64,000 nt of DNA, from the NCBI GenBank assembly GCA_004431415.1, contig QPMI01000150.1, positions 155,668 to 219,667 of the forward strand, given 5' to 3'. The notes beneath the pieces are model-generated. The model saw only the letters and a list, made by a program, of their open reading frames with translations, was not told where the DNA came from and made no database searches. The position numbers and the translations under genes were made by a program. This DNA comes from Cyanophora paradoxa CCMP329 (taxonomy: Eukaryota; Plantae; Glaucophyta). This document shows, in pieces, positions 1 to 64,000 of this stretch. Positions within the stretch are counted from its first letter, which is position 1; each line of letters starts with the position of its first letter.

Positions 1-32
1 TTTGGAGAATGCTAATCACGATGTCGGGCGCG

Positions 33-2585
33 CTACGGGCTCCAGAGGCCGAGCCCCAGGCCCGGCGTCGGCGCCGCGCCCTCCAGATCGAGGCCCCCGG
101 GCTCCGGGTCCGGCGGCGCGCCGGCCCCTTGCGGGGGCCCGAGGGCGGGGTCGAGGGGGAGGAGCTCGGGCAGGCCCAGCCCGAAGAGGGAGAAGGGCGG
201 CGAGAGGAGCTCGCCCGGCAGCGCTAGCGGCGGCACCGCCCCGTCCGCTTCGGAGCGGGCCCCGGCAGACGGCGCCGGGGCGAAGAACTCGAAGGTGGGC
301 GCGTGGAGGCCCCCGAAGTCCAGGGGCGGCGCGGCGTCCGGGTCCGGGTCCGGAGGCGTCGCCACCGGCGCCGGCGACGGCGCCTGCGAGAGCGCCGGCG
401 GCGTCCGCTGCTCCTGCAGGAAGTGCGCCAGCTGCGGGGGGTACAGTGAGCGGCGCCGGGGCAGCGAGGGTGGGGGGTACGCGCCTCCCTCGCGACGGCC
501 TGGCGGATGAGGTCCCGTAGCAGATCGGGGGGTACCCCCGCCCCCGCCGGCGCGGGGGCGGAGGCCGCAGCAGGCGCGCCCGACGGCGGCGCGTGCGGCG
601 CCCGATCGGGCTCCGAGTCCGCGGCGCGCTTCCGTTGTGCTGGCCCCGGCGCCTGCACCGGTGTTCCGGAGCGAAGGACGGGAGGAGAGGGCAAGGGCGA
701 GGCGGCGGCGGGTGCGGGAACGGGGGTACGGAGGGCAGGGGACGGGCCGCCCGGGGTAGAGGGCACGGGGGCGAAAGGGTTACGGGCGGGTGCCGCGGGC
801 GGCGGCGGGGGCGGGGTCGGCCGGGCAGCGTAGGCGCTCTCCTTCTTGAGGCCCGCGGGAGGCACCGGCGCCGGCGCCGGAGCGGCTGGCGCGGAGAGGT
901 CGAGCCTGTAGCCGATGAAGCGGTCCTGCAGCATCGGCAGGTGCCTGCCGCCACCGCCGCGCGCGCGCACGGGCGGTAGTCAGCAGGCCGGCCGGACAGG
1001 CAGAAGGGCGCGAGAAAGGGAATGAAACAAGGAGCGCACGCATCGTTCCAGGCCACGCGTCCGGCCATCTGCGCGGGGCGGGGCGGGACGGTCAGAGGCG
1101 GAGGGGGCGCGGGACCCGCCCCGGCCCCGGCATGCGGGCGGGCCTGCTCGGGGCGGAAGATGCCGAGGGCGAGGGGGTTGCAGGCGTAGTGGAACCACGC
1201 GTCGTCCACCTCGACCTCCCCACCCAGCGCCTGCCGGGGGCGAGGGGCGTGAGACGGGGCGTGCAGCAGCAGCAGGGGCAGGGGAAGGCAGGGCGCCGCA
1301 CGATTGCCTGCTCGATGAGGACTGCGCGCGGGGGGCGCCGCAGCGCCGCGGGGCGCGCCGGCGTCAGTCTTTGGGGAAGGAGAGGAGGGGGGGGGGGGGG
1401 GGGGGGGGGGAATGGGCGCGCACGCCGGAGGCGCCGGCGTCTGTCGAGGACCTGGGCGCAGCGCTCGCGTGAGCCCGGCGGGCACAGGGGAGCGGGGGGG
1501 GGGAAGCGCTGCGCCTTCTCGAAGCGGTCGGCGTTGGCGGAGAGGAAGCGGCGGAACTCCTGCGGGCGGCGCTGGGCCCGGGGGCGGCGCGGGCGGGAGG
1601 GCCGGGCCCCGCGCACCTTGCGGTCCTCCGGCAAGACGTGGCCCGGCGCCCCCGCCGGCGGCTGCAGCCGGAGGCTCTGAGAGGCGCGCCCCCGGGGGCG
1701 GGGGGGGGGGCAATGAGTGGGGGTACCGTCTCGAACATGTGGTAGATCTCCCGTTCGACCGGATCTTCGGGCTCGGCTGCCGGTGGCGCCCTTCGATCTC
1801 GAGGCGGGCGCGGAGGGGGCGTGCGCACGCTTGCCCGCCTCGCTCACGCGCAGCCAGGTCAGCAACACAGACCTGGCGAGGGCGTCAGCGCGGGGGACAG
1901 GACCTGCGAAAAGCCAAGGGACTGGGGCGCGCAATAAGATCTCCTGCGCGCCGGGCACGCGTGAGCGCGGCGCCGCGCGCCGGTCGGGCGGGCGCGGGCG
2001 GGGGGCGGGGCGGCGCGCCGAGTGCGCGATGGGGGGTATGATGTGCTTGAGCTCCCTTATGAGGTGCGTGGCCGTCGCCGTCGCGCTGCGGCGCGCTGCA
2101 CCGCTGTTCAGAGCCGCGGGGCGGGGGCGCGGGGGAGGAGGGGCAGGCGCGCGCGCCTTCCAGAACCCGCTGGATGCTTGGCAGGAGGGCGTTCGGGAGG
2201 CTCTTGTTCAGGTGATCGATGGCCGTCCGCTGCGCACGCGCGGCGCCGACGAGCTCAGCCGGAGCCGCGACGGGCGGGGCGGGGCGGGGCGCTCGCCATG
2301 CTCGCGCGGAAGTCGTCCATTGCGTGGTTCACGTTCAAGTGGGTCCCCGCCAGCTTCTGCCGCATCTGCTCCAGCTCCTGCAGGAACCACCCGCCGTCAA
2401 AGGCTCCGCGGCCGGCTGCGAGTTGGGCGCCGGCGCCGGCGCACCTCTTTCAGCTGCGCATTCTCCACCGCCAGCGCGCGCTCGTTCGCCTTCTTTCGCT
2501 CTCTGAAGCGCCTGCTCGCCTCCTTGCTCTTCTCTTTCTTGCCGTCCACGTTCACGCGCCCGGGCGTGTCGTCGCCGCTGGTCAT
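33..2585 (-). CDS. Multi-exon bZIP-domain protein (putative transcription factor)
   Basis: ATG at 2585 gives MTSGDDTPGRVNVDGKKEKSKEASRRFRERKKANERALAVENAQLKE..ELEQMRQKL, a basic region plus leucine heptads. Further exons (DPVEREIYHMFET, FRRFLSANADRFEKAQRF, DDAWFHYACNPLALGIF) are separated by C-rich short introns. The Pro/Leu-rich last exon ends at the stop at 33-35. Internal exon structure is approximate. Confidence 0.6.
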
Positions 2586-3249
2586 GGCGGCGGGCGTGGG
2601 CGAGCGAGCTGTGTGCGCCTGCATCGCCGCCGAGGCTCGATGAGGTGTAGATGCCGTTTGCACAGGGCTGCTGAACTCCCCTCTCGTCGGTGCGATCGCC
2701 TGCCGCTGCGCATGCCGTACGTCATGGTGCGTCAGAGCCGCCGAGCGACGGGCCGCAGCCAGTGCTAGCTAGCGATCGATCGAGCAGGCTCACCACCACA
2801 CACGGCGGCTGCGGTACCGTGCCGATCCCGCGGCTACTCCGGCCTGTCCGACGCGCTCGGCCGCATCGCTCCGGCGAGTTGGCGCTCGATTCGCTCGTTG
2901 GCGCGAAGCCGGTGCTGCCTGCCGATGCTCCTGGCGCTGTCAAGGGCCACGCTGCTCGAAACTCCCCCGTCGGGTGCCGAACCAGCGTCCCGCGAAGACC
3001 CGGTTCGACGTCGACGAAAATGCCGCCAGGCCCGACGCAGGCGACCCCTGACCCTGGCGGAGGTGCGTAGTGGCCCTGTATAGCTCGCGTGAGGCATAGG
3101 ACGCTCCACGCGCGCGATATCTTGAAAAGCAGCTGCCCGCCGGATCCGCGGCCTCAGGGGCCCGAACATGGCTCCTTAAGCGCGTATCTAGCAACGACAA
3201 GGCAATCCACTTCTAGAATCTCAAGCTAAGCGCCCGCGCGCAGGCCGCG

Positions 3250-6200
3250 ATAGTGTCCAGCACGGCTGGGGCGTCAACGACGCCATCCTGGACGCCATCG
3301 ATGCTGCGGCGAGGGATACGGGTCAAGCAACGGCGTGGGCCCGCGCCCCGAAGCCGCCCCGGCGCGTCCTCCCGCAGTTCCAGCGGCAGCGCAGCGGGCG
3401 GGGCGAGCGCGCGGCTCAGCAGCCCGTCCCGCCCCTGCCGCTCGGGCAGCTGGAGGAGTCGCTGCCTCCCGTCGTCGGAGCGGCCGCTGCGGGTCAGCAG
3501 CGCGAGCGGAACCCGTCGCCGCCGGCCGCCGGCTCGGGCCGCGCGGCGACGTCCGCCTCGCCGCGGCCGCTGGGGCGCCGCGGCTCCGGCGTCCCGTCGA
3601 CGGTGCCGGAGCTGGAGGAGCCTGGCCCCGCTGCCACCGCCGCCCCACCGCCGGCAGCCGCCCGCCCGCCGGCCGCCTCGGGCAGCCACTCCCCCCGCAC
3701 CCGCCCCGCACCCGCCCCGCGTCGCCACCGCCCCGGGCCCCCCGGGTACGGCTCCTACCGCGAGTTCACCCCCGGCTACGGCTCCCGCCTGCACAGCCGG
3801 GGCGCCGACTCCGCGCCGCAGTCGGCCCGGGCCTGGACGGCCGGCGCCCCGCCGGCCGCCGCCTCGCGCGCCGTGGACCCGCCCGCGCTCTGGGGCTTCG
3901 AGGCGGCCCCCGCGCGCCCCGCGGCCTCCTCGGCGCGCTACGAGCGGGTCGTGTACGTGACGGTGCCCTCGGCGGCGGCGGTGCCCCCCGGGACGGCCCC
4001 CTCCGACGTCGTCGAGCTGGGCGCCCCGCCCCGCGAGGCCGCCGGGAGCGACGCCATCTTCATGTCCACCCTCCTCGGCCCCGCCAACCCCTCCCAACTC
4101 CCCCACGCCGCCCCCGCCCCCGACGTCGGGCCCTCCCGCGTACCCCCCCAGTTCCACGTCTACGAGGCCAGCCCCCTCCCCATCACCGGCCGCGGCATGC
4201 GCGAGGTCCAGTACCCCCTCCCGCTCCTTCTCCCCCCACCCACGCTTTCGGCGCAGTCGAAGAGCTTCGGGGACTCGCGCGTCTACGAGCGGCTCGTCTT
4301 CCCCACCGCCCGCCCCACCGGCCGCGAGGAGGTCCGCCTCGTTCTCGTACCCCCACAAACCCGAACCGTCCGGACTCGAACCCGCGCAGGTCCTGCACCT
4401 CGCGAACGCGCTGCAGCGCATGCTGCTGGCCGTCGCCGCCTCCAGCCCCCGCCGCCGGCGCGCCCTCCCCGGCCGCCCGCCGGCTCCCGTACCCCCTCTC
4501 ACGCCCCTTCCGCAGCCCGCCCGACGCGGAGGGCGACGAGGAGCCCGTGTGGTGCGCCCGGCCCCGCTGCCCTCCAACCCCCCCCCCCCCCCAACCCCCC
4601 CCCCCCCCACCCCCCACCCCCTTTCCTCGCTTACCCTCTCCCCCTCTCTGCCAGGGCGCGGTACCCCGACCCGGAGGAGCTCTTCGGGCCCGAGCTGCGC
4701 TGCTGGGACGTCGCCTTCCACGAGCTCGTCCGCCAGGCCCGTACCCCCCTCCCGCCCGTGACGCGTACCCCCCTTTCCTTCCCTTACCCCCTCTCAGGTC
4801 CGGTGCCACTGCTGGGAGCGCGGGGAGCTGCTCGAGCGCATCCGTTCGAGGCAGTCGCCCACCCCCGCGCGCCTGGAAACCGCGTACCCCCTCACCAATT
4901 TCCGGGCAGGCACGGGGCGATCTTCCGAGAGGCGTTCGAGGCGGCGCGGGCGGCCCGCCGGGAGCTCGAGGCGGAGGAGGCCGCCCTTCAGGTCCGCGTA
5001 CCCCGGCTGCTTCGCTTCCGTACCCCGGCGACCGGGGCGCCGGGGCGGCGTGCAGGCGGCGACGGGGCGGCTGGCGGCCGCCTCGGCGCTGAACGCGGGC
5101 GCGGTGAGCGGCCGGGGCCCCGGCTCGACTCTCCGCAGGTCCTTCCTTCGCCCCTCCCCGCCCTGCCTTCCAGCGAGTGTGAACCGCGTACCCCAGGGCG
5201 CTCGCGGAAATGGAGGAGTCCAACGCGCGCGCCTCCTCGGAGCTCGATTCCATCCGACAGGCGCGTACCCCCTCGCCCCTTGTTCGACGTACCCCCCGAG
5301 CCCTTTCCTCCCCATCAGGAGCGGAGCACCCTCGCCGCCCGCCTCGCCCGCGCCGAGCAGGAAAACATGTGATTCCCTCCTACCCCCGGGGGCCTCTCCC
5401 TCCCCTTCAATCCCGTACCCCCTAATCCCGTACCCCCTCCCCAGGGCGATGGCGCGGAACCTGAGCCTCGCCCGCCGCAAGCGCATCCCCGAGGACCAGG
5501 TCCGACCCGGTACCCCCCGCCGGCCTCCCCACTCCTGAACGCCGTACCCCCCGCAGCTCCGGGCGGAGCTGGAGGAGGCGATCCGCCAGCGGCTGCTCCT
5601 CGAGGCCACCGGCTCCGCCCGCTGGGACCCCGAGGCATATCCACACCCCCCCCCCCCCCCCTCTTAGCGTAACCTGCCTGCACCCCCCTCTGAGCACTCG
5701 CCCCGCCAGGTGGTGGGGAGGAAGGCGGAGGAGGAATCGCTCTTCCGCCTCTACAAGGACGCCTACGACAAGATGGAGGTGCCGACCCCCCTCCATCTCT
5801 TCATCCGGTACCCCCGCGATCCTCCCCCCCCCCCCGCAGGAGATGCGGAAGGCGCAGGGGGCGCTGCTGGAGGACGAGGACTCGCGCCGCGAGGCCGCCA
5901 TCCGCTTCCTCCTCGCGCGCCCCCTCTACCCCCCCATCTCACTTTCTCTTTCTGAGTACCCCCCCCCGCAGACGTGGCAGAACGCGCGGCAGTTCCGGCC
6001 GCAGCTCTCCGCGTACTGGGCCGTGCGCATCGGCCTGTTCCACGCACCCTGCGCCCCCCTGAGCGGGGGTACAGCTCTTCTTCTGGACGGGCCTCTGCCG
6101 CCGCCGCGCCATCCTCGTGTCCCTCCTCTTCGTTCGCTCCTCCTGTACCCCCTCTCCTCCTCCGGCGCTCCTCAGTCCCCCGCAGGAGCAGCGGGAGGCG

Positions 6201-9200
6201 CGGAGGCCGCAGCCCCACGTCCGCTTCGTGGTCCGCGGATCGAATCCGAGCAGGTTTTGTTTCGTCCGCGGCCGACTGGATCTCCGCAGATGACGCAGAC
6301 GGACGCGCCGTACCCCCCTCCCTCAGAGGCCCTGCCGGCGGCCCCGACACCGGCGACGTGCCTACCCCCCGCGCCCCTCCACGCGCCCCAGCGCCCCTGA
6401 GAGGGGTACCCGCGCGCAGGCCGCTGCCGGAGGGCGAGCGGGTCTCGCAGCTCGTCCAGACGGACCCCGTCCTCATCAAGAGTGCGCCTCCCGCCGTCTT
6501 GGGGGCCGTCTCTTTGCCTCCGCGCGTCCGTTTTCTGAGCCGCGCCCGCCCGCAGCGCACGTGACGCGGGAGGCGCGGGGGGTACAGTGCCACCTGAACC
6601 CCGACGGCACCGAGGTCCTCCCCGTGAGCATCGTACCCCCCTATCTTCGCGCGCCTTGCCAGCCCAAACGCTCCGCCCAGGGTCAGCCGTCCGCGGAAGA
6701 GGCGGCGGCGGCGGCGGCAGCGACGGCCGCAGCTGCAGCGGCGGCGGAGGCGGAGGCGGAGGCGCAGCAGCCGCCGAAGGCGCCGACGCCCCCGCCGGAG
6801 CCCGAGGAAGCAGAGGAGGCGGCCCCGAAGAAGGGCCTCATCAAGAAGGCGCGCCCCAAAGTATCCGCAGCTGTGCTCTCTCTTCTTAAGGCTTCTCCCT
6901 CCTCCCAGATGGCGAACCGCAAGGTGGCGGCGCCGCCCCCGAAGCCCAAGCCGCAGCCGGCCCCGGCGGCCCCCGCCCCGCCCCCCCAGGTCCGGATCCG
7001 CCCCCGCCTTGCATCCCCGTTCCGCCGGGCCTAAGCGCGCCGGGGCCAGGCGGCCGGGGCGACCCCCGACATGCCCCTGAAGCCGTCCGAGCGCATCAAC
7101 TACAACCACGCCATGGTACCTGTGTACCCCTTGCTCCGCCGTTCCTTCCCCCTCCCCTGACTCGACCCCCTGCGCCCCAGGCGGAGCTGGAGAGGCTGCG
7201 GGGGGAAAACGCGGGGCTGAGGGAGGCGGCCGCCGCCGCCGCCCGCCGCGCCCTAGACGCAGCCCTCGGCGAGGCGCGGCCCTGCGCCCCGCGTGCCCCC
7301 TCTTATACTATTCTAAGGCGGAGGGCGCAGGTGGCGGCGGCGGCGCGGGCGGCGCTGGGGCTCGAGGGCTCCGAGGCCCGAAGCCCTCCTCCTCCCTCCT
7401 GCCCGCCGCGTCCCTCACGCCGGCGCAGGGCGGGGAGGGCCGGGGCGACGAGGACAGCCCCGCGGCGCGCCTCCGCAAGGGCACCGGGACCGTGCGCGCG
7501 CGTCGCGGGCGCCGCGCGGGCTTGGATCGGGCCCCGACGCGCGGCAGGGCGGCGGGGCGCGGCGGAGGGCGAGCGGGGACGCTTCAGGGAGCGCGGATCC
7601 GAGCCCGGGGCCGGGGTCCGGCCCGCCCAGCCCGGGGCCGCCCCTGCCCCGCGAGAAGGCAGCGCCCCGTACCCCCGCCCCCTGCCCCCGCGCCGCCTCG
7701 ACCCGCCCCCGCAGTCGCCGGCGCGGTCCCCGCGGGACGGGAAGCAGAAGGAGGAGAAGGCGGGGGCCGGTGGGAGCGCCTCGCCGGGGCGGAGGAGCCC
7801 GCGGGTGGAGGACGAGGAGGGGGAGGGGGAGGAGGACGGGGAGGTTCCCGAGCAACCCGAGCCGGCGGACTGGTGCGTCGGCTTTCTTCGCCCCGGCTCG
7901 AGGGCCGAGGGCCCGGGACGGTTCATGAATGCACGGCAGGTACGGGGCGCTGGAGGAGTCGCTGGGGGCCATCGCGGGGGGGCTGAGGCCGCCGCCCCGC
8001 CGCGGCCGCCGCCGCCCGCGCCGTCGCCCAGGCAGGCGCCCCGCCCAGGCGCCCCCCTCCGCCCCCTCACTCCTCGCAGACGGGCGCGGCGATCGCGGAG
8101 CTCGGGCGCCGCATGCGGGCGATGCAGGCGCGCCCCGCCGGCCCACGCTGCGCCCGCCCCCGCCCGCCTCTGACGGGCGGCGCAGGCGGGGGCGCGGGAG
8201 CTCATCGAGGAGAACGAGGAGCTGCGGAAGGCGCGCCCCGCCCGGCGGGGCGCCCCCCGCCCCGCCCCGCCCCGCGCCGAGCCTCCTTTCCTCGCAGGCG
8301 GTGGAGGCGATGCAGGCGGAGCTGAAGGACAAGCCCCGCATGCGCAAGCTCGCCGAGGTCCCGCCGGCCCCCGCGGGCCAGCCCCCCCGCCTGACGCCCC
8401 CGCAGATGGCGATGCGCCAGCGCAGGCCCCTCTCCATCGACAACTTCGCCAGCCTCGGTACCCCACGCGCCCTTCTCCTGGAGCGGGGGGCGTGACGCGT
8501 ACCCCCCGCAGCCTCCGGGGACCCCTACCGCGACCCGTCGTCGGACTTCAAGCGCAACGCGGGCGGCAAGGCGTGCCCGGCCGGCCGTACCCGGGGCCGC
8601 CTTCTTCCCCCCCCCCCCTCTCACCTTTGGGCGCAGGCGTGGAAGCCGGGGGGCGGGGCGGTGGCGTGGAAGAAGGACAAGAAGGGGGCGCCCGCGGAGG
8701 GGGAGGAGGAGAGCGAGGAGGAGGAGGAGGAGGAGGCGGCGCCGGGGCGCCCCGCGGGGGGCGAGGACGCGTCCGCTGCGGCGAAGACGAGGTGGGCCCG
8801 CGCCGCCCGCCCCAAGACCGCCGGCGGCGGGCCCAAGTGGCCCGGCGCCGCCTCCGTGCGCCCCGCCCCGCCCCCCCCCCCGCCAACGGACGAGAAGAAT
8901 CGACGTACCCCCCTCCAGGTTCTGGGCCCGGCGCCCGTGTGGTATCTCGAAGGCATCGACCCCAACGTCGACCCCCCCGCCAACGGCGCGCCCCCCGCGG
9001 CCCCCGTACCCCTCCACTCACCTTACTCGACGCGCGCGAGGCACAGAGCTCGGACTGCGGTTCCGGCAGGGCAACAGCTGGCGCGCCGGGGGCCCGCCCG
9101 TCCCGCGCTGTACCCCGCCTGACCGCCCACCAGGCTCGCCATGGTCTCCGGGTACCCCCAGGACGAGGAGCGCAAGCCGCTGCCCCCCTCTGCTCTCCTC

Positions 9201-11175
9201 CGCGTCGTCCGGTATCCCCCCCGCCCTCAGCTTTCCCGTACCCCCCACCTCACCTGAGGTCCGCCGTCAGGGACTTCCTCCGCTCCCGTGACCTCGCCGA
9301 CGCGGCCACGGCGGCCCGGTACCCCCTCCCAGCCCCCGCGTCCCTCCCGCGCCCCACGCCGGGCCCAACCGAGCCGGGGCGTAGGGACCCGTTCCACCCA
9401 TTGCTGTACCTCCCCCTGCGGGAGGGCCGCCCCGACTGGTCCCTCAACCCCGTACCCCGCGTCCGCGACCTCCTCGCCCTCTTCTACATGGTGCCGTACC
9501 CCCGCGAGATCTCTCCCCCCCGTTCTTTCCTCATCGTACCCCGCAGGACAAGTACGGCTCAAGGCACCTCTGCGCCGTGCACGGGTACCGCCTCGTCGCC
9601 AGCATGGCGCGCGCCCCGTCCTCGAAAGAACCTTTAATTCCCCTCGGCTAAAGTGGCCCCGCAGGGGCTCGAGCGCGCGGCCTCGCCGTGGGTCGAGGCC
9701 CTCGCGCGGGTCCTCGAGGGGGGTTACTCCTTCGACGTCTTCCGCTGCATGTACGCCGGTGCGGCCCGCCGCCCAGATTCCCTCCGGCCCTCCCCTCTGC
9801 CCTCCTCCCGTCCCCCGCCAACGAGGCGGCAGGGCTGGTTGCGATGGGCCGCGGGGCGGGTGCGGCCGGCGTGGGGACGGCGCTGGCCTCGGACGGGCAG
9901 TTCGCCAGGCCCTGGCTCGACCCGTGCGCCCCGTCAGAAGCGATCGCTCGTTTGGGAAGGCTCTGAGTGCCGGGCAGGGAGCTGGCGAGGGCGGTGGCGG
10001 GGGCGGCGCTGCAGGGGCACGCCCCCGGCATCGTTGACTGGGCCCTCGCCCGCGCCGTACCCCCCCCCCCCCCCCGCCTCCTCGCCCGCCTCGCGAGCCG
10101 TACCCCCCCCCCCCCCAGGCCGACCTCTACCGGGAGGCCTGCGAGGCCGCCGAGCGCCCCGCCGACCCCGCCTCCCCGGTACCCCCCTCTGGCCCCCTCC
10201 TTTCTCGTTCCCTGAGGCCGGCGCAGCCGCGGTCGGCGCTGAGCCTGCCGGCGCCGCCCTTGGCCGCCTCCCTCGCCCCGCGGAGCTTCGCCGGGATGAC
10301 CTCGAACTCGCCCCGGCCCCCGGTGCGCCCCCGCCCCCCGTTCCCCGCCCGCCCGTCCCGCCCGCCCCGTCCCTTACAGCCCCGCGCCGCGCGCAGGCCG
10401 ACGCGGCCGGGAACCCCGTCGCCGCCCCGCTCCTCCTCCTCGCCATCTGCGAGGCCTACGTGCGCCCCTCGCGCGCCTCGAGACCCCCTACCCCTTCTCA
10501 CGGGCCCCGTACCCCAGGCCGCGGTCGAGCACGCGTTTGTCCGGTGGGTCGTCCACATCTTCGACGAGGTACCCCGCAACTTTACCCCTGACGCGCAATC
10601 CCGCACCCCGCCCGGCCCCAACGCGTGCCCGGCAGGCCTGCGGGGGCCGCCCGACGGTCTCCCGCAACGCGCTTGAGCGGCTCTTCCGCGGCAGCCTCAG
10701 CCGCTCGCGTGCGCCCCCCCGCGCTCCCGCGCCCCTGCCCCCGCGCCTCGCGCCGACGCGGCGGCAGCGGTGGCGGAGGCGGAGGGCGGCTGGACGCCCC
10801 TCGTCGCCGAGCTCTGGGCTGCCGCCGCCGCCGACGGCACCGTCCGCGCTTCCCCTCCTCGCCCCGCCCCGCCCCGCCCCGCGCCGAAGCCGCCGCGCAG
10901 GCGCCGGCGGCGGAGTCGCTGGGGCTGGCGGCCTTTGGGCGGGCGGCGGCGCGCTCGCCGCTCATGCGCGCCGTCTTCCGCGCCGCCTGCGCCGCCGTCG
11001 AGGCCGGCCCCGCCCTCCCCCGCCCGCCCCCGCCCGCCTTCCTCGCTGACGCCGCTCGCCGGCGCAGGCGGCGGAGGCGGCGGCGGCGGCGGCGTGCGTC
11101 TCGCCGCTGGACGCGTGGCGCGCCGTGCTGCGCGTCCGCGGCGGCGGCCGCGCCCCCGAGGCCGACCCGCCCTGA
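3250..11175 (+). CDS. Large multi-exon axonemal dynein light chain domain protein (AXDND1-like); boundaries approximate, may be two genes
   Basis: Spliced exons at 4260-4930 give LVFPTARPTGREEV-LHLANALQRML...WDVAFHELVRQ|VRCHCWERGELLERIR, matching the Ax_dynein_light/AXDND1 pattern FHELIRQV..C.ERG.LL. Coiled-coil and acidic exons follow, with dozens of GT/GC-AG introns. Confidence 0.55.
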
Positions 11176-12009
11176 GGGCCCTCCCGGCCTACTAGCCTGT
11201 CGATATCCCACTCCCTCCCGGCCCTCATCCTCCCCTGCCTCCCCGAATCCGGTATTATCTCGCTCCTCTCCTGAAGATCGACTCTCGTGTTTCTCTTTTG
11301 TTTGCGTCGTGTCTTCCCAACGCGCTACCGCAATCTCCCGAATGCAGCTTGATCCATGAGCGCAAGAGCTATCTCTAGAGCTATCTCTAGCTCGAGCTCG
11401 CACTACCTTCCCGCAAGCGGCCCGGGTACCATGGTAGTTGAAATCCCCCCGGCCCGCACGGCGCCACTGCGGCACGCAAATACCGTGACCCATGTCCGAA
11501 AGACGGCGAGCTCCCTGAGTCCTTCTGCGCTAGCTGCGCTAATCCGGCTATAGCTAGCTATAGCCGCGCTTGCTATGTAAAGCTGGTGCGCAACACTAGC
11601 GGTTATAGATAGCTGCTTGGGCGCTAGCGCTGGAACCGATAGCTTAAGCTTCGGGCGTGAGAAGTCATCGCGATCGCCGGCTAGCGCTAGCCGGCCCGGC
11701 GCCGCGATCAAATTCTGGAAGTCGAAAAAAAAGTCATCATGATCAGTCATGATCACCTGATTTTTTTTGCAAAAGTGGACGTCGCATTGATACACCACGG
11801 CACATGTATCAACAGTCATGATCACCTGAGGCGATTGCGGCCACCTGACGCTTGGGCAGTCACCTGACGCGCGGGCAGCTGCAGGGGTTAGTCCCCCGCC
11901 CGCGAAGGAAGTTCAACTGTTAACTTAGTAAAGCACTTCGGCAAAACACACTCGATCAGAGCCTTCGAGCGCAGCGCTAGCATTGCGCACACAGCATTGC
12001 AGCAGCAGC

Positions 12010-13232
12010 ATGATGGCCACAGGGAAGGGAAAGGCTGCTCCGGCAGGTGCACTCGCCTGCGCGCGCACCAGACGCGCGCCATGTGAATGCTCACGAGCGC
12101 GCGCGCATCAGGTGTGCCGATATCGATTGAAAACGAGGCGGACAGCAGCGACGTTGAAGGTCGCAATGAAGGCGGGCCGGCGTCGACCTCACCTTCCGGC
12201 CCGCAGCTGGCTCAGTCGTCGAGCTCGAAGAACCCATGGCCAGCTGCAGGCCCGGCCGGGACGCAGGCCATGGCGCCCGCCCCTGGCGCCGTATTTGTCG
12301 GCCATGGCCAGCAGACGTGCAACCCGCGGCCGTTGAAGCGCACCTTTCAGCTGGCCATGGCCCAGGATCCGGATCCGGATCCGGAGGCCCAGCCGCAGCC
12401 GCAGCCGCAGCCGCAGGAGTTCGGGGCGGCCAAGCGCCGACGGGGCCGGCCGACGAAAGGCGATTCCAGCGTTCCGAAAGACCGCATCCGGATGCTCATC
12501 TACAAGCACCTGCCCTTCATGAACGGCCTCGCTCGCGAGGACGGGTTGTTGGAGAGTTCCGCGAACCTCAGCGACGAGCAGAGGTGCATGCTCGTGGCTG
12601 CGTACCAAGGCTTCATCAAGAGCGCCTTCACGCAAGACTTGGCCAAGTCGACAGCCAAACACTGGGCGGATCTGTACCTGCACGATGCGGGATTCGCCAA
12701 GTGGGGCGAGGCCCTCCCTCTTCCCCCCGTCATCGTGACCGCAAACAAGGCAATCGGGGCGCTGCGGCTGAGCATTCGCGAGATGAAGCCCAGCGAGGCT
12801 GCCTCCAACCGCATTCAGCTGCTGCAGCAGTTCGACTGCCACCCCCAGGCAGACCAGCGGGCCCAGGCCAAAAGACAAGCCTGGAAGATTAAGGGCGGCG
12901 TCTCGTATGCCACCCCGACGCACATCGTCATCCGCAAAGTCGAGCCCAGCTCCGACGAGATCGAGGTCCGAAGGGCCCTGCGGCCTCTCTCGATCGCCAA
13001 TGGCACGTGCACGTGGGCCGTCGAGACCCCCTGCCCGGTCACGCCCGGCGACAAGTACGAGCTCGTGTTTGCCGTAAAGGACTCGGAGTCGGCCTGCTCG
13101 AGCTCCCAAAAGGGCGCTGAGGGGCGGCCCCAGGCTAGCAGGCACAGCCTGCAGCTGATCTGCAGCCCCTACTCCCTCAAGATCTCGATCGGGGGGACCG
13201 CTGAGGCGCCCGTCGTCCACCCCGCCTTCTAG
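12010..13232 (+). CDS. Hypothetical protein with AT-hook-like motif
   Basis: A short exon MMATGKGKAAPA, an intron at 12047-12111, then a ~370-codon uninterrupted exon with normal amino-acid composition. It contains KRRRGRPTK, DP/QP repeats and a beta-rich C-terminus. Confidence 0.6.
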
Positions 13233-14384
13233 TTTACAGCTAGCGCTGTGCACATATAGAAGAAACTTCAACGAATTTAACGCAGTTGAATTCGCATGGC
13301 TTGCGATTGCGCATGCGGGGGTTCGGGCCGGGGCAGGCCAAGGAGAGCGGACAGGATGGAGAGCTAGCGACGGGGCGCGCGGGAAGGGGCCCCCCGGGGG
13401 GAGGGGGGAAGGGAGGGGGAGGGGAGGGGGGGGGGCGGGGAGGGCCGGGGAGGGGGTTGGTGGAGGAGGGAGAGCCAGAGGGCTATGGTGGCATGGGGCG
13501 CGTCAGAACGGGCGCCACGCGCGCGGATTCGAGATCTAGAAGTGTAGATGCTACCCTGATCATGATTATGAGGGCCCTCCCAGCTGCAGCCTGGGAACGA
13601 TTTGCATTATAATTACGCGGCGCTCTTTCATCACCTTCGTGATCCCGCACTAATTCTACCTGGTCCCACTCCGCGTAGGCCTTAGGCTTGCAGCGGGAGG
13701 CCCACGTCCGACGGTCGTGTGAGCCTGCTCGCCATATCGGTGAGGCCCGGCGGCCCGCAGGCCCAGCCTGGCAGCTGCAGCCTGCTAGCCGCCGCGGCGC
13801 TGAACCTGCCAGAGGCTGACCAGCCCCCTATTCAAAGCTAGCCCACGCTCCCCCAGCCCTCAGGGCCTCGCGGTCGCCTTCTCCTGCCGCAGCACTGCGG
13901 CACTAGTGCGCCCCATCCCCCGACCCCCCCCCGACCCCCCCCCCCCCCCCCGCCCCCCCCCCTTCCCACTGGGCCAGAGCTCGTCCATTCCCTCGACCTC
14001 GAGCTCGAGCGCCTCGCTCATGATCTCATGATCATCAATTCCCTGGACGTCGCCTCAAACTCCTCCCTCCGAGGCTCTCTTCTACGTCCGGCCGATCCGC
14101 GCCGCTGGAAACAGCGTTTGTTTTTGCGCCGCTGGAAACAGCGGCGCGTACGCGTACACGTGGGAAGGGGGGACATACGATCTGTTTTTCTTTTATCTCC
14201 TCGAGCTCCCTCTAGATCTCGTGCTTCTCTTTCTTTTGGAGCGAAAATTAAGAGAAAATTAAAAGTTTCCGAGAAAGGAGGGAATTTAAAGCTTCGACAT
14301 TCTAGCTATAGATCTCCCATCGATCTATCCTCATCGGCGACACGCGAATGCCGCGCGGGCGCTCTGGTTGCAGCGCCACCGGCC

Positions 14385-17300
14385 ATGGCCAGAAGTCGAA
14401 GAGCTCCTTCTGCGCCTGCTGTATGCGCAAAAAGCTTTTGAATCTGAGTCCGGATTCTTCGACGGCGCATTCGGCGGGTGGCGATGCCGAAGCACATCAC
14501 AACGAGGCTCTGCAGCTGCGACTGGCGTTGCTTATGTGCGACCTTGTGGATGAAGGCGCTCCCTCTCCGCACTTTCATACGGATCCGGAGGCGCACCTCG
14601 ACCGGGACGAGATTTACGAGCTCTGGGGCGTGAAGCCCGCAAAGGAGTCTCTCGAAGCGTTCTTGCGCATCATTGGCCTTGCGGCGCGCGGAAAAGAGGA
14701 CGAGGCGTTCGCCTCCATCGAGGTTCGCGCCAATCAAATTTGAAATATTAATCGCTTTGGTTTTTGGCGCGCACTGTTATTTAATCATGCCCAGGATTCG
14801 GTGCTTCGAAGTCCAGAAGGCGAGTGCATTCGTGCAAACGTCGAGGCGCTCGTTTATCGTCTTGTTTCGCTGGCCTTTCGGGATCATTCCATCGGGCTGC
14901 TGTCGGACGTGATGCTTGGAGCCAAAACGAGCGGCATGGCGCGTCGCCTGCATGCCTTCAATGTCATCGCGAGATCGCGAATGTTATTAATACCCTTTTG
15001 CAGCGCGGATTAATCTGTGCGCACGAAGAGTTCGGAGAGGACAGCGTCGAGCACGGGCAGGCGATCATCAACTGTGCTGGGTTTCTTGACAAGCTTGCTT
15101 CAGCGGAGGTAAATATCTATGCGCATCCGGATCCAGTTCGAGTACCTCGCAACTTCTACTTATGAGCGGATTCGATTGCGCAAACGTTTCCCTCGCCAGG
15201 AATTGAAACTCGATAACGACGCGCGTGGAGAGGCTCGAGAGGAATTGCGCGCGAAGGCGCGGAGCAATTACAAGGTACTTTCAAGTTCATTTGCTCGCGA
15301 TCGTTTTCAAGCAGATCTAGACGTCGATCATTACGTATACGTATACATAAATCGAATTGTTCTCGTAGCTTATTTCTAAGTGACTTATTTCTGGATACAG
15401 GAAGCCATCAGCATCTTGGAAAAAGATCAAAGTCAAGGGTTGCATGTGCAGCACAGCCTTGTTCTGGCGTTAGTAGGCGCGGGCGGCTTCGCTCGCGGTG
15501 ATTCGTACAGCTGGTGCGGAGTTCATGAATCTTGCTATTGGTGCGCATCGCATCTAGATCTAGATCTGAGCTTTGCAAGTCCTAGATCGAATATTTGACG
15601 CTTTCGCTTTTGCAGGGCGTTGAAAGAGTTTCTTGATCCCAAACGGCGCATGCAGCTCCAGTCCGGAGCCCGCGAAATTTCGTTGGACGAGTATGGGGCG
15701 ACACTCAGCTATCTTCAGGCACGCACTGAACTTAAATTCATGAAAATCGAATAGAACCCACCCACGCGTATGAGCCTATTATAATTAAGCTTGAACACGC
15801 ACGTGTACGTATGCCTATACCTTCCGGATCTGCGCAGCGCGCTCTGCAGATTATTGAATCCCAATCGTCGACGTGCAAGCTTTTCGATCACGAGCGGGTC
15901 GTCGTGCTTCTCGACATTGCGCTTTCCCATGCCGAGGCGCGGCAACTCCCTCTGGCAATCCAGACAACCGAGGTGCGCCGGGTGTTTGCAGCTGCGCAAG
16001 CGGGCTTGCTGCATGCTGGTGTTCATTTAATTTGCGACTCGCGCCCGACGTCGCAGCGGGTGTTGGAGATGTGCATGCAGCGATTCGAGCAAAGGAGGAT
16101 TAGCGGGGACGAAATTGTCGTTGAGTGGAGACTACTTGTGCGAAGCTCTCCAGAACATTCGTTTTATTATTTATCGTGGGTTGCAATTGTTTTGAGGAAT
16201 CGATCCGCAGATGGAAATTGCATTTCACTACACGAATATCCTTGTCGATTCGGGACTCTTCTCCAGCCCGACTTTAGCGCCCATTCTCGAGGCAGGCCTA
16301 TGTAATAAGAATGAGAGCTGGTGCGTAGAGCTAATGTGGAGGCTCACCGGCCCGCAGGTATTGGAATATGTGGCAGACCTCTACCGGGAGAAGAATTCGC
16401 TTGGCGATTTGCGCGATCGGCGTGTACCTGCATATGCATACTCGGACCACATTGATCACGAGACACGATCGAGACGAATTGAACGCTTACGCGATAATCT
16501 AGCATTGTGCAGGCGAGCTAGCGCTTCGTTCAGTCGACGTCTCGGAGCTCGAACTTTATGATTCCGATCTCATGATCAACCGGCATGTGCACGTCTCTGA
16601 CGTACGCGTCCACGCTCGAATTCACGCGCAGGCTGGGTTCTCAGGCTGTTCTCCGCGCCACTTTGCGCCCTTGCGTCACACGTGCGGATGCTTCAATTAT
16701 TTATTATAGCATATATTTGTATACGTGAGAATTCCGTGCCGGCACCTGCCGGCCGCGGTCACGATACATTGAACAGCATTGACGTTCATGATCAGGCAAT
16801 GGCCCGGAGCAGCAGCTTAATGACGACAGAGAAGTCTCACGGCTGCTTCAAGCAAAGAAGCTGGATCATCGCGTCATGAGCCAAATCAAACCATGGCTGG
16901 AGAAGACAGAGGCTGAAAAGCAGCGTCGAAATGCCGAAATGCGGCGCCAGGAGGATGTGGCGAGGAGCCAAGCAGCCCACGCCCACCTCGTCTCTCTTTG
17001 TGCTATTTGCGCCGATTCACAGGTTCGCAGGCTCAGTTGCGCTGCTATGAATATTGTTGCCTCATTAATTTCGCCTTCGGAATTCGTTGATTACCTGCTG
17101 CACCCGCAGCCTGGTTCGCACACATCTGTATCAGAGGCCGAACTTGCGAAGGCGGTGGCGAATGCAGCCCGCGCCGGCCTCGGGGGATCGCAGGCCTTGG
17201 TCGAGGCGAACGCTCACCTGCAGACAATGCAGCGCCGGCGGGAGGCCACACAGAGACTCGAGGCGGCACTCTCAGCTGCGGACGGGGAGGCGAGCTCCGG

Positions 17301-19382
17301 GCCGGCGGAGGCCGCCCGGGCTCTCTCCGCAGCTGTGCAAGGGGCGGAGGAAAGCGGGGCCAGCAGTGCGTCTCCCCTCGTGCAGCGTGCCGTGGCGCGG
17401 CTCGCGGTCCTCCAGGAGGCGGTTCGTTATCAACGCTCAACGATGCCGAATTCTAGATCTGCGATGCAGAGGTTTCTAACGCATGCCCAGGTCGGCGCTG
17501 TGGCGGCGGCCGAGTCGTCCATTCGAGACATCGAGCTGGCCACCTCCAGCTCGCCATCGAGTAGTATTTCCCTGTCACCATCCGCCGGCGAAGTCGCGGA
17601 GAATGCGGCGCGGACGTTAGCGTCAACGGGTTTCGCAGCTTTGGTTCGTCATTGCTTTAGGATTCGCTATTAAATTGAAAAACGTTAACGGAATTTCTGG
17701 AATTTTATGCTCACATACACTCAGGCTGCAGATCTAGATGTGAGGGCTCGACTCACCCAAGCGATTTCCTGGAGTCTCGCAGTCGCAGAGGTCTGTGAAG
17801 CAGCTGCGGCTGCAGCTGCAGCTGCGCATGCTGATGCAGTTCATGTATTATGGATTATCCAGCTGCCGCGATATCGATGTTAAACATTTGCCGGAACATT
17901 GCAGTTAATGCGCCGTTTAATTCTCGCAGGTGGCGACGGCTTCTGCCAGCAGCAGCGTATTGCAGCTGCGCGAGGCGGTCAAGGCGCTGGAGGCTCTGGG
18001 GGCTTCCAGCTCCCCGGGGGGCCAGATCTCCGCCGCCCGCCTGGCGCAGCTGAGCAGCGCTCGCGCGGTATGTATGCATTAATATTCCTATATCGCAATT
18101 CTTCGATCGCGAAATTGGCTTTTAGAATTCTACCGCTATAGCTACTTATTAAACGGACAGGAGCTCGAAAAGAACGTGCAGGCAGCCCGGGAGCGAGGGC
18201 GGGCGGCGCTGCGGGAGGGGACGGATCCGGAGGCGGCGGCGGGGGCGGCGCTGGCGGAGGCGATCGCCGCGGGGGACGCCGAGCTCCGCCGCGAGTGCGA
18301 GGCCCGCCTGAAGAGCCTGAAGCTCGAGGCGCGCCTGGACCGATCCGGATCCCGCTCTGCATCAATATTAATGCGCATGCGGTGTATTTGACATGGCTTT
18401 GACACATATGCATCATCAGCAGGCGAGATCGACCTCGAAGGACCGCACGATCGCTTCTACGGGCGATGGGTCGGCGACCTTCGCTACGGAGTCCCCAGAG
18501 TGGGAGGTGAGGCAGAAATTGGATTATATATAATTAGTGCGCGTGTTCGAAGTGTCTGCCTTGTGATTTTGGATGTTTGCCGTAGGAGGCCATGGCGTGC
18601 AGGCCGGAGCGGGCGGTTCTCATCAGCGGGGCGACGACAGAGGCTATTTCGCGGGTCCTCCTTGAAGCAAACCGTAGCGCGGTGAGCTCGACCAATCCGA
18701 TATAGCAGCAGTGACTTGGATGAACGTTAACGCCTCTAGCGCCGCTTATCATTATCGAGCTCCCGCGAAATCGGCTAATTGGATGCGCTCGCTTCAGACG
18801 CTGGAGGCAGTCGTCCCTGGCGCAGCGCTAGCGGGCGGGAAGCCGAGGGCGCTGGCGGTTTTCGCAACCGCCGACGCGGCGCGTGCGGCAGCGGCCCTCC
18901 TGCCCGCCTCCGTGGCCTGCAGCTGCACGGCGGTGCTCCTCGGGGAGCTTGCGCCCGTCCAGACGCGAGCCGCGGGGCCTTCGAAGCAGCCAGCGCCGAC
19001 GCCTCGGCCCAAGAATTCGAAGAAGCGAACGAAGCAAGGGCGATATTCGCTCCGCGAGTTCCTTTCCATTCCCCTCCCTGCTGCCGGTCGCGAGGATCCT
19101 GGGGGCTCGAGCCGGGAGTCGAACATTGGCGCAGGCGTGCGCTCGGACGTCGACGATCGGCATCCCGAGCTCGAGGCACCCGAAATTCAGGTCGAGAGTA
19201 CCGAGGCGCAGCCCTCGCTCGAGCTCGCGCCCTGCGTCTCGCCATGGAGGAGCCCAGCGGGGCGGCCCGGCAGCCCGCGGCCAGCAGAGCGGCCGGCAGC
19301 GCTGCCCGCGGCTGCCAGCGGAACAGACGCGGACGCCGACGCGGAGGAGGCTGCTCTCCTGGAAGCCCTTCTGCAGTGGTGA
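14385..19382 (+). CDS. Multi-exon hypothetical alpha-helical (TPR-like) protein
   Basis: Chain of plausible plus-strand exons (LRLALLMCDLVDEG, AHEEFGEDSVEHGQAIINCAGFL, YKEAISILEK, MSQIKPWLEKTEAEKQRR, ...EEAALLEALLQW*) separated by AT-richer introns. No family recognised. Confidence 0.45.
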
Positions 19383-19680
19383 AATCGCGGTGCCGATCGA
19401 TCATCGGAAAGCGAGCCCCAAGCAAAGTCTTCAGTTTTGCTTTCTTAAATTGGCCCGTTAACAATAGATATCGATATCGATTGATCCAAGTGCAATTTCA
19501 AACGGTGATTTACTCATGCACTCATGACTGTTCAGTAAATTCCTAGCTATAGGCCTGTTTTATAATTACAGAAGCAAGGATTTAAGCTTCTTAATATCGT
19601 GAGGCGCACTACGAGTTATTCGTAATCTCTAATTCACGGGAGCCGTGGCCCGAGGGGAACCGGGAGCCCGCAGTTCGAAT

Positions 19681-21490
19681 TCAGTCGAAAATAGGGGAGA
19701 AGCCCTGAAAAGGCTTGCAGCAGGTGGGACACCTCTTGGACATCTCAGCGTGTTCCTGGGCGCAGTGTAGACAGAAGACGTGGCCACAGCCCAGGAGGAG
19801 TCGCCGCTCCCCGTGGTCCTTGTCCTCCAAGCAGATCTGCATGCGCAGGGTAGATCACAACTGCAGATCATCCAATTCCGAGAAGAGACTGAAAGGGCGC
19901 ACGGGGCACTCATATGTTTCTTCAAGCTCAAGGCGCCTTCGCTTGACGCGCCTCTCGATCCGATCGACTAGACGATCCTCCATTTGCGTCAAAACCTGGC
20001 CCCAATCTTTCATTGCGCATTTAAAGAAGTCCTCGCAGGATGCAAGCTGTTCAGCTACGTGCCGATGAATTGTTTCCAGCCGTCCAACTTCTAGATCTCC
20101 CTCCAATGCTGCAGTCTGCAAGTTCACATGCTGAACAATGCTTGGAAGCGAGGAAGTCGAATTTGATAGCTCAGATGGCTGTAAAGCTTGCGACGTCGAC
20201 TGATCACGAGGAGCCATTGAAGGGTGTATATGTTGCAGTTGTGGACGTCCTGGTGATTGAAGACCGTGCACAGGAAATGTTGATGCGGTTGCCAAGCTTG
20301 AGTCTGCAGCTGTCGGTGCCGGAGCAGCAGGAGATGTGGCGGTGTGCATATTCGAATTCCGCCGCTGCATAACTTCCAACACAAAACTGATCTGCGCAAA
20401 AGGGCCCGGAAACATGAGCAGTAGATCGAAGAGGTTTCGCATCGCAAGTTCCGAAAACTCACAAGATCTTGCATCTTTCCCAGTGCCGACATTGCAGGAA
20501 TTTGATGAGGAGAGTTCGAGTAATTGGTTTGAATCACTCTGACCTGTGGATTTAATTAATTAGGTTTATGTAAGTTAGCAAGTGCAGAGCCCGAGCTTGC
20601 TGCATGGGGAAATTAAAAGATCGGCGCACGTAAAACCGTATCTCTTCACGGGCTTTTTCTCCTTTTTTGATTTGATCTTGGAGTTGCAGATCTGGTGAAT
20701 GAGGCGGCAGCAGCTGGTATTGGTTCAGGAGGCTCTCCTGTACGTGTAAAGGATGTAAGCAGCTGCAGATAGATCAGATGAGCAGAATTTCGAGAGGTAT
20801 ACACACAATCCAGCTCTGCACAGCTGCCTGTGCCTCGAAAATCTTTCCTTGGGCCTGAATCTCCATTATCTGCGAATAGTGTGCCGCAGTGCGCAAGCAT
20901 GCATGTTAATGGATGGATAAATCAAATACGAGCCCGAGATCTAGAAAACTGAAAGATCTAGCCACAGCTATAGTGAAAATATTATAATTAATGGATCAAG
21001 GCAAGAATCGAAGAGAGGACTGGGGATCTCATACCTTGGCAAGGCTATGCTGGCGTTCATCATCTGATGTAGCAAGATCCAGCTGTAGAGTACATGCACC
21101 GGCGCTGTACATAAGAATGTTGCTCGCGATCGCTGCTCTGGTGCCGGAGGCCTGAGCTTGAGCATGCATCTGAGAGCCAGTCGCGATCGCTGGATCCGGA
21201 GCATGCATATGGAAGAGTCCGGTTGATGGCAATATTGTATTGTGAGCACGAGAGGTCTTCGGCTTGTTCGAATTCTGCTCCATAAGTACTAATGTCGACT
21301 TGACGCGCACGTCAACAAGTCAACTGAGGGCTAATTTGCAGGCAAGAATGACCGAGGAGTGTCTCGCAGCCGCTTTATAGGCCGGGCTTTTTTCTCAGAT
21401 TTCGGCCCAACTGTTTTTCGAGTCCTAGGAGCCAGCAATTTGGAGTCGTAGGAGCCAAGTCCTAGGAGGCACACACATCTTAGGAGGCAT
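19681..21490 (-). CDS. C-terminal RING-HC (C3HC4) finger protein, putative E3 ligase
   Basis: Spliced C-terminus YECP|ICLEDKDHGERRLLLGCGHVFCLHCAQEHAEMSKRCPTCCKPF...* with the stop at 19681-19683. The 5' boundary is uncertain. Confidence 0.65.
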
Positions 21491-21735
21491 TTGGAAGCAA
21501 CGAAGCGCAAGGAAGCGCAAGAAAGAGCGTGCACGACATCACGCGGCGCTATTACGTCGTAAATCTAGCGCAAGGGGGAGCGTTCGTGAACTTTTAAAGA
21601 GGCCCCGGCCTATTCTTAGTAAGCTGGGGTACACTTCAAGATCCGAGGGCCGGGTACAGTCGCGGCCAAGTCAACGAGCCGCTAGCCGATTTCGGGCAAG
21701 CAGGCCTGCGCAGGAGCGCTTCGCCCGCGCCGCGG

Positions 21736-24700
21736 ATGGCTCCGGCGCCGGTGCCGACGCCGCGGGCGCTGCCGACGGCGCTGCGGCCCGAAAACCACGG
21801 CGCCTGCGACTTCGGTGCGCCCCGCCGCGTGCGCGTGCCGCGGTGGACGACCCTCTGTGCTTCTGGGTCTTGTTTCATCCCACCTCGTCGCTCCCTGCGG
21901 CGTTCGGCCTGACCGGTCCTCGCTCCTTTCGCAGGCGCCTCGGCGCTCTTCGCGTACGGGTGCGGCGCGGCGGTCGTTGTAGTGGAGCCGCGCTCGGGCC
22001 AGGTTCGGCGCCCGCCGGGCCCGGCTGCCGCCTTCCGCCGCCGACCGGGCGCCCGGCAGGTGCTGCAGACCCTGGACGAGCACGGGGCGGCGGTGACGGC
22101 GGTGCGCTGGGCGCCGGAGGGGCCGCTGCAGGTGGTGGGCGAGCCGGCGTCGTGCGCGCGGCTGGCGGCCGGCGACGCGGCCGGCGCCGTGGTCGTGTGG
22201 GACGCCCTCGGCGGCCGCCCGCTGCAGCGCTTCCAGGACAGCAGCCTCCTCCGCTGCTCCGTCTCCGACCTCGCCTGGCACCCAGGCAGCCGCCCCCTCC
22301 CTCCCCGCCAGGCGGCCGGGGGTCTGAGGGCGGGGCAGAGGACGGGTCGCTGCTGCTCTCGCTGCACGCGCCGGGGACGGTGTCGCTGTGGAGCACGCGG
22401 GGCCGCTGCCGCGTGGCGCGCCACGACGCCGGCGAGCGCCTCGCCGCCGCCGCCTTCAGCCCCTTCGACCCCGCCCAGCTCTGCCTCGCCGCCCCACGCG
22501 TCCGCCCCGCCCTGCCGTGCCCGCGCCGACCGCGCCCGCCGCTGAATTGCCCCCCGCAGGGATGGGTCGGGTTCCTCTCGTTCGACCCCGCCGCCGCCGC
22601 CTCCGCCGGCTCGCAGCCCGCCCCGCGCCTCGGCTTCGAGGTCCGCCTGCCCCGTACCCCTCCCCCGCTCCCTGCGCCGCTCAAAGAGCGGTACCCCCAG
22701 GTCGGGCCGAAGTACCAGGTCTCCTCCCCCCCGGCCGGCGCGGCGGGCGGCGCCGCGGAGGCCTCCGACCTGCAGGCCCGCCCCGCCCTCCGCGCTCCTC
22801 CCCCTGTGTACCCCCTCTCTGACCCGTACCCCGCGCAGGCTGTCGCGTACGTACCCTTCGCGAGGGACCTCATCTATCTCGTCCTCTCACGGTGCGCACT
22901 GCGGTGGCGCTGTATTCGCGTACCCCCTCCGCCTTTTTGCCGAGCGGCGTACCCTCCCCCTGCAGGGAGCTGGCGGTATTCGATTCGGCACTGGGGCAGG
23001 TCGTCTGCTCGACGCCCCTCGATCGCAAGCGCGTACCCCCCGATCTTGTACCACCATCTCCGTACCCTCTAAACCGACCCTGCCCGTACCCCCTCGCAGG
23101 TGCTCCCCCTTCGCGTACGTTCTGCCGTGCCGCCACCGCGAGGACCTCCTGCTCTCTGTCCACCGCGTACCCCTCTCCCCTGCCTCCCTCCCGTGCACCC
23201 CTCCCTGCTTTAAACCGACGCATCGCCTGCAGGACGGGTCGCTGGGGGTGTGGACGGCGCGCGGGGGCGAGCCGGGGTCGGCCAACGCCCTCTGCTACGA
23301 CCTGCTCCACTCGGGCGAGCTCATCAAGCAGGCGCCGCCCCGCCCCGCCCTGCCCGCCCCGCCATGCCATGCCCGGCTGACTCGGCGGGGGGCAGTACCG
23401 GCGTGGGGGCACGGCGCTGGCGGGGGCGCGGAACTGCGCGCTGGAGGAGACGGCGGTGGCGTGCGTGAGCAGCGACGGGCGCGTGTGGCTGTGGGACGTC
23501 GACGCCGCCGCCGCCCTGCGCGGCGCCCGCCGCGGGGCGCGCCTCTCCCTCGCCGCCCTCTGCGAGGCCGCCCCGGCCCGCGCGACGGCGGTGGACGCGC
23601 TGCCGGGCGCGGGCGCGCTGGCCCTCGGCCTCGCCAGCGGCGAGCTGCTCGTCCTCGAGCCCGGCACCCTCGCCCTCAGGCCCGCCCGCGCGTCCCCTTC
23701 GTGGCGGGCCGCCTCTGAGTCGCCCCCGCAGGCACCGCGTGGCGCTGGGGAAGGAGCCCATCCGCGGGGTCGCGTGGGTCGACCCCTGCACCCTCGTCGC
23801 CTTCGGGCGCGCCCGTACCCCGCCCCGCCCCGCCCCGCCCCTCCTCCGCGCCCGCTCATTCCCCCCAGGCACGAGGAGCTGCAGCGGGCGACGGGGGGCG
23901 AGAAGGACCACCGCGAGCGGGAGCGGGATCGGGAGCGGGAGAAGGGCGGCGGGGGCGGGGCGGCACCCCCGCCGCCCCCGCGCCGCATGTTCAAGTGCCC
24001 CCCGCCCTCCGCCCCGGATCGCTCGCCGCGCCTCACCGCTCGCCCCGGGCAGGAACTTCTGCGTGCTGGTGGACCTGCGGACGGGCCACGCGGGGGAGCT
24101 GCGCGCCGAGGCCGCCGCGGGCGCCTCCCTCCAGGCCGGCATCTCCCGCGGCCGCGGCGTGCGCCCGCCCCGCCCCGGCGCCTTCTTTGAGACAGGACCC
24201 GCCTCTGAGCACGGGCCCGGGCTCAGGCGGGCGGGGGCGAGGAGTCGTCGGACCTCTACCGCGTCCGGCCCTCCCCCTCCGGCCCCTTCCTCGCCGTCCT
24301 CCCCCGCGACAAGGTACCCCGCCTCCACGAACTCCGTTCTCTATTTGTCCGTTCATCCCTCTCGGGGCAGCCGCTGGAGCTGTGGGACCTGCGGGGCCCC
24401 CGCCTCGCCCGCGCCTTCGGCCAGGTGCCCCCTGCCCGCAGCCCGCCAACAAAGCACGTGAGCGTGCGCCCCTCTAAGAAGCGGAGCAGCACGGGCCGGC
24501 GACGGCGCTGGCCTGGCTCGCCCCCGATCGCTTCCTCTTCGCCACCGCCGACGGCGCCCTCCGCCAGGCCCGCCCTCTCCTCCCTCCCCTTCCTTGTCCC
24601 CCGCCCCTCACTCCCGCCCCCCCTCAGTTCCGCATCGACGAGGGCAGCGTCGCCTTCGGCTCCGAGTCCCCCATGGCCCGCCCCCGTACCCCTCCGGCTT

Positions 24701-27645
24701 CTTCCCCCCTCAATTCCTTACTTGTCCTTCGGGCAGGAGCCGGATCTCTCGTCCCCGCCCCCCTCCGGGGGCCAGCGCACCCCGGTCCCCGTCACCGCCC
24801 TCGACGCCACTCCCGAGCACGCCCGGCTACCCCCCCCCTTTTTTCGAATCACCTGAGCGCCCTTGGCAGGTGGGTGGTGGCAGGGGACGCGCTGGGCGCC
24901 CTGCGGCGGCTGCACGTCCCCTCGGGCCGCGCCGCCCGCCTCGGCGCCGACCCCGCCTCCTCCTCCGGCCCCGACGAGCCCGGCGGTACAGCCCCCCTCC
25001 TCCCTCACCCCTTCCTGCTCCTCCCCTCCCGTATAATCGCCCCGGGCAGCGGCCGTGCGCCGCGTGGCGATCGCCCCGCCCTGCCCCGGCGTTCGGTGCC
25101 CCATCCCTCTCCTCCCCCCTCCAAACATGTCGCTGATCGCGTACCCCCCAGGGCGTCGGCCCTCGTGCTCCTGGCCTCGGGGGAGGCCTCCCTCTACGAC
25201 CTCGAGTCCGGCCAGCAGGCGCCCCCGTACCCCCGCCCCGCCCCGCCCCGCTCCGGCCCGGCCGCCGAGCGCGGGCCGGGTCTCAGGTGGCGGTGGCGAA
25301 GACGCGGGCGGCGGACGCGTGCTGGGCCGCCCCGGGCCGCCCCTTCCTCGCCGGTGCGCGCCCCCCGCAAAGAATCACCCTCCGCTCCTTCTTCGGAGCT
25401 CGAACCTCCCGCGGCGGCAGGGGCGGAGGGGGCGCTGCGGCTCTACGACGGGAGCCTCTCCTCCCTCTGCGCCCCCGCCGCCTCCCGGCCCCTCCCCTAC
25501 CCCGTGCGACGCATCGTAGGCCCGCGCCCCGCGCTCCCTCTCACCTCCGAGCTCTCCAGCCGCGCGGGCCGCACCTCCTGCCGGCGGGGGCGGCGCTGTG
25601 CGTGCGGGCGGCCCTGCAGCACGGCGCCCACCCCTCCGTCGTCTTCCCCGACGCCGGTCCGTCTCCCCCTCTCTTTTCTGTTTCCTTCCTCTCTTTCTTT
25701 TGAGGGCGGCCGGTTGCAGGCACGCCACCGGCGGGGGGCTACCCCGCGGGGGCGTGGGTCATCGACGCGCTTGCGGCGGAGCACTACAGGGTACCCCCAC
25801 CCCTTCGCCCCCCGTTCTTCCCCCATTTAATCCCCTTCCCCCGCAGTCCCTCCCCCCGGAGCTATTCAAAGCCCTGGGGCGCTGCGAGGTGCCGCCCCGC
25901 CTGCGGAGGGTGGGCGTGCGGCCGGCGACGAAGCGCAGGGGACGCCGGGGCGGTGCGCGCTGGCGGCGGGCTACTTTGGGGACCCCGACGAGGCACGCTT
26001 CTGGGCCCTCGCCGCCCACAACCTCCGCCGCGCCGCCGCCCGCCCCCCCTCCCCGCCGCCCCTCGCCGCCCCCAGGCCCGCCCCCGCGACCCCTCCCCGG
26101 CCCCGCCCCGCTCGCCCCGCGCCGCCCTCCCCCGCCCGCCCGCCCACCCAAATCGGCTTCCAGCCCTCCTACGAAGAGTGCGCTACCCCTCCCCGAATCA
26201 ATACTTCCCGTCTGGATCCGAACCCGTACCCCCGTCCAGGACGGGTACGCGCCTCCTGCGCGCCCCCGACGCCCTCCCTTCCTTCCTCGACCTCTACCGC
26301 GACGGCCCCGCCGTTCTGGTACCCCTTCTCCCGAACCGGATTTCCCGTACCCCCCTCCGATCCTGCGGTACCCTCGCAGGCCTCCGGGAGGAGGCGGGTG
26401 GACTGGTACAGGGGCCGCACCCTGGGGCCCGACGAGCGCACGAAGCTCACGCACCACGCGATCACGGTACCCCCGGGAGCCCCGCGCGCTCCCCCCGCGA
26501 GCCGCTCACGCGGCCCTCGCCCGCCTCAGATGGGGAGGCTGGCCGAGGGCGTAGAACTGCTCCAGCAGACACCGGCGCGCCCCCTTCTTTCACTTTCTCG
26601 CCGTACCCCGCCCGAACCCCGCGCACCAGGCCGACGACCCCTCCTACTTCGCCGCCGCCCTCAAGGTGCCCCCGTCTTCCTTTCCCTTCGGTACCCCCCT
26701 CGATCCCTTCCCCCCCGCAGGCCTGCGTCGTGGCGGCGAGCGTCTCGCGGGAGGCTTTCGAGGACGCCGTCAAGACCGCCGTACCCCTTTCCGCATTTCG
26801 CTTTCCCGTACCCTCTTGACCAGAGGTTCGCAGGCGGTCTCGATGATGGCGCGGGGCACGCCCCGCGCGGTGGACGAGGGGGTACAGCTCCTCTGCTCCG
26901 TCGGACGCGCCCAGGACGCCTGCCGCTACCTCGCGGTGCCGCCCTTCCGTCCCTCCCGAACCCGACCCCGCCGGCCCTGCCCGGAGTCGAGCCCGGGGCG
27001 CGCAGCAAGCGAACCGCTGGGGCGAGGCGCTCGCGATCGCGCGGGCGAGCCTACCCCCGCACGAGGCCGCGTCCTTCGTCTCCACGTGCGGGCGTACCCC
27101 CTCTCCCCCTAACGTACCCCCCTCACCTTCGGGTTCGGGCGCAGGTACGCGGAGCTTCTGCTTCGGTTCCAGAGGCGGTACCCTCCACCGTCGCGTGCCC
27201 GGACCTTGTACCCCTGGATAAAACTGTACCCCCGCCCGGCAGGGCGCGGGCGACGGAGGCGCTGCTCTCCATCGGCTCCTTCTCGCGCGTCCTCGAGGTC
27301 CTCGTCGACGGTGCCGTAGCCCCCATGGGCCCTCCCCCCCTCCCGGCGCCGATCCCGTACCCCCTGCAGCGAACCTCGTGGAGCGGGCGGCGCTGTTCGC
27401 GGCCGCCTGCGCCGAGTGCGGCGTGCTACTCGAACCCGAGCGCAACGGTACCCCGCTCTGCTTCGTGCGCCGTACCCCCGCCCTCGCCTACCCTCGCCGG
27501 CGCTTACGGCCGCGGGCAGCTGGCGGCGGGGGACTACGGGGCGCTGCTGGCGCGCTGCGGCGTGCGGACAGGCGCCGAGCGCTACACGAGGGCCCCGGGC
27601 CCTCCGCCCCTCGCCCGCCCCGCCCCGCCCCTCACTGTCGTCTGA
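21736..27645 (+). CDS. WDR11: WD repeat-containing protein 11 homolog (multi-exon)
   Basis: N-terminus RALPTALRPENHGACDFG..LFAYGCGAAVVVVEPRSGQ|VLQTLDEHGAAVTAVRW..RLAAGDAAGAVVVWD; middle RDK|PLELWDL; C-terminus AALK|ACVVAAS...EGVQLLCSVGRAQDACRYL. All three match WDR11 signatures. The 3' end is approximate. Confidence 0.85.
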
Positions 27646-27743
27646 GAGTTCCCGGATTGCACGAGTTTGGGCATGGAGCAGATCCGACATGTATGCGTAT
27701 ATGTACAGTTTCGGCAAATGAGTTCCCTTCAGAGAGACTTGAA

Positions 27744-30700
27744 TCAGTCCTCGGCGCTCCCGAGGAGCTCGCGGGCACGGCGGAGGCGGCGTCGGGCCTT
27801 CTCGGCGAGGGCCGCGCCCGCGGGCCCAGCGGCTCCCGCCTCGCCCAGCGCCGCCTCTGCGTCCCGCGCAGCGTCCTCCACCCGCGCTCGCCCTGCCCGG
27901 CTTGAGGACCAGGGACTGTGCGGGCGGGGCGGGGCGGGGCGGGGCGGGCACCGCCGAGGAGGAGGTTGCACTCGGCGCGGTTGCCGAGGGCCGCGGCGCG
28001 CGTGAGGCGCGCCCCCGCGGGGCAGAACCCGAGCGCCGCGCCGTACACGACGGCCGCAACCTGCAGATGGGCGTCCGTGTCGGGAACTGCTCAATCGCGA
28101 CATTGGTTTCGTTTCTATTCGCAGGCGCCTCTAGATCTGTTTTTCGCGTTCCTTGCGAAACTCGCCATCGCTCTATTTTGTTTCTATTCGCAGATGTCTC
28201 TTAGCTATAGGGATTTATTTTTCGCGTTGTGTGCTAAGCGTTCTCATCTCTGCGAAAATCGCACGTACCGCGTACTGCCTCTTTCCGAATTTATGATTAC
28301 CAACGTCCTGCGTATAAAAGGAGCAGAAACGGTGAAGAGAACTCGGATTCGAGGTCAAGGCGGCGCGCCTTTAGGGTCTCGGCCTGGCGGGTGGCGAGGG
28401 CGGCCAGCCCCGCATCCAGCGGGGGGCACGCGGCGGGGAAGTGCGCCCGCAGGCGCGCGTGCGCCGTGAAGAGCGCTGCGGGGCGCGGGGCGCGCGCGTA
28501 AGCGGCGCTCTCGCGACCTCCCGCGAATTCGAGGTTGCAATTGCGCACAGTGTAGGAGGGGGCTCGTGAATGCGAACGGGGTGTCCACGTCTTCGTTGTC
28601 GAATTGCTGTGCGGACTATAAGTTTGAATTGCGCTGTAGGAGAAGGAGTGGATTCGAGCACCATGAAGTTATAGTGGATCCGGAGGACGCCGTTGGGGTC
28701 ACGGAGCGCGAAAATCTCGAAGGCAGGATCGGCGATGGTGCCCGCAGCGACCGGAAAGAGCTGCGCATACAGCGAGCTTGAGATCTACGGCTAGAGCTCG
28801 CGAACAAAATCCAACGGGGCTGCGCGCACCCGCAGGAGGAGCGGGATGTGGGGCAGGACGGCGCGCGCGTGCTCCCGAAAGGCGCAGAGGTCGGCCAGGC
28901 AGGCGGCCAGCTCGAGAGCGCGCTGCGGATTAGAATTCCGCTCATTTCAAACGTCGAACGCTGGCGAGCATCGGCGATTGAGCATCGACTGGACTTACCT
29001 CGGCGATCGTCCCCACAGCGGCTCTCAAGGTCTCTAGCTTCGGGCCGTCGCCCTCGTTCAGGCAGCAGCTGCGACGGGGCTCAAAATCACGCAATCGCGA
29101 AACCCGCGCGTACGGTACGCGCTCGGGGGCCCACGCGCACGCGACAGCGTCCGCCGCGCTCGCGTAGCGCTGGGCCATGTCGTCCGCGAAGTCGAAGACC
29201 GTCCTGCGCGCGCGCATCGATGTAGCCGGACGTTTCGCGATCACGATCGCGATTGCGAGTTCGACATCAATCAAAAAATCGCGATCGGTATCGGCGCACA
29301 CGCACCGCTCGAGCGCCTTGGCGAGGGTTGCGACGGGCTCGCCGGGGACCGCCAGGAACGCCGCCTGCGCCCCGCGGGCCGCCGCCAGCTCCGCGTCGAG
29401 CCCCTCGTGCCCGGGGGGGGGCATGCGCCGCTCGGGGGACGAGCTCGAGGCGCCGGGGCCAGGGGGCGGGGCGGTCGGCGGGGCGGTCTCGCCGACCACG
29501 ACGGGGGCGGAGAGGAGCGTCCGGAGAGCGGCGGAAGCGAAGTTGGGGGCGGAGTCCTCGGGATAGAGCCGCGGCACGGGCCGGTCAGCCGAGGCGAGGT
29601 GCAGGAGAGCGGGGATGAGGCCGGGATGCCGGGCCAGCCGCAGGCGGAGCTCGCCGTGCGGCGCGGCCACCATGCAGAGCTGCGATCGGCACCACGTCAG
29701 AGGGACAGTTCGACCCTATTAACGACCCTGTGGCGTGCACGCACGAGTCTCATGAATTGACTGGCGGAATCAATCATCATGGCCGTGAAGCTGCGTGAAG
29801 CGCTCAGTGCCGGCTGCGGGCCGCGAACTTTAAAAATTTGGAAGTTTCTGTGCATCAACTCACCGCGGAGCGTATGCAGACATGCTTTTGAGAGTCGCGG
29901 TTTCCATGAAACTTATAGGAAACATCTTGCGCTGCTCTGGGACTGCGTGCAAATTTATATTAGATAATTAAATAACCCAATCGCCAACTGGCTGGTCAGC
30001 TCCCACCTTGTCTGATCTCCTTGACAAAGCGGTCGGGCGAGATGTGGATTTGCTCGATGACGGCGTCGAGGAGCCCCGTGGAGAAAAGGCGCTCCGAGAG
30101 GGCGAGCTCCGTCCAGCGCATCAGAGCGACGTTGGCGCTGGTCGCATCGAAGCAGAGCTGCGCGTGCGTCGATCGCGAGAGAGAATCACTCCATATGCAT
30201 CCGAATGGGTCGAGAAATTCGATCGTGCTGCAAGTTGCGATCGCTCGCACCGCAACAAGGCCGTGCTTGAGGGAGCGGGCGAGGCTCTCCACGAGTTTCG
30301 TGCTCTCGAAAAGCTGATGAATGCCATTCATGAACATAAACAAATGCGCAGAATTCGAATACGTAAAAACCCGAAACCCCGCACGAAATTGAGGGTCGAA
30401 TTCGTGTGCGAGCGCGAGTGGCGCCGCTCGAGCTCAACCATGAAGCGCATGAGAAATTTGCATGCCTTGGCAGCCACCATTGGGCGCTCGTACTTCCCGG
30501 CGAGCTGTCCGCGAGTTTTTGCGGCGTCAATATCAATGCATATCTCGACGAGTGTAAATCGATGCACGCTAGTCTTTGACAAATATTTAATTGCAATTTA
30601 AACGCATGCGCACTTGCGCACCTCAGCCAGCAACGTGAGGGCCATCTTCTGCTCGGGCGTTCCGTCCAAGCTCGCGTCTCCAGCAAACGTGCTCGCCCAA

Positions 30701-31001
30701 TTCTAAGCGCACGGAATATTTCCGCGAAATTCAGGCCATGGATGGCTCGCGATCGAAATTTAGACCGAGCGACTTCGCGCATTCTCACCAGCTTCGTGGA
30801 AAGGCCGCAGAAATTGAGTTTCTTGACCTTCTCGAACGCGATCGCTGCTCGCTCCGTGGGCGCGCACTTGACGTAGCAGCATGGGCAATGCGATGGAAGC
30901 GAGGCGGTCATGTCGCCAGTGAAGCCCTTCCAGTCGACATCGCCTTCGCTGTCGCTGTCCCAGTTGAGATCTGCGCGCTTGGCGCGGCCAGAGCGCGGCA
31001 T
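27744..31001 (-). CDS. Multi-exon helical-repeat protein with C-terminal TPR-like motif
   Basis: Exons run from MPRSGRAKRADLNWDSDSEG..HCPCCYVKC through GLIPALLHLASA to AAALGNRAECNLLLG..AARDAEAAL..AEKARRRLRRARELL*, a TPR-like NRA.C.L.LG pattern. It may be two genes. Confidence 0.45.
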
Positions 31002-31246
31002 GGCTGCGCTGGGCAAAGATCGATCGAGAGAACTCTTGAAAGAGGACGCGCACGAATTTAGAAACTATACTCCGAATGAGCTCGAGGGGAGAGAGCTCGA
31101 ATTTGAAATTTAGAGAGCTCGAGGAGATGCGCGCAATGAGCCTCTTTCGAATTCAGTTCGAAATTTATAATGTCGCGAGTCCCCCTTCAAGGCCTGACAC
31201 TTCAAGGCTTGCAATTGACACAATTAACATTGACACTTGCATTGCG

Positions 31247-34200
31247 CTACGCGTTCGCTGCGGGGCGGACTCCCGGGAGGCATGCGCAGAAGCGCCCCAT
31301 GACTTCGGCCTTCTCTCCCGCCCGCGCCATGCACAGCACGTCATGCACCTGCATGATCGCGAATCGTTCAGTCAATTAAGATTTTAAACTGTACGCTTAA
31401 ACCAGCTGCAGCGTACCGCCCACGGGAAGGAGAGAATGACGCGAGGCGGTTTGGCTCGCTGGCCCCTCTGCCGCATCTGGCCGTCCGCCACCGCACCCCC
31501 GCTAGCGACCTTCGCTTGTTCCAGGAGCCGATCATACGCCACAACGTACCTGCGCGTTTCCGCGCGCAAGTTGCTTCACGCGCAACTTGAATATAATTAT
31601 ATAAATTTAAACTCGAGGCACCAGGCGAAGGCGAGGCGGCGGGCGGCGTCCCCCGCGAATCCCTCGCGCTGCGGTCCATGCGCATGCAGCGGCACCGCCG
31701 CCGCCACCTGCGCGTTAAATTCTCGTTGAAAGGTGTGGAAGGCTGCGGCCTGCAGAGCCCAAAAGGACCTGCTCGAAGAAGGAGGAGCGGGTGCGGTCCA
31801 CGATCGCGAGAGCCCGAATCTGCCAATGCGATGTGCATCGCGGGCGTGTTTAAATATTTAAAACCTTTAAAGAGCCCGCACCTCGCCGCGGATGCGGAGC
31901 TGCAGATCGCCGTCCGACTGAGATACGGAGGCCCTTCATTACAATTCGATTTCGCGATGTAGGTCAAACATGCATATGGCGCTCACGTGTTTGCGCTTGA
32001 AGTATTTCGTGAACTTCAGCACGATGCCCGTCCAGGCCTCCACCTCGCTCCGGATGCCGTACTGCGTCTCTTGAGAATGTATTAAAAACTCGGAAACAGA
32101 GAAATTCCGAGGACCTGGTTCATGATGCGGGTCAGCTCGTCCGTGTAGGCCGCGAGGCTGTGCTGCGCCGCCCGCCGCTGCTCGTCGCTCACCAGGCTGG
32201 GCCAGTACAGGGCCGGGTCCGGTTTCCAGCCCTTCCAGAGCTGCTCGCTGCGCATTGCGAAACTCGCGTCTGCGTTGCTTGCAAGGTTTATGAAAATAGC
32301 GCACCGGTATGCCCCGCCCTTGTCATCGGGAGCAGGGGGCACGATCTTGTCGATCGAACGAAAGATCCTGCCCAGAACCGTCGGCGATTCATAGGAGGGC
32401 TTCGCCTTCTGCAGCATGTAGTCGGGGAATCTGTTTCGTTCGGGTCTGCGAGTCGGTCTGCAGTCAGGTCGGTGCAACCCGCGGAGCTGATTTTGCGGAC
32501 CGGAGAGCTTTCATTTCTTCCCGCTTGACTGGGACACCGGTCTTGCAAAAGTCGACGGCGACAGAGTGCAGCCTGGCAAGTTCGATGCACCGCTGATCGC
32601 GTGCTTTGCTTGCGCTGCGTGCCTATGTCAAAGCGATGCAAAGGACGTGCATGTTGTTGCCATTTTTATATACCTCGTGTCCGCGATTGCGAGATGCGCG
32701 TTGGCGATAGCTCTGTGAGTGCAAGGTTTGAGAACGCCAAGCAAAAGCGAATTTACACTTTTTCCGAGGGCGAGTACTGATCCTTACCCCAGCATATCGC
32801 TCTGCATGTATTCGACGAAGAACTCCACGATCTCCTCTCGAGAAACGTGAGCCCCAGTCGTTTCTGACGTAACGATAAAACGGACTGTATTCGGAATCGA
32901 AGGCGGCGATGAGGACCTTTGGGTGTTGGTGGGGTATAATCCATCGCCTGTTCATTTCTTTGCGGAATCAGGCGAGAATCGTAGCTCACGAAATAGAGAT
33001 CTCCGTCCAAATCCGAGCCTGAGAGGACCGGAGTGATTTGAGCCAAGATCCGAACTTCAAGAGCTTCGCGCTCGAGATGGAGTCAGCACCCGAGCACATG
33101 TTCGGAAGCGGGCGGTACCCCCTCTGCGAAAAAGCGATGACGTCCACGAGATGGCTGTGCATGCGATGGCATCAGCGAGCTCGATCGCGAGCCACTAAGA
33201 TCAAATATTTTGCGAGTTCGAAGGCCCTTCTACGGACTTGAGGCTCGAGCGGGGTCCCACAGCCTGGACGACCCTTACGTCCCCCGGGTGCAGGCAAGGG
33301 TTCTTGGCGACCTGGATTTATATTCGCAGGGTCACGAGAAGCGGGAAGGGATCCGAAATTAGTATTATAATTATGAGGGGCGATAGCAGGATCACCACGA
33401 CAGGGCCGCGCAGAACGACGGGTCGCTGTGATTGGGGATCGCGGTACTGAACGAAGACTTCGCCCTCCTCCAAGGTGTCCGTTTCGTCGAGGACGCCCAT
33501 CAGCAAGGCTCCATGAGGCACGAGAATGCGGGCCTTCGTCTTCAGCTCTTTGAGCTGCGCGAGATTGCAGGTTACTGCGAGCCAATTGCAATAAATGGAT
33601 AAGAAAGCTCCAGCAAGCCTGCTTTAAGCGGTAAACATCCAGGGCCGCGAGAAGCAGCGGATCGGGATGCTTTTTCAGAAGCCCGGCGTGAACCATAGCC
33701 GAGAGGCGTCTGCGCCTGCGTAAAACTGCGCCTGGAAAGCTTGTTGCGTTTGCTTCAATTGTTACCGGTTGATCCCGAAGCCGTCCGATTGCGCCCGTTC
33801 CGAGCGCGATAACTCGAAGAGAAAATTTATACGAGGAAAGGCCCAGTGAGACGCCTGAAACGTTGAGGAAAGGACCCGAGGTGGTGCCTTACGTCCCCGG
33901 GTGCAGGCAAGGGTTCTTGGCGACCTGGATTTATATTCGCAGGGTCACGAGAAGCGGGAAGGGATCCGAAATTAGTATTATAATTATGAGGGGCGATAGC
34001 AGGATCACCACGACAGGGCCGCGCAGAACGACGGGTCGCTGTGATTGGGGATCGCGGTACTGAACGAAGACTTCGCCCTCCTCCAAGGTGTCCGTTTCGT
34101 CGAGGACGCCCATCAGCAAGGCTCCATGAGGCACGAGAATGCGGGCCTTCGTCTTCAGCTCTTTGAGCTGCGCGAGATTGCAGGTTACTGCGAGCCAATT

Positions 34201-35390
34201 GCAATAAATGGATAAGAAAGCTCCAGCAAGCCTGCTTTAAGCGGTAAACATCCAGGGCCGCGAGAAGCAGCGGATCGGGATGCTTTTTCAGAAGCCCGGC
34301 GTGAACCATAGCCGAGAGGCGTCTGCGCCTGCGTAAAACTGCGCCTGGAAAGCTTGTTGCGTTTGCTTCAATTGTTACCGGTTGATCCCGAAGCCGTCCG
34401 ATTGCGCCCGTTCCGAGCGCGATAACTCGAAGAGAAAATTTATACGAGGAAAGGCCCAGTGAGACGCCTGAAACGTTGAGGAAAGGACCCGAGGTGGTGC
34501 CTTACGTCCCCCGGGTGCAGGCAAGGGTTCTTGGCGACCTGGATTTATATTCGCAGGGTCACGAGAAGCGGGAAGGGATCCGAAATTAGTATTATAATTA
34601 TGAGGGGCGATAGCAGGATCACCACGACAGGGCCGCGCAGAACGACGGGTCGCTGTGATTGGGGATCGCGGTACTGAACGAAGACTTCGCCCTCCTCCAA
34701 GGTGTCCGTTTCGTCGAGGACGCCCATCAGCAAGGCTCCATGAGGCACGAGAATGCGGGCCTTCGTCTTCAGCTCTTTGAGCTGCGCGAGATTGCAGGTT
34801 ACTGCGAGCCAATTGCAATAAATGGATAAGAAAGCTCCAGCAAGCCTGCTTTAAGCGGTAAACATCCAGGGCCGCGAGAAGCAGCGGATCGGGATGCTTT
34901 TTCAGAAGCCCGGCGTGAACCATAGCCGAGAGGCGTCTGCGCCTGCGTAAAACTGCGCCTGGAAAGCTTGTTGCGTTTGCTTCAATTGTTACCGGTTGAT
35001 CCCGAAGCCGTCCGAATTTCGCGCGAGAACATCCAGAGCCACGGGTTCGCTTTTCAAAATTTCTCCAAGCCTCCTCATCTGATGCCGGTGTGAAGGATAC
35101 GGCTTTGAAAGGAAAAAGCACTTGCCTGATCATCGCGTAGAGATAGAAACACGTCATCAGCCACACCGAGGGTGGAAAGCAGCATGATAAGCTGCGCTCA
35201 TATATATAATCAGGATTGAAATTCAAGGCTCGCTGCGGAATCAGGGTTGAAGTCAAAGCGCCTGGCGGCAAGTGTAGGCGGGGTGATAAGTCGCTCGAGA
35301 GACGACTTCGAAGACGTTGTGGTCCGAAGCGAATTTGCGCATGCTGGGACGGAGCTCCATACTGTGACTGCTTCCACTGGGAGCCAGGAA
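31247..35390 (-). pseudogene. RNAi-type RNA-dependent RNA polymerase (RDR family), 3' half only, internally triplicated
   Basis: Exons in canonical order: ELRPSMRKFASDHNVFEVV..AYTCRQ|LIMLLSTLGVADDVF; LKELKTKARILVPHGALLMGVLDETDTLEEGEVFVQY; KNPCLHPGDVR; catalytic SDLDGDLYFVSYD (~32985-33020); LARLHSVAVDFCKTG; FPDYM..YESPTVLGRIFR; YVVAY..LSFPWA. No upstream RDR motifs are found beyond ~35390. Confidence 0.85.
33273..35014. repeat. Near-perfect tandem triplication (~613-bp period) of RdRP exons
   Basis: CCTTACGTCCCC(C)GGGTGCAGG starts at 33273, 33887 and 34500. A ~515-bp core occurs three times and a ~98-bp linker twice. Identical translated ORFs recur in the track. Confidence 0.95.
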
Positions 35391-36179
35391 TTAAGTTTAC
35401 CACATGGTAAACTTGCAACTTCACTCACTTAGGGCTGACTTTACCACACCCCTCTTTACCACCCCTAGGAAAGCCGCGCGGGGGAGCACTGCTGCCGTGC
35501 TAAATGTGGTTAGAGAGGCATAAGTGCGCGAGATCCGTTGAGCGCCGATGGCCCGGTTGCTTCGGTGGTCCAGCGTGGAGGCGAGGACAACTCGTCAAGA
35601 GAGCGACGCACGCGGGCTGCCTTAACTGGTTCAAGTGGTCTAAAAGGTCGTTTAGAGACGAATTGCAGCTTATAAGGATAGGTTGTTGGGCGGCCCGACA
35701 TCGGCCAACTTTACAGCGGCCCGACCATTCTGCGCCACAGCTGGCTGGGGCGCGGCGCACGGCGCTTCCAATGCGGTAAGCATTGATTTCAGCTACGTTA
35801 CAAACGAACTACGAGCGCCAAGTTGTGGTCTCAAGACCGATGGCCGCGTACCGAACGCTCAGACCGAGCACCGCCGAGGTAGCCGGCGGTGTTAAAGCCT
35901 ATAGCTAGCTAGATCACGCGCTCTAGCTAGTTCTCCGACCGCAGGGCGACACCTATAAGAGCTGCGCACAATTGTACGCGACGAGACCGGTACCCCTCTC
36001 TGGCTTCTCCCATGGAGCAAAGTCACCGGAGTGAACTTTGGCTTTGCTAGAGGGCTTAAGATATATAAAGCTGCGCAGTGCTGTGAATGCATGCGCACCT
36101 CCGAGGCCCGAGAACTCAGAGCTCGTGCTCCGGATCCAGACTCGGCATTCGCTATTCCGAATTCGAATTCGAAGCTCTA

Positions 36180-37345
36180 GCTCTGCAGGTCCGCGACCCA
36201 GTCTCCATCTAAATGCTGCTGCGGATAGCTCTTTTCGAACGATGCTAACTGCAGGCCTATTTTCGAGACTGGCGCTATTGTTGAGCGTGTGAATGATACG
36301 AGGAGCTCGATCTCCAGAATGGACGTTCCAACCACCGATTTCACAGCGGGCTCTGCAGGTCCGCGGCCCAGTCTCCATCGAAATGCTTCTCTAGATAGTC
36401 TCTTTCGATCAACGCTTCCTGCTGGCCAGTTTTCGCAACCGGTGCTAAGCTCTTCATCCGAGGAGCTCGAGCTCCAAAATCGACGTCGACGTTCCGACCA
36501 CAAATTGCACAGCGGGCTCTGCAGGTCCGCGACCCAGTCTTTATTGAAATGCTTCTGCGGATAGTTCTTTTCGAACGATGCTAACTGCAGGCCTATTTTC
36601 GAGACTGGCGCTATTGTTCAGCGTGTGAATGATACGAGGTGCTTGATCTCCAGAATCGACGTTCCAACCACCGATTTCACAGCGGGCTCTGCAGATCCGC
36701 GGCCCAGTCTCCATCGAAATGCTTCTCTAGATAGTCTCTTTCGATCAACGCTTCCTGCTGGCAAGTTTTCGCAACCGGTGCTAAGCTCTTCATCCGAGGA
36801 GCTCGAGCTCCAAAATCGACGTCGACGTTCCGACCACAAATTGCACAGCGGGCTCTGCAGGTCCGCGACCCAGTCTTTATTGAAATGCTTCTGCGGATAG
36901 TTCTTTTCGAACGATGCTAACTGCAGGCCTATTTTCGAGACTGGCGCTATTGTTGAGCGTGTGAATGATACGAGGAGCTCGATCTCCAGAATTGACGTTC
37001 CAACCACCGATTTCACAGCGGGCTCTGCAGGTCCGCGGCCCAGTCTCCATCGAAATGCTTCTCTAGATAGTCTCTTTCGATCAACGCTTCCTGCTGGCCA
37101 GTTTTCGCAACCGGTGCTAAGCTCTTCATCCGAGGAGCTCGAGCTCCAAAATCGACGTCGACGTTCCGACCACAAATTGCACAGCGGGCTCTGCAGGTCC
37201 GCGACCCAGTCTTTATTGAAATGCTTCTGCGGATAGTTCTTTTCGAACGATGCTAACTGTAGGCCTATTTTCGAGACTGGCGCTATCGTTCAGCGTGTGA
37301 ATGATACGAGGTGCTTGATCTCCAGAATCGGGGTTCTGACCACGA
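36180..37345. repeat. Satellite array: 7 monomers alternating 170/166 bp (336-bp dimer, 672-bp tetramer)
   Basis: The anchor CACAGCGGGCTCTGCAG occurs at 36342, 36508, 36678, 36844, 37014 and 37180, and partially at 36180. Dimers are near-identical, and diagnostic variants alternate every 672 bp. Confidence 0.95.
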
Positions 37346-37530
37346 ATATTAATTGCACATGTACAGCGCTAGCAGGGTTTACCAGATGTGCGTATGTATG
37401 TATAGTTTCTTTAGAATAATGCTAACCGCGGGTCACGATTCAATCCAGATCAGCAGCTGGCCACGAACACCCAGCAGCTAATTCAGCTTCATTTTGATTC
37501 TTGGTGATCAACAAAACAATATTAATATTG

Positions 37531-40500
37531 CTAGCGTTCATGCAGTATACGTAGCTGCCTTCCAAGGCTAGTCACCAAGCTCTTCCTAGGAGCCTTCCCT
37601 CCGCGGCCGGATCCTGACCGAGCTACATGCATATGTCTGCGTATATATGTACCTGACCTCCTAGCAATAGATTTGTGGGGATCCGGAGGCAAGGAAACGC
37701 TCAAGTCTGGATGAGAATAGTCTATTGGAAAGATATACCTATGGTATGTCGACGTCGCTTTCTGTTCGCCAGCTATATGTATCGAAGTTCCTGGTAGATG
37801 ACGTGCTGCATCGGAGGGAACAGCGAATAGAAACCCTGCGTATACGTAAACATCCAATTAATTCACGTATTGATTCACTTGCAATTGCGTCGCTTAATTA
37901 TATAAGCTTGTTTACCTGCATGCGAAACCAACTTGCGCTTTTCGTCTTCAGTGCTGGTGCACGTGGAGCAGTGCTTGGCGAGATAGTTGTGTATTGCTGT
38001 CGATTTTGTTTGAAGGCTCTCGAAGAACTGGGGGTTGCACTCTCGCATTTCACAAACTGCAAGTGCACGAAGCAGCAGAGATTAAAGGATTAGCAGAACG
38101 GACTCACAAATTAAACATATGCGTATAAATGTGCGCACGATTTTCCAAAAGCCACGAGGTCTGAATCAGCTGTAAGCGATATGGCTGAACCGTTACATAC
38201 TCTGCACAGAGCGCTAGCATTAAGATATATTTAATATTGAAATGAATGGTCGGCAAAATGCACCTGCGTGAACATCATGTGCAAACTTTTCTGCAGAGAC
38301 TCCAAACGTCGCAATCCAGGGGTCCTCAATGCCAGGCATGTGCTTCACCTGGGCGCAGACGAATAACACAGTCAAATTCCGATACATACTATTTCATTTG
38401 AGTTTCAAGAAAAGAAAAATCTTTCGCACAAGGATAAGCGATGCTATCAACGCTTTGCCTGTGAGTACTCCATGCACAATGACAGGCCTCCTCAGTGCAG
38501 CTGCAGCTCTCACAAACTGCTCAAAAGCAAAGAATGACTTTGCTGTTCGGCAGGCACCTGCAGCTGCAATCAGCATTAATGTTTCTAAAACATTGTTGCG
38601 CGTATTTAGATCGCACCAGTCATGGCTTCATCAAACATGAGGGCGACTCCAAATTCCTCACACAATGCTGACAACCCAACGAGGTACTCCAGCGAGAGAT
38701 ACCTTATTCCGTCGTTGACGTTCATTTGAATCGCCTCACAGATAATGACCTGGAGCTCGAGTATAACTCGCATTTTACAAATCGGATCCTAAGCTTCCAA
38801 CAAAGAAATTTACAAGTATACCTTGATGGGAAGCTTTGCAAATGGATGCGATTCCCTGAGCTCTTCTGCAGTCACTGTGCCGCCACTCTTATTGCGTTTT
38901 TCTATCAACTGAAGCGGGTTCAAGACGATACGAGATCGCGATTGGTAGTGTATATAAGCTAGCGCACCTCGCGAATTTGTTCCAAAGCACTGCAGACAGC
39001 CGTAGAATTGCTTCCAAGTACTTGCTCGCTTGGGGGAAGCGACTCGTACACGCAAGGAATGACAAGATGCTCTTCCCTGATGCATATGTATCTTTAGCGA
39101 AACCGGAAAGATTGATATTCTAATAGATGCAACAAAGTGAGCAGACCGTCCTTTGAATGCATTAGCTGGTACTGGCGTTCTTTCTCCGAACTGAACGTTG
39201 ATTCCTAGGGACCTCTCGATGTTCCCCAGGAGCCTTCGTCCACACATAAGCCCCCATCGAGCATTTGACGATTGAGAACTTTTTCGCGACCTTTTTACCA
39301 AGTCAAAAACTGCACCAGGTCTATAGCTAGGCAGGCCCGCGCACCAGGCAGGCAATTTCTTCAATCACAGATTCTTGGTCGGAAGTGTTGCCGCTGTTCG
39401 CAAAGGTTATGAACTGAAAGCCATCCGCCAGCTTGCCGAGCTTCGCATCGATGTCGGCTCTTTGTTTTCTGATGTCTTCTGCGCCGAATTTCGAAGGCTT
39501 ATCAGCTCATCAGCTTGATGCATGAAAACTTATGCGCTAGTCCTAGTGCACCTATTGAGAAATACTCTCCACTGGACGATCGCGTGCCCCAGTTGTCGTG
39601 CACCATAGATGGCAGACCCATCGGATCCGACAGAGCAAGGGAAATAAAGCTGACGCAACTATTAATGAATGGCAATTGCAAGCCAACTCAGAATCTGGAG
39701 CGCTGCACGCACTTTGCAGAACTAGAAACGTTGTCGGCTTGTGAGAGCACTGAAGTTACTGATGAGCCCCAGGCGCCACAGTAGTCCTGTTTACGTGCAT
39801 CTGCAAATTGTTTCCACTGCGGATCCGCTTCCAGCCGACTTTGGCGCAAATTCGCCGTAACTTGGGGGATGAGCGCATTCCACGCGCCACAGATGTCGAC
39901 ATCGCCGTTTTCGTGTTGGAGAGCTTGTTGTAGCCCAGCGATGTCATCGCTAGAGAGACTAGCGCAGGTGCTGTTTGCATAATGGGTCAGCAATTTGCGA
40001 TGAAGATCAACGTATAAAGCATGTGTTGCGAACCGGAAAGAATCGAAGGCCGCTGCATGCCCGTGAACTTCGATGAATGCAAGCAGCATAATGCATGCCT
40101 GGGTGATTGGGGAAACCCCAACTGCACCGGTTCCGATGCCGGAATTTATTGTCCTGATTCGCAAACGATTAATATTGCGCATGCGTAACGGGTTTGTGCA
40201 TATTTCAGGCATATGCAACGAATTCACTCACTGCATTGTGGCACGAACGATGCCCGCTATTGCAGACGACGAAGCAGAATTCACGGACAGCTCTTGTATG
40301 AAGGGCATGTGCACAGCACCACAGCCTGGGCCTGTACATTTATCTGACGAATTTGCAGCTGGGTCAGCTAAAGGCCAAGGGGCTGCAGCTGCGGGCAAAG
40401 GATGACGCACTGCAGCTGATGCAATCTGCATGCCCATGAGTCGATGGCGGCGATGCTTCTTGAATTGACGGCGATGCTTCTTGAATTGCTCCGCTTGGAT

Positions 40501-40870
40501 TTGCGGTGGGTTGCGATTGAGCACGCTGTTCTGCAGCTGGATGCTCAACACCTTGCAGATCTAGAGCATGCAGAACTCGATCGCGAGCTGCGCCTGCAGA
40601 ATTCGGACAGGTGGACAAATTAGACAACGCATTTTGCACGCACAGGAATTCGAATCTGCCTCCGAGGCTTCTGCTGCGGCCGCAGGTGCACGTTGTTTAG
40701 ATCTAAAGCAAATATGTATATATATAGAGCGCGCTGGAAAAGAGCGCGCACGTTGCTTTGATGCAAGTTGTTGTTCTGATAGCGCTAGCGCTGCGACGCC
40801 GTTGCTTGCGCATGCCGGCCCCGCTGCGATTTGTGCAAACAAATTTGACGGAGGCCCAACCAAGCTAAGC
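37531..40870 (-). CDS. Multi-exon hypothetical gene inside the putative Helitron (cargo or accessory gene)
   Basis: Series of minus-strand exon-like ORFs with normal composition (QACIMLLAFIEVHGHAAAFDSFRF, FDLVKRSRK, MLIAAAGACRTAKSFFAFEQF, STYHRYIFPIDYSHP) and GT-AG introns. No recognisable domain. Confidence 0.4.
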
Positions 40871-42361
40871 ATGGAAGCATCTCCAAGACATGGCTCGAAC
40901 CACTCGTATTTGCATCGGAGAGCTGTGCGGGGCGCGCGTGGATGCCGGCGTCATCGTCGGATGCAACTCCGAGCTCGAGCTCCTCAGGCCGCGCGGCCGG
41001 CGCCGTCGCACTTATGAAAGCCCGCCGAACCCGCGCCGTGTATGAGTCGGCTTCCCGGTCTTCGCCTTGCGTTTTCCGGTCGCCTTGCCCATCGCGCGCT
41101 TCCAGGCTGGCCCTCTAGATCTAGCTATAGATCTCCCCTATCTTGAGACGTCGACCTCTCCCCGCCTGGAAGATCTAGATCTTCTTAATCGATATATATC
41201 CCTCTATATAGCTAGATCTCGGAGCTAGATTCCCAATTCTACGTATATATATATACATCATCATGGGCCATTAATTGCAATGTTAAATTAATTAATTGTT
41301 TTTTTTGGTAATGGCTGCCCAGGGGGACCAAAGACAAAAGGCAAAGGAAGAAAGATAAGAGCACGAAGAGCACCGTGGCACGAAGAAAGATAAGACAAAG
41401 AGCCAAACCCGACAATAAATAAGGAATGAGACAGTTAAACGCCATTGAACTAAATTGCAAGGGGGGAAAAGAAGACCGAAGGTCTTCCCCCCCTTGCTTC
41501 CCGTTCCCTCGCTTCAGCCAAAAGTTTTCTATGAGGCCGTTTTCGAGGGCCAGCTTGCAACGAAATTGTCGGTTATTCGCGATCCGATTGGCTCGGTGAA
41601 CCGGTCAGCTCTCGACTTTCGAGCGTCGAATCGGAGGGGAAAAAGTGGTTTTCGAGGGGAAAACTAACTTCTCAAGTGGTTTTCGAGGGGAAAACTAACT
41701 TCTCTCTAACTCCGGTCTTCGAATTCCTTGCGCCGTTCTGCATGGAACCAGTTCTCCCTAGCTCTCTCCTCTACATTTCGGCTTCCTCGCAGTGCGTCGC
41801 GTACGCCTTGCTCTTCGTTGCGCGGTTCTGCATGGAACCACTTCTCTCTACGTACCTGTCAACGTCTCCTCTAGATTAGCTTGCAACGAAAAATGCGCCC
41901 CTGCCTAGCTGGGCCGCTGATCGTAGCCGAGGACAGGCCTTCGAGACCGTGCTCTTTCGCTGCGCTCGGGACGCCGCCGAATTCGAGCCTATATTGCAGA
42001 ACCGCGTGCGGAGCTGCCCGCAGCCGAGCACGCCGGACGGGCCTGGCGCTCTTGTTGCGTTTGGCACCTGGCAAGCAGACCAGTTCGCGCGCTGCGCACG
42101 GCGCGCCGGTCGATGCCGCTTGCAATTGTCTGCTCATTCAGGTTGAGGCTGCTGTCAGCGTCGGCGCTCCGACGTTAACGTTCGGCGTCCCGCGTTGCAC
42201 CCGCCGCGTGCGCTCGACACCCGGCCAGCTGCCTAGCACGCTTGCGGCCGCTGGCTGCACTGCAGCTTAAGCTTTACCAGTGTTTCCAACAGCCGCCAGT
42301 TATCTTATTCAGTTGCAGCTCAGCGGAAGCCCTTCCCGAGCTCGAGCCGGATTCAAACGAG

Positions 42362-44920
42362 ATGGGACGGAAAGCTGCATTGGACCTTGTTTCCGGGCGA
42401 GATTTCGTGCTGTCGGACGCTCGATGCACGCTCTCATCGTCGTGCACGGGCGGCATTTGCTTATGTTGTCCGGAGGGCGCCCGTCAACACTTCTGCGCTC
42501 GCGAAAGCCTATTTCGGCATGTCCGGCAGCACGTTCGGAGCGCTCAAGTGGGTGCAGTTGCAATTTAGCTGCAGTCGTTAACAAGCACGTATCGGATAAC
42601 GTACGTATTTCCCTGCGCAGGGCGCTCCAGTTCCGCCCCGCAGGGCGCTTCCGTTCAGATCGAGCCGCGCAGCGCTCGAGTACGTGGAGTTTCTATCGAG
42701 CCGCGCGCCGGCAAAACGCAGGGGCTAACGCATGTTCTGACTGCCACGCAGAGCACTTCCAACCTGGCAGTGCGTGTTCAGGCTTCAGTTGTCGATCCGC
42801 GAAGCGCGCGCTTGTGTGTCCAAGTGAGCTCGTTTTGCGGCTTTTTTACAAATTTGCAATTTTCAGCTGTTATTCAGAGCTCTTAACCGTTCAACAGAAT
42901 CCGGACCGGCTGTCGTCTGTGTGCGCCGCTTCTGAAAACTCAGTTTCGGGCATTTTGCGAGTAGCGGAACCGTCGGTGAGTCGGGAAGTTCAACGGCTCA
43001 GTTTCGAACATCCCGGCCCGCGTTGGAGTCCGGTGCGCTGTTTGGCACCTTGTGTTTAATGCTATTCCTCAGTGCGTTTCCATCAGATGTCTTGCGATAT
43101 TTGCAAGCGGCCCTTCAACGACAAGTTGTCGTTCGACCGGCACGTGAAGCGTGCGAAGTGCTCGCCGCAGAATGTGCCTCCGGACATGTCTATTCCGGCA
43201 TCCGCAACGGTCGCCCAGTACCCGTGCAGGCAGTGCTGTATCGTCTGTCCGTCAGCTCCTTCCCTTCGTCAGCACGAGGCTGCACACGCCCGAGGTAATT
43301 TTTGTGCTGCGTTGCTGAACCAGATCGATGTAGTGACGTTGCCCGCAATGCAGAGGCTGCGGAGGACGTAGTCGAGTCCGAGTGCAGCAGCAGTTCGTCC
43401 GAGGAAGAAGCCGACCCGGCGTTAGGCCGCCGGAAGCGAACGGCCAGACGGGCCACGCATAGCTGCGATCATGAGGGCTGCGGCTGGAGCGGCGCTTCTG
43501 CATCCTCTCTGCGGAAGCACAAAGAGAAGAAGCACCCTCCAGGTGGATTCTATTTTCGTGGACATGTGGATTCGGGATTCCCTCGCTAAATTGTCGATAT
43601 CGCCGGTCAGATATCGCTCCTTGGGACGCACTGCCAGCTCTTACTACGACGTGGATGAAGACGTGGCCGCGAAACAGCACGTTTTGGACGTGCGCCTGCT
43701 GCGCGGAGTATCGGCCTGCCGCGGACTTCCCCAAATGCCCCTTCTTCCCCGCCTCGCTTGAGATCTTTACTCCCTCTGGGTGTACAAGTGAGCACTCCGA
43801 ACCTATTCTACATTTCCACTGCGCAGCACTTATCTGGGTGCAGGGAGGATATCGAGGCGCCCCCACCGTGGCAGAAACAGCTTGGCGTCGAAAAACGCGA
43901 GGGGTCTCTGCTGCTGCCGCCGGCCTTTGAGCGCGTCACCGGAACGGAAAGCCGGCCGGGCCTGCAGCAAATGCTAGCTGTACTCAAAGTTGAAGGTGAC
44001 TCGGGCACCTTCGTCGAATCGTGCCCTGGCAAGATGTGCAGCTGCAAGGTCGCCTGCAAATCGAACATTCCGCACTTTCGTCTTTGCCAGCGCTGCATCC
44101 CCACCCTCAAATCGGGCGACATGCCGCGAACAGCAGTGGCGTTGTGGGACTTCGGATATATTCCCGAGGAGCTGAGCTGCCTGAACGAGGCGGAACGAAA
44201 GCTGATTGCGATTGTCAGCGGCGAGACTCGCGTCCGTACACACCACCCTTCGGGCCAGCGCTTTACTCGTGGCAACTGCATCTCATTCTTCAACAAGATC
44301 AACGAACTGGTCCTCGTGCTCCACGCACGGCCGGCCAGTCCGAAACTGTTTACATTCAAACTGAGGGTGCGCCCGTCACCGTGACTCTGAAAGTGCGGCC
44401 CTGGCTCATTCGACGCGCTCTCTTCTGGCTGAAAAAGGTATGCGGCCGATTGTAATAATCTCTTTCAGCCGTTTTTCAGCAACCGTCGAAGCACTCGCGG
44501 CTGCGCGGCAAGATCGCTTCGTCGTTCGCTTTGTCGGGTGCGCGAACATTCATTCAACTGGACTGCCCATATCTAGATCTCGCGTCTGTTTCATGATTGC
44601 CACGGCAGACCTGCAATCGAGGACCTCCACATGGGAGTCCTCACGCGCCTCCGAGACGCCGGCCTCGTCGATATCGAACTTCAAGACCTTGTCTACCAGA
44701 TGCGCGGCGGAAGCGAGCAGCGCGCCAGCCGCGTGGCTCTGCAGGCGCTCGAGGCGGCGGGCCGCCTCACCATGCTCTCCCAGCAGGGCCCTCTTCAGGA
44801 CCGGCGCCGCTGGCTGCCGCTCACCCGCACGGCCGACTTCCGCCCCGACCCCCTCCAGACGGCCTGGATCGCCTATGTTTACGGCGAGCCCTCTGCAGAC
44901 AGCACCATCATTTTTTAGCC
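42362..44920 (+). CDS. Helitron RepHel N-terminal portion: C2H2 zinc fingers plus DUF6570-like domain (truncated before Rep/helicase)
   Basis: Zinc fingers CDICKRPF..SFDRHV, YPCRQC..SLRQHEAAH and CDHEGCGW..SLRKHKEKKH. These are followed by LCQRCIPTLKSGDMPRTAVALWDFGYIPEELSCLNEAERKLIA..GQRFTRGNCISF and KVRPWLIRRALFWLKK, the pattern of the Helitron-associated DUF6570 region. Confidence 0.65.
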
Positions 44921-45551
44921 AGCTGTTCAGGAGTAGGGGTAGGCCGTGCAAACACAGTTGATGCGCACGGTTTTTCCGCTCCAGAACAATCTTTCATATA
45001 CAGTGCACTCAATCTCGAAGTTCATTCAGGCTTTTCTTTGTTCGGTTAGATCGCAGCGTCTGCTAAAAATGGTATATTGGGCGTTCTGCCCCACAATACC
45101 ATATATCGTCTCACATCTTATAGAATTTCATAAATCCTTACCATAACCGTTTTTTCGATCGATTCTACACGACAATATACGATATTTCTCGATTGTCGTA
45201 CTTTGATACTCCTCGATTGTCGTACTTTAATCGACGAAATCCACAAAACCAACACCAAACCAACACCACACCAATACCAAACCAACACCACACCAATTCC
45301 CCACGTAATCCCACCGATTCAAAACCAAAATTTCATTTTCTTCGATTACCTGTATTCACCCTATCGAATCCTGACGGAGCGAAACGCGACGATTCCGAAT
45401 CTTTTTTCAGAATCGAAAACGGAGCAGTTGGTGAAGAGTTACAGAAGTTTCTATATATAGCTATGATTTTCAGGCAATATGTGGATTTCAGGATTTCGGA
45501 ATTTCCTTATACCCGGGCGCAGTTTCATCCCCAGGTTTCGATCCCGGATTT

Positions 45552-45767
45552 AATCCGAGATTAAACCTCAGATTAAATCCGAGTTTAAACCTCAGATTAA
45601 ATCCGAGTTTAAACCTCAGATTAAATCCGAGTATATATTTCGCAGATATACAGCTAACAATTAATAAAAGTGACTATACTGTGGGGGAAAAACTATGACA
45701 ACCGGGGAAGAACTATGATAACCGGGGGAGAAATGACTATGATAACCGGGGAAGAACTATGATAACC
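45552..45767. repeat. Two minisatellite blocks (24-bp TTAAACCTCAGATTAAATCCGAGT x~3; ~20-bp GGGGAAGAACTATGATAACC x~4)
   Basis: Read directly at 45552-45632 and 45683-45767. Confidence 0.9.
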
Positions 45768-46110
45768 TCACTGTTATTGGTTGGATTGCAAAAAATACTA
45801 CTTCATGGCACACTATATATTTTCATGATCCTCATCATATGATGACCCCGACTATGTCGGTGACGCGAGGACATATATGTATATGTCGTCATATGCGAAA
45901 AAAAAGACATATATACCTCATATATACCTAAAACCTCCGAATTCCAGGTTGACCCATACGGAATTTCCGGTGAAAAAAGTGTATATATGCGCATATATAT
46001 ACATCGTCGTTTCGCGTGTCGGCATCTTTAAAGCATCGTAATTCTTCGCCAGATCATCGCCTGTTAAATCTGAAAACGTCGCCGGAATGCTCATGTTAAG
46101 CTCTTCACAA

Positions 46111-46863
46111 CTAAACCGTAATCGTCGTGGGTTCATTGGTTATTCTTACTGATTCTCTCTTTTTTATAGCTCGTCTCTTTACAAACTTGCGAAATCCTTT
46201 CATATCATCATCTGTCAAAATCGCACGGTCTGTATAGGTCTTTATATCATACCCTTGCAATCCAGTTATAACTGTTTGGTAATTGTAGCCCCACATTTTA
46301 TGTAACTCTTTGTAAGTCTTCTTATCCAATCCACCGTTATATTCATCGTATGCGCAGTTAAACTCTTTCTCGTTCCCAAGAATATTGAAAAATACGACGA
46401 ACTCCACATTACGACGAATGGTAGTAGAAATAGAGCATAAACGCTGAACGTTAAATATAACTGTAATACCATAATGGCGTCCACTCGTTACCAATTTAGA
46501 TAACACAGCTGAATTATGCATATCCAGATTGGAACCTATCATATCGTCAAGTATGATGACTAAACTATTTCGCTTCTCATTGTTTTCAATTCGTCTCTTT
46601 TGCATGCTAATGAGTTTCACAACTACATTATCGTCCCATTCCTCATATATATTATCGGGGTGGGTAATATCTCTGAATTGACCAGTAAACGCAGTAGAAC
46701 TAAATACTACAATCTGATCGATCTTATCCCGCAGTTCATAGAGTAGATACTTACAATAAGTTGTCTTACCAGAGTTGGAGCGTCCGGCAAGCAAAAAACG
46801 CGAAGGGAGTTTAGCTGTCCTTGCAGGGTCGAATTCGGGAATATCATCAAGATCGATCTCCAT
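46111..46863 (-). CDS. A32-like (FtsK-HerA family) DNA packaging ATPase, 250 aa
   Basis: MEIDLDDIPEFDP start, Walker A AGRSNSGKTT, Walker B LVIILDD, and GRHYGITVIFNVQ..ISTTIRRN. These are typical of Polinton/virophage/NCLDV packaging ATPases. Confidence 0.9.
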   Translation of the reverse strand: MEIDLDDIPEFDPARTAKLPSRFLLAGRSNSGKTTYCKYLLYELRDKIDQIVVFSSTAFTGQFRDITHPDNIYEEWDDNVVVKLISMQKRRIENNEKRNSLVIILDDMIGSNLDMHNSAVLSKLVTSGRHYGITVIFNVQRLCSISTTIRRNVEFVVFFNILGNEKEFNCAYDEYNGGLDKKTYKELHKMWGYNYQTVITGLQGYDIKTYTDRAILTDDDMKGFRKFVKRRAIKKRESVRITNEPTTITV

Positions 46864-46929
46864 TACTACGTTGTCCGTTACAGTAATAAGATAAAAAACA
46901 AAATCATGCGCTAACCTATACGCAATTTG

Positions 46930-47214
46930 CAGGCTCCCTACTTTCCCCCGGCCCTCGAGTACCTTCATGTTCGCGCCCCCGCTGCTCGTAAATGCGCGAA
47001 CGGGATCTTTGATGTACTTGTGACGGGGCTCCAGGAGATTTGGCAGGCGCGAAACTCGGACGTCCAAGCCTGGCAGCGCCGCTGTGGCCTCACGCGTCGG
47101 ACTCTGACGGCGCCCCGACCCCCGCCAGCAACAGACCCGCGGCCCGCCGAAGAAGCCGCCGCGCCCGGGAGACACGCCCTCAGCCGGACCCGAACCCGCA
47201 GCCCGCACCCGTAG
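46930..47214 (+). pseudogene. Probable C-terminal stub of LINE ORF2 from a preceding 5'-truncated copy
   Basis: IFDVLVTGLQEIWQARNSDVQAWQRRCGLT resembles the IW..RN/C....W...G.T tail of L1-clade-like ORF2 proteins. Confidence 0.45.
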
Positions 47215-47369
47215 TGCTGGTCAGGAGTATTCCGGTACCCCCAAGCATACCGGAACGCGCCCGTCTCCAGCCGACGGCAGCGCCAGCGCGCGATGCGCAC
47301 TCAGCAGTAGGCCGGTCGAGCACAGACCGTCCAGCTTGCCCGCCCTCCCCGCCCGACGCCCATGACCTG

Positions 47370-50300
47370 ATGAATGTCGCCGCAGACAGCCCGCACAGCC
47401 CGCCCACGAACCTCAGAGCATCTTCGGATGTCTCACGTGCCTTAAGCCTGCAGTCGAGCGGCGCGCTCGCTCAGGACACGGCCTCTTGCCCGAATCGCCC
47501 GCACGAACCTCTCGCCCGAACCACTGGCAGGCATCGCCCGCTCTCTTCGCACACCCGACTACGCTTACATGTAAGATTACCACCGAGCGCGCCATCTCAC
47601 CCCCGCCCGCGCAGCGCCGCGCAGGTCACGCGCAGGCACACGTCGTCGGCGCCAACGGTCACCTGGCGTCGAACCGCCGGAGCTGCCTCCAAACGCACCG
47701 GTAGGACGAGTAGAAGAGCCTGGACTAGTAGACGCATGCCGAGCCGTGCGAGAGACGCTGTGGGACGGTCCCGGCGAACGCAGGGGGGGTACAGACCACG
47801 CCCCTGGTCTCGTCTGCACGAGAGCAGCTCTAGCTTGGCACGCCTGGCACTGGCGTTCTCGCATACCAATCCCTTCCAAGCGCTCGCCGGCCTGCGGGAC
47901 GACGAGATGTCTTCGGAAGGGGAAGGCGGGTCCGAGCAGCGCGGAGATCCACGCTCCCCGCCGCCGAATCAGCAAGGCAAACGTAGAGCAGCTGGACAAC
48001 AGCCAGCAGCCCTCACGCCGGAAAGCCGATCGCGCACACTGCCCAACCGCCGCCGGGTCGATGGCGAGCAGGGCGCTCAAGGCGAGCAAGACCCGGACGT
48101 TGACGTAAGCCCTGAAAGCCAGTCCGTCTCGGTGCCCTCGCTCAACCGCTCCACGCAGAGCGACGGCCAGGAACGACTGCGACGCCGTCGGGCAGCTACC
48201 GAAGCCGAAGCCGGGCCATCGCACCGCGTGCGCACGCCCTCACAGGCCCTCCCATGCGTAAATACAGCACAGCTAACAGGCCCCCGGCCATCACAGGCTC
48301 CCGGTCAGTCCGGCCGATCGAGATCGCAGGAACCCGCGGGACCCCCAACCGCCGAGCAGCAGGTTCCTCACTTGACTTCCTGCCCCAAATCATCGCCCTC
48401 TGCTCACTGCCAGTCTCCGCAGAACGTGGCGCACCCGGATGCCGACTCCAGGAGGAACTCTCCAGGCCGCCCGGGCATAGTGGTACGCGCGCCGCGGCGC
48501 CCCTCTGCAGTCACAGCGCACCGCCAACACGCAACGCAGCAACGAGCGGCAATGGCGGCGCGCGGGCTCGGCGACCTAATAGCATCGCCGTTCCGCCGCG
48601 ATCGCCAAGACGACCGGAACCGCGCCGACAGCCAATCGGGACGCAGCGGGCCCACCAGCCCCAGCTCCAGCTCGGAGAGCGAATCCAGCTCCAGCTCAGA
48701 GAGCAGCCCCCGCAGCCGACACTCAGTCAACAGCGGCCACGGCAATCGTGCAGGCGACGAGCATGGCGAGCGTGACGGAGAAGGCCGCCGCGAGCCCGAA
48801 GGCGAAGACGTACGCGGCGGCCCCGGAGGCGACGGACAAGGAGGGCCCGACGACGACGGGCGCCGCGAGCGGGCCGGCGAGGGGCGAGACGGGCGCGACG
48901 ACGACGGGCGCCGCGGGCGAGCCGGCGAGGGCAAGGCGGGCGCGACGACGATGGGCGCCGCGGGCGCGACGGCCCGGGGCACGGCGGACGCGACGGCGGA
49001 GGGCGCGGCGGACTCAACGGCGAGGGGCGCGGAATGCCTGACGACGGCGGGCGCCGTGGGCGGCCGGCGAGGGGCGAGACGGGCGGGACGACGGGCGCCG
49101 CGGGCGCGATGGCGAGGAGCACGGCGGACGCGACGACGACAGGCGCCGCGGGCGGGACGGCCTAGGGCATGGCGGACGTGACGACGACGTACGCCGCGGG
49201 CGTGACGGAGGGGACACGGCGGGCGCGACGGCGGAGGGCGCGGCGGGCCCGACGACGAGGGGCGCGGAGGGCCTGACGACGGCGGACGCCGGGGGCGGGC
49301 CGGCGAGGGGCGGGATGGGCGCGACGACGGACGCCGCGGGCGCGACGGCGAGGGGCACGGCGGGCGCGACGGCGGAGGGCGCGGCGGGCCCGACGACGAG
49401 GGGCGCGGCGGGCCCGACGACGACGGGCGTCGTGGGCGGGCCGGCGAGGGGCGGGACGGACGCGACGACGGACGCCGCGGGCGCGACGGCGAGGGCACGG
49501 CGGGCGCGACGGCGGAGGGCGCGGCGGGCCCGGGGACGAACGTCGCGGGCCTGACGACGACGGACGCCGTGGGCGGGCCGGAGGGGATCGAGACGGGCGT
49601 GACGACGGGCGCCGCGGACGTGATGGCGAGGGGCTCGGCGGGCGCGACGACGACGGGCGCCACGGACGGGACGGCCCGGGGCAAGGCGGACGTGCCAATG
49701 ACGGGCGCCGCGGGCGCGATGACGGCGGCGGACTCGGCGGACGTGGTCGTGGGGCGTCGGCGGCGGAGCCTGGCGCGGCCGGGGTGGGCATGGCGGCGGT
49801 GGCGGTGGCGGAGGCGGCGGTGGCGGCGGAGGACTTGGCGGGGGAGGCGGTGGAGGACGTGGGCGTGGGGGCTTCGGCGGCGGAGCCTGGCGCGGCCGGG
49901 GTGGGCACGGTGGCGGCGGCGGCGGTGGCGGCGGCGGAGGTGGCGGCGGACCCGGAGGGGGAGGCGGCAACGGAGCCGATGAGGACCGTGATGGCGACTT
50001 CGAACCGCTCCCGGGCGATGACCCGCGGGCCCCCGATGACCGCCTCCTGGAGGACTCTAACCGGCCGTCCAACTTCTTCCTAGCCCTCGGCAGCACGTCG
50101 TTCAGCCTGGAGGTCCAGCGCTACTGCCCGGAATTCAGGGTCGCCACCCGTGACGACCTGGAGACCGCTGCGAAGGCGAAGTTCCTCGGAGCAGTCGGCG
50201 AACGAATGCTCGAGGAGGTCCGGAACACGCTCGTCTCCAAGTACGACTCCTTCAGGGAGGCGCGGGACAACGGCAAGGCAATCCCCGACGACCTAGCAGC

Positions 50301-51845
50301 AATCCTCGAGCACCCCGAGCCCCTCCCCATCGCCGGCCCCTCCATCCGCTGCCTCACGTCGACGTCGGTGACCGGCCAGTGCGAGCAACTCTTCCCGGCG
50401 CTCCTCTTTCAGTACGAGGACATCGGCTCTATCCGGCGGGCGCACCGTCTCCTCGGCGGCCGCATCAAACTGGACTCCCTCGGCCCCAGACTGAGCAAGG
50501 CCCCGTTTACCGTCGCCTCTCACGTCGACACGGAGGCGCGCGGGAATGGCTTCCTTGCAGTCATGGTACCCCCGGACCCCCCCGAGCTCACCTTAACACG
50601 CCCGGCTGCTGACTCGCTTACCCAGATGGACCTGCCGTGGCGCAAGACTCGCCTCCCACCCTCGATCCGGAACCAGGCGGTGCGGCAACTCGCGGACGCT
50701 GTCTTCAAGAGCCAGCGCGAGACCAATCCGAACTTCGTCGTCCCCTCCAACCGACCCACGTCACTCGTCGCCGGATACGTGGAGTACGGCTACGGGACCC
50801 CGTACGGCGCCACCGGCCGCGTCGTCATGGAGAGCGCGCTCGCCCCTGCCCTCAGCTCCCTCCTCGTGAGCGGCTCCCGCCCCTCACCCTGCTCTCCTAA
50901 TTCTCCCACGCCGCAGGCGAATCGTGGCTACGTCGTCGCCCAAGACCAAGGCAACGGCCAAGTCGCCACAATCCTCCGCATGCAGATGGCTGACGCACGG
51001 CTGAACTGGATCGCAACCTCGAACCATGTCGTCTTCGGAACCATCGTCATGGAGAATGCACACGAAGGCTGTGATGCCTGGGGGTACCAGCGCGTAGCCG
51101 CCCCCCCCACCGGCGCCTTCCCGTCCCTCGACACTATCCTCGCGCGCCACTACAAGGAGCTGCGCCACAACGGCCTCGTCGGCCTCCACATCCGCTCGGC
51201 CGGAGGATGGGCAAGTTCCCCCCCCCGTACCGCGGCCGTACCCCACAGTCACTCACTGCTGCCCCGCCCCGCCGGCGCCCAGATTGAAGGCATGTTCCAC
51301 AAGTCCCTCTTCCCCGAGCCGGACCAGGAGGAGGATTACGCGGCATGGCGCGCCGAGCTCGGGTTCAACCCGAACCCGACACTCAGCAGATGGGCAGAGG
51401 CGACCGATGCCGCCCCGGTCAACGGCCAGCCCCGCCACGCGCGCGTCCTCCACCTCGTCGAGAACGGCCTAGTGGTACCAGCCTCCCCCCCCGACCCTAT
51501 CCACCACCTCCCTCTCACAGCCCCCCCCCGTCACAGTTCGGAGTCGTCCAGTTCCCAGCTCAGAGCGGACACTACTGCCCGGCGCACCTCCTCCGCTCGA
51601 TCGCCGGCGGTGGCCCCATCCAAGCCATCGCGGACCTCTCCGGCCTACACAGAGTTGTCAGGCCGGGCGGCGCCGCGGGCGGGGGTGGGGAGGCCGGCGC
51701 TGGAGGCGGCGGCAATGCCGGTGGCCAGCGGAACCGCACCAGCGGCATCATCGGCGAGGGGCGCCCTGACGCTGGCGGGCGGCCTGCACCCGGCCGCAAC
51801 GGCGCGGTGGCAGCGCTCATCGGGGGAGGCCACCGGGGCGGATAA
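47370..51845 (+). CDS. Putative LINE ORF1 protein with RG/D-rich repeats and candidate introns
   Basis: The frames 47040-49181 and 50206-51951 join across a frameshift-prone repeat. It contains a HTNPFQAL motif, a Ser-rich segment, DDDGRRGRDGEG repeats and a globular region. After splicing at 51475-51536 it ends ...GGGHRGG* at 51845. Confidence 0.55.
48755..49970 (+). repeat. Coding minisatellite (GACGACGACGGGCGCCGCGGGCGC/GACGGCGAGGG variants) followed by duplicated Gly-rich blocks
   Basis: Imperfect repeats encoding D/G/R-rich units. The block GGCGGCGGAGCCTGGCGCGGCCGGGGTGGGCA occurs at ~49759 and ~49876. Confidence 0.8.
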
Positions 51846-52268
51846 ACTCCTACCCCCCCACCCACCCCCCTCCCCCCCCGTCCTCTCCCACCCCCCTCCT
51901 CCCTCCCCGCTCCCGACCTCACCCCCTCGCCTCCCAGCCCCCACTCCCTGACCCCCCTGCCGCCTCCTACCCTCGTCCCCCCCCCCTCTCCATCCCCCCG
52001 TAGCCCCTCCGTAGCAACGGTGCTCCCCCCGCACGTGCACCCTCCCCCCCCCCGCCGCCGGCCGCCCGTCAGGCCGGCGGCCCGACTAGGCTTGTCTACG
52101 GTTGCCCAGGCTCCCCTCGGGCGCGGCGAGATCTTGGTCGCCGGACCAGCCCCTGGACCTGGGATTGTCCTTTCATTTCTTGTCTAGTCGTAATGCACGG
52201 CCCCCGTGCGCTCCCCCCCAAGCCCAACGCCCGCCAGGAAAGAGAGACGGACCGCGGGGACTATACAT

Positions 52269-54279
52269 ATGACCAATAGAGTAAACACGGCGGGGGGGGC
52301 GCCACAGGGCCGGGCCGCGCCCCGGATAATTGACCTCTTCCCGACGGACCTCTTCACCCACGCAAAGCTCGGCGCGCGGCCGCGCACGCTGAAGCGCCAA
52401 TTCGACGCTAAGCAGGCCTGGCGGATCGCCACCTGGAACGCACGGTCGTGCTCGAGCGTGAACCACGTCGGCCACCTGCAAAAGTACATGAAGGACTGGG
52501 GGATCAGCGTCATGGGCGTCCAATCACTTAACTGTACCGCCGCGGCAGCCCGAGCGATGAGGCAGGCCATCGACGCCGGCGTCATGCTGACCTCGGTCCA
52601 CCCTAGCGCGCCCCGCCGCGCCGAGCCGATGAAGAAAAAGAAGAAGAAGAAGAAGAACGACCCCAAGGAGCCGTCTGCGCGCGGGTCAGGCGTTGCGCTG
52701 CTGCTGTCCGTGGACATGGCGAAGCACTGCTTCCGCACCTACTCAATGCCGGGGCGAGTCGTCGGGTGCGAGCTGCGCTTCGCGGACAACGTGCAGGTCT
52801 TCGTAGCGAGCGTGTACCTGCCGCCGGGAGAAAGCCGCACCTCAGCGAACACGGAGAGCGCCCGGATCATCGAGTACATGCGAAACAACATCCTCGCCGA
52901 CTGGGCGGCCCGACACAAGGCGCACCTGTTCCTGCTCGGTGACTTCAACAGCTGTGTCTGCCCGGCGACCGGCCGGATCCGCAACGCGCGCTACGCCAGC
53001 TCACACGAACCGGAGCATCGATGGTGGAGAGAGCTTCTCAGCGAGAGCGCCTGGAACCTGCGCGACGCTGCGAAGCTGGCGGGCACGGACGATCAGATCA
53101 CCTTCATCTTCCCCGACAAACAGCGCGGGCCGGACGAACCTGGGCCTGAGCCGCGAGGGATCACTGCGACGGGCCACCTGCGGACAGCTGCTCGGCTCGA
53201 CTACATTCTCCAGTCCACGGCAGCCGGGGCCGGACTCCGGGCAGTTCAGGTATCCCCCGCCACGCGCCCTACGAGTCCGACCACTTCCCGGTACTCGCCG
53301 AGTACGACAGGCGCGGACTCGGCCTCCAGTTCTCGTCCGGCCGCCGCCCGCCCCCAGCGCCCGCCTAGGTTCCAGTACGGAAAGCAAGCCGCTCTGACGA
53401 AAGTTCGGTTCAAGGAGCTCCTGGAGGCCAGCCTGAGCCGGACCAGCCCCGGCGCCGAATGCGTGGCAGCAATCCTCGACGAAATCGAGCGGACGCCGCC
53501 GCGCCGCCGCAGCAGCGCCTGACCCGCCTCAGCGCCGCGCTCGACGGGGCGCTCGATCGAGTCAAGGAGATCGGCCAGTCCGCGGACTTCGGCATGTACA
53601 CGCCCGCACGCAAGACCCAAAAGTTCTCTCGCAGGGGCCGGCCAGAGTCGGCGCTGCTCACGCGCGTGCAGGAACTCCGGCGCACCTGGGCGGCGGCGCG
53701 ACACGGACCCGACTCCACGCCTCGCCGAGTGAGACACGCGCTATCGGACCTCCGCCTCGCCATCTCGAACCATAACCGTCGCATCTCGCAGCTCCCCGTG
53801 GAGAAACGGTCCGGCTATAGTCTCCTCCCGGCTCCACCCCCCTCTCCTCCTTTCTCAGCGCCGCAGCCCCGCTGGCTCGAGCACTACGATGTGTTCCTGG
53901 CATGGGTCTCGGCGCTCGACAAGAAGGTCGACCTGCACATCCGCGGCTTCGAGACCAAGCGCATCCTGGCGAGCCGCGAACGCACGCGCCGCATGTTCAA
54001 AGTTGACCTCGCGCAGCACCTCCGACTGGTCCTGGAAGCGCCGGCTCGCCGAGGTATCACATCTTTCTCGTTCTTCGATGGGCTCGAATACAAAGTGTAT
54101 GACTCCGAAGAGCAAGTCTGTCCCTTTGCCCGCCAGCACATGCACGCCTGGACCAAGCGCAGAGCACCCCTAACGGCCCGCCTCGACCCGCTAGGTCTCC
54201 CGCTAAGCGAATGCGCCCGGGACCCCCGCCTCTGGCAGCGACTGCACGCGCCGCGGGACGACATAGATGCAGCCCTATT
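52269..54279 (+). CDS. LINE ORF2 N-terminal part: apurinic-like (APE) endonuclease plus linker, truncated; frameshifted
   Basis: Motifs IATWNARS, VMGVQ, SGVALLL, VASVYLP, LLGDFN, ITF, ARLDYIL and, in a shifted frame at ~53270, YESDHFPV. No RT motifs occur before the break. Confidence 0.85.
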
Positions 54280-54562
54280 ACACATAGTAAAATGCGGAGT
54301 TTTAACCCTCGGCTTATCTTAATTGATTTTGTTGATATATCTCGTATATTCTATTTCAATCAATCGATAATCTGTGTATATCTTATCGAATATTCATTTA
54401 TTTCGATTATTTTGTATTCTTTTCGATATTTTATCGTAAATTTCTCTTATTTTCCGATTAGTCTTACTGAGTCTATCGATAATCTGTATATATTTCCGAA
54501 TAATATAACTGAATCTCAATTAGATCTTGCCTCTGGTTAAAACTCCGCATTTTACTATGTGT
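54280..54562. mobile_element. MITE-like element (283 bp) with perfect 28-bp terminal inverted repeats
   Basis: ACACATAGTAAAATGCGGAGTTTTAACC (54280-54307) and its exact reverse complement (54535-54562) flank an AT-rich non-coding core. No matching TSD. Confidence 0.8.
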
Positions 54563-54804
54563 GATTGGTCTAAAAGTTAATTGATTTAATCGATATTATA
54601 TTCATGTACTTTCTCGATTAAATTTAATTAAATTTAATTCATTTAATCGGAAATATATCGCTAAACTCGATTAAGATCCATAAATGATTCATTTGTTTAT
54701 ATTAACAAATCGATCTCTTATTGAATCCAATCTTAATTATACATGAAAATGATATGTTATTATCATGTTTTAATTAGTCTAAGGGGGGACCCTTAGAAAA
54801 TTGG

Positions 54805-55101
54805 GTGTCACAGGTGTCACAGGTGTCACAGGTCAATCCCAAACTTTTGATAGTTGATTTTTATATATGTGAAAACTTTGGGATAGACCTGTGACACCTG
54901 TGAACAACACCATTTATGGTAAGATCCTCTTTTATAATGAAAAACTCAGTAACAATAAGTAAGAAGTTTATCTATGTAATTCTACTTGAATAAACAAATG
55001 AAATAATCGAGTGTCACAGGTGTCACAGGTCCATCCCAAACTTTTGAAAATTTACTCTTTATAGGAGAAACTTTGGGATAGACCTGTGACACCTGTGACA
55101 C
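54805..55101. repeat. Two ~195-bp units, each an inverted array of GTGTCACAG 9-mers around an AT-rich core (origin-like hairpins)
   Basis: (GTGTCACAG)n-GTC.ATCCCAAA...TTTGGGATA-GACCTGTGACACCTGTGA at 54805-54903 and 55011-55101. Confidence 0.85.
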
Positions 55102-55688
55102 ATACCATATTCAGTAAGGACCTCATATATTGTTAAAATCTCAGTGTTAGTTGGTGTAGTTGATTCTAAAAATGCATTTTATACTCTGATTCATTGTTAT
55201 TTCCTGTGAAATTTGAGTCAACTCAACCCACTTAGTCAACCCTTGCATTGAATTCGTAACAAAATCCATATACTATCGATTAATATGAGTCAACCTTGAG
55301 TCCACTTTAATTATAGGGGGAATCAAGGGGAGATGCTTACTAAATGCAGTGTTAGATTGATGGTTTCACAGGTGTAATCACGATTATCTATAAAGTAGAT
55401 TTAGGTGGATTATTCGAGATCATACAGTCAGAGATGGTATACAGACTTTCAGACCACAAAAGAGACATATTCAGCCCCACAAACCCGGGCAAATCTACGA
55501 TCCAGTTCGCGAAAGTAGCATAGATGTGTAGAGGATGCAAAGAGGATTCCGGCGATGGTCGCGGTTTTTAAAACGGATGAGTTGGTGAAGAGTTACAGCA
55601 GTTTGTATGCTTTTCTTGGATTTCTTGGGTTCCAATTGTAATTGTATTTGTTCCCCCGGTTGTAATGTGCGACGGGGGTATCGACTTA

Positions 55689-55803
55689 TTACAATTCTTA
55701 CAATAGTTACATTACAATTCTTACAATTCTTACAATTCTTACAATTCTTACAATTCTTACATTACAATTCTTACAATGTTTACAATTCTTACATTACAAA
55801 TCT
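55689..55803. repeat. TTACAATTC 9-bp minisatellite
   Basis: Roughly a dozen imperfect tandem copies. Confidence 0.9.
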
Positions 55804-56285
55804 TGCATGACGTCACGACATATATACCGTGTATATACACATGACGTCACGACTTATATACACTATATATACCAAACCTCCGTATTCCCGGTTGACCAAG
55901 AAAAAAATGTTTGGAAAAAATAATTAAAAAATATATATACATATACATATATATAATCAAAAATCGGAAACAATTCCCTCTTTTTTCTACCGTAAAAACG
56001 CGCCCGTCACATCGACTCTCATAGTCGGAGCATTTATATATACCAGCGGATATATTCGTATATATCGCGTTCTCAGTGGGAAACCTATGTTTCACCAAGT
56101 CTACTATGGCAAGTGACTTTTGCATCTTCAAACTGTTATATCTCATCACCAGATCATCAAAACGCAACGTTCTGCATAGCGCTGTGAAGCGCTTGAAAAG
56201 ATCTACAAGACTATGTGTATATCATATGCATATATGTATATCAGTCATACATATATTTGGAAAAAACGAGTTTTTGCCTAGCAAA

Positions 56286-57671
56286 CTAGCTAGTTTTGGT
56301 CCTTTCTCTTAGTGTTCTCTGAGGTTTAGGGGCTGTATATGACTCCTTAGTAGTCTGAAAGTCATTATACCATCTCTGGCTATTCACTTCTGAAAGTTTC
56401 TGTGTTCCTGCTATAGTGAGCTTTTTGAGTTCCCTGTTAACTTTCCCAGCCTTCTCCTTCCTAGCCTCTATCAAAGGCTTAACTGGGACTTCATTAGCAG
56501 CTTCTATGCCTTCTCTCCTTATAGCAGCATCAACCCTAGCTTCCTCTTTAGCTTGCTCTAAGGCATCTACTGTAGGGGTTTCCAGATACTCAACTGCATT
56601 CACAGGCAACAGCTCATGGAAAGCAAACCTGTTATCTATGATCTCTCCAGTGGGACTCTTTAGCTTAAACTTAAAGCCTTCTCTACTATCAACAGTGTAA
56701 ACCATCCTAGACCAATTGTTACCCTGTTTAGCAAAGGGGTTCTTCTCAACTTTCACTCTAACAAACATGCCAGGCTGCATGGTATCAAGATAAGCTATAG
56801 ATTTCTTGAATCTTTCATCTTCTAATCCTACTATATACCTGTAATGCTCCTCTGTAGTTTCGCCTGGCTTCATCTTAGTAGCTGAGTGAACTGTATTATT
56901 GTAATTATATTCAATATCACCTAACACATCAAAGAATCTAGCTGTGTTATTGGCTATGCAGTAGTTTGTGATCAGTCTCTTAATCTGCTTGTTAAAGGCT
57001 TCAATTCGACCTTGGCTTCTGTGGTCTGCAGTTCCACTTACTTGGTGTTCTATGTATTTACTAGATAGATACTCCTGGAATATTCGATTTTGGAATTCAC
57101 TCCCAGCATCTGATTGAACTTTTACTATGGGTCTTGCTACTCTCATCTCAAGCTGTTTAAATGCAGCTAATGTAGTGAGAGCTGATTTATCCCTTATAGG
57201 TATGATATACCCAGTTCTCAGTGTTGATTCCATTGCAGTCATAAAGGTATCATAGCCATTGTTTTGTTTCTTATAAGCTGGGAAAAAGAGCAAATCAATC
57301 ACATAGGTATCAAGGGGTTGCCTTATTGGAACCATGGGATCTCTCTTCCTAGATATAGCAGGTGCATTGATCTGAACAACCTCTTGCTTTTTATAGAACT
57401 CTTGCAACTGCTTGTAGGATTCATCTGGTAACTCAGCCCTCATAGCTTGAAGCCCTTTGTAACCTGTTCTCACATCATAGAATCTCTTGGCAATCTTGCT
57501 GGTTTCTTTCACTGCAATAGCAACTGGGATCTCTACTGGGACAAGCTCTTTCATTTCAGACTTTTTGACAATTCGAGATTCCCCTTTTTCCTCCTTTGGA
57601 ACTGTGATAGGCAGTAGGTTACCTTGTAGTTGCTCAGTGGTTCTCCTAACTATTCTTCCAGTTGCTGGCAT
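56286..57671 (-). CDS. Retroviral-like (rve) DDE integrase, Polinton type, 461 aa
   Basis: Intact DDE triad: YVIDLL, KVQSDAGSEF, SQGRIEAFNKQIK. It also has YNNTVHSATKMKP and VRV...F.K...NWS..VY C-terminal motifs. Its ATG lies 3 bp from the PolB stop. Confidence 0.92.
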   Translation of the reverse strand: MPATGRIVRRTTEQLQGNLLPITVPKEEKGESRIVKKSEMKELVPVEIPVAIAVKETSKIAKRFYDVRTGYKGLQAMRAELPDESYKQLQEFYKKQEVVQINAPAISRKRDPMVPIRQPLDTYVIDLLFFPAYKKQNNGYDTFMTAMESTLRTGYIIPIRDKSALTTLAAFKQLEMRVARPIVKVQSDAGSEFQNRIFQEYLSSKYIEHQVSGTADHRSQGRIEAFNKQIKRLITNYCIANNTARFFDVLGDIEYNYNNTVHSATKMKPGETTEEHYRYIVGLEDERFKKSIAYLDTMQPGMFVRVKVEKNPFAKQGNNWSRMVYTVDSREGFKFKLKSPTGEIIDNRFAFHELLPVNAVEYLETPTVDALEQAKEEARVDAAIRREGIEAANEVPVKPLIEARKEKAGKVNRELKKLTIAGTQKLSEVNSQRWYNDFQTTKESYTAPKPQRTLRERTKTS

Positions 57672-57674
57672 CTC

Positions 57675-60600
57675 TTAATTAAAAGGAACAGAATTAATAC
57701 CATCTGGTAAGATGTATCTCTTTGCATCAAAGCAGTTTAGGGCAACCCTTCTACTCACAGTATCTATTATTGTGTGATCTGCCCTTCTCTTCTGCTTTGC
57801 AGTCACAGTCTTGCTGATACCTGCAAATAAACACTCCTTAAAATCATTGAATTGGAGTTCCTCAGTGGAAGTCCCAGATAGCTTACTTCTCTCAATCTCA
57901 GCTGTTCTGAAACTGTAAACTTTAGCTCTCAGACCCACATACTCCAATATAGCAGAGCCAGGCATTTCATTTTTGTATTTACCTGGGGTCATTCTGTTAG
58001 GTCCTCCTAAGTCCAGATTAAAGGATATATTCTCTAGGTCCTTTTGAAGGGTTTTAGATTCAATATATAGACAAAAGGAATCAGTATCATGGAATAGTAA
58101 CTTGGCTTTGGACCATTGAGACCTCACAGTATCATAGAAGAACTTGTAGTTATGCAGTTTGGCAGCATCCAAAACATAAGCCCCAATAGCAACTGGCTTA
58201 TCTAGCTTCACATGTTTTGTGTAAAACTCAAAGGCAACTGCCCTTTCACTTATGGGACTTGTTGATTTCACTAAAGGAGAGGCTGCATATTTCATAAATA
58301 GCTTCTCAGTGTTGGCAATCTTTACCACAGATCGACCTCTACATGATTCAATGCATTTCCCATAGATTGAATTATTCATGAGCTTATAGAAATCAGCCTC
58401 GAATTTATTCACTGCTTTCCTTCTCATATCAGTGTTCAGCTCAATGTAGGGTTTCATTACAGGAGCCACAGTAAATGATAGGACCCTGTGAACCTTTTTA
58501 AGTTTCACACCTTTGGTCAGAATATACTGTAGAAGAGGCTCAGAAATTACATAGTTGGTCACAGAACCAAAGGTTGCAGTTAGCTTAGGGGTTTTATCAA
58601 GCTCTTCTCCTGAGAGATCTAATAGGCTCTTTTGATATTGTGATAATTCTGCATATTCTACTATTTTCTTGTTAATAATTAGAGGGAAATCACTGTGATC
58701 TAGAAATAGCCTAATTGGGTAATCCAGATCAACTTCCAGGAAACTGGATCTGTTATCTTGTGGGTTGAATTCGGTCTCCCATCTAAAATCACCAACTGGA
58801 ATTGGCTGACTCAAGCAGTAGCCATACAAGTTGTTAGCATCAAACAGCATTATATGGGAGTTCTCACCATCAGCCTCAGCATACCTACAAGGCATTGTTG
58901 CAAAGCCACCCCTGATTCCCCTCTCAACAAATTCGTATTGCTCTACATCACTTATAAGCTCTATTTTTGCCTTGGTGGTCCTTAACATAGCATCCCAAGA
59001 TAACCCAGGTGCAGATACATAATGAACTGGGTCAAGTCCATATACTGAGTGTGAAAGCCTTCTAAATGCCTGGAATTTGTTCATTAACTCAGTCACATCA
59101 GCAGCTCCGAAATCCATGAAATTGCTTGCATCAATGAACTTGTAAAGACCCCATTGCAATGACAGGTATTGATCAAAGTTTTTCGAAAGGATTTCGATTC
59201 GCTTTTTATCACCCATGCCTGCTATTTTTCTGAAAATGAATGTCCCACAGTCATCCATTTGGTCAACAACCACTGCTACTTTTGTTTGCTTTGAGATTCT
59301 CCTATGTAGATTGCAGTTTCTGCATGCAGGAGCAATGTACTGACCTGTGTGGTGATCATGATCCCTGCATTTGAAGTTCTCCTTGGTGAACCTCTCACTG
59401 CAAAGGTAACAGTGTTTAGTAGCCCTGTAAACAGCCTTTTGCTCATCTGTGAGTTCATTCATGGGAATATTGGTAAACAGGAAGTCAATTAGCTCTCTTG
59501 CTTTGGACTCCAAGCATTCAAACAGACCTCCCATTGGATCCTGACCCTCAAATCGAAAATTTTGAACATCTGCCCCAGTGACTACTCTGAGGTTGACTGC
59601 TGAGACTTCTCTCTTGGATTTTGATGCATCTATGGGGATGCTTCTATGTTCAATCTTGCAGTAAACCACAACAGGAAGCCAAACAGTTTTCCTAAGGTTT
59701 TTCAGTCCAAACTCTATGGTGGTCTCAGGCTTAGGAGTGATTCCCTTTGAGAGTCTCCAATCAATGCATCTGTTTGAGTCCACATGAGCAGTGAGTTTAG
59801 CTTCAGACCTGAATCGAGATAAGCATGTATCACAGTAGTGTAACTTTTGATCCTTGGTTTTATCAAGGGCAACTCTGAGAAGTCTTGAAAGGGACATGAT
59901 TGTAATATAGTGACCATTCCCTTCATCATCATGAATGAGCATGAGATTAATCTTTTGCTTTCTGCCTGGGTTGCTGGATTGATGCAGTGGATATATAACA
60001 TCTCCATCCATTCCAAAGATGTTTATGCTAATGCCTGCATTTTGAGCTTCGAATTTATCAATGATTTCAGCATCACAAGGAACAGGGAATGGGATATTGT
60101 CGAAATTGAGAGCCAAAGGATTGTATGTGGTTGGTGAGTATTTCCATTTGCGATATTGTGTAAGCTCACTTCTCTTGTGGAATTTACATCTTTCCTATGG
60201 ATCCATGCCAAAATGGCATTTTCGAAGCAAGAATCATCAATATTTCGAATATTCACTGTGGCTTTCTTAGCTGCAATTGATTCTGGTGTTTTAACATAGC
60301 AGCCACCAGTTGGGGCATAACTCATAATAGCAACTCTTAGCATTTCGATTCTCTCCAATCGATAGCTATCAACCACATTCATCTGCTCCTGACACATTTG
60401 GCTGCTTTATTCAGCTCAGTTCGAATATTTCTCGATTTAGTTAATACAAAATAATCGCTGTAAATGTATTTCGATATCCAAACCTGTGGATTGCTGACTT
60501 TAACGAACTTGCAGATAAACGACAAGCGAACTTTGATTGCCCTGAATTGATCCAGACTATCCCTTAAACGTTTTGGTAGAGAGGTTGCAATTCTATCTAA

Positions 60601-60915
60601 ATATTCAATCACATCTACCACAACTTCCCTTCTGGCTCTGTATGTGAGCCAGCGATATAATTCATTCATGGCTGTGCCATCTTCTGCCTCTGGTTCTATT
60701 TGCCTCAGGCGATCCAGTTCATCAAGAGTCTCAACTTTATCATAGAGGTTATTGGCTTTTCTGGTTAATTTGGACAAAGTGGGTCTCCCCTTGAAATAAA
60801 TCCGATTTCCCGGTCATATTCAGCCTCTGTAATTTCATGGCTGCATACAGTGTTCCCAGTAATCCCATGAGTTCCCATTTCTTTTCTCTAATAAGTCTGT
60901 TGCTAATTCGGGCAT
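57675..60915 (-). CDS. Protein-primed family B DNA polymerase (Maverick type); 5' part frameshifted
   Basis: Pol motifs FDANNLYG, KLMNNSIYGK, FHDTDS and GLRAKVY; endonuclease-VII-like insert CYLC..RDHDHHTG..ACRNCN. The N-terminal Maverick motifs GGCYVKTP..KKATVNIRN.DDSCF lie in shifted frames (60023-60397, 60379-60777). Probable ATG at 60915. Confidence 0.92.
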
Positions 60916-60981
60916 TGTTCCTAACTTGTTCCTAATAAAGGAGAGGTTTAAATGGGGATATTCCGAACACAAAATTTGATG

Positions 60982-61022
60982 AAAACTACTTAAAGAAATA
61001 TCTTCTATATATATAAAAGGAC
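60982..61022 (+). promoter_or_regulatory. Conserved viral promoter-like motif (AAAACTACTTAAAGAAA..TCT(T)CTATATATATAAAAGGAC)
   Basis: Near-identical copy at 62292-62331 and a partial copy at 61845-61870. Each lies just upstream of an ATG (61024, 62346, 61887). Confidence 0.75.
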
Positions 61023-61023
61023 A

Positions 61024-61850
61024 ATGGCAGAGAAGAAATCGTATTGCCTGGAAAAGCTCAAAGCGGCTTTAATGTTGCTTTGTGGATCTGATAACTTCAA
61101 TGATTATGTTGCTCTTGGAAGTAACAGAAACCGCTCCCTCTTTGGGCAAAGCTTGCAAAATATGGATTAAGTGACTATGACCTGCCTCCAGAGTCTGAGC
61201 ATTGCGCCTGTGATCATCCAATTAAAGAGCAATGCTATATTCTGCATGTTAATAAAAAGATTGTGGTCATTGTTGGGAATTGCTGCATTTTACGATTTAT
61301 TCCAAAGGGTGCCAGAGGTCAAGATATATGTGAAAGATGTGGAGATCGGCATAAAACCGAAAGGATAATTTCTGTAATAAGTGCAGAATCGCTTTAAAGC
61401 AAGAAGAACTGGAAAAAAAAAGAGAACTGAAAAACAAGAGGAAGCTCGAAAGAGGCAGCTTGAATTAGAAGAAAGAGAGCGAAGACAGAGAGAATTAGAA
61501 CAAGAAAGAGCAAGGAATAAACATGCAGTTAATCTTTTCCTGATTTGGTGCAACCAATTTATTCCGAAAATGGATAATCTTCGCAGAGATGATATAGAGA
61601 GGTTCAGAGAGGGCAGATCTGCATTGATGAAATGTATGCAGAACTCAGTACAACAAATACATTGGTTGCTGGTTTCAGGTGCCATATCTCAAAAAGGATA
61701 TTGCAAAGACTAGATTGCAGATGGAATAAGGACAAGAAAACATGGGAGACCTTGGAAATCGAACCATTTGTAGCATTGCTAGGTAAGCATTTCAAACTAA
61801 TGTATATGAGCGATTTGGACAAAGAGGTTAGAGAACAAAAAATGATTTAA
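61024..61850 (+). CDS. Viral Zn-finger protein with coiled coil and DUF5710-like tail (frameshifted)
   Basis: Across frames it reads HCACDHPIKEQCYILH..VGNCCILRFI..CERCGDRHK.RKDNFCNKCR, then a charged coiled coil, then ILQRLDCRWNKDKKTW. Confidence 0.55.
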
Positions 61851-61886
61851 AGAATTCTCTATATATATTAGAGAGACAGAGGAAAA

Positions 61887-62139
61887 ATGCCACTCAGTGA
61901 AGCCAGAAGAGAGCTATGAAGAGATATCAGCAAACTGAAAAAGGTAAGGCTCAAATCAAAAAGTTTAACGAAAAATAGCCACACAGCTAAGAGATCTATA
62001 TAACAATGATGATACTTATAGAGCCATGAAAATAGCCAGTTCATGTCAGCGAAAGTATGCAGCCAATGCAGTCTGCTTTGTCAAGTATTTGTATGATGTC
62101 CCTTACTCAAATCGAGGGAGAAAATCGAAACATGTCTAA
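61887..62139 (+). CDS. Small basic viral protein (frameshifted)
   Basis: MPLSEA.KRAMKRYQQTEKGK-type start directly after the promoter motif. Confidence 0.4.
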
Positions 62140-62291
62140 ATTATTTTTCCCAGCATATTACTAGGCTGGGATATGCTGTTTATTCGCTGAAATACTACTT
62201 TATCGTTTTGTATCTGAACCACTCGATATATCATGTGGATAAATTCGTAGGATACTTTCTCGATTTCCAACAAAAAATGATTGGGGGACCC

Positions 62292-62331
62292 AAAACTACT
62301 TAAAGAAAAATCTCTATATATATAAAAGGAC
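62292..62331 (+). promoter_or_regulatory. Second copy of the viral promoter-like motif
   Basis: AAAACTACTTAAAGAAAAATCTCTATATATATAAAAGGAC just upstream of the ATG at 62346. Confidence 0.75.
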
Positions 62332-62345
62332 CCCGATCGCTGAAA

Positions 62346-64000
62346 ATGAACGCCAAACAGACTAAATCGCTCAAATCGCTCGCTAACTGGCTCAGATCTG
62401 ATGAGGATCTAGCCAAAAACATGATTATCCAGTGAAACCTGACAGCAAAGACCCTGTTTTCAAGCATAAGGAGGTGCTTGGTCCTGGGAAAAAGTATGAG
62501 GAAGCGCTGCAACTAATCAGTATGTATCTTGGGCATTCTGCTCTCAGACAACATGATGGTTATGACTTTGATGATGAGGAGGACTTTGAAGAAATTCCGA
62601 GATATGTTCCTGATGACTTTGATGCCAATCACCCATGGCAAAAACTAAAAAAGGCTATCATGTCTACTTCAAACGACCTGAGGAGTTCACTAAACTCAAA
62701 TTACCGATAAGGCTCCAGGCTTTAAAGGCTTTGAAAAGGTTGACCTGAAAACAATCACTGGAACTGGAACTTCTGGATTAATTAATGTTTGTCCAGTGTC
62801 AACAAGACCTGGGTAATTGCTCCATGGGATGATACCTGTGATTTCAATGAGCCTACTGATGAGTTTAAAAAGTGGATTGCAGAGAACTATATCTATAAGA
62901 GTGAGTATACTGCTAGTGCTAGCTCAAATATGAACTGGAAAAGAGATTCTTAAAGAGCTGGTGGATATGGGCTTTATGCATCCCAATATAATCTCTAAAA
63001 CTGAACTTGGCTTTAGCTTTGATGCTGCTAATAAGGGACTCAATTGCCCATGCTGCAATGGTTCCCATGAATCGAATAACTGGTATGTTATGAAAGCCAA
63101 AGGAGAAGATAAAAAGTATATTGTGTCCAGCTACAGTGGCAATTGCAAAAAACGATTTATCTTCATTGGAATGCAATCTGATATCTTCAATCTCATTGAT
63201 AAATCCGCTGGTTCTGGAGGCGCTCATTATGATGTCAGTCTTGTGTGCAAAGAGGTCCTAACAACACACTTGGAGATACTCCAAAAAGTCATGGTTCAAA
63301 CTCAATACTGATACTGGGATTTGGGAGCATGATGACACAAACCAAAAGATTTACCTAGATATTAGTTGCCTTGTTGTCCCTCAATACCTTGGCAGGCTGT
63401 GCATTATAGCCAAAGAGCTTTGAAGGATGAAGAGAATAGAACAGCTTTCGAGAGAAATCGAAAACATTAATTTCTATTGCCAAAAATCTTAAACAATCAG
63501 GATATCGCAAATCCCTCTGACTGATTTGCTCCTCTGCTCAATGATGATGAGTTCTATGAGAAGATTGATACAGTTCCATATGTTATTGGATTCGATAATG
63601 GTGTGTTGATCTGACAACTATGACTTTCAGAAAGGGTAAACTGGAAGATATGGTGAGCAAGAGTGTGGGTTATGATTATACTGACAATGTGGACCCAAGA
63701 AAGTGGAGCATCTCAACCAGATTTATAGAGAGATTGTAGATGATCCAGCAGAGCGAAACTATCTTCTGGCATCTATTGCCATTGCTTTGAGTGGATCAAC
63801 AAAATCACAGAAGTTCTACATGTGGACTGGTGCTGGTGCTAATGGTAAATCACTTGTTCAGGAATACTGCAAACAGATATCTGGGGCTTATTACAGCCCT
63901 CTCGAAATATCCTATTGGACCAAACCTAAGAAGAACTCATCAGATGCTACCCCTGAACTTGCCAAACTCCTGGAAAGCGACTTGTATTCAGTAATGAGGC
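62346..64000 (+). CDS. Primase / D5-like SF3 helicase (frameshifted, runs off window)
   Basis: Prim-pol-like N-terminus II(P)VKPDSKDPVFKH, Zn knuckle CPCCNGSH, D5_N-like IGFDNGV.DL..FRKG..EDMVSKSVGYDY, Walker A WTGAGANGKS, and ATPELAKL.GKRLVFSNE (Walker B). Confidence 0.85.

Follow-up and report, generated by a model that had tools for sequence, protein, structure and literature searches.

Retrotransposition through a spliced RNA should erase introns. Penelope-like elements (PLEs) are the retroelements known for retaining introns after retrotransposition, and this is regarded as their peculiarity (PMC8557442). For human L1 splicing is a dead end, and the spliced copies (SpIREs) lose either the promoter or the function of ORF1p (PMC5860796). 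Introns situated inside protein-coding exons have been described as exitrons; their definition rests on alternative splicing of host genes shown by RNA, and many of them go back to ancestral coding exons (PMC4484396).

The LINE of Cyanophora paradoxa analysed here resembles PLEs in that a genomic copy has spliceosomal-type introns, which in this case are candidates. However, PLEs have a GIY-YIG endonuclease and a telomerase-like RT, whereas the Cyanophora element combines an APE endonuclease with an ORF2 of the LINE type. In PLEs the conserved intron is found in the 5' UTR or pLTR, with most ORFs uninterrupted, whereas the candidates described below lie inside the first ORF and in frame. With human L1 the element shares splice sites in the 5' UTR/ORF1 region, usable in L1 and candidate here; the L1 'introns', however, are not short, in-frame and host-like, whereas three of the four better candidates in the Cyanophora LINE would leave ORF1p intact either way, and no copy devoid of the segments was encountered. 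Like exitrons, the candidate segments are internal to an ORF, lack stops, show an excess of lengths divisible by three (3n), have weak or atypical splice sites and would give a disordered-looking peptide if retained. They differ from exitrons, which belong to host genes and are defined by RNA, in belonging to a transposon gene, in being predicted from sequence and in lacking the codon bias of the surrounding ORF.

The window analysed is a stretch of 64,000 nucleotides of a nuclear contig. The host of the locus is Cyanophora paradoxa (gene model tig00000605_g2514.t1), in which introns number 9.2 per gene and average 86 bp in length and for which the assembly is PacBio-based (PMC6704402). A 200-nt GC profile, together with the sequence at both edges, delimits a GC-rich block (65–85% GC) at approximately 46935–54270 on the plus strand, and the surrounding DNA is AT-rich and Polinton-like (viral). 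Its edges, its GC profile and a Pfam match to an APE endonuclease identify the block (46935–54270) as the 5' part of an APE-type LINE, whose insertion point lies about 70 nt upstream of a Polinton-like ATPase gene and whose 3' side is cut off. An AT-rich stretch with a 37-bp inverted repeat at its bounds (54271–54571) starts exactly where the LINE sequence ends. The two edges of the LINE share an imperfect and doubtful similarity of 12–15 nt, and the 3' end of the element is missing from the window.

The ORF2 fragment (52269–54270, plus strand) was delimited from Pfam matches, translations and comparison with a sister copy, and covers the APE endonuclease and a linker towards the RT. The preliminary description had taken this downstream ORF for an APE ORF, and the Pfam Exo_endo_phos match within 52194–53519 (27.7 bits, cut-off 24.5) confirms that it encodes a real APE endonuclease. 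Its N-terminus is complete, with an ATG at 52269, and the SDH motif occurs beyond a frame break. No RT was found in the window, where the element ends near 54270. The sister copy, P0003, is known as a gene model only and is 98–100% identical over the shared part, placing two family copies on separate contigs (tig00000605 and tig00000903). P0003 runs on into an RT with a YADD motif (Pfam RVT_1 25.2 bits, under the 29.6 cut-off). Since the window copy has an APE endonuclease and P0003 continues into this RT, the block is an APE-type non-LTR retrotransposon whose upstream ORF occupies the position of ORF1. Relative to P0003 the reading frame of ORF2 is broken near 53254 (−1), 53318 (−2) and 53494 (−1), and the window copy is 1–2 nt short in C/G runs at three ORF2 sites.

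The upstream ORF had been described as a single ORF1 running from an ATG at 47370 to 51845. This does not hold, because the frame is broken repeatedly inside a tandem-repeat array. The N-terminal part (47013–48842, plus strand, frame 0) is Ser/Arg/Ala/Pro-rich and of low complexity; it contains no stops, against 9–13 in the other five frames, and was stop-free in none of 5000 shuffles. Its GC contents at the three codon positions are about 0.65/0.65/0.68, without GC3 periodicity; it shows no codon bias and has no Pfam match. It is followed by G-rich tandem repeats (48843–49967, plus strand) with units of 24/48 nt and then of 117/15/6 nt, defined by Tandem Repeats Finder, by stops and open frames and by periodicity, within which the reading frame shifts several times. 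Frame 0 is open just over 47013–49178 and frame 1 over 49723–51948, and the final part is again in frame 0. The C-terminal domain (49981–51474, plus strand, frame 1) is globular-looking, spans about 470 aa and has strong coding periodicity (GC1/2/3 about 0.68/0.46/0.85). The last coding part (51537–51845, plus strand, frame 0) has 42 coding-like codons and then a Gly/Arg-rich tail, ending in a TAA stop at 51843–51845. With its repeats, the upstream ORF comes to some 1,400 codons. A C-rich, low-complexity spacer (51846–52268, plus strand) of 423 nt separates its end from the ATG of ORF2, on the same strand.

Neither the upstream ORF as a whole, nor its read-through translation, nor its individual exons matched Pfam or NCBIfam, and the C-terminal domain had no match in the PDB. 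An exhaustive search of 1.84 billion representatives gave no homologue or second copy of the ORF1 domain, word searches of 5.8 billion clusters (lengths 107–2308 aa) gave no match, and there was no homologue in the host proteome either. By these comparisons the C-terminal domain is an orphan sequence in the collections searched. A single-sequence AF2 model had a pLDDT of 35, too low for use. The ORF1 types of LINEs in the classification of Khazina and Weichenrieder are reportedly the RRM/CTD, CCHC-knuckle, esterase and PHD types. The upstream ORF is like a classical LINE ORF1 in preceding an APE-RT ORF2 across a short spacer and in its basic, disordered and Gly/Arg-rich stretches, which would suit the binding of nucleic acids, and unlike one in having no detectable RRM, CTD, zinc knuckle, esterase or PHD, in being unusually long and in its orphan C-terminal domain.

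Seven intron-like segments had been reported in this region, and their coordinates and lengths (54, 51, 57, 60, 51, 72 and 62 nt) proved exact. Six start with GT and one with GCAAGT, and all seven end in CAG; CTCAC-type motifs occur in six. All are C-rich (C 0.43–0.61, G 0.10–0.28), and six are 3n, stop-free and begin at a codon boundary of an open frame. All seven have GT/GC–AG boundaries and a branch-like site at a fitting distance. The composite donor/branch/CAG pattern is enriched only in the C-terminal domain. On the N-terminal side, segment 1 (47571–47624, plus strand, 54 nt, GTAAGA...CAG) is in frame and indistinct from its flanks, with a donor that is poor by the host model and a non-3n alternative at 47587–47624. 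Segment 2 (48363–48413, plus strand, 51 nt, GTTCCT...CAG) is in frame with weak signals, and segment 3 (48483–48539, plus strand, 57 nt, GTACGC...CAG) is in frame with codon statistics like those of its flanks. A further, unlisted candidate at 47235–47270 (GTACCCCC...CAG, 36 nt, phase 0) shows the same pattern.

Segments 4 to 7 lie in the C-terminal domain and at its junction with the last coding part, all on the plus strand. Segment 4 (50566–50625, 60 nt, phase 0) has the donor GTACCCCC, CTCAC and CTGAC motifs and a CCCAG end; this donor is of the host type, at the 85th percentile of host donors, and its acceptor is poor. Segment 5 (50866–50916, 51 nt, phase 0) reads GTGAGC...CTCAC...CTAAT...CGCAG. 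Segment 6 (51211–51282, 72 nt, phase 0) begins with the GCAAGT donor; with the internal donor GTACCCCA at 51238, which is of the host type, it would shorten to a 45-nt version (51238–51282) that is still 3n and phase 0. Segment 7 (51475–51536, 62 nt) reads GTACCAGC...CTCAC...CACAG and contains C8 and C9 runs. Some segment boundaries have non-3n alternatives. The public Augustus model, the sole automatic gene model of the locus, removes only segment 5 (50866–50916); it reads segments 4 and 6 as protein and uses the donor of segment 7.

The host-type intron signature ascribed to all seven segments was borne out for the four in the C-terminal domain, where codon bias is lost and the signature is enriched, and not for the three N-terminal ones, which have only GT...CAG. 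A scan with a fixed filter for the donor/branch/CAG combination found five clusters in the 1.9 kb of the C-domain, four of which are previously reported segments, and none in ORF2 or on the opposite (minus) strands. Host genes gave 1.5–1.7 clusters per kb on the coding strand, so that the density in the C-domain is host-like. This is a 4-fold enrichment over composition-preserving local shuffles, with modest P values (about 0.005 for at least five clusters and 0.02–0.03 for at least four). Segments 4–7 have lost coding signal relative to the flanking exons: their total codon log-likelihood falls in the lowest 0–0.2% of the element's own coding windows, and the synonymous-only likelihood at percentiles 1–8. 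AT3 is 23/81 in these four segments against 176/1035 (p=0.015). The Val codon GTA (1/33 in exons) opens segments 4 and 7 and occurs at 51238, and the host-specific intron motif GTACC(C) is found at 50566, 51238 and 51475; four of nine plus-strand GTACC copies in the block lie inside segments, which make up 5.6% of its length. A codon model trained without the last exon places a switch of coding frame from 1 to 0 across 51475–51536. By comparison, segments 1–3 show no loss of coding signal against flanks that themselves have no codon bias, and under the composite filter segment 1 (47571–47624) passes and segments 2 and 3 fail. Segments 1–3 are probably no more than coding sequence.

The splice sites themselves are less host-like than had been supposed. 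Host donors in the window are of the GTACCC or GYGCGC type, and host coding strands have almost no GTRAG, so that the donors GTAAGA, GTGAGC and GCAAGT, previously taken as host-like, are not of the host's type. Under a crude, self-trained splice model of the host, the host donor consensus fits segments 3, 4 and 7 and the 51238 variant and misfits segments 1, 2, 5 and 6; scores are low for the acceptors of segments 2, 4 and 7, and none of the seven combines a host-typical donor with a host-typical acceptor.

Three of the four C-domain segments combine 3n length with phase 0 and a lack of stops, so that unspliced RNA would stay translatable through them, in the manner of exitrons. The preliminary description had set this pattern apart from host introns. 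That view gains from the six of seven segments that are in frame and from the joint probability for the four C-domain segments of being 3n, stop-free and phase 0 (p ~0.012 against a crude host intron set, in which about 15% of introns qualify), but 3n alone is a weak excess (p ~0.05–0.11 for three of four). Should the introns be real, in-frame cases would exceed the host rate with p ~0.001–0.012; the in-frame property may be under selection. The further proposal that spliced and unspliced RNAs both encode ORF1p is contradicted by the 62-nt segment, unless a 1-nt indel is hidden there. Because the copy has small C/G-run deletions elsewhere, this segment, which spans C8/C9, may be a 63-nt stretch with an indel.

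We favour, with a probability of about 0.5 for the explanation as a whole, a young LINE whose C-terminal domain holds four intron-like segments removable by the host spliceosome. A young APE-type non-LTR retrotransposon of C. paradoxa would have inserted into an endogenous Polinton-like element, and its RT end would have been lost afterwards, leaving the 5' two-thirds (about 46950–54270). The upstream ORF, in the ORF1 position, would encode a basic disordered N-terminus, a Gly/Arg/Asp-rich repeat array and the orphan C-terminal domain, and the host spliceosome would most likely be able to remove segments 4–7 (45–72 nt, C-rich, with segment 6 as either 51211–51282 or 51238–51282). These four may actually be spliced. 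A serious rival, which we nevertheless consider rather unlikely, is that the segments are ordinary coding linkers of a Pro/Ser-rich disordered ORF1p, never spliced, with GT...CAG and CTCAC arising by coincidence in C-rich DNA and the frame change at 51475–51536 reflecting a 1-nt deletion in the C8/C9 run, through an error of assembly or through decay in a dead copy. For coding sequence, 3n length, phase 0 and the lack of stops follow automatically, and frames 0 and 1 are open over the long stretches given above. A Pro-rich in-frame stretch of ORF2 (53813–53866) is just as poor in its codon statistics and offers no frame-keeping GT–AG pair with a donor of the canonical or host consensus, the sole frame-keeping pair (53820–53858, 39 nt) having the poor donor GTCTCC; such Pro-rich stretches can therefore be plain coding. 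The nucleotides missing from C/G runs relative to P0003, the PacBio-based assembly (PMC6704402), the poor host-model scores of the acceptors of segments 4 and 7 and the donors of 5 and 6, and the retention of segments 4 and 6 as protein by Augustus all point the same way. The coding-linker reading fits less well with a composite signature 4-fold above shuffles (P 0.005–0.03) and absent from ORF2, with synonymous codon choice in the low tail for all four C-domain segments, with the rare GTA codon exactly at segment starts, and with the concentration of GTACC in the segments.

The introns might instead be real but belong to a separate gene, which could be host-like, captured or carried by the surrounding DNA; the LINE would then be truncated at its 5' side shortly before ORF2, and the in-frame lengths would be due to chance. 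P0003, the sole other retrievable copy, begins mid-APE without the ORF1 part, the ORF1 domain occurs in no other protein of the searched collections, no known ORF1 domain is detectable, the intron signature reaches host-like density in the upstream ORF but is missing in ORF2, and the C:G ratio at third codon positions is somewhat different in the two ORFs. We judge this improbable, however, as the two ORFs share a single block of uniform composition with AT-rich viral DNA on either side, have equal GC3 (0.84–0.85, against about 0.95 in host exons) and are arranged, with a 423-nt gap and an intact ORF2 start, in the standard bicistronic LINE layout. Truncation at the 5' end, with which P0003 is compatible, would explain its missing ORF1, three of three in-frame introns would arise by chance with a probability of 0.003–0.04, and the upstream ORF has no host homologue either. 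In the favoured reading ORF1 would have been mobilised together with ORF2. The original proposal of seven exitron-like introns in one 4.5-kb ORF1, kept so that spliced and unspliced RNAs both encode ORF1p, draws on the six in-frame segments, on the fitting candidate at 47235–47270 and on the in-frame excess, but the N-terminal segments resemble their flanks, only one of the three passes the composite filter, 47370–51845 is not one open frame and dual coding is broken by the 62-nt segment as assembled, leaving it very improbable. Taken as a whole, the interpretation in the preliminary description was partly supported. An extension of the favoured reading, in which an active LINE family keeps short host-type ORF1 introns through retrotransposition, with selection holding them to 3n lengths, phase 0 and freedom from stops so that the spliced mRNA and the unspliced template (translated in cis) both give working ORF1p as an exitron strategy, is a speculative idea that we think unlikely to hold in full.

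If the segments are plain coding linkers, they serve as a warning that Pro-rich coding DNA mimics introns in very GC-rich genomes and that automatic gene models in transposons are unreliable. Real splicing of the segments would be unusual for a retrotransposon, and in-frame host-type introns in the ORF1 of a LINE would be a way to live with an intron-dense host that splices very short GC-rich introns. It could then be tested whether splicing helps the expression or export of the element, whether intron length and phase are shaped by selection for a translatable unspliced template, and whether coding linkers are able to 'intronize' in such genomes.

ORF2, the endonuclease ORF of the element, opens with an ATG at 52269 and carries an APE endonuclease domain that is matched by the Pfam family Exo_endo_phos above its curated cut-off. 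A word search with P0001, the public gene model at the LINE locus, found P0003 (tig00000903_g5529.t1), the model of a sister copy. Across the C-terminal half of the APE and the linker behind it, P0003 is 98-100% identical to the window copy, and past this linker it runs on into a reverse transcriptase (RT) with a YADD motif. On account of the APE domain in ORF2 and of this near-identical protein continuing into RT, the element is, to judge by its sequence, a young, multi-copy APE-type LINE. P0003 begins mid-APE, as expected of a 5'-truncated copy, and no second LINE copy was found within the window. Compared with P0003, the window ORF2 is 1 nt shorter near 53254, 2 nt near 53318 and 1 nt near 53494, in each case within a short C/G run, and its frame shifts accordingly from 0 to 2, back to 0 and again to 2; these losses could mean that the copy is dead and decaying, or that homopolymer errors of long reads entered the sequence. 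PacBio reads polished with Illumina data underlie the published assembly, whose gene models come from BRAKER1/Augustus (PMC6704402). The LINE stops abruptly at ~54270, at the exact start of a 37-bp inverted repeat (54271-54307 and 54535-54571; 92% overall, 28 nt exact), and RT is therefore missing here, which suggests truncation by a small hairpin/MITE-like AT-rich insertion or by a rearrangement. An eight-lysine codon run (AAG/AAA) at 52630-52655 also breaks the N-terminal half of the APE domain.

The Cyanophora paradoxa genome has a GC content of 67.6%, 9.2 introns per gene with a mean length of 86 bp, and a LINE share of 2.47% (PMC6704402), and Cyanophora is reported to be the sole surveyed species in which introns are not GC-poorer than exons (PMC6142364). 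Host-like DNA with 74-78% GC occupies positions 1-12000 and 22000-28000; the LINE block (~46950-54270, GC 65-85%) is separate from it and is set in AT-rich DNA (GC 24-45%; 28100-46935 and 54271-64000). This AT-rich DNA carries minus-strand genes of Polinton/Maverick type beside the LINE at 46111-46864, 56286-57671 and 57675-60116, with matches to a protein-primed PolB (E 1e-12, plus a hint of Endonuclease VII) and to an A32-like packaging ATPase (E 6.5e-15) and a weak match to an rve integrase, suggesting that the LINE is flanked by a Polinton-like element endogenous to this glaucophyte. The AT-rich Polinton-like DNA of the window yielded no capsid gene, a scan of viral contigs in IMG/VR returned no close relative of the neighbouring PolB, and scans for Rfam families and tRNAs gave no matches in the window. 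The lower-GC virus-like region also contains a 1.1-kb direct repeat, 99.6% identical and offset by ~614 nt, together with a tandem array of ~168-nt units (33273-35025 and 36180-37343). Further along, AT-rich intergenic DNA at 54804-55145 and ~55690-55800 holds GGTGTCACA triplets with inverted copies nearby, in two modules of ~90-135 nt, and a TTACAATTC-type tandem array; both may belong to the viral element, as its terminal repeats or as regulatory repeats.

The preliminary description had placed the candidate ORF1, upstream of ORF2, at 47370 to 51845, but this stretch is not one open frame: frame 0 is open from 47013 to 49178, and the frame changes within a tandem array. Between 47013 and 48842, frame 0 contains no stops, unlike each of the other five frames (9-13 stops) and unlike shuffled versions of the stretch (0 of 5000 stop-free), and this N-terminal part is therefore a real ORF; it is rich in Ser, Arg, Ala and Pro and has no GC3 periodicity. 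It is followed by a G-rich array of 24/48-nt units at 48843-49719, with more repeats to 49967 and several frame changes inside, and then by a C-terminal domain (C-domain) at ~49981-51474 in frame 1, where coding periodicity is strong (GC1/2/3 ~0.68/0.46/0.85). Past a 62-nt segment beginning at 51475 the coding signal lies in frame 0 as far as a TAA at 51843-51845; the ORF2 ATG follows after a C-rich spacer of 423 nt. The upstream ORF and ORF2 share a GC3 of ~0.85, against ~0.95 for host exons in our own parse, and the upstream ORF probably belongs to the LINE unit.

Searched whole, as a read-through and exon by exon, the upstream ORF had no match in Pfam, NCBIfam or PDB. An exhaustive HMMER search with the in-frame read-through 49981-51474 gave one real match (98% identity, 1319 aa), to P0001, which is the locus's own model (EukProt EP00741 Cyanophora paradoxa, tig00000605_g2514.t1), and no other relative of the C-domain among 1.84 billion representative proteins; word searches of a collection of 5.8 billion clusters, covering lengths of 107-2308 aa, likewise returned none. 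As P0001 is a Cyanophora paradoxa model, the window is a nuclear contig of this glaucophyte alga. The protein searches yielded only P0001, the ORF2-only sister P0003 and P0002, a spurious match to a repeat protein. Metagenome contigs gave no match to the ORF1 domain, nor did the metagenome scan with P0003 as query, and the C-domain appears from these searches to be an orphan. A single-sequence AlphaFold2 model of the read-through was unusable (pLDDT 35). The Augustus model P0001 covers 48552-54203, splices through the repeat frameshifts and joins the upstream ORF to ORF2 via an 839-nt 'intron' (51475-52313); since it includes out-of-frame exons in ORF2 it carries little weight, and tig00000605_g2514.t1 is a mis-annotated transposon gene. 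Among the proposed intron segments it removes 50866-50916 only, and uses the donor at 51475 with a far acceptor.

Seven such segments had been proposed in the upstream ORF as host-type introns, three in the N-terminal part (segments 1-3: 47571-47624, 48363-48413 and 48483-48539) and four in or at the end of the C-domain (segments 4-7: 50566-50625, 50866-50916, 51211-51282 and 51475-51536; 60, 51, 72 and 62 nt), and their coordinates, lengths, ends and composition proved exactly as described. We compared them with their flanks by three tests that are independent of their original choice: a codon model, a composite scan and a frame test. The codon model was trained on the element's own exons and ORF2, with all 19-codon coding windows as reference. 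Segments 4-7 scored at or below the 0.2 percentile of these windows, the level of off-frame sequence, and at the 1-8 percentile for synonymous choice alone. Codons ending in A or T are enriched in them (23/81 vs 176/1035, p=0.015), and the Val codon GTA, 1 of 33 in exons, opens segments 4 and 7 and recurs at 51238 inside segment 6. Segments 1-3 were indistinguishable from their flanks because codon bias is weak across the entire N-terminal region.

For the composite scan of the whole window we required a G[TC]R start, a length of 45-80 nt, C of at least 0.43, G of at most 0.28, a CAG end and CT[CGA]A[CT] 8-42 nt from the end. This pattern forms 1.5-1.7 clusters per kb on the coding strand of host genes and almost nothing elsewhere, with none in the 2-kb ORF2 and none on opposite strands. 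The 1.9-kb C-domain has five clusters, four of which are segments 4-7, compared with a mean of 0.9 in codon shuffles and of 1.2-1.3 in local shuffles that preserve C-rich islands (P of at least five ~0.005, of at least four ~0.02-0.03); segment 1 alone passes among segments 1-3. In the frame test, with the last exon left out of its training set, the codon model placed a change from frame 1 to frame 0 between 51474 and ~51530, so that either 62 nt are removed at segment 7 or there is a 1-nt indel in its C8 run (51485-51492) or its C9 run (51521-51529).

Host introns in the window depart from the textbook GTRAGT form: host genes have hardly any GTAAG or GTGAG on their coding strand, whereas GTACCC is strongly biased to that strand (42 vs 5, 21 vs 3 and 13 vs 0 within 1-12000 and 22000-28100). 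In host introns GTACCC(C) occurs close to or at the donor and a second time shortly before the acceptor. The window's host genes are of low complexity and homology could not validate their splice sites, except for a bZIP gene with protein-level support for one GAG|GTGCGC...CTGCAG|GAG intron. Our own dynamic-programming gene finder, trained on these genes, was too permissive for fixing splice boundaries, mainly because of GC donors, and we drew on its output for approximate host statistics and percentile comparisons only. This crude parse gave donors such as GTACCC, GTGCGC and GCGCGC, with C at +4 in 96%, and suggests ~40% GC donors and a consensus of GYRCSCCC. By the same crude model donors are good at segments 3 and 4, moderate at segment 7 and at an internal donor, 51238, that gives a 45-nt version of segment 6, still 3n and phase 0, and poor for GTAAGA, GTTCCT, GTGAGC and GCAAGT; acceptors are poor at segments 2, 4 and 7. 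The claimed host intron signature thus holds for composition, length, branch-like motif and GTACC motif, but the splice sites are not uniformly host-like. An unlisted candidate of 36 nt at 47235-47270 (GTACCCCC...CTCCAG), upstream of the proposed ATG at 47370, is stop-free and phase 0 in frame 0; its donor scores well as a host-type site and its acceptor poorly.

Taken together, these observations lead us to give segments 4-7 a probability of about 0.5 of being spliceable, while splicing of segments 1-3 is improbable. An excess of in-frame segments over host introns had also been claimed. Of the 73 host introns in our own parse, which tends to miss in-frame introns, 25% have a 3n length, and 15% combine it with phase 0 and the absence of stops. 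Against this set, six in-frame segments out of seven corresponds to p ~0.001-0.007, but three of the segments counted lack independent support; for the C-domain, three of four gives p ~0.05-0.11 for 3n and ~0.012 for 3n, stop-free and phase 0 combined. Some boundaries have non-3n alternatives. If the segments were ordinary introns, three in-frame lengths would have arisen by chance.

In-frame, stop-free stretches are also what plain coding sequence looks like, and the segments may instead be coding linkers that are never spliced, the frame change at segment 7 being a 1-nt indel. A comparable stretch exists in ORF2 at 53813-53866, Pro-rich, pyrimidine-rich and in frame, with codon statistics as poor as those of the segments and no frame-keeping GT-AG pair with a credible donor (the sole pair, 53820-53858, is 39 nt, phase 1, and its donor GTCTCC fits neither consensus), showing that C-rich in-frame stretches in this LINE can be plain coding. 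However, coding linkers would have to accommodate the enriched signature, the outlying codon choice and, at segment 7, an indel, and we consider them rather unlikely. In-frame, exitron-like introns would account for both the intron-like signals and the in-frame lengths, although at segment 7 they too need either an indel or an alternative tail that is tolerated, and for a LINE they are a priori unusual. The adaptive dual-coding role envisaged in the preliminary description, restricted to the C-domain, is doubtful.

Keeping introns through retrotransposition is regarded as peculiar to Penelope-like elements, which have a conserved intron in the 5' UTR (PMC8557442), and the SpIREs that arise when human L1 is spliced are an evolutionary dead end (PMC5860796). 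The term exitron denotes an in-frame intron, often 3n, within a coding exon of a host gene; exitrons are defined by RNA evidence and typically bounded by weak splice sites (PMC4484396). Several of the LINE segments likewise have weak sites. If the segments are real, this would be an APE LINE whose ORF1 has exitron-like introns, combining features of Penelope, L1 and exitrons.
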